A stretch of DNA of 63,982 bases, filler included, from Octopus bimaculoides (taxonomy: Eukaryota), in the NCBI RefSeq assembly GCF_001194135.2. It is 4 parts of 4 records of this genome, joined end to end, with 100 filler letters (N's around TTAATTAATTAA, not from the genome) between each part and the next. Parts side by side here need not be neighbours in the genome. Positions count along the whole stretch, not along the records: positions 1 to 25,971 come from NC_068988.1; 3 more parts are not named here. The stretch is one strand, 5' to 3'. The position numbers and the translations under genes are program-made. Below are positions 1-63,982 of the stretch, one piece after another (within the stretch, counting starts at the first letter, position 1; every line of letters begins with the position of its first letter). The notes under the pieces are model-generated. The model was not told the DNA's origin and searched no databases. It worked only from the letters and a program-made list of their open reading frames with translations.

Positions 1-66
1 CTTTTACTTGTTTCGGTCATTTGACTGCGGCCATGCTGGAGCACCGCCTTTAGTCGAGCAAATCGA
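1..66 (-). mobile_element. SINE family A (octopus-type), 3' end fragment
   Basis: Reverse complement matches the 3' end of the full copy at 49910-50329 (cgactaaaggcggtgctccagcatggccgcagtcaaatgac). Confidence 0.85.
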
Positions 67-911
67 AAAGCGATGTATATTGGGCAGATGGCTCTTCTGA
101 AAAACGTATCGTTTGTATTGTACATAATTATTATATCTGTATGGTGAATGTTATATATAAGCAATGTTATCACAATAATGCACCTCTTTCTTCTGACACA
201 TAGAAAAGAAGAATATGGCAACATCGTTATCTCTTTGGATTTGGAATTTGAAAATATCCTTCTGTTTATTTCCATATCAAATGGAAGATCCTAAAGGAGT
301 GCAGACAATATGTAAATAGATGAGAGAAAAGCATAGCTGAGAAGAGTTCCATACAGAAAGATTTTAACATTTACGAAATTATCTAAACGATCAGAAATCA
401 TTAAGTGATATTTTCACTATGATAAATACCTTCTATATATAGTTCGAACTGATCGCGCCACCATTAACTAGACCAACATTTCAATTTCAGTTATTTCTTT
501 TATCTTACATCCCCCCAATTTATACTTATCTTTATAAACGCCAGTACGTTTTCGTAAATCTTTATATATTTCTCCACCCGTTTCACTCCTTAATTGACAT
601 CCCCTACTCACAATTTACTAATTTTTATAACTCTTGTATTTTACACATGTTATGTAGTTATTTATTTTATTTCTTAAAGTTATCTTTTGCTTATATATCA
701 TTATATTCATTTTTCTACATAGTACATTATTTCACCGAAGAAAATAATATTTCTATATAACAAATTGCGGCCCATAAAATTCTCTTTTACATTAGTATGA
801 AATATGAAACCCACATCTTTAACACATCCAAACTTTTATCAACACAAAAAACTTTGCATATTATATTACTGACCGTTATATTTGAGATTAGATGCTGTAA
901 ATAAGTGGGCA

Positions 912-949
<38 letters not shown>

Positions 950-956
<7 letters not shown>

Positions 957-2270
957 AAGATATTTTAACTGGAAATTTTCTCTGGAATATCTTTGCCATA
1001 AAATGCATAATGGTACCTGCAGACTAACATAATGTAATTAGTCACATACAATAATTAATAGATTCGTCGTGTCTCTGCTTTATGAAGGGAGTCTATAACA
1101 GAAGAATGCCCTGGTCGTTACCCAAACTTACATCTCACTACATGGTACAATTCAGGCTTTAATATATTAAGAATTTGGGAATTTTCTCCCTTACATCTCT
1201 GGCTATGTGATTGACATTAATGCAACTGGTTCGTCTTCTAATTACGGGTGCAGTTTCAATTTATAAAATGTCGTTTAACCTATATCTAACTGTATTGAAA
1301 CGTATCCATCTAGTTGGTTTCGGAGCCTTCATACCTCCATGCATTACTTACCTGACAATTTATAAGTCTAAACTCTAAGCAGTTGCTCAAAGAATTAGAA
1401 ATTACAACCAAAACTTAATCATATCGCACGTCACGACTTTAGAACCCATTCTGATACTGTTCAATGATGGCTGCAATTTTGAGAATATAATGGCTGCAAT
1501 TTCTGGAATATAAAACGTTATTCAATCCGGGCTCCAACAAACTTATTGCTAAACAACAATAACGAGACTTCCAAGATGCTAAGCTGTCTTCTGTTACAGT
1601 GACATACATTTGCCAATTGTACCTAACTCATCTCTCAGCTGATCGTCATTACAAACCCATTTTATAGTTTTGACTCTGCAGTATTTTTCATAACCTTTTT
1701 TAAGTAGCGACATGTTTATACTTTTTTTAGGGTAGATGAACATGCATCAAACCAACCTTAATATATACCTTAGGCACCTCTATGGATCGAAGCTAAATCA
1801 AAGTGTATGTAGTCTTGTCCAGATCTTAACACTGACGTCAGAGTAAAGAATATTGCGAAGAGGTTTGTTCCCAAATTGGAATAGTTATTTGAGAAGTCCA
1901 TACTTTACTCGGAGGACGTTATCAACATTTACACTAATCCAAAATACAAGTTTAATCATACCTTCATTTCATGAAGATTCTAACTTCTTACAATAATCTC
2001 TTATCTCTGGCCACTCCTCTTTCAACCGCCTTAATAATAATTGATTTATTGCAAAATAAAAATAAAGTAAACAAGCTCACAGCTACCAATATACTGCGAA
2101 GTTAGAATCCAATACTTTTGTTCAAGTATATACATGTGATTTGTTTCAAGCATTTTATTGGCATAGGTCGGTGTATAGAAGTAGACATTGATTGGAAAAC
2201 GAAGCTTATGGTAAAACTGATAACTATCAAAACACTCTGGAGAGAAAGGAAAAAACGTGTTTAAGAAAAC
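950..2270 (+). mobile_element. Very decayed Penelope-like RT/GIY-YIG remnant inside the duplicated upstream region
   Basis: Motif fragments survive across frameshifts in PLE order: CFMKGVYNRRMPW (FM..E...P..W.RY), SFLD (clearer in copy 2, about 22018), SLH.S and AQRIRNY/FSQRIRNY (S.HP...YSQ.LRIRRI). Boundaries approximate. Confidence 0.45.
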
Positions 2271-2572
2271 TAAAATAGCCTAACGGCAACCTCTAGGGTT
2301 TGACGTAAGAGAATTTCAATTTGCTCACATATCTTTACAAAGGTAGAAAAGAATTGACGATATTGTTTTAAGAACATTTTTTTCGAATTCAGTGTTAAAT
2401 CAATTGGTTTCATCGATCTGTGTCAGAACAACGATAAAACAAAAACAAAATAACCCCGTTTACCGAAACTGGAAAACAAGCATCAAGTGGCAGATCTTGT
2501 TTGTAGTGAGACATTTCTGTTTCGCCGAATTCCAAGTAAAAGTGAATATTACATAGCAACTCTGTAACAGTC

Positions 2573-2585
2573 ATGAATCTGAAAG
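2573..2585 (+). CDS. Exon 1 (coding part MNLK+G) of a secreted PAN/apple-like protein gene
   Basis: ATG AAT CTG AAA G|gtaagt is a strong phase-1 donor, in phase with exon 2 (G|GA ATG). It is identical in the duplicate at 23272-23284. Confidence 0.55.
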
Positions 2586-3809
2586 GTAAGTGAATTAATG
2601 ATATTAGGAATCGAAAGAGAGATAATAAGTACAATTGTTTGTATAATTCTCTGTTGAAAAATACTGTCACTGATTTGTACTTTCATAACATTTGTTCTGT
2701 CATTACCATTTCCCATCTTCAAAGAGAGGGGAAGAGAAGACGGTGGGTTTGTAGAAGTTATGCACCTACTGCTAACATCTTTTGTAATTTTACATTCTGA
2801 TTTCGAATCCCACATAGATTTCTGTTCATCTACCCGTCTATTATGTGGCCATTATCTCTGAGAGAAATCATTTTTATTTTTAGATAGAGGGCAGTAAATC
2901 AGTCAATCATTCGAACTAAATGCCACTATTTAATCTCTATTCGACTTCCCCCTCTCGTATATGATATACAGAAATTCGATCCAAACGATTATATAACTTT
3001 GCTTCACAAAACTGCGTCTTTGTACATTTGTAAGAACATATTATCATTTCTAGTTAACGAGCGTTGTTTAAACCTATATTAATGGAACTCTTGATATCAG
3101 CTATAACCAGCAATATGACGTTATTGAATTAGCTTAACTCTAAATTCCTAAGACAGGGAGCAGTTGGGAAAAATACTTCTTCCGGACACTGTAACACGCT
3201 GTCTACATCTGGATATGAACCTATACGATTTTACAATTATTATTCACTCTCATGGTTCAGATTAGTACTGCAGTGAATGCACGTGATAAAAATAAGACTA
3301 CTAAATAATAATAATTCCATGTAACCACAACTGAAGTTACTGGAAAACATAGGAGGTTCTGGCTGAAGAAAAGAACACTAAAAATAAAAAGAGACCGAGA
3401 GCACAATACTGAAGGCTCAACCTTAGGAATGATCAAGTGTCTGAGCTGAGCGACATGTGTAACAGAGTGCATGAAACCATTGCGTAAATCACAAACGAAT
3501 GTCCTAGATTTGGTGACATGATCAAATAGCGAAAGTGTTACATTGGAGAATGTGCGAAAAATGGGGCTAGATGTGTTTTTCACAATAATAGAAATAATAG
3601 AGCGCAATATTTTTCCTATTCCTCCGAGTTCTGACGAGAACACAATATTAATTAGTCGTGCTGGTTTCTAACATCTCTTTTAATAGCTAGTGCGAAACCA
3701 ATTGGTAAGATTGGTGGTAATGAATATATTACACTGTACACTTTGATTAATATACCTATACTATAGACAGATATTTTTATACATATATTTTCTGATTCAT
3801 AGATTTTTA

Positions 3810-3841
<32 letters not shown>

Positions 3842-4326
3842 CTGCATATACATATATATATGTATGTATATATATATATATATATATATNNNNNNNNNNN
3901 NNNNNNNNNNNNNNNNNNNNNNNNNNNNNNNNNNNNNNNNNNNNNNNNNNNNNNNNNNNNNNNNNNNNNNNNNNNNNNNNNNNNNNNNNNNNNNNNNNNN
4001 NNNNNNNNNNNNNNNNNNNNNNNNNNNNNNNNNNNNNNNNNNNNNNNNNNNNNNNNNNNNNNNNNNNNNNNNNNNNNNNNNNNNNNNNNNNNNNNNNNNN
4101 NNNNNNNNNNNNNNNNNNNNNNNNNNNNNNNNNNNNNNNNNNNNNNNNNNNNNNNNNNNNNNNNNNNNNNNNNNNNNNNNNNNNNNNNNNNNNNNNNNNN
4201 NNNNNNNNNNNNNNNNNNNNNNNNNNNNNNNNNNNNNNNNNNNNNNNNNNNNNNNNNNNNNNNNNNNNNNNNNNNNNNNNNNNNNNNNNNNNNNNNNNNN
4301 NNNNNNNNNNNNNNNNNNNNNNNNNN

Positions 4327-4361
<35 letters not shown>

Positions 4362-4374
4362 GTATATTTTTCAG

Positions 4375-4704
4375 GAATGAGAACATCAATTCAATGTCAT
4401 TTGAGGCTGAAATCGCTGCAAGCTTTTGCACTAATATTTTTCATCCCTCCGATAAGCTGCAAAGCAGATTGTAAAGAAAGTAATTTCAAACGACTTACTA
4501 AATCAAAATGCTTATTAGGCCAATCTAGAATAACTGAAACGACGGCATCTCGTACCCAATGTGCAATTCGCTGTTTATCATGCGCTGCGTGTGGATATTT
4601 CAGCTATTGTAATGGCGTATGTCACATGCATCAACCGTTTTACTACCAAAAACTTGAAGATTATGATTGCGACTGTTCATCGTATATCTTGCTCAAAGAA
4701 AACG
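4375..4704 (+). CDS. Exon 2: signal peptide plus Cys-rich PAN/apple-like domain
   Basis: Acceptor tttttcag|GA, donor AAC G|gtatgt, 330 nt open. Encodes MRTSIQCHLRLKSLQAFALIFFIPPISCKADCKESNFKRLTKSKCLLGQSRITETTASRTQCAIRCLSCAACGYFSYCNGVCHMHQPFYYQKLEDYDCDCSSYILLKEN, with a C-x3-C...C..F.Y....C pattern. Confidence 0.88.
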
Positions 4705-4905
4705 GTATGTAAACCATATTTTTCTCGTCTTTTTTAGTCTTTGTGTTATATTTCCATCATTTATCTAACGTTATATATAAGTATGGGGGTTTAGTTCACA
4801 GGAGGTGAGTCCTGTAACGGATTTGTAGGTCTCCAAGGTTATAACTGAGACGGTAGTTATGGGGTCCTAGCAAGTTTCTGATGCAGCGGATATATAATTT
4901 TTAAA

Positions 4906-5053
4906 TTTCTCTCTCTCAATCTCCTTATTCCTTTAATCACTTCCTCTCTGTAGTCATCTTATTAATATATACCATTCTCTTTTGCCCCTAGTTTTCCTTT
5001 TGTCTCTGATGATACAATATCCCATACTTGAGGATATCACAGAAACAGCTGTA
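4906..5053 (+). mobile_element. Solo Penelope-like pLTR fragment with target-site duplication (left arm of inverted pair)
   Basis: Flanked by tatataatttttaaa at 4891-4905 and 5052-5066. Ends in the hammerhead motif GAAACAGCTGTA. Confidence 0.75.
5002..5053 (+). ncRNA. Minimal type-I hammerhead ribozyme motif, truncated at its cleavage site
   Basis: gtct-CTGATGA-taca[atatcc catacttga ggatat]caca-GAAAC-AGCT-GTA. The 3' strand of stem I (agac) is absent. Confidence 0.6.
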
Positions 5054-5138
5054 TATAATTTTTAAAGAGGACAACCAAATTTAAGGCAAGGTAAACGTCG
5101 CAAGTTGTATGCAATATTATTATTGGAAAACATCTAAA

Positions 5139-5194
5139 GTCTTACAGCTGTTTCTGTGATATCCTCAAGTATGGGATATTGTATCATCAGAGAC
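5139..5194 (-). ncRNA. Minimal type-I hammerhead ribozyme motif, complete consensus
   Basis: Minus strand reads gtct CTGATGA tacaatatcc catacttga ggatatcaca GAAAC AGCT GTA agac. Stem I is gtct/agac, stem II core is atatcc/ggatat, and stem III is the palindrome ACAGCTGT. The base of stem II is mismatched. Confidence 0.65.
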
Positions 5195-5290
5195 AAAAGG
5201 AAAACTAGGGGCAAAAGAGAATGGTATATATTAATGAGATGACTACAGACAGGAAGTGATTAAAGGAATAAGGAGATTGAGAGAGAGAAA
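5143..5290 (-). mobile_element. Second pLTR copy, right arm of a 148-bp inverted repeat
   Basis: Reverse complement of 4906-5053 with two visible mismatches; 89-bp spacer. Confidence 0.9.
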
Positions 5291-5494
5291 AGAAAAGAAA
5301 AAAAGGCATAAATTTCATAATTTAGCTTCATGATGATGTCGCAAATACAAGAACTTGAGTCCTTAGGTATCCTGAGTATATCTATGGATATAAATCATTG
5401 GAAGTAATCCTGTGTAGATCCATGTGGGTTAAGGTCTTGATGTGATACGATCTATAAAGAAAAAGGGACACGAATATCTCAACGTCCAATAGTA

Positions 5495-5674
5495 GTACCT
5501 GTATTTCAAAGGGCCAGCCTTGTCGCACTCTGTGTCCCGCCGAATCTCCCTGGGAACTACGTTAAGAGTACACGTGTCTGTGGAGTTCTCAGTCACTTGC
5601 ACGTTAATTTCACGAGCAAGCTGTTCCGTTGATCGGATCAGCTGGGACCCTCATCGTCGTAACCGACGGAGTGC
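5495..5674 (+). mobile_element. SINE family B, 3' half
   Basis: gtacctgtatttcaaagggccagccttgtc...cgtaaccgacggagtgc. Near-identical to 12844-13028, and its 3' end recurs at 60679-60718. Confidence 0.85.
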
Positions 5675-5679
5675 TCCTA

Positions 5680-7640
5680 TTAGAAACAGAGAAAAACATA
5701 CTAGACCGTCAAATAAACCCCCAAAATTATTTTCATAAGGTGAAAATATATATAGTATACTCACATCTAAGAACAAGAGAAAACACATACCTAACCAAAC
5801 ACCACAACCAAAATCCAAAGCTCGCCAGAGAAAAGATGTTAATAATAGAAGAAATAATAGACAAAAAGGAATCTATTTTTGAAGGTCAGGACAGCAGACA
5901 CCAGAGAAAGAAACTGACCAAGAAAAAACAACTGAGAAACTACTGAGAGGATAGACCCTAGAAATATTAATCTGTCAAAAAGAAATATTGGTAGTGACAA
6001 ACGGCAGGACTAAAATTCACACCTACAGTCAACCATCAGGAAATGGAGGAAAATATTCCAAACAAACTACAGCTTGTGGAGTTTTTTACTGATAAAAATA
6101 ATGACAATGACGAATCCTTGGCGATCAAAATTTATTCCGCCAAAAGACGAAATACACATTTAGATCAATGCATTGATATCTTCTGCAGATTTCTACGTCA
6201 CATCAAACATTTCAAAACGAGAAAAGTCTGCCCTTATACGTCTTAAAAATGACAACACAATTGACATCAAAGAAGCAGATAAAGGGGATACCATTTTCAT
6301 AATGGATACGGAATATTACCAGGGTTTAGCTGAAGATCATTTGAAGGATAAAACGTTTTACCATGAAATACCCTGAAATATTGACCTCTGCATCAGGATG
6401 AAACTCAATTATTTAGTATTAAAACATTATAACTCCCTCACTCCGAATGAAAGGGACTATATTAACACTTTTGAGTCGAAATCCAGCTACTTCTGTGGCT
6501 TACCTAAAATACAGGAGTCAAAATAAATACGATACGCTATGAAGGAACAAGGTAGTGGATGCATAAAACTATTACAACCAAGAAAAAAATTAAACTAATA
6601 CCCATTATAACTGATCCAGTCTGTCCTACACATCGTCGGAGCAACCTCATTGGCATTATCCTAAAACCACTATGTAGTCACCTATTGAGTTTCATTCGGG
6701 ATGGCATCGATTTCCTGTCACATCTGCCCAAAACAACAGAATCCAATTCGCTGTTAGTTTTGATGTAGAAAACTTATATAAGAACATTCCACATGATTTG
6801 GGAATTACTGCCATAAAATATTGGGTCGAGAAACATAGAGAAGTGATCCCCAGTAGATTTACTGTTATAAGGTCGTGAGTTCAATTCCTGGCAGTCAGCC
6901 TCATCCTCGAAAACAATACATTCCTTTTCAACGGAGGCACAGCTATGAGGACGCGATTTGCTCCAGTTTTCATGAACTCAGTATTGGGATACTTGGGAAA
7001 AAGAAGTATATAAAAAAAGTGAAGAAAAGTACGGCATGACCTTTAGAAGATAGCGAGAGGACACATGGAAAAGATAACTCGATGATCGTTTCCTAATTTG
7101 AACGAAATCCCTAAAAAATCTGGAATAACTCAGCACCCTCCTCAACACTCCACACCCTAGTCTCAAATTCACAAGAGAAATGAGTAACATACAATTACCA
7201 TTTCTTGACATAATGGTAATTAAAAACAACACGACAATCATAACTAATATTTATTACGAAATCACAGATGCACAGCAGCACCTAAATTTCAAATCATGCC
7301 GGCCAACACACATAAAATGTAACATCCCGCACTGTCTAGCCAGGAAAATTTGTACTATGGTAGATGATCCAAATAACAGAAACATACGACTTATAGAACC
7401 CAAAGGATTTCTACTCAAGCAGAAAAAGCATACAACGAGCAAAAGAAAATAGCATACAGCGAGCAAAAGAGATACCTACAGAACAACTTAGGACAACACG
7501 AGAAGCACGAACCCATCAACGGAACTCAAAGCCATTTCTAGTAACACACAATCCGCATTATCAAAACATTTTTTAACAAATGTTCCAATCATGAAAGAAA
7601 GTGAAAAATTTGAAAACATGGTAACAGGAAAATATTATAT
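5680..7640 (+). mobile_element. Penelope-like retroelement, degenerate reverse transcriptase, 3'-truncated
   Basis: Frameshifted motifs in order: IDIKEADKGDTIFIMD, FCGLPKI, LIPIITDPVCPTH, FDVENLYKNIPH, QLPFLDIMV, HLNFKSCRPTHIKCNIPHCLARKIC. Same family as 53340-55850. Confidence 0.88.
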
Positions 7641-7772
7641 CGCATTCAATGATTTTAGAATCGGCTCAGTTAATTTTCATTGTACTGTGTGCTACATATT
7701 TCCTTTAACATCTTAATAAAGCTTCTGTGCACTTAAATATAACTCATTGATATCCATTTCTGGTTGTTTCAG

Positions 7773-7864
7773 GCCAAAACTGGCAGAAAGTATTTAAGCT
7801 GACCGAAAGATCATATGAAAGAAGCCCTCTTTATTTATACTGGGAGAATTTACCTATTGAAAAG
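7773..7864 (+). CDS. Exon 3 of the PAN-like gene
   Basis: Acceptor ttgtttcag|GC, donor AAG|gtaata, 92 nt, phase 1 to 0. Encodes (G)QNWQKVFKLTERSYERSPLYLYWENLPIEK. Confidence 0.8.
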
Positions 7865-8119
7865 GTAATACAGTTTTGAATTTTCAAAATGATACACATT
7901 TAAATAACAGATTCTCAGTTCCCTGTCTCTTGTGATGTATGATTTTTACCTTTTCCTGTCGATATTGCAGTGGTGTATGTAATTAGTGCTGCTGGGGTTG
8001 TCCATGTCCTTTCTGCTGCTTAACCTTTACATTCAATCAAGATCCAGTTTTGGTTCCTTGTCTTATTTTCGTACATAGTATATCTAGTTCTGTATTTAGG
8101 AGATGAGGAATAATGTACA

Positions 8120-8204
8120 TTATTTACATTATTTATATTTGACGGATACTTGTTAACAAACAAGATGAGGGCAAATATCCGTCAAATATAAATAATGTAA
8201 ATAA
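8120..8204. repeat. Perfect 29-bp inverted repeat with 27-bp spacer
   Basis: ttatttacattatttatatttgacggata (8120-8148) and tatccgtcaaatataaataatgtaaataa (8176-8204). Confidence 0.95.
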
Positions 8205-8279
8205 CGTAAATAATATAGTATATCTATAACAAGATAATCCAATGTGTTTTATTATTAGGTGGTACGGTATAATCTGAGA

Positions 8280-8858
8280 GAGGTTTGCCTTCTATTTCTT
8301 GCAGATTAAGTGAAAACATGTGAGGTTAAAATGGAGTGTGGCATAAAGTCATATCAACTATGGTGGAAGTGTTATCATAGAAATTGTTTTGCCTTGGTAT
8401 AAAAGATGAGCTACAGCAAATATTCTGGTTAGTACCAGAGATTTGCTTGTCAATTGCTTGACCATAACCACTTGAGCACGTTCCTTAGTGGCTGACAATA
8501 TGTGCATCTCTGATCACGAGCAGAAGTAGTTGGAGAGTACCATAGCGATGTGTTGAGAGGAATTCTTGGGAGTTTGAATTATTCACCTCTAGAAACATTC
8601 ATCATTGACCATCCTTAAAATAAATCTTATTCAGGGATCTTTTGAGAAGAATGGGCTACACACCCTAAAGGAAAATATAACTGGGCCCCAACTTTAAAGT
8701 CATGCGCTGTTTATCTCGATGTAAGATCGCCATATCGTGCACATGTGGTTGTGATGCATGTACGTGGTGTAACATTATCAGACGTGTAGTCGAGATTGGT
8801 ATATTGGGCTTCTTTTATTTGTACCCCCAGTGTTTTTGATGACTTACGCTGTTCCCTC
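8280..8858 (+). mobile_element. Non-coding interspersed element (family E) with (AAT)n tail
   Basis: Homologous to 9662-9995 (aaaagatg.gc.acagcaaatattctg...aactgggcccc) and followed directly by (AAT)24. Confidence 0.7.

Positions 8859-8930
<72 letters not shown>
8859..8930. repeat. (AAT)24 microsatellite
   Basis: Direct reading. Confidence 0.98.
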
Positions 8931-9466
8931 TGCACTCCTCTGGAACTTCACCATTCAAACTGACAGAAAGATAGATGCAAATAGGCCAGACATCATACTG
9001 AAAGACTTCAGACAAAAATCATGCCTCCTCATTGATATGACTGTCCCAGTCGATATAAACGTATCTGTCAAGACCTACCAAAAACTGAGCAAATATAAAG
9101 ATCTTGAAATAGAAATTAGCAAAATGTGGAATCTGAAAACGAAAACAATACCTATTNNNNNNNNNNNNNNNNNNNNNNNNNNNNNNNNNNNNNNNNNNNN
9201 NNNNNNNNNNNNNNNNNNNNNNNNNNNNNNNNNNNNNNNNNNNNNNNNNNNNNNNNNNNNNNNNNNNNNNNNNNNNNNNAATTTTAAAACAAACACATAA
9301 TTTTCTCATGGTTTCTTAAACATTCACTAGAACAAAACTGTACAAATCCAAATATATGGTACCCTAGGCATAACACCTACATGAACTTCTAACTTGTTGT
9401 CTCTTAAGGTCTCTGGGTGAGACTTGGATCCAACTTGTACAAATGCAAAACAAAAGTCAAACATAA
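8931..9466 (+). mobile_element. 5'-truncated Dong/R4-like non-LTR retrotransposon (restriction-like endonuclease and 3' UTR)
   Basis: LLWNFTIQTDRKIDANRPDIILKDFRQKSCLLIDMTVPVDINVSVKTYQKLSKYKDL contains the PD..D...K endonuclease pattern. (AAT)n lies on both sides; part of the element is in an N gap. Confidence 0.85.
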
Positions 9467-9543
<77 letters not shown>

Positions 9544-9554
9544 TAATAATAATA
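9467..9554. repeat. (AAT)n microsatellite
   Basis: Direct reading. Confidence 0.97.
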
Positions 9555-9661
9555 ACTTCAGCTAATGATGTTGATATTACAGATCTCAACCACTTGTACT
9601 ATGGATCCGCAAAAATCTCAACGATTCTATGTGGTGAAAAGATTAGAAAATCATTTTAACT

Positions 9662-9995
9662 GATTGGAGGTGTTATCATGTACATGTTTTGTCTTAGAAT
9701 AAAAGATGGGCCACAGCAAATATTCTGCTCAATACCACAGATTTGCTTGATGGTTATTTGACTTTAACCAGTTGAGCATGTCCTTTAGTAGCTGACGATA
9801 TGTGCATCTCTAATCACGAGCAGAGGTATTGGAGGATTATCATAGCAATATGTTGAGAGAAATTCTTTGGGATTTGAGGTAATTCACCTCTTGGAACATG
9901 GGTCTTTTATTCATCGTCCTTAAAACAAACCTTATTCTGGGTCCTTTTGAACAGCATGAGATACTCTCGACTTAAAGAATGTTGTAACTGGGCCC
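9662..9995 (+). mobile_element. Family E element, second and partial copy
   Basis: Homologous to about 8370-8695. Confidence 0.7.
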
Positions 9996-10837
9996 CGTCT
10001 CCGAGTTCGACGTTTCCTTTCATCATTCCCAAGACGATAAAATATTGAGCCAGACGTCCTACTATAAGAGACGGGGGAATTCATAATCAGCAACATAACC
10101 AAAGAGTGTTTGGAAATTGATTCGGTGTGTTGAGTAGGATTATCTCAAGGTTATGAAATAAACTGGTGTTGAAAGATCTGAATGACGGAGGATTCAATCT
10201 CTCTACCGGTGTGTCGGCGTAGAAAGAATATGAAAGATGTAAAAGAAATTTCGAACGTTGAAACAAATGAGAAAGGCGATTTAAGGAGTTTGAAGGGTGC
10301 TGAAAGAGAACTTGAAACAACGCGGAATGATTACTTCAAAGCATAATAACAGGATGTTTCAACTGCTAAACTAAGTTCGAAATGGGTCTGGTGAGTGGTT
10401 TTAAGGTAAGGTAAATAAAGTTTAGTAATCGTGTGTTACAGAAAGACGGATAGAAATATAGATATGATTGTGGCTCAGAGATGAGAGCTGTTTTGTTTCT
10501 CACTTTAATAAGAACTGCTGGATGAGTGAAATTTAGAAGGAACTTAACGAATATCAATGTTACATTGAGGTAGAATTGATTCTTGCTGATGTTGTCTTTC
10601 GCCTTGTTTCTGTTCTGAATTTGTCAAGATTTTGTACTCTTCACAGATGCAATAGAACTTTTTCAAAAATTCTGAAATCCCAATATATAGTCTGATTCAT
10701 TGCCTTGTAAATCACGTATATTTTTTCCTAAACCCAAACACTTTCGCTTCCTTTATCGTGCATTTCCATCACAATTTTCGCAATCAGCTCTTTCTTTATT
10801 TCCACCCCCTCTCTCTCTCTCTATCTCTCTTCCTCTC

Positions 10838-10879
<42 letters not shown>

Positions 10880-11163
10880 CACATAATATATTACCCTTCC
10901 ATTTTNNNNNNNNNNATTGCCTTGTAAATCACGTATATTTTTTCCTAAACCCAAACACTTTCGCTTCCTTTATCGTGCATTTCCATCACAATTTTCGCAA
11001 TCAGCTCTTTCTTTATTTCCACCCCCTCTCTCTCTCTACCTCACTTCCTCACCCGCTTTCTCTCTCCTTATATCTCATCTTTATCTTCTTTCTCTTTCTG
11101 CTACTCACTCCTCTCTCACTCTTTTACATTCTTTATCAATCCTTGTCAACTTTTCTTTTACAG

Positions 11164-11312
11164 GTGAAATTTCTGGCGAGAGCAACTCAGCGAGATTTCG
11201 TATTCATTTTCAATGGAACAGGGACGGATTCTACATCATGGTACCGAAATGATAAACTCATTGAACAGCCTTTGGCATGGAACACTCAATACAACTTTAC
11301 ATCCAACAATGA
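11164..11312 (+). CDS. Exon 4 of the PAN-like gene
   Basis: Long pyrimidine tract ending ttttacag|GTG; donor GA|gtatat is weaker; 149 nt, phase 0 to 2. Encodes VKFLARATQRDFVFIFNGTGTDSTSWYRNDKLIEQPLAWNTQYNFTSNN. Confidence 0.8.
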
Positions 11313-11557
11313 GTATATATTATCTCTTTATTTGTGTTAACATCTTTGATGTTTTCGTGATAATAATAATGATTTCCTGCTGTCAAAGAATCATCGCATA
11401 TTTTGAGGGATATTTTTTAATGATTTCATTAATTAACAGGTATTAATTTACCGAGCCTGGAATAATGAGAGGCATGTTTTAGCTTGCTAGGATTTGAACT
11501 CAAAACGTTAAGGAAAGAAACTATCACAAGTTGCTGGTTCTTACATTCACTGTCTTC

Positions 11558-11558
<1 letters not shown>

Positions 11559-11607
<49 letters not shown>
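11559..11607. repeat. (GTA)n microsatellite
   Basis: Direct reading. Confidence 0.95.
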
Positions 11608-12312
11608 TTTAATCTTAATCTTCGTTATTTGAGGTTTTCTCAAAGTGGTTTTGTATTCAGCGACAATAGCGAGTCCCACCAGGAGTATAATATGAGGACT
11701 AATACAGGAAAGACATCAACTAGAAACGTTTTTCACTGAAATATTACCATAAAAGAAGTAGAAAACTGTCGAAATAAAAGGTTCTTCAAATCGAAATATT
11801 TTAGAGGTGGGGCCTGAAAGTGAAAACCATACCAAAAATATTTGGAAATTTTTAGGTATGACAAAAGATATAAACATAGAAACCATACTAAGACATACAA
11901 CACTACACATTGTCCAGAATTATAGGACCATCCTACATCCTGCGCGAAGTATTATTAATTCAACAGCACAATCCAAATAGAACAATCTTCAAACACACAA
12001 TACAATTTATAAAATAAGCACCTAATAGAATAAAACAATACAACTCAAGCAATATATACTCTACAAGATTAATGCCTAATAAAGTACACTTCACAAGAAA
12101 TCATCAAACACTGATATATTACATGAAACAACAGACTGAACTCCGTAGCAAAACAAAATCATGCACAGTTCTGACAGGTTAGAGCTATGCTACTCTATCC
12201 CACATAAAAATGAGAACAGAGAAAATGCTACACACATTTCAGAAACACGGAGATGCAACAAACGGTGCAATTGAAACTTGCATGAAACTATCAAAGAAAT
12301 ATCAACAATAGT

Positions 12313-12500
12313 TTCTAATTAAAGGACAAAGCCAGGGCTTTTGTGAGGACATAATCTAATACATCGACTCCAGTGTATAACTGTTGCTTTATTTTATAGA
12401 TTCTGGGGGTACATTTGAACTCAGAACATAAAAAACTGAAAGCAATACACCTACGCCATTCCAAACTGGCCATTCCAAATGCTGAACTACTGACCTTCTA
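12313..12500 (-). mobile_element. Degenerate SINE family C
   Basis: ttattttat...atttgaactcagaac...gaaagcaatac aligns to the reverse complement of 16323-16552. Confidence 0.6.
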
Positions 12501-12843
12501 TAATTATTTGTAAAGTAAGTACAAGAACTAAAATTTGCGGAGTAGAAGAAAGACGTTATTTTGGGGGGTTTCAAAAATTACGCGGTTCCATTATTAAGAC
12601 ATGTGGGGGTTGACGCAGTATCTGGTTTTCTAAAATATTCTCAATGATTTTTCCACTCAAATAGAACTTTGCCATTATTAGTCGATGTGATTCGAAATAC
12701 ATTGTGTCTAACAAAGAAATATGACAGGTTCACCATTGTTGGAAAGCTTTTTGATCATAGATCATCTTGATCACACCTGAATGAAACTCAATAACAAGAT
12801 ATGATTTATCTGAATTACATGTTATTTATACGTTCTATATCGT

Positions 12844-13028
12844 GTGCCTGTATTTCAAAGGGTCGGCCTTGTCACACTGTGTCACGCTGAATATCCCCGA
12901 GAACTACGTTAAGGGTACACGTGTCTGTGGAGTGCTCAGCCACTTGCACGTTAATTTCACGAGCAGGCTGTTCTGTTGATCGGATCAACTGGAACCCTCG
13001 ACGTCGTAAGCGACGGAGTTCCAACAAC
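12844..13028 (+). mobile_element. SINE family B, 3' half
   Basis: Near-identical to 5495-5674. Confidence 0.85.
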
Positions 13029-13123
13029 ATCGTGAATTACAAACGGGCTATGAGACACTCGCTAATCTCAATAGTGAAAAGGTAAATTCGTCAATTTAAT
13101 TAAGCAGAACTGACTCGTAAATA

Positions 13124-14332
13124 CGCAGACATGACAGAAGTAAATAGACACCCATATAATTGTTCAAATTTATTTAAATCTGAAATTATGTATTCAAATT
13201 ATGTACTGATTATTATAATGTGAATATCTAATATTTAGTAGACATGCCCACGGTATTTATCAATGTAAGGACCCTGTTAGGAATGTTATTGATTAGATTA
13301 ATATTCTCTTCAGGAATTTCTTGCCAAGTTACATGCAGTAATCTCAGAATATCTGGCTGGGAGCATGCCTTATTATCCTTTTTACGAAGTATGGATGCAA
13401 TAGGATTCATATCTGGTGACTAGCTTGGACGTGGAAGCTACTTAATGCTATTCTCTTCCACCCAATCTTGAGTCCTTTTAGCCGTGTGACATTTTCCATA
13501 AAAGGAGAGTCTCCTTTAATTATGTTTACCTCTGGAGAAGATTGGGAAAAATCACTTCAGCAATATGGACATATATTTATTTGAGTTTATGTTTTCCTCA
13601 ACCATTACTACAAATTGTTCCCCCAGACTGTCACAGAATAAACACCATGTTTCATTGTTGACTGCAATCTCTTCACATCAAATTCTTGACCTTAGAGTCT
13701 CCAGATCCACACTCGATCTCTGTCAGAAAATACAGCAAATCTGGACTCATCAGAGAATATGACAATGTCCCAAAATGCTAGTGGCCTCTCCACCATGTCA
13801 TTGGCTCCATCTCTTCTCCGCTTAATATTGGCTTGCCGAAGATGTGGCTTCCTTCTTTCTGCTTCGCCATTGTAGCCAAGTTCGTGGAGATACCTGACAG
13901 CTGTTCTCAGACTGACATCAACTTGTTCTGCTATGCCAGAGGCCTTGCAACGAGGATTATCCTACAGACTTCTCTTAACAAAGCGAAAGGTCCTGTGAGG
14001 AGGCCCTAATCGAACTGGGCAAAGTGATGTGGACTCCTTCCTTTCTCTGGTGATTTGCACAATCACTCTATTAACTGTAGAAAGCGGGATTCCAAGGTTT
14101 TCTGCAATTTTACGTTGGCGAAATCCACCTTCATATTGACTGACAATATGGTATCTGAAATTCGGACAGTTCTAAGGCTTTATTTGTACGTGGCATGATT
14201 AAACAGTCACCATATAGAAACTGAACCATAAAAATGTCAATTAACAAAAACAAATATGTACTTTTTCAAAATGGAAATAAACCTAAAACGATGTAATTTG
14301 GGGTGTCTATTTATTTCTCTCATGGTTGGGCA
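13124..14332 (-). mobile_element. Tc1-like DNA transposon (about 1.2 kb) with terminal inverted repeats
   Basis: TIR cores catgacagaagtaaatagacaccc (13130-13153) and gggtgtctatttatttctctcatg (14301-14324) match at 22 of 24 positions, with TA just outside each end. Outer edges approximate. Confidence 0.88.
13228..14196 (-). pseudogene. Tc1-family transposase, frameshifted
   Basis: Starts MPRTNKALELSEFQ, continues GGFRQRKIAENLGIPLSTVNRVI (HTH) and WDIVIFSDESRF (first catalytic D), and ends WQEIPEEN...IPNRVLTLINTVGMSTKY*. Confidence 0.88.
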
Positions 14333-14384
14333 TAGTTGTTCAAGTTTTCATTATGACAAATCTTATTATATTTATCAATTGTAG

Positions 14385-14494
14385 TATCACAGAACCGTAT
14401 TTTCGTATCGATTATGGAGCAACTTCTAATTACGGTAATTGGATGGAAACCAAAATAGTAAATGGAACGTACGAAATTTATTACAATTCCAATG
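14385..14494 (+). CDS. Exon 5 of the PAN-like gene
   Basis: Acceptor caattgtag|T, donor AAT G|gtatgt, 110 nt, phase 2 to 1. Encodes (D)ITEPYFRIDYGATSNYGNWMETKIVNGTYEIYYNSN. Confidence 0.8.
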
Positions 14495-14616
14495 GTATGT
14501 AAAATGTATCATCCTGTTTGTGAGTGCAAATAATTGTATGACAGTATGTTTGTATACACATATATATTACGTGTATGTATATATATTACGAGTATGAGTA
14601 TATATGTTTGTCTGTA

Positions 14617-14699
<83 letters not shown>

Positions 14700-14940
14700 T
14701 GAGAGAGAGAGAGAGAGAGTGAGAGAAAGGTTATGAAAGGTAATGGTGTCAATAAAACCCAAAGGTGTCAGGTAATGCTAAGTAAGTGCTATGGACAGAC
14801 TACAGTTAAGCGCCTGGTTCGGTGATTATGTGAATGAGGAGTCCAACGTAGGTCATATATCAGCATGTGTATATATAAAAAAAATTAACAGAATGAGATA
14901 AAAATCCAAGGCTGTGAAAAATTTTAGAACATTTATTAAT

Positions 14941-15280
14941 AGGTCTTACAGTTGTTTCCGGGATATTTTATATATCCTTCATCGGAAACGGTGTGAGAAA
15001 ATGGTTAAGCAATAGTTATTCTAGATAAGATATGAAATAGAGAGTGAAGTGGAGGAATGACAATAGACGTGAGATATGCAGGGATATTGCATCTGTAGAT
15101 CCATTATTTAGGCAGAATAGTATACATAACTTGATTCCAGTACCTTGTGAGTAAGTTCCAATAGTATTTAAAATTGGTCATTCCAAGCGTAGAGTTTGTA
15201 CACGGTGTTATTGAATCAAGGGTTTTATTTAAAGTGACTTAAAATTTGGGAATGCATTTGTAAGGGATATGCCCTGTTTT
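14941..15280 (-). mobile_element. Penelope-like 3' tail with degenerate hammerhead motif
   Basis: Minus strand reads ccgatga a ggatat ataaa atatcc cg GAAAC AACT GTA agac, the same motif family as 5139-5194. Confidence 0.6.
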
Positions 15281-15423
15281 GTGTGCATGGCATATATGTA
15301 TCTTGGTGTGTGTTAACATTCATACACATTTGTATCAATATATGTATATATCTATGTATGTTCATTGAGAAATAGAGTTAACTTCATTAATTTTTAAATT
15401 TTACTCTTTGTTTTTTTTTTCAG

Positions 15424-15473
15424 GCAAGTACAATTCTATTACAGAATTGGTCATCTCAGTCCTTTTCAAGTAG
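15424..15473 (+). CDS. Exon 6 (terminal coding exon) of the PAN-like gene
   Basis: Acceptor tttttttttcag|GC, phase 1. Encodes (G)KYNSITELVISVLFK* with TAG at 15471-15473. Confidence 0.78.
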
Positions 15474-15580
15474 AATACGTTTTATTCCAGAAATTGTGTA
15501 TCATTATAGTCTTACTTGTATACATACAAACAAACATACGTACAAACATACATACATACATGCATACATGCATACATACA

Positions 15581-15611
<31 letters not shown>

Positions 15612-15682
15612 GTACGTACGTATAGCACATATACACAGATAACTAGATGGACAAACAGACAGACAGTGCAAATGCAGTGAAC

Positions 15683-15688
15683 AATAAA
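15683..15688 (+). promoter_or_regulatory. Candidate polyadenylation signal AATAAA
   Basis: First AATAAA I found after the stop codon, about 210 nt downstream. Such hexamers are common in AT-rich DNA. Confidence 0.35.
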
Positions 15689-15799
15689 ATCAGATATTGC
15701 AGGAAGGACAAGGTTCAGCTTAAATGGCATTAATTTAACATTTTAATGGGGATAGAAATAGTTGTAACATTAGGGGCGGTAGACCTTTTACTGGAAGAA

Positions 15800-16220
15800 A
15801 GACAAAAGCATACGGGACTGCGTAAGTGGAGTAGTCAGTGAGTGAGAGAATAAAGCAGACGAAGTGTTAGGAAATGCGGTTCTATGAAAGGAAGTTAAGA
15901 AGGAAGGAGGGGTGGGTGTTTGTGTGCAAGTGTAGGCGAGTATTAATGTGTGGTAAGTGGCACAAAAGGAACTGGTATGTGAGTGGTTGTTTGGCGCGTG
16001 TGAAGAGATAGAAACAGACGAGAGTTTTAAGCAAATGAAAAGGCAAGAGTCATGAGGAAGATGTGATAGATGTGTGTGTCTAAGAGTATGGGTGTGAGAT
16101 GTCTCTTACACAGAAGGAAGGCTTGAGGTAAAGGAAGCAAAAGAGAGAGAAAAGACACGAGTCCTGTGAGAGAAGAATGGAGGAAAAAAATATCTGAAAA
16201 TTACAAGACACAGGTAAAAT
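15800..16220 (-). mobile_element. Degenerate CR1/L2-like LINE 3' fragment
   Basis: Minus strand resembles a LINE RT C-terminal region (L.PL...R.VSSL.LFY). Heavily decayed; boundaries approximate. Confidence 0.45.
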
Positions 16221-16322
16221 CTAAGTCAAAGCAAATAAGAGAAAAATACACACACGTGCAGATATATATATATACACACATATATACATACATACATATA
16301 TGTATGGCATACATATAAGTAC

Positions 16323-16552
16323 GGCGAGCTGGCAGAAACGTTAGCACGCCGGGCGAAATGCTTAGCGGTATTTCGTCTGTCGCTACGTTCTGAGTTCAAA
16401 TTCCGCCGAGGTCGATTTTGCCTTTCATCCTTTCGGGGTCGATTAAATAAGTACCAGTTACACATTGGGGTCGATATAATCGACTTAATCCGTGTTTGTC
16501 TGTCCTTGTTTGTCCCCTCTGCGTGTAGCCCCTTGTGGGTAGTAAAGAAATA
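16323..16552 (+). mobile_element. SINE family C, full length, tRNA-related head
   Basis: ggcgagctggcagaaacgttagc...gagttcaaattcc (B-box-like)...cttgtgggtagtaaagaaata. Confidence 0.9.
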
Positions 16553-17854
16553 ACACACACACACACATATATNNNNNNNNNNTGCATTTATAATACAATA
16601 AATATAAACAAATTGTAATTTTTATAAAATATACAGTACAGTACTGCTTCTACTTCGTGGATTTTCACCTGGCGCTGGGGTTTTGGAATGTAATACCTGC
16701 GATAGTCGAGGGATTACTGTATTACTGTATATATATATATATATATATATATAAAGAAATACAGAAAATGGGAAAACAACGCAAAACATCCAGACAGTTA
16801 GATGATACAAAAAAGGGACAAGAAAAAACAAGGAGATTTCGGAAATTTCTTTCCTCAGTCGAGTTCCAAATTATCTTTACAATTTCGGCTGGTTATACTC
16901 GAGATTGGCCAATCTGACCAGCCCCAAAGAAAAACTAAACTAAGAGCACTAGGTTACTTGGAAGAAAGCAGCGAATATATACGAATGTATATATGCATAT
17001 ATTATAATGTTTGTATTACTGTGAAGTTATAAAAACAATTTAACATTAAACTGAAGGAGTATGCAATATCTTCTAGTAGAGAACGTATTCATTTATCTTA
17101 AATCTTTTACAAAGAGTGGAGAAACAGTGACTTCGAAGGTTCTACCTGCTGGCCTTCGTCATATTGACTACAAATGTATGTGTGCATAAATCCTTTGTGT
17201 ATTTGCACATTTCTAAGAACGTCGATCCTTGTAACCTTGATACTAGTTAACGTACTGATTGGAAGATCAATCAATGATAAATTGAGTAACAAACTGCTCT
17301 TATTGTCCAAGTGATTTAATCTTAGACTTTTTTTGGTTGAGGCTAAAAATACCTCATCGTTTCACAGTTTTATCAGCCGTTAAAAACGCCACTGTTTGAC
17401 TTTATTTTATTACAAACTTGTAATAAATATATATATTATTAAGTATCTGAAGCTTTTGTTGCCCATATTTTAGATGATTTTCACATTACTTCACTGGATC
17501 TGAGATGAAATATTTTGGTGTAATATACGTGCGTGAGTGTGTGTGTGTGTGTGTGTGTATGTGTGCACGCGTATGCATTAAATTAATAGTTTGCAGAGAC
17601 GGAGCAGTCATTTAGATTTACAATAGGTTACTGGTATTTATCTTCTACGCCGCGTGGTATGATGAACTGCAATGTTTAACACAGTATTATTCCTAAATAC
17701 CAAATCTACAAATTCATCCGGACTTAAAAATTAAAAATAAGATACATCACCATGCATTTTTGTATATGTTGTTTATCTCCAGATGAGCTCGGATCGAAAG
17801 ACTTATGTTGAAAGGTATTCGGATCGTGTTCCTCAACTGTTCATGTATACTATA

Positions 17855-17894
17855 TAACGTGATCTAACGTGATCTAGCGTGATCTAACGTGATC
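17855..17894. repeat. 10-bp minisatellite, (TAACGTGATC) x4 with one variant unit
   Basis: taacgtgatc taacgtgatc tagcgtgatc taacgtgatc. Confidence 0.95.
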
Positions 17895-18049
17895 TGCTAA
17901 TTACAAGGTGATAGGAGGTAATTTGAAGGAATATGTCCGATACTTTAATGACTATACTATGACAGAACTATTATAAGCGTGTAAGAGTGTTTGTGAGTAT
18001 GTAAGAGGAGAGAAAGACAGCAATAGTGGGAGAGAAGGACTAAACTGCT

Positions 18050-18600
18050 ATGAGATTTAAAATTGTCTTCAATTTTAACTTCTCTATGACGAATTCACTC
18101 AAACAAAAATATCTGTTATCTTAGCTTATTTAAACTATCCAGTCTTTTAGTATATTCTCACACTCACATAGGCTTCCGGTAGTTTCATACATTGCACTCA
18201 AAATATTTTTATACTCCAAATATATCCTTTTTAATTTTTGCTAATCGAATGAGCGTATTTCAAGAACGGAACAGAAAGACAACTGCCTGGTGTAGATGCA
18301 GTATTTTTAATCAGTCACACTGCTACCTCTATGGCATGTTCAGCAAATTCTATAAGAAAATACTCCAATCGGTTTTACAATATAAGTGCAAAGGTATTCT
18401 TCGATTCCTTATTTCAGAGCTTAAATTTCCTCATCCTGTACGGATGTTCAAGATAGACAATGGAAGATATTATGCAAACATACACCTTTACACATTTTCT
18501 TGCCACATGCTCAGTAAACTTTCTGGAACATTCTGTTGCACACAAAGACAGGTTCACGGATTTAATTTCCTAATGTAGTATTTGAAGGGTGATTATTCTT
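18050..18600 (-). mobile_element. Decayed Penelope-like GIY-YIG endonuclease remnant
   Basis: Across frameshifts the minus strand gives C.YIGKTD.S...RIAEH and a P.LC...E-like C-terminus. Confidence 0.5.
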
Positions 18601-18867
18601 TGGTGTAATTTTATTTTTGTTTCTGCACTTTTGCCCATGATCCGTTGAGATCCAGTTATATCGTTGTGAAATAAAACATCTTAATCCAGAATAAATAGAC
18701 TTGTCTATCTTATTTCTAAAACACTTTCCTCCCTCTTCACTACATCAACTGTGATGTATAAAATTAATGCTAAAACGATTGACCCAGACATGAAAAATAT
18801 CATTTGAAATCAAAGCTGAACTCAAGGAACCTTGTGACTGCCATCAACATATGGGCGGTTGCTATAT

Positions 18868-18868
18868 G

Positions 18869-18917
<49 letters not shown>
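18868..18917. repeat. (ATT)n microsatellite
   Basis: Direct reading. Confidence 0.95.
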
Positions 18918-18918
<1 letters not shown>

Positions 18919-19235
18919 TAGTATTATAACTATTGGAATGATTGTTTTTATTTTTATTGTTATACTTAATTTTCATTATAGGTTACAATGTCTGGGGGTT
19001 ATTATTTTCAAATTTAATTTTTTTTTCTGTGTACCCAGCTTTAGCTAATGCTGAGTTATAATAGTCCCTATTAATGTTAAAGATTTTTTCTTAAATGAGA
19101 GGTAAGTAATTCTGTGATGAATATTTTAAACTAAACATTTAGTTATTGATTTGGGATGATTACTATCATAATTAATATATATAAATAAATTAACTATACA
19201 TCCACAACTCTCCGTTTTCTTACCTTATTAATTAT

Positions 19236-19574
19236 GCTGAGACCCCCTTCGGTCATGATTGACCATGGGATTGCAACTAGGAAGTTACCCTCCGAGGCAC
19301 AAGTCGGGGCAAGGTTGTTTATGGAAGACCAGCAGTCGCCCATGCATACCGGTCTCCCTTCTCCACGCCACCAGTGTTATCCAATGGAAAGGCAAAGGGG
19401 CCGATACAGCTTGGCACCTGTGACGTCGCAACTCATTTCTACAGCTGAGTGAACTGGAGCAACGCGAAATAAAGTGTCTTGCTCAAGAACACAATACGCA
19501 GCCCGGTCTGGGATTCGAACTCAACCTCCGGATCGTAAGCTCGACGCTCTAACCACTGAGCCATGCGCCTTCAC
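19236..19574 (-). mobile_element. SINE family D, near full length, tRNA-related head
   Basis: Minus strand begins gaaggcgcatggctcagtggttagagcgtcgagcttacgatccggaggttgagttcgaatcccagaccgggc, with A- and B-box motifs. Confidence 0.88.
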
Positions 19575-19694
19575 ATTAATTACAATAATAATAATAATAT
19601 ATGTGCATACATACAAACATAAATACACACACAACATATATATACATACATACATACATACATATATACATACATACATACATACATACATACA

Positions 19695-19726
<32 letters not shown>

Positions 19727-21059
19727 CACATACGTACATAAAGAAACTGGAATAAAGAAGAAGAAAGACCATCTATTTAAAAGATGTTACAAGTTCAAAC
19801 AAGAAATATCTTTGTATTCTTATAGGCGTTGAAACATTAAGTCGTCAATAAATTTAAAGTTAATGAAAAGGTAATATTTACAATAACTTCTGATTGCTGA
19901 ATACGAAACACAAATTAACATCGAATTAATAGATAATCATTGACGATTGATTTGCTATGAGTTTAACGTATTTCTTGTTAACATACCGTTATTATGATTT
20001 TACACGGTTAAATGACTATTTCTGGTGAATGATAATCTAGTTACGTTTTTGTACCTAAAACAACAGTTTTAATACAATTTTCTAATAAAACCACTTTATA
20101 TCAAACAAAAATAATCAGTTAAAAGTTTTTTTTTTCATTATTTCAGACAACGGACATTGGGGACAAAAATGTTTTTCTATTTCGACCGTCGTCATAAAGA
20201 AACATTATTTTTCTGTTTGCATCCATATCTGAACTCATAAATATNNNNNNNNNNNNNNNNNNNNNNNNNNNNNNNNNNNNNNNNNNNNNNNNNNNNNNNN
20301 NNNNNNNNNNNNNNNNNNNNNNNNNNNNNNNNNNNNNNNNNNNNNNNNNNNNNNNNNNNNNNNNNNNNNNNNNNNNNNNNNNNNNNNNNNNNNNNNNNNN
20401 NNNNNNNNNNNNNNNNNNNNNNNNNNNNNNNNNNNNNNNNNNNNNNNNNNNNNNNNNNNNNNNNNNNNNNNNNNNNNNNNNNNNNNNNNNNNNNNNNNNN
20501 NNNNNNNNNNNNNNNNNNNNNNNNNNNNNNNNNNNNNNNNNNNNNNNNNNNNNNNNNNNNNNNNNNNNNNNNNNNNNNNNNNNNNNNNNNNNNNNNNNNN
20601 NNNNNNNNNNNNNNNNNNNNNNNNNNNNNNNNNNNNNNNNNNNNNNNNNNNNNNNNNNNNNNNNNNNNNNNNNNNNNNNNNNNNNNNNNNNNNNNNNNNN
20701 NNGTTGATGGTCACTTTTTGCCAAATAAAGGCAACGCACTATACATTTTTTCTTCACTTCTTAATTATTGTTCCTATTTTAATATCTTAACTCATGTCCG
20801 TTCTGTGGAAATCTTTTGTAACACGTCTGTGACCTCCTCAATGACATTTTTCGTTTTCGTGTGTTCTTGCTCTACTTACTCCATTCTGTTCTTCTAAGAT
20901 GTGTATCCTTATATGCACATGCGCTTGTGTCGTTTTGTGCGTGCGTGTGTGTGTGTGTCTTTGTGTATGTGTGTGTGTGTTTGTGCGTGTGGGTGTGTAT
21001 GTGCGTGCGTGCGTGCGTGCGTGTGTGTGTATGTGTGTGCGTCATAGTTTTTAGTAGCG

Positions 21060-23345
21060 TATCAAATGGAAGATCCTAAAGGGGTGCAGACAATATATAA
21101 ATAGATGAGAGAAAAGTATAGCTGAGAAGAGTTCCATACAGAAAGATCTTAACATTTACGAAATTACCTAAACGATCAGAAATCATTAAGAGATGTTTTC
21201 ACTATGATAAATACCTCTTATAGTTCTGACTGATCGCGCCACCATTAACTAGACCAACATTTCAATTTCAGTTATTTCTTTTACCTTACATTCCTCCCAA
21301 TTTATACTTATCTTTATAAACGCCAGTACGTTTTCGTAAATCTTTATATATTTCTCCACCCGTTTCACTCCTTAGTTGACATTCTTCTACTCACAATCAT
21401 CAATGAACCTCTCCATTTTTTCTTTACTAATTTTTATAATTTTCCTATTTTACACATTTTATGTAGTTAGGTTTTGCTTAAATATTTATTATTTTCATTT
21501 TTCTGCATTATACATTTTTTTCACCAGAGAAAATATTTCTATATATAGGAAATTGTGGCCTATAAAATTCTCTTTTACATTTTTATGTAATGTAAAACCC
21601 ACATCTTTAACACATCCAAACTTTTATCAACACAAAAACTTTGAATTTAATATTACTGACCGTTATATTTGAGAATAGACGCTGTAAATAAGTGGACAGA
21701 ATCCATATATGTAAAGATATTTTTACTGGAAATTTTCTTTGGAATATCTTTTTTATAAAAAGCATAAAGGTTACCTGCAGACTAACATAATGTAATTAAT
21801 CACATACAATAATTAATAGATTCGTCTTGCCTCTGCTTTATGAAAAGACTCTGTAATACAGAAGAACGCCCTGATCGTTACCCAAACTTACATTTCACTA
21901 CATGGTACAATTTAGGCTTTAATATATTAAGAATTTTGGAATTTTCTCCCTTACATCTCTGGCTATGTGACTGGTTTGTCTCGTAATTACGGGTGCAGTT
22001 TCAATTCGTAAAATGTCGTTTCTAGACGCTCCATTGAGTAGTTTAATCTACACTTAACTGTATTGACACGTACTCATCTGGTTGGTTTCGAAGCCTTCAT
22101 TCGCCAAACATCACTTACCTGATAATCAGTGAGTCTAAAGTCTAAGCATTTTCTCAAAGAATTAGAAATTACAACCAATTCTTAATCATATCACACTTCA
22201 CCGTTTTAGAACTAATCCGAATAATTTGGCCTTTGTTCAACACTGTCTGCAAACAAAGACGAGATGATAATGGCTGCAATTCCTGGAATATAAAACGTTA
22301 CTCAATCCGGGCTCCAACAAAATTTGTTGCTAAACAACAATAGTAACACTGTTCCCAAATTCTAAGCTGTCTTCTGTTATAATGGCATACATTTCTCTAA
22401 ATTTACTAATTCTACTTAAACTCATCTCTTAGTTGCCCGTCATTATAAATACATTTTATTGTTTTAATTCTGCGATATTTCTTCTTCACATTTTTTTAAA
22501 TAGTGACAAGTTTAAACTTTGTTGGGTGGATAAACATGAATCCAGTTAAACTTAATATATCATATAGGCGTCTCTATCGATCGAAGCCAAATAAAAGTGA
22601 ATGTAGTCTTGGACAGATCGGAACGCATCCAAAATACAACCCCAATCACACCTTCATTTCATCACGATTTTAACCTCCTACAATTATCTATATCATCTCA
22701 CCACACCTTTTTCAACAGCCTTCATTATAATAAGTCTAGTGTAAAATAAATTAAACTGACAGCTATCAATATATTGCAAAGTTAGAATCCACTTCGTTTG
22801 TTCACCAAGTGCGTAGATACACGGGACTTGTTTCAAGTTATTTATTTGTATGGGTTGGTGAATAAAAGCGAATATTGATTGGAAAATGAAGCGTGTGATA
22901 AAACTGATAGTTTATTTATTATTTCAAAACACTCTGGAAAAGAAGAAAGAAAGTGTTGAAGAAAACTAAAATAGCCTGACGACAACTTCTAGAGTTAGAG
23001 GAAAAGTAATTTCAAGTTGTTCACATATCTTTACAAAGGTGGAAAAGAATTGACGATATTGTTTTAAGAACATATCTTTTTCGAATTCAGTGTCAAATCG
23101 ACTGGTTTCATCGATCTGTGTCAAAACAACTTTAAAAGAAATAAAAAATAACCCCGTTTACTGAAACTGGAAAAAAAAGCATCAAGTGGCGGATCTTGTT
23201 TATAGGGAGACACCTTTGTTTCAGCGAATTCCAAGTAAAAGTGAATATTACATAGCAAATCTGTAACAGTCATGAATCTGAAAGGTAAGTGAATTAATAT
23301 TATTAGGAATCGAACGACAGATAATAACCGTAATTGTTTGTATAA
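21060..23345 (+). repeat. Segmental duplication, copy 2 (upstream region and exon 1 of a paralogue)
   Basis: Collinear with 275-2646. Confidence 0.95.
23272..23284 (+). CDS. Putative exon 1 of a tandem paralogue (MNLK+G); downstream exons not found
   Basis: ATG AAT CTG AAA G|gtaagt, identical to 2573-2591. Confidence 0.4.
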
Positions 23346-23654
23346 TATTTGTATGCGGATATTAGTTTTTTCTTCAGAGTTTGGACTTTCTATTTATGAA
23401 TGATATCATAATTTTCCCCTTTCTATCGATGTAATCGATGGTTACCCCTTCCTTTTGCCTATTTGTAGGTTCATTTATTTGCATGTTCCATTAGAGCTGT
23501 GCAAATAATTCGAAATTTATTCATTTCTCTTTCACTTTGAAGTTTTCAGTGCGTGAATGCGTTGAAACAGTTTCCACATTTTTTGATACACTAAACTCCT
23601 CATTCTTTTGCAACTTATAATTTGGCAAATTTTCATCGGTAAATATAACAACAA

Positions 23655-24157
23655 AATAGCAGGATAAAATGATGGCAAGATAACCCTTACCTGGCAAATT
23701 TGGGGATAAGGTAAACAGAAAAGCAAGAGACCAAGTAAAATCCCAAGAATGGTTGAGAAGCTCAGGACTCAAAGCGGAGACTCACGGGGTTTTAACTGCA
23801 GCACAATATCGAAGCCTCCTCCATGGAAACTACCAAAAACACATAATGAAGAAAAATAGAATAAGTAACTTCAGAATATGTGGTGATAGGGAAGAAACAA
23901 TAAATCGTATTGTCTCTGGCTATCCAGTCTTGGTTAAGAAGAATTATATCCACAGACATGACAGAGTTGGGACCTATATACACTGTAAATTATGCTAACA
24001 CAATCGAATGCCGACAGATAAATAGATGGTATAGTTACATCCTAGAGAAGGTATCAGAAAATGACGAAGCAACCATTCTCTAGGATACACATTGATAGAG
24101 AAATCAAAGCTAATAAGCCGGATACGGTTGACAGTGAACATCAAGAAAAAATGCCTG
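23655..24157 (+). mobile_element. Dong/R4-like LINE fragment (CCHC-like and REL endonuclease region), decayed
   Basis: LRSSGLKAETHGVLTAAQYRSL...RICGDREETINRIVSGYPVLVKKNYIHRHDRVGTYIH, then DREIKANKPD. Confidence 0.85.
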
Positions 24158-24420
24158 GAAACTATGGTATATGAGGCAAAGGTAACACAAAAAGCCACAG
24201 ATAGGCAACCAAACGTGCAGAAGTATGTGGGAGTGACAGAAGGTGAATTCAGTACCAGATTTTGGAATCATTAGTCCACATTGGATGTCTCGGAGTGATG
24301 AAATTCTACAACCCTGGCCAGGAAAGTGTTATGGGGTACAGCATAAAGTAGAAAGTCTTAAAGATGTACAAGACTTAGTTTAATTGCAGCAGAAAATGTA
24401 GGTTATGTTTAACCGAGAAA
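24158..24420 (+). mobile_element. Penelope-like GIY-YIG fragment
   Basis: CLETMVYEAKVT...KYVGVTEGEFSTRFWNH. Confidence 0.75.
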
Positions 24421-24829
24421 AATAACTCTGAGCACTCAGACATTTACCTAAACTATAGAAGTGATATTTCTTGCCTTTACCCATTTAAAAAATTAGTATA
24501 TTTTATCGTATCTACAGACTCCATCATGACCATATGCAGTAGTTCTTTATCTTTGGCTCTTTCCCCATAATCTCCTAAGAATCCAGTAAAGTTTTTAACC
24601 AAAACATAGACAAACAGATACGCAGACGCGCAAATGTGCCATAACATGGCACATTAAGTACCACATTCTCCTACAAATTCCTACGCATATAATACCCCTA
24701 AATAGATGAATATCAAGCATTAATCCGTATACACATTTTCAGAATACTATCAGAGACATTCGGTGCCAAGAGTCTTAAGTTTTAATATAATACTTCATTT
24801 AGTTATTTTTTCACTCCACCCACAAACCG

Positions 24830-25074
24830 GATGTGTTATTTCACCCGCAATAACAGAGAGCAAACAACATATTTTTCCCGTTCCTGCAAGCTCTGACGAG
24901 CACACGCTAATAATCAATCGCGTTGTTTTCTAACATCTTTTTAATGTCTAGTGAGAAAAGGAAATGGTACGATTGAGGGTAAAGGATATATAATTCTATA
25001 CAGTATGATTCAAATACCCACCTTATAGACAAATATCTTTCCGTATATACTTTCTGATTTATGGGCTTATGGAT

Positions 25075-25125
<51 letters not shown>
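24830..25125 (+). repeat. Block homologous to intron 1 of gene copy 1 (about 3570-3835)
   Basis: Shares gatgtgtt...atatttttcc...ctgacgag...tttctaacatc...ttctgatt and the following (TC)n tract. Confidence 0.75.
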
Positions 25126-25127
<2 letters not shown>

Positions 25128-25135
25128 TCTAGCCA

Positions 25136-25309
25136 CCTACACTTTTCTCTGCAAAATAGGGGTAGTTTATCCTGTTCAGGCTATATTATTAGCATTATTC
25201 TGCGATTGAGAATTTTAAAAATCACTTCTTTAACTTTCTAAAAGACATCTCAACACTTCTAAAAGCAAACTTCGTTTGTTTATTTACGTTTGTCGTAATT
25301 TGAATTTAG
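25136..25309 (+). repeat. Repeat shared with 60776-61116 (minus strand)
   Basis: Blocks acactttt.tctgcaaaat...gtagttta.cctgttcaggctatat and aagcaaacttcgtttgttt...cgtaatttgaattta. Confidence 0.8.
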
Positions 25310-25340
<31 letters not shown>

Positions 25341-25745
25341 GAAAAAAAAACAAAATTATTGAATTCATCCATGAAATACACAATCACATATACAAAAATT
25401 TAATAAGTAAATACACTAAAAAGACCTATAATAAAAATCAGAAAAATACAAAGTAATAAATATTAAAATAATTATAATTAGTGTTCAGCAAATTGGATGA
25501 ATCCAATAACGTGGGTGATTGGGGAAGAATGCGAGTTCTCACTCGCCTGTATAAATTCGGAAGTGCTGTTTTGGGGATATTAGATATTCGATGTCGCTTG
25601 GTCGAATATGTATTTTAACTATTAACATTCTCAAATTTACAATTGAAATACTACACTGAAGACGCAAATAAGTGAGTAAAAATAAAATTTTACATCTCTT
25701 TAATCCAGAAACGCGTATGTAGTTGATCAAAGCCGGATGGATTAC

Positions 25746-25970
25746 TCTTTTACTTGTTTCGGTCATTTGACTGTGGCCATGCTGGAGCACCACCTTTAGT
25801 CGAGCAAATCGACCCCAGGACTTATTCTTTGTAAGCCTAGTATTTATTCTATCGGTCTCTTTTGCCGAACCGCTAAGTTGCGGGGACGTAAACACACCAG
25901 TATCGGTTGTCAAGCGATGTTGGGAGGACAAACACACAAACATACACACACACACATACATATACATATA
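25746..25970 (-). mobile_element. SINE family A, 3' half, running into a gap
   Basis: Reverse complement of the 3' half of 49910-50329. Confidence 0.88.
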
Positions 25971-26015
25971 TNNNNNNNNNNNNNNNNNNNNNNNNNNNNN
26001 NNNNNNNNNNNNNNN

Positions 26016-26027
26016 TTAATTAATTAA
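26016..26027. other. Assembly join spacer TTAATTAATTAA (also at 57377-57388 and 62836-62847)
   Basis: The same 12-mer sits isolated between N runs three times. Confidence 0.9.
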
Positions 26028-26071
26028 NNNNNNNNNNNNNNNNNNNNNNNNNNNNNNNNNNNNNNNNNNNN

Positions 26072-26118
<47 letters not shown>

Positions 26119-26119
<1 letters not shown>

Positions 26120-27300
26120 TAGCTGTTGACCCGGTGTTGCTCGTGTTTTCCGTTTTGAAGTTAAGCCCACCTCTGACCTTGTATTGAAATCTACATTCCC
26201 CATGCCGATTATTATCCATTAAGATGTTACATCTGGTTCGACAGGGACTTTACCTGGTTAATGCTTTCGACATATTCTTACATACTGGACCGTTTGAAAT
26301 CGCAGTCAAACTTTTGGGTCTGCCTCGACCCATTGAGAATTATGCTTGTTTATTTCTCTCCCCTTAATGCCGCTCTTTGTACAAAATTGATCAGCGTGTC
26401 CAATCTCAGCAAAATCTGAAGAAAAGTCTTAAGGTTATGTCATAAAATAGAATCCATGTGACCATTTACATGAAAATATCCCATTGACTTTTAAATCCCA
26501 AACATTATACGAATAATCAATGTTTCATGTGTCGAAAAGCTTAATTTTACTCATGTTTCAATTTTCTTCAAAATCAGCTCATTATTTTATTGAGAGTGAA
26601 TTTTGACGATTTCTGCTTTGAATTTTGATTCTACTGCTTGACTCCAATCATAAACTTTACCTAAATGTAAAATTTCATCAAACTCGGAGGAATTCTGTAA
26701 AGTTACATCATAAAATAATGATCCTATGGGTAATTGCACACAAACAGCCTATTGATTTCTTAAAATTCCCCGCTCACGATCAATTATCGATTTTTGTCAA
26801 CTCTTTACATAATATATCTATTGTGTCAATAAGCTTTACGTCAGTCAGTTTTCTTGGGAGTACAACATTATTGTATCGTTCGTGTTCAGTTTACTCAAGA
26901 TTAAGCGAGTTTTCATCTCGTCTTCCCGATCTTTACATCCTTTCTCGAAGGTTTGCTCATATTTTCTGAGTACGCTTCAAAAGTAACTCTTTCGTTAGGT
27001 TCGTATTTAAACACTGTTATGGAGTTCGCGACATACTCTGGCGAGAACACCTTTTCTCTTTGTTTCTAAAGACTTCATTAACTGCAACATTTATTGCTGT
27101 AATATTAATTGTTGTTGTTCTTTCATTTTTTGTTGTTGGAGTTATTGCTGTTTTGCTGTTATTCTTGCAGTTACGTCTGCTGTTGTTGTTGTTGTTCCTT
27201 CAGCTTTTGTTGCAGCTGTTTTTACAAGTCGAGTAAACCGGTCAATAAATCTTCCATTATTGTGAGTTTGTTAACTCATCTACGAGTTTCTATTAACTCC
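26119..27300 (-). mobile_element. Decayed Helitron: 3' terminus plus Pif1-helicase remnant
   Basis: Minus strand ends ...ccgggtcaacagCTAG|T after an imperfect hairpin, next to (TA)n. It gives FKR.QY.VRIC...SIN..Q(G)KSL and HG-like motif remnants. The 5' boundary is uncertain. Confidence 0.6.
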
Positions 27301-27406
27301 ACATGAATTGGTTTATCTTCGTCGCCACTATTATATTCTGCCCTTGTAGAAAGATAGTCGCTCTGACACAATATTGTTATATTCCGAAGTCGTCGATAAG
27401 ATGTTT

Positions 27407-27449
27407 CTATCTATCACTGTACGACCCCTAGTCGTACAGTGATAGATAG
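27407..27449. repeat. Perfect 19-bp hairpin with 5-nt loop
   Basis: ctatctatcactgtacgac-cccta-gtcgtacagtgatagatag. Confidence 0.97.
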
Positions 27450-27652
27450 TGTTATTATCCTCAAAGGTTGGATCGTTATAACGTCCACTCAGTATCGTAG
27501 TACAATTACTAGATCAGCACAGACACGACAAAAAATACAGTCTATACGTATTCTACGTATTCCCAGATAGTGGCCGACGTCACCCTACTAATAATGGCCG
27601 CTCATTCCACTCATCACGTGGGAGGGGTGTACTAATTCCCTACAACATTGTT

Positions 27653-29915
27653 CTGTCAGTATATATGTAAACAGTCCTATGATTTTCCTACAGCATTAGA
27701 ACATTTTAGCTCTTATTTTAAACAATATAGGTGTATGTAATACCCTAGTCATATTTAGTTTTCCATTTTGCTAAAACTTTTCACACTGCAGTCTATGTTA
27801 ATGTTCTGGAAACACATTAGCGATTTGCTAAATCATCCATAGCTTCTTATGGTGAAAACATATATACTGACAGAAAATTCAGTCCGGATTCAACGGAAGC
27901 CAAGCGGTCCTTGCAGATGTGGGAACGAAAATTGTAATAAACAGACCGGAAACTTAGTGTGGAAATTTAGCTATTTCCCACTGAATATCGTACTAAGTTC
28001 TCCGTAACACTTAACAATCGATGTAGAAAAGAAACAATTATATTATTTCGGACATTTGCAATTTCAGTGTATCTAACGTTTGAATATCAAAGGTTAAATT
28101 AATGTATTTGAAGGTAAAATTATTCTGGGGTAACTAATAAAATAATGATAATGCCAGGTTTTGTTAGTTTACAATAACCAACGATTTCTTTTTTTCTGTA
28201 AATCAGAAAATGTCATTTAGGGAATTCTCGATCGGTGTTTTCGGGTGATTATAGTCCCTGTCACTATATATGTATCCAATTATGTTTTTTGACTACATCA
28301 TTAGAACATTTTAGCTCTTGTTTCTAGCAATGTAGGTGTTTCTAATACCCTAGTCATGTTTAGTGACAATTACATTTTTCCTATTTCGTGTATGTATGCA
28401 CATAAGTATGCATGTTTAATAGCATGAGGTTACACTGCATATATTTCTATGGAACTGTTAGTCACATCGAATACTAACACGTCGGTTACCTTCACTAAAA
28501 TAAACTTACGAAATATGCACAGATGATAAGTGTACTTCTAAAATATTATAGTGAAAATCTGTAATTTTATAGTTTCATTTTATTATAAACAAATACATTA
28601 TGTGATCAATGCATTTATAGTAGCCCTTCATGTCATGTTGGCTTCATTAATATATCCATAATTAGATATTATCATGTGATTTTCTAATTAACCAAGCACG
28701 ACTGCATAAACTGAGCGAAGTGCTAAAAGTTTATTTAAATCATATACTGTAGCCAACATGAATTTTGTTTTTCTACAATCATATAATATATGACGAAATG
28801 ACGTTAAATACGATTTTTCAATATCGTATTTTAAATATTACTCTGTTAAACTTGATCCAATGATTCTTAATATATTCTAATCAGTAAATGATACAATTTC
28901 GTTGTGTAATTCATCCTGAAAACGTTTTCACTTATAGCTATAACTATATTATCTGTATTTTAATGTATATAATTGTGTATTTTAAAATGAAACAGCGTAA
29001 AATATATGCGTAGAATGTAGGCGTGTTTACTTCACTCTCTACGAACGAAGAAAATCAAATGTAAACAGGAATCTCGTTTCATAACTTAATTGAATATTCA
29101 GATGACTTACGTAGCATTAACACTTCACAGAATCTTTATGATAAAATAACACGATGTGACATTTATAATCAATATAATCAAATTTTAACTTCAGTTGAAA
29201 AAAAGTTAAACTGTTTGGAATTGAGTCGTATAAAAACTGCTTTCTTCATTTATCTGAAAATCCAAAGTGCTTTACTGGCTTTATATCGCTTCGATTATCG
29301 ACTAGCAAAAGCAAGTGAAGCTCATACAATTTCAGAAAATTTAATGAATCTTTATGAGGGAGTATATATTAAATGAAATAAATATTTCAGAAAATATATT
29401 ACAGTTCAAATTTCTCAGGAAATGGCTGCAATGAGTAATATTTTAAGTGGAAACGATTTAAACATACTCTTTGAATGTCTTATATCTGTCTTATATCAAA
29501 TGCAAGACATTTTTTTTTTCATTTTCTTAACTGGAAGTATGGGAAGACATCACGCGGCTTTATTGCCATGAAGAGCGCTGTTTTTCGTTCGAAAACTTTT
29601 GACGTAGTTTTTCGAACTTGGTTTGGAAATTTAGCTATTTCCCACTGAATAACGTACTAAGCTTTCCGTTACACTTAATAAACGATGCAGAAGAGAAACA
29701 ATTATATTATTTCTGACATATGCAATTTCAATGTATATAACGCTTGAATACCAAAGGTTAAATTTATGTATTTGAGGGTAAAATTATTCTGGGGTAACTA
29801 ATAAAATAATTATAAAGCCCGGTGTTTTGTTAGTTTACAATAATCAGCGATTTCTTTTATTTCTGTAAATCAGAAAATGTCATATTCAGCGTTGAAGCAT
29901 TTAGCTCATATTTCT
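27653..29915 (+). repeat. Interleaved diverged direct repeats: A (27653-27759, 28258-28364) and B (27961-28216, 29625-29883)
   Basis: A is ctgtca.tatatatgta...cattagaacattttagctctt...aataccctagtcat. B is ggaaatttagctatttcccactgaata...aaatcagaaaatgtcat. Confidence 0.9.
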
Positions 29916-32900
29916 ATCAAAGATACTATTTTCAAGTTGAAATTAAAAGTGCTTTGATGCTCTCGTTATGCATAAACAAGCTTTGTGGTAAGAAAGTCAA
30001 ATACAAATAGATATTGCATAAGATTTTGGCACGAATTAAATTTCCAATATATACGATGAAAAAAAAAAAGAAAGAAATAGAACTGTACTGGATGCAAAAG
30101 CTAACTTGCGGTTGCAATGTCACCCAAAATCGAAATATGATCAGAAGTATGTACGTAAATAATATTAAATTTTAACGTCTTACTCTACAAAGGTAGATTT
30201 TTCTTTGCGCTCAGTATAAATAAAAATATATCTGAATTATATTAAATAAAGATTATTTTAATGCATGTTTCAATAAGTGTTTCGTGTTTCAAGGTTATAT
30301 GCCGTACTTTGAAGGGCTTTAAGTGTTCGCGAAGTAAAACCTACCTTATTGAATATATTTGTGTAAGGAAAGAGACCATGAGCATTAGTTAATCTTCACA
30401 CCGGTTCAAATGATTACAGTATCAATTTCAATAACAATATGCATACATCAGTATTTGTTAAACAAGGCAAACGATTACTTTTATTTAATTATTGGTGCAA
30501 GCACTGCCGTGTCGCTACAAGAGCATCCGTATATTTGATGTCACTCGCAAGATAGATACTTTCCATCCAATTGTACGAAAATAATTAGCGCAGGATGCAA
30601 AATACGTAATTAAATCATAGCATGACAAAACAGGATTATTTGAGATCTCTTTATTGGATTTGACATTTGTACATATTAAAATAAGAAAAGAATAAACCGT
30701 AAAAACTCAAATAACGTCAGAGGTTTATTAACAACAATTCAATTATTGGGGCGCCAAAAAGAATAGAGAGCGCGCTGCAGAAAATATATTGCAATAATTG
30801 CTCCAGCTCTGGCTCCCGCAAGGTTTTGGCCTTTAGGCAAAATTAAATGTCTTTATCAACATTATTATTTTGGTTTGGTGCGTTGACAGAATATTTACAA
30901 TGCTGCTCAAAATTCCAAATAGTATTTACTCGAGTTTACTAAGCTCTGGATTCACATATCACCGCGGTTAATTTTGACTCAATCAAATGATCATAAAAAT
31001 AAAGTACAAATCAAGTACTCGGGTAGGTTCGGGCGTATCGGCTAATCCTTCGCTTCAAAAGTACAATATTTTGAAATAGCTACTATGAAACAATTATCAT
31101 GAGTATTTGAAGCTTCCAAAGTACGCAAAACGTCATCATCTGAAAGAGAAACATGTTCACACGACTTCAACAATCGTTGTATATATACCTGTATGCATCT
31201 GTACATAAACATACGTATATACGCACACATATATATATGTATGTATGAATGTGTGTGTGTGTGTTTGTGTGCGTGTGTGTTTGTGTGTGTGTGTGTGTGT
31301 TTGTGTGTCTGTGTGTATGCGTAAATGACGAACGATGACAATAAATGCTAAAAGCCACATTGGTGGAAAGAATTTATATATTTGTGTACTAACGCTACCA
31401 TTGGTTTCATATGAAGAAACATATCTTAATATCTTAACAATTTCTCAAGTCGATCACATGGAGGAATTGTGTCCATCTCCATTTTGGATAAAAAGACAGT
31501 CTCATCATATATATNNNNNNNNNNNNNNNNNNNNNNNNNNNNNNNNNNNNNNNNNNNNNNNNNNNNNNNNNNNNNNNNNNNNNNNNNNNNNNNNNNNNNN
31601 NNNNNNNNNNNNNNNNNNNNNNNNNNNNNNNNNNNNNNNNNNNNNNNNNNNNNNNNNNNNNNNNNNNNNNNNNNNNNNNNNNNNNNNNNNNNNNNNNNNN
31701 NNNNNNNNNNNNNNNNNNNNNNNNNNNNNNNNNNNNNNNNNNNNNNNNNNNNNNNNNNNNNNNNNNNNNNNNNNNNNNNNNNNNNNNNNNNNNNNNNNNN
31801 NNNNNNNNNNNNNNNNNNNNNNNNNNNNNNNNNNNNNNNNNNNNNNNNNNNNNNNNNNNNNNNNNNNNNNNNNNNNNNNNNNNNNNNNNNNNNNNNNNNN
31901 NNNNNNNNNNNNNNNNNNNNNNNNNNNNNNNNNNNNNNNNNNNNNNNNNNNNNNNTATATATATATATATATATATATATTAGGTTGAGGAGGGTATTGG
32001 ATTTAACCAAACACACATATATATATATATGTATGTATGTATGTGTTTATGTGTGTGTTCGTAAACATGTATGTCCACGCGCGCGTTTATGTGTGTTTGT
32101 ATGTATATAATTATATAACATACATATTAGGTTAAAAAAATAATAATTAAGCTGAAATGAAATAACAACTCAAGATAAAAATTTTAGAAATTAAAATTGA
32201 TTACCTACATAGACAAAAGACCAAAGATTTTCAAAGTGGTGGGCATAGTTGATTAAATTGACGCCATTATATGACTTGAAATTAGTTTATTGACTGCAGT
32301 GATTAAAGTCACTCCAATAGAATTTAAATTCAGAATTCAAATCAACGAAAACAAAAGAAAATCAGAGGCATGGTTTAGACGTGTGTGTGTTGGTGTTCAT
32401 GCCACTCTTTTCCCTACATCCTTTTGGTGTAATGATTATGATGTAAAGCTCATCATTGTGCCGTTGATTATCGATCTGCAGCGAGAAATGGAGATAAAGC
32501 AGTGCAGTAAAGTGTTGGATAGTAACTAAAGCGTTCATCTCTACGTCGAATTGTTGAAATCAACTTCTGTTGTAATGAACACTAATAATTAGATGGTTAT
32601 CGGATTAACTATGACATAAGATATTTTAGCAGATGAAGAATTTTAGAATGATAGCATTAGAACTGCTAAGTTGACAAGACGGAGACGCCAGTGGCTCATA
32701 GTGAACTTAATACCGTTGACACGAGGCAAGTGATTTACATGAATTCAAATTTCGTGATTAGGCTTAAAACAAAGACATTAAATAGAAATGTATTATCTAA
32801 ATCGCTTGAAATATTTGATACCCTTCATATCGAACGTTAAATTATTAGATATCAATAGTTATCTATATATTAATAATGGGCTCTCCTATTGATTATTACA

Positions 32901-33287
32901 CATGGAAGTTAAGTAGTCCGTCGTATTGGTCAGACAAGTTCCTGAATAAGCTGGCAAAGACTCTAACTATTTCACAGAGACATCATGCAGAATCAGAGCG
33001 ATAGAATGTGACTCTCAATCTTTGAATTGAAGTTACTGAACATCGGTTAGGTTAACGTGATTTATCTGTCTACAGAAATCAACTGATGGTCGTAGATACT
33101 CAGGGTATGGAAATGGACTTACCCAGGATAGCACATCGGCAAAGCATATTAGAGATCTCGTTGATGTAAACGGAATTTTGTAACTATTCATCTATATCTG
33201 CGACTAGGTGTTGTTTAATGATTGTAGACTTTCATGCACATGTAATATAATAACCCCACCACATATCTTTTAATATATATACAATCG

Positions 33288-33473
33288 CTAGTACACCGGG
33301 CAAAATTCTAAGCGGTATTTCGTCTGTCTACAAGTTGTGGGTTCAAATTCCGTCGTAGTTGACTCATCCATTCGGGGATCGATAAATTAAGTACCCGTTG
33401 AACAACTGTTGTCAAGGTAATCGACTAGTACCCTCCCACAAACTTGCTGGTCTTGTACCAAAATTGGGAAACC
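33288..33473 (+). mobile_element. Degenerate SINE family C
   Basis: aagcggtatttcgtctgtc...ggttcaaattcc...ttcggggatcgataaattaagtacc aligns to 16323-16552. Confidence 0.75.
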
Positions 33474-34129
33474 AGGGGGCGTAGGTGTGTATTATTGTAT
33501 ATGTCACTTTTAAAAGATTGTTATTGTTGCTTTATGTTGTTGTCATTCATTTTTGTATATCTAAGAGACTTAGATGTTGAACCCTCCGGATATTTCAGCT
33601 AGTGAATAGTCAACAAGTTAAAAAATGTCCCTTACTGCTTTCTTTCCTTCTCTTTACATAGACAAGTCTTTCCTTAGAATGTTTACTATACAAAGTGCTG
33701 TCTCTTGCATGACCATTGACTTTGCATCAATTCCGTTTGCAAAGTTAAGGGAGGAATAGGAGGGGAGGCAACAACAAAAGTAGTGGTATTAGTAACATAT
33801 TTTCACAGTTGTCATTGTCATTAATTTCTGTGTTATATTACAGACAATATCTTATTAAGCAACTTAAAGTATACAGTTTAAGTTCAACAACAATCTTCAG
33901 AAATAAACTAAACTACGTAAGTCATACATCACATTTAATCTCTACAATATTTAATTTTAGGTCAAATTGAAAACTGACATAAGATTTTTTTTTTTTTTAG
34001 AGTAATGAAAACAAAATCTGCTAAAAATACTAATCGAAATGAAGAAGCAATTAAGTGACATATTAATCTCAATAATATCCTCCATAAACTCTGCAGACAT
34101 TATTCTAGTCATTGTAATTTGCTTAGCAT

Positions 34130-34189
34130 CATCCTCAACATCATCATCATCTATTATTGTTATATCATTACCATTATTATTATTATTAC

Positions 34190-34223
<34 letters not shown>

Positions 34224-34246
34224 ATTATTATTATTATTATTATAAC

Positions 34247-34282
<36 letters not shown>

Positions 34283-34283
34283 A

Positions 34284-34342
<59 letters not shown>
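34130..34342. repeat. Compound (ATC)/(ATT)/(ATG)n microsatellite
   Basis: Direct reading. Confidence 0.95.
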
Positions 34343-34343
<1 letters not shown>

Positions 34344-35186
34344 TTTAAAACAATATGATTAATTTCAATTTATTTCCAGTAATGTATTGGAAGCAATACT
34401 TGCTGAAAACGTCGACATATATATANNNNNNNNNNNNNNNNNNNNNNNNNNNNNNNNNNNNNNNNNNNNNNNNNNNNNNNNNNNNNNNNNNNNNNNNNNN
34501 NNNNNNNNNNNNNNNNNNNNNNNNNNNNNNNNNNNNNNNNNNNNNNNNNNNNNNNNNNNNNNNNNNNNNNNNNNNNNNNNNNNNNNNNNNNNNNNNNNNN
34601 NNNNNNNNNNNNNNNNNNNNNNNNNNNNNNNNNNNNNNNNNNNNNNNNNNNNNNNNNNNNNNNNNNNNNNNNNNNNNATATATATATATATATATATATA
34701 CATTTATATAAAAATATGTGTGACAGGGAGAGCGAGAGAGAGGAGAGCATATTCATGTATGTAGCTGTGCATATATACCACCATGTAGTACATACAAAAT
34801 GAAAGTAGATCTTTGCTGCAAATATATTTGTAAATTTTAATTGCAAGATTCGAAATTATTTATCCATTCTTAATTAAATTTGCATAACTATAGACATTGT
34901 TTTACTTCAGATTCTCTTTCTTTCGATTTTTCACAAAAGCTATTTGAAATTAAACACAATTAAGACATAGGTTTAAGGTACTGGTGTGCTTTTTATGCTT
35001 TATACCATGACAGATTGACTTAGCTGTTACGTTTCCGATATAATTAAGTCTTGAATCAATGTATAAATAAACTTCATTAAATCACATACGCAACAAATAT
35101 AGACACTGATTATGATGATTTCCATACCCACATACACTCACACGCACACATACAATCACACACACACACAGATATATAAATATGTA

Positions 35187-35226
<40 letters not shown>

Positions 35227-35529
35227 CACAAGATATATATATATATTTATATACATGCATACTTATATACATACAATACATATATACACAATACATATAA
35301 TATATATTTGTATATACAAATATCTATAAATATATACATACACGTATATATGTATATATATGCAAATATATATACACAAGTATAAATATATTTAAATATG
35401 TCTGTTTTTGTGTATGTGTATGTGAGTGTGTAAGTGTACATGTGTGTGCATGTGTGTGTGTGCGCGCGTGTGTGTGCGTGTGTGTGGGTGTCTTCTGAGT
35501 GTTTGAGATGACGAATTATCATTAATAAT

Positions 35530-36170
35530 CGCTAATACATTTGAACGCTTATAGAAACACAATCTATTGCAGTGCATCGTCCTTGCCCGAGATGAAGCAA
35601 TCGGCAGAGTGGGGACAGTACAGTGACGTGCTGTTCGTGGTCTTGTATAGCTCTTTATTCCAAAGTTTGGTACCAGTCCTTCCAATATCTTCCATATATA
35701 TATATATATATCACTGCATACCTCTCTCCCCTTCGTTCCAAGGAATAGAATCGTAGCACTTTCAATCTGTGCCAGTAGCTCAGTCGTTCCATTCATGCAA
35801 TTTTTTTTGTGTAATGTCGTTGAACTGCTTCAAGCTCTGCTATCGTCCTCGTAGTATAAAGTGACCATAGCTGAGAGCAGTAGTTCATACCTCTCTCGCC
35901 TTCGTTCCAAGGAATAGAATCGTAGCACTTTCAATCTCTGCCAGTAGCTCAGTCGTTCCATTCATGCAATTTTCTGTGTGTAATGTCGTTGAACTGCTTC
36001 AAGCTCTGCTATCGTCCTCGTAGTATAAAGTGACCATAGCTGAGAGCAGTAGTTCAGTCGGTTGAGGATGAATGATTTCCATAGTGTCATCATAGTTTCT
36101 TGGTCCCTTGTCCGGAAGGCTCTCAGAATCCAAACGGTCAGTCTTCTGGATACTGCTACCATTTTGTTGG
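35530..36170 (-). mobile_element. CR1-like LINE 3' fragment with an internal 169-bp tandem duplication
   Basis: WILRAFRTRDQETMMTLWKSFILNRLNYCSQLWS...LEAVQRHYTQKI and IYIWKILEGLVPNFGI. Duplicated units are 35717-35885 and 35886-36056. Confidence 0.88.
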
Positions 36171-36691
36171 TATGTGTGAATGGAGGGAGTGGAACATGTA
36201 AACAGGTAAAATGTGGGCTACATGTGTTTCTTAGTTGATCCTCTTATGTAATGTACACCCAACGAAAAGTGTTCAACTCAGCTAATTATCAGGCCGAGAT
36301 TACCTTACTTAAAGGAAGGTTACATTGTTCCATATGAATTGAATAGTCAAGTCATAAGTATAGGATAACAAATAAGCAAACATTCGTAAAACGATATAAC
36401 GTCAAGAAGTATTCAAAGGTAAAGACAGTTAAATATGTAGGAGTGGGAGTCCTACAGAGTTGATAGGAATGAAATCTAAGGGAATGGAGGGAGGAAGGAG
36501 AGGATAGTTGGTGTCGTTAGGAGGTAAAACATAGTGGCCATAAAGCTTCAGCTCGGACGGGTGAAGATAAAGACTTGACGACGCCGATGCTGATGATGTT
36601 TTCGTCTACATCGGAGTAGCAACGCACATATAAGCACACATACTTCGCACTCATAGTATCTATATACTGTACATACTACATACGCACGCGG

Positions 36692-36746
<55 letters not shown>

Positions 36747-63982: not shown

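Follow-up and report, generated by a model that had tools for sequence, protein, structure and literature searches.

A probable PAN/apple-type protein with a shortened invertebrate extracellular domain, encoded by a tandemly duplicated octopus gene

LOC106874575 of Octopus bimaculoides is an intact, expressed-type protein-coding gene, the full product of which is most likely 247 amino acids long. The explanation that best fits the results overall, and that we favour with moderate confidence, is that it encodes a secreted member of a fast-evolving octopus protein family, in which a PAN/apple module is joined to a shortened form of an invertebrate extracellular domain. The gene lies in a 63,982-nucleotide stretch of DNA (the window), along which all positions are counted. 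An initial sequence-only reading had described the gene as hidden, but it is annotated as an uncharacterized RefSeq locus, and XP_014777839.1 (242 amino acids, starting MRTSIQ) is identical to the 247-amino-acid model from Met6 onwards (residues 6-247).

Gene structure and conservation of the locus

An exhaustive search of GT/AG boundaries returned one solution translating to 247 amino acids, and it reproduced exactly the exons, phases and lengths of the sequence-only reading. We consider this six-exon model highly probable. All five introns are GT-AG, with phases 1, 1, 0, 2 and 1, and the coding sequence of 744 nt includes a TAG stop. The donors are, in order, gtaagt, gtatgt, gtaata, gtatat and gtatgt, and a pyrimidine tract is present at every acceptor (tttcag, ttacag or ttgtag). 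The following features, of which the exons were placed by the GT/AG search, make up the locus.

275-2572, + strand: upstream block, putatively holding the promoter and 5′ UTR, duplicated with exon 1, as judged by sequence identity
2573-2585, + strand: exon 1, the ATG and 10 further nucleotides, encoding MNLK and ending on the first base of the Gly5 codon; donor gtaagt, phase 1
4375-4704, + strand: exon 2, 330 nt, symmetric (phase 1-1)
7773-7864, + strand: exon 3, where the C-terminal domain begins (GQNWQKVFK...LPIEK)
11164-11312, + strand: exon 4, encoding the C-terminal domain's conserved core (VKF...IFNGTGTDSTSWYRNDKLI...)
14385-14494, + strand: exon 5, a variable portion of the C-terminal domain
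15424-15473, + strand: exon 6, the last beta strand (…ITELVISVLFK), then the TAG stop
4626-15473, + strand: current RefSeq coding sequence, XP_014777839.2, 159 amino acids, starting at internal Met89 (L001 10001-20848)

Exon 2 holds the remainder of the predicted signal peptide (to about 4460) and then the whole PAN/apple module (about 4461-4703). Relatives that match at E 3e-112 and the exact identity of the RefSeq protein to residues 6-247 put the model far beyond chance.

The orthologue in O. sinensis, LOC118764387, has the same exon plan and an intact 250-amino-acid reading frame, and retains all five intron positions and phases. Its exon lengths are 13/330/101/149/110/50, compared with 13/330/92/149/110/50 in O. 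bimaculoides. Exon 2 (L002 9834-10163) is identical in length and acceptor, exons 4 (149 nt), 5 (110 nt) and 6 (50 nt) are likewise unchanged in length, and the difference in exon 3 reflects an annotated acceptor 9 nt upstream (101 nt, three additional residues) that leaves the phase unchanged. The same six blocks are also present in the paralogue P0004.

Three assembly gaps (3890-4326, 9157-9279 and 10906-10915) interrupt the locus. All fall within introns 1 and 3 and thus leave the reading frame uninterrupted; the O. sinensis locus (L002), which has no gaps, is collinear across all three with positions 64-18806 of the window.

3890-4326, unstranded: gap 1, in intron 1, with flanks that map collinearly to L002 9062-9695 and 9800-10234
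10699-11050, unstranded: gap 3 (10906-10915), in intron 3, lying between the two copies of a 137-nt restart duplicate (10699-10835 and 10916-11050), found by sequence identity

Both flanks of gap 1 are (TA)n, in a tract 48 nt before the exon 2 acceptor; in O. sinensis the matched flanks are separated by about 105-110 nt of non-coding sequence. The two copies at gap 3 are 97% identical, the second begins at the first post-gap base and the duplicated region ends 113 nt upstream of exon 4. Because this sequence is single-copy in O. sinensis, the duplicate is probably an assembly artefact.

Start of translation

Relative to XP_014777839.1, the only addition of the sequence-only reading is the 13-nt exon 1 (MNLK+G), that is, 5 residues. 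The current record, XP_014777839.2, corresponds to the C-terminal 159 amino acids (residues 89-247), and compared with it the 247-amino-acid model restores 88 residues, comprising the leader and most of the PAN module. The full 247-amino-acid sequence was absent from the protein collection searched. The O. sinensis orthologue is annotated at 190 amino acids and is N-terminally short, even though the genome contains intact exons 1 and 2.

Translation might instead begin at Met6 in exon 2, with exon 1 non-coding or outside the transcript, which would give a 242-amino-acid precursor of the same mature protein. XP_014777839.1 begins in this way, exon 1 contributes only 13 coding nucleotides and an assembly gap lies between exons 1 and 2. 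Moreover, the non-coding DNA flanking exon 1 is as conserved as exon 1, so its conservation is no proof of coding, and use of its ATG rests on paralogue gene models rather than on conservation alone. Those models, however, favour exon 1: most full-length paralogue models, from three data sources, start with MNLKG or MNVKG and share the same ATG and gtaag donor. The ATG, 13-nt length and donor are kept in four copies, among them the O. sinensis orthologue (MNVK, L002 6922-6934); the annotated start of P0004 (L003 4482) and the second copy in the window share the ATG and donor. The exon 2 acceptor is furthermore strong and in phase 1. We consider a start at Met6 unlikely; the mature protein is identical whichever start is used.

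The leader and the PAN/apple module

The precursor probably has a cleavable signal peptide, with a predicted cleavage site around Cys33/Lys34. The hydrophobic leader noticed in the sequence-only reading corresponds to a hydropathy maximum at residues 18-33 and to a low-confidence N terminus (pLDDT < 50 for residues 1-27 of the peptide encoded by exon 2). Ten cysteines fall in residues 34-114 and none in residues 115-247, as had been counted, but conservation across the family extends to only eight of the ten. These eight probably form four disulfides in a PAN/apple module spanning about residues 36-112.

We assign the PAN fold with good confidence, in agreement with the sequence-only reading. 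The best 50 Foldseek matches of an AlphaFold2 model of the exon 2 peptide were all PAN/apple-type modules, with a probability of 1.00 for most of the top ones, TMq of about 0.55 and rmsd of 2.2-2.6 Å over ~80 columns; the model itself is moderate (mean pLDDT 69) and the Foldseek E-values are 5e-3 or worse. Searching the PDB with a family profile gave matches to apple/PAN chains only, and the same profile retrieved multi-PAN proteins from 1.84 billion representatives at E 1.5e-9 to 1e-4; of seven of these that were scanned in Pfam, six carry PAN_1 or PAN_4 above threshold. The 247-amino-acid product alone has no Pfam match even at E <= 10, but PAN_1 matches occur in 12 of 19 family members, and one paralogue, P0017, exceeds the PAN_1 cut-off (22.4 versus 21.4 bits).

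PAN/apple modules (PAN_1 PF00024, PAN_4 PF14295) are found in HGF, plasminogen, factor XI, prekallikrein and the apicomplexan microneme proteins MIC4, MIC5 and SML-2. Like these, the octopus module is predicted to be extracellular and disulfide-bonded and to fold as a helix on an antiparallel sheet (~80 residues superposed at the rmsd above); its C-x3-C-x5-C-x-[YF]-F-[ST]-[YF] core aligns with the apple domains of prekallikrein, and, as HGF and plasminogen do, the predicted secreted protein carries it at the N terminus. Unlike classic PAN/apple modules, which have four to six cysteines, it has eight that are conserved. It also differs in occurring as a single module with a non-protease, non-kringle partner, and in a product that falls below every Pfam reporting level.

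A shortened invertebrate domain at the C terminus

The C-terminal half forms a Cys-free, all-beta domain of about 130 amino acids with three N-glycosylation sequons, N162 (NGT), N189 (NFT) and N221 (NGT), the same three motifs listed in the sequence-only reading. Its AlphaFold2 model is all-beta and confident (pLDDT 84-92 over residues 30-159), with no significant structural match in Foldseek. The sequence-only reading had likened this half to an uncharacterized domain of marine invertebrate secreted proteins, and profile searches bear this out: homology to an unnamed invertebrate extracellular domain is very probable, and alignments suggest that the octopus version is most likely a shortened derivative of that ~187-amino-acid domain. 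Comparison of the two by hhalign gave a probability of 99.0% (E 4.8e-18), profile matches at positions ~125-205 included amphioxus, Ptychodera, Acanthaster and bivalve proteins, and a reverse HMM from which the octopus family was left out recovered the octopus protein P0002 at 42.9 bits. The region that aligns best is exon 4.

Mosaic proteins carrying one copy of the wider domain, or several in tandem, are found in amphioxus, hemichordates, a sea star, bivalves and octopus. Examples in our alignment (A7) include amphioxus XP_078667427 (four copies and ZP), Branchiostoma lanceolatum 'HMCN1' CAH1238943, Ptychodera XP_070568449, Acanthaster XP_022098360 and Mytilus XP_076085371, as well as Dreissena KAH3750350 and Octopus sinensis XP_036365309, which combine PAN with the domain. 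Reciprocal profile searches and hhalign identify a shared core, Y-x-Y-W..L-P-I..V-K..F-N-G-x-G-[ST]...W-F, and the PAN-plus-domain architecture recurs in Dreissena, amphioxus and other octopus proteins. Unlike the wider domain, the domain of the octopus subfamily is ~55 residues shorter, lacks the invariant C139 and C157 (A7) as well as the long insertion that follows the first strand, and is found only in small two-domain proteins. Judging from the aligned sequences, the subfamily most likely lost the loop bearing the two invariant cysteines. Model strand E145-158 ends at the '…VISVLFK' tail (exon 6), which resembles the terminal 'AD..AIYI' of the wider domain when the two consensus sequences are compared, over a stretch outside the hhalign alignment.

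Both the wider domain and the octopus C-terminal half are unassigned in Pfam, and a profile search of the PDB (E <= 10) found no solved structure of the wider domain. Within the W..L.I..VKV region, the amphioxus four-copy protein totals 32 bits against Pfam DUF7922 (PF25538), although no single stretch passes alone, and the model matched 0 of 21 single-domain wider-family members and no octopus family member at E <= 10. The domain could alternatively be a very divergent fibrinogen-related (FReD) lectin domain, making the protein a PAN-FReD lectin. UniRef labels one Mytilus coruscus wider-family member 'Fibrinogen C-terminal domain-containing protein', and the motif order W-x-[LV]-V-F-[KQ] ... 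W ... C ... G-W-[LW] ... C is loosely like that of FReDs. Yet both cysteines of this motif are missing from the octopus proteins, Fibrinogen_C was not found in Pfam scans of the 21 wider-family members (E <= 10) or of the octopus family, the wider-family profile retrieved no FReD chain among PDB sequences at E <= 10, and none was among the best 50 Foldseek matches of the C-terminal model. A FReD identity is very improbable.

A tandemly duplicated, fast-evolving Octopus family

LOC106874575 most likely belongs to a tandemly duplicated family that is restricted to Octopus relative to the cephalopod proteomes in databases. In O. bimaculoides the family comprises at least 9 loci, compared with 13 or more in O. 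sinensis, and the named close relatives are all Octopus proteins, supporting the lineage-specific expansion suggested in the sequence-only reading. Positions 275-2647 are about 80% identical to 21060-23346, a tandem copy of the 5′ end that includes a second exon 1, and they match the sequence preceding the O. sinensis orthologue at 82% identity.

23272-23284, + strand: second exon 1 (ATGAATCTGAAAG then gtaagt), the 5′ end of the next tandem paralogue, in the duplicate copy of the 5′ region

No exon 2 match for this second copy was found before the piece ends at 25971.

The two orthologues share 67% of residues and differ at 54, 42 and 37 first, second and third codon positions, respectively, with a dN/dS of 1.26, calculated over 247 codons in a single species pair; relaxed constraint would also give a figure near 1. 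The gene could be read as a young non-functional or dying duplicate, its open frame a leftover and its protein inert. Consistent with this are the dN/dS and the lack of a third-position excess, an exon divergence (17.9%) close to that of introns (about 17-25%), the shortening of the RefSeq model from 242 to 159 amino acids and the redundancy that a large tandem family makes plausible. Against it, the reading frame is intact in both species, whereas it stays open in only 0.015% of neutral simulations with the 133 observed substitutions, which is conservative because indels were ignored. The reading frame, splice sites and cysteines have been kept despite fast evolution, including 5 of 5 intron positions and phases, 8 of 8 family cysteines and the core motifs. 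Differences between the orthologues also cluster strongly in columns that are variable in the other paralogues (Mann-Whitney p = 3e-8), with residues 179-235 the most variable segment in both comparisons. We regard a dying duplicate as quite unlikely.

Possible function

Neither LOC106874575 nor its paralogues are mentioned in the papers found by literature search. We tentatively propose a secreted binding-protein role under diversification, a possibility rather than our expectation. The mature ~25-kDa glycoprotein would be secreted and act as a soluble binding or recognition protein. By analogy with PAN/apple modules elsewhere, its PAN module may provide a surface that binds proteins or glycans. 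Within the C-terminal domain, the conserved half could serve as a scaffold and the hypervariable half (around residues 147-158 and 179-235) would make ligand specificity vary across paralogues and species. Alternatively, the family may be a salivary-gland or venom component, used on prey and not in self-defence or signalling. Small secreted disulfide-rich proteins, lineage-specific expansion and fast evolution are general hallmarks of gland-secretion families, and the octopus proteins are small, predicted to be secreted and disulfide-rich, with a lineage-specific tandem expansion and fast evolution. However, Pfam, PDB and fold searches revealed no likeness to named toxin families, and we give this alternative a low probability. 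The combination of scaffold and hypervariable segments proposed for a diversifying binding protein is typical of immune-recognition, secretory-gland or chemical-communication repertoires.

A six-exon gene with a truncated database protein

An exhaustive search of GT/AG boundaries near the translated blocks found a single exon set that yields the 247-aa protein proposed in the sequence-only reading. The search recovered the same six exons, the same intron phases (1, 1, 0, 2, 1) and the same coding sequence of 744 nt, stop codon included. The piece of the window that carries the gene is AT-rich animal DNA (34% G+C) with abundant microsatellites and six runs of N. A pyrimidine tract is present at all acceptors, and the donors are all good sites of the gtaagt or gtatgt type.

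Exons of the gene, from the GT/AG boundary search
2573-2585, + strand, exon 1
4375-4704, + strand, exon 2
7773-7864, + strand, exon 3
11164-11312, + strand, exon 4
14385-14494, + strand, exon 5
15424-15473, + strand, exon 6

The gene is intact. It had been called hidden but is already annotated, as 'uncharacterized protein LOC106874575 [Octopus bimaculoides]'; the sequence-only reading was correct in its observation and largely right in its interpretation, for a gene that public databases already held. The closest database protein, LOC106874575, is 159 aa long and 100% identical to model residues 89-247, with a coding sequence at window positions 4626-15473. This protein is version.2 of its record. 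By exact look-up, the earlier RefSeq version, XP_014777839.1, is the 242-aa sequence that runs from Met6 of the model, so exons 2 to 6 and four of the five junctions had already been predicted independently. The 247-aa form had no record in the exact protein look-up, and exon 1 is the only addition to the annotated gene.

The 13-nt exon 1 and its donor were also found in the O. sinensis orthologue, LOC118764387 (ATGAATGTTAAAG followed by gtaaga, at 6922-6934 of the orthologous locus L002), at the annotated start of the paralogue P0004 (position 4482 of its locus, L003), and a second time in the window, at 23272-23284. Conservation of exon 1 alone is no proof that it is coding, because the adjacent non-coding DNA is about equally conserved. 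The rival to a start in exon 1 is translation from Met6, the residue at which XP_014777839.1 begins. The real support for a coding exon 1 comes from the gene models of the paralogues, most of which, where full-length, start with MNLKG or MNVKG, suggesting a start in exon 1 for the window gene as well.

Exon lengths in O. sinensis are 13, 330, 101, 149, 110 and 50 nt, compared with 13, 330, 92, 149, 110 and 50 nt in the window. The sole change in the exon plan is an O. sinensis exon 3 acceptor placed 9 nt further upstream, and the reconstructed open reading frame, of 250 aa, is intact. Orthologues without these splice sites or frames had been named as grounds for rejecting the gene; this one keeps the plan and so favours it. 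RefSeq lists LOC118764387 as a 190-aa protein from an internal Met. Exon 1 and the full exon 2 (L002 9834-10163) are intact in the O. sinensis genome, and the current RefSeq models of both species therefore carry the same N-terminal truncation. The leader and the greater part of the PAN module are missing from both current proteins. With full models, two database entries would be put right, and the predicted localisation would become secreted where it is now unknown. The gene answers no long-standing question and is already in the public annotation; the useful parts of the analysis are the corrected N-terminus and the link, described below, to an unnamed and structurally unmatched invertebrate domain.

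A probable divergent PAN/apple module behind a hydrophobic leader

The hydrophobic leader noted previously corresponds to a Kyte-Doolittle maximum at residues 18-33 (LQAFALIFFIPPISC), with basic residues at K4, R7, R15 and K17 and with I31 and C33 at positions -3 and -1 of a putative signal-peptide cleavage site (G at -1 in the paralogues). Other features read from the translation were likewise recovered: ten cysteines in the N-terminal domain (residues 34-114) and none after it, three sequons (N162, N189 and N221), and an aromatic-rich C-terminal half (19% aromatic residues). Cysteines 50, 67, 71, 77, 83, 87, 103 and 105 are kept throughout the family, and C37 and C74 are private to the window copy.

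Neither the 247-aa model nor XP_014777839.1 had a Pfam match, even at E <= 10. Across the family, 12 of 19 members matched PAN_1, the paralogue P0017 at 22.4 bits, above the gathering score of 21.4 bits, and the others at 13-20 bits; several paralogues are labelled 'Apple domain-containing protein' in UniRef. A family profile that takes in the window's exon 2 matched apple/PAN chains only among PDB sequences (E 0.05-6.6). Against 1.84 billion representatives, the same profile matched proteins at E 1.5e-9 to 1e-4, and a Pfam scan of seven of these identified six as PAN repeat proteins (PAN_1 at 54-82 bits in the three strongest) and gave no match for the seventh.

Structures were predicted separately for the exon 2 peptide, which represents the N-terminal module, and for P0002, the 159-aa RefSeq product, which represents the C-terminal domain. 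The AlphaFold2 model of the exon 2 peptide has a mean pLDDT of 69, with a core at 74-88 and a disordered leader, and comprises a helix (59-68) and seven strands (37-41, 44-47, 51-55, 74-78, 81-85, 94-97 and 101-105). It has the arrangement that characterizes the PAN fold, a central antiparallel sheet against one alpha helix in about 70-90 residues. In a Foldseek search of the PDB, the best 50 matches were all PAN/apple-type modules, with TMq values of 0.39-0.57 for a query that includes 29 disordered leader residues; most top matches had a probability of 1.00 and an rmsd of 2.2-2.6 A over about 80 columns. These modules came from the HGF N domain, plasminogen, factor XI, prekallikrein, microneme proteins, a fungal oxidase PAN domain and MANEC. 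A PAN-like fold, on which the sequence-only reading had staked its N-terminal assignment, is therefore the predicted one.

The conserved PAN cysteine core is also present (C-x3-C on the helix, a C-x-x-F-[ST]-[YF] strand and later Cys partners), and C67-x3-C71-x5-C77-G-Y-F-S-Y of the window protein aligns with the core C-x3-C-x5-C-x-F-F-[ST]-[YF] of prekallikrein apple domains. On the evidence above, we accept the N-terminal module as a probable divergent member of the PAN/apple group. The gene product is a new, divergent PAN/apple-containing protein and is predicted to be secreted. MANEC, an eight-cysteine PAN variant, was considered for the eight cysteines and set aside, as it appeared among the structural matches only at rank 46-47 and had no Pfam match.

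The C-terminal half is a shortened relative of an unnamed invertebrate domain

The P0002 model has an all-beta fold of about ten strands plus a single short helix (pLDDT 84-92 from residue 30), and the hydrophobic C-terminal stretch is modelled as its last strand. Searching this fold against the PDB and viral predicted structures returned nothing at E <= 0.001 (best E 0.02, TM <= 0.41), and the weak matches, to LolA-like folds, GH16 and galectin-like sandwiches and small barrels, are not interpretable at TM 0.2-0.4.

Sequence profiles were more informative. Positions of about 125-205 of the family profile match many non-octopus proteins, which by look-up come from amphioxus, Ptychodera, Acanthaster, Mytilus, Saccostrea, Dreissena, Mizuhopecten and Mya, and whose names are all 'uncharacterized' or taken from other domains. 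In these proteins the wider domain is often present in tandem and is accompanied by ZP, EGF, C-type lectin, sushi, kringle, D8C or PAN modules. A reverse HMM, trained solely on members outside the octopus family, found P0002 at 42.9 bits, and hhalign of the octopus family against the wider domain gave a probability of 99.0% (E 4.8e-18, 92 columns). These profile, reverse HMM and hhalign matches bear out the earlier suggestion that the C-terminal half is an uncharacterised domain of marine invertebrates.

Several features of the wider domain, as aligned in A7, are kept in the octopus subfamily: the W-x-K-V-F start, the Y-L-Y-W..L-P-I..V-K core and the F-N-G-T-G-T..S-W-F motif. When consensus sequences alone are compared, the octopus '…VISVLFK' tail looks like the 'AD..AIYI' terminus of the wider domain. 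A canonical A7 domain has invariant W3, W53, F77, C139 and C157 and a full length of about 187 aa. In the octopus protein, the tryptophans of W-Q-K-V-F and Y-L-Y-W and the phenylalanine of I-F-N-G are present, but about 55 residues and both invariant cysteines are gone from its subfamily, which makes the domain a shortened, Cys-less variant and not a canonical member.

No Pfam family is devoted to the wider domain, and its profile retrieved only two chance-level matches from the PDB sequences, with no relative of solved structure. DUF7922, for which the gathering score is 25 bits, reached 32 bits summed over a four-copy amphioxus protein in which no single stretch passed, and it matched none of the single-domain members or octopus proteins. 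A word-indexed protein search with the wider-domain alignment gave 8 matches, the sole informative name being 'Fibrinogen C-terminal'. That UniRef label, carried by one Mytilus (mussel) protein, is all that speaks for the C-terminal domain being a divergent FReD lectin, and no test reproduced it: Pfam gave no Fibrinogen_C match, the profile search of PDB sequences found no FReD chain, and none was present among the best 50 Foldseek matches of the C-terminal model.

A further reading is possible, though less likely than not. The C-terminal half may represent an undescribed family of extracellular beta-domains, present in cephalochordates, hemichordates, echinoderms and molluscs and without a Pfam, PDB-sequence or fold match. 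Octopuses would have trimmed the domain, joined it to one PAN module and multiplied the fusion in tandem as a repertoire of small secreted proteins, with diversifying selection acting on the variable half. The family would then be a candidate for a recognition system specific to the lineage, in immunity, glands or chemical signalling. The wider domain is widespread and unnamed, its fold is absent among solved structures, and it could be defined as a new domain family.

Tandem expansion and rapid evolution in octopuses

The named close relatives are all from Octopus (O. bimaculoides, O. sinensis and O. vulgaris). Going by LOC numbers, the family occupies at least 9 loci in O. bimaculoides and 13 or more in O. 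sinensis; several of the numbers are consecutive, and the family has expanded in tandem.

Window positions 21060-23346 are about 80% identical to 275-2647 on the same strand and comprise the upstream block and exon 1 (ATGAATCTGAAAG followed by gtaagt). Part of intron 1 is also copied, with 24830-25110 being about 80% identical to 3570-3843. The 21060-23346 block is the 5' end of the next tandem paralogue, about 7.8 kb downstream of the stop codon; by tblastn there was no further match to exons 2-6 in the window, and none to exon 2 before this piece ends at 25971.

The entire PAN module sits on exon 2, which is symmetric (phase 1-1). Two O. sinensis paralogues have other architectures: in P0001 (LOC118764386) a single PAN module is followed by two tandem copies of the C-terminal domain, and P0020 (LOC118761499) has MNLK joined straight to the C-terminal domain with no PAN block. 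The P0020 structure is consistent with exon 2 as a symmetric phase 1-1 cassette.

The gene evolves quickly and unevenly among sites. The O. bimaculoides and O. sinensis orthologues share 67% amino-acid identity, with dS of 0.17, dN of 0.21 and dN/dS of 1.26, and differ at 54, 42 and 37 first, second and third codon positions, respectively. A decaying duplicate is an unlikely rival: the frame stays open in only 0.015% of neutral simulations (substitutions only), and splice sites and cysteines are all kept. The differences between orthologues sit on columns that are variable among the other paralogues (Mann-Whitney p = 3e-8). Conserved cores lie at residues 61-114, 159-178 and 236-247, and variable stretches at 34-60, 147-158 and 179-235. 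These comparisons argue that the fast divergence is not simple decay. The family is a clean case of lineage-restricted, tandemly expanded, fast-evolving and putatively secreted proteins in octopus, tied to a widespread, unnamed invertebrate extracellular domain.

As to function, the product would be secreted and N-glycosylated and may act as a soluble binding or recognition protein for a microbial, prey-derived or conspecific target. The PAN module would contribute a surface that binds protein or carbohydrate, and the C-terminal domain would pair a conserved scaffold with a surface that diversifies. A less likely rival to such a role is that of a gland or venom component. If the variable half is a ligand-binding surface, the family becomes a candidate for octopus innate recognition or secretion biology. 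Searches of the library found no paper that names LOC106874575, any of 12 paralogue LOC identifiers or DUF7922, and none that pairs octopus with an apple/PAN domain.

Assembly gaps and intron repeats

The gene spans three gaps, all of them intronic: gap 1 is in intron 1, and the other two are in intron 3. No reading frame therefore crosses one. The annotated product occurs in one public record only, which belongs to the same assembly (GCA_001194135.2, chromosome CM046608.1) and has identical N runs, so we used the gap-free O. sinensis locus L002 as the reference. L002 and window 64-18806 are collinear, with order and orientation unchanged over every gap and all six exons. In the O. bimaculoides chromosome record, a 3,530-N gap (L001 1846-5375) directly precedes the window start, and the region upstream of about 275 is therefore also uncertain.

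Gap 1 interrupts a (TA)n tract and lies 48 nt before the exon 2 acceptor; in O. sinensis the matched flanks are ~105-110 nt apart, and the sequence is non-coding. The 10-N gap 3 is associated with a 137-nt direct duplicate (10699-10835 and 10916-11050, 97% identity) that is single-copy in O. sinensis. The second copy starts directly where the gap stops, and 113 nt separate its end from exon 4. This duplicate is probably an unmerged contig overlap, and intron 3 is therefore likely ~217 nt shorter than drawn. Around gap 2, window segments 8345-8689 and 9647-9996 are 77% identical and both fall on one O. sinensis segment (L002 about 22281-22988); they are either a repeat family, an intronic duplication or a misassembly, and no exon is affected.

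Window positions 5520-7452 and 8830-9156 (+ strand) hold broken ORFs that may be retroelement polyprotein fragments (for example LPFLD...Y..T...L.F.S..P and DM.VP.D.N...K..K..KY.DLE.E); the longest pieces had no Pfam match. The segment at 19442-19760 may, from its translation, be a tRNA-derived SINE, but ARAGORN found no tRNA gene. This segment matches L002 in reverse orientation and adjoins a (CATA)n array at 19606-19740. A 178-nt element occurs in both intron 2 (5495-5672) and intron 4 (12844-13019) with 88% identity, and is probably a short interspersed repeat.
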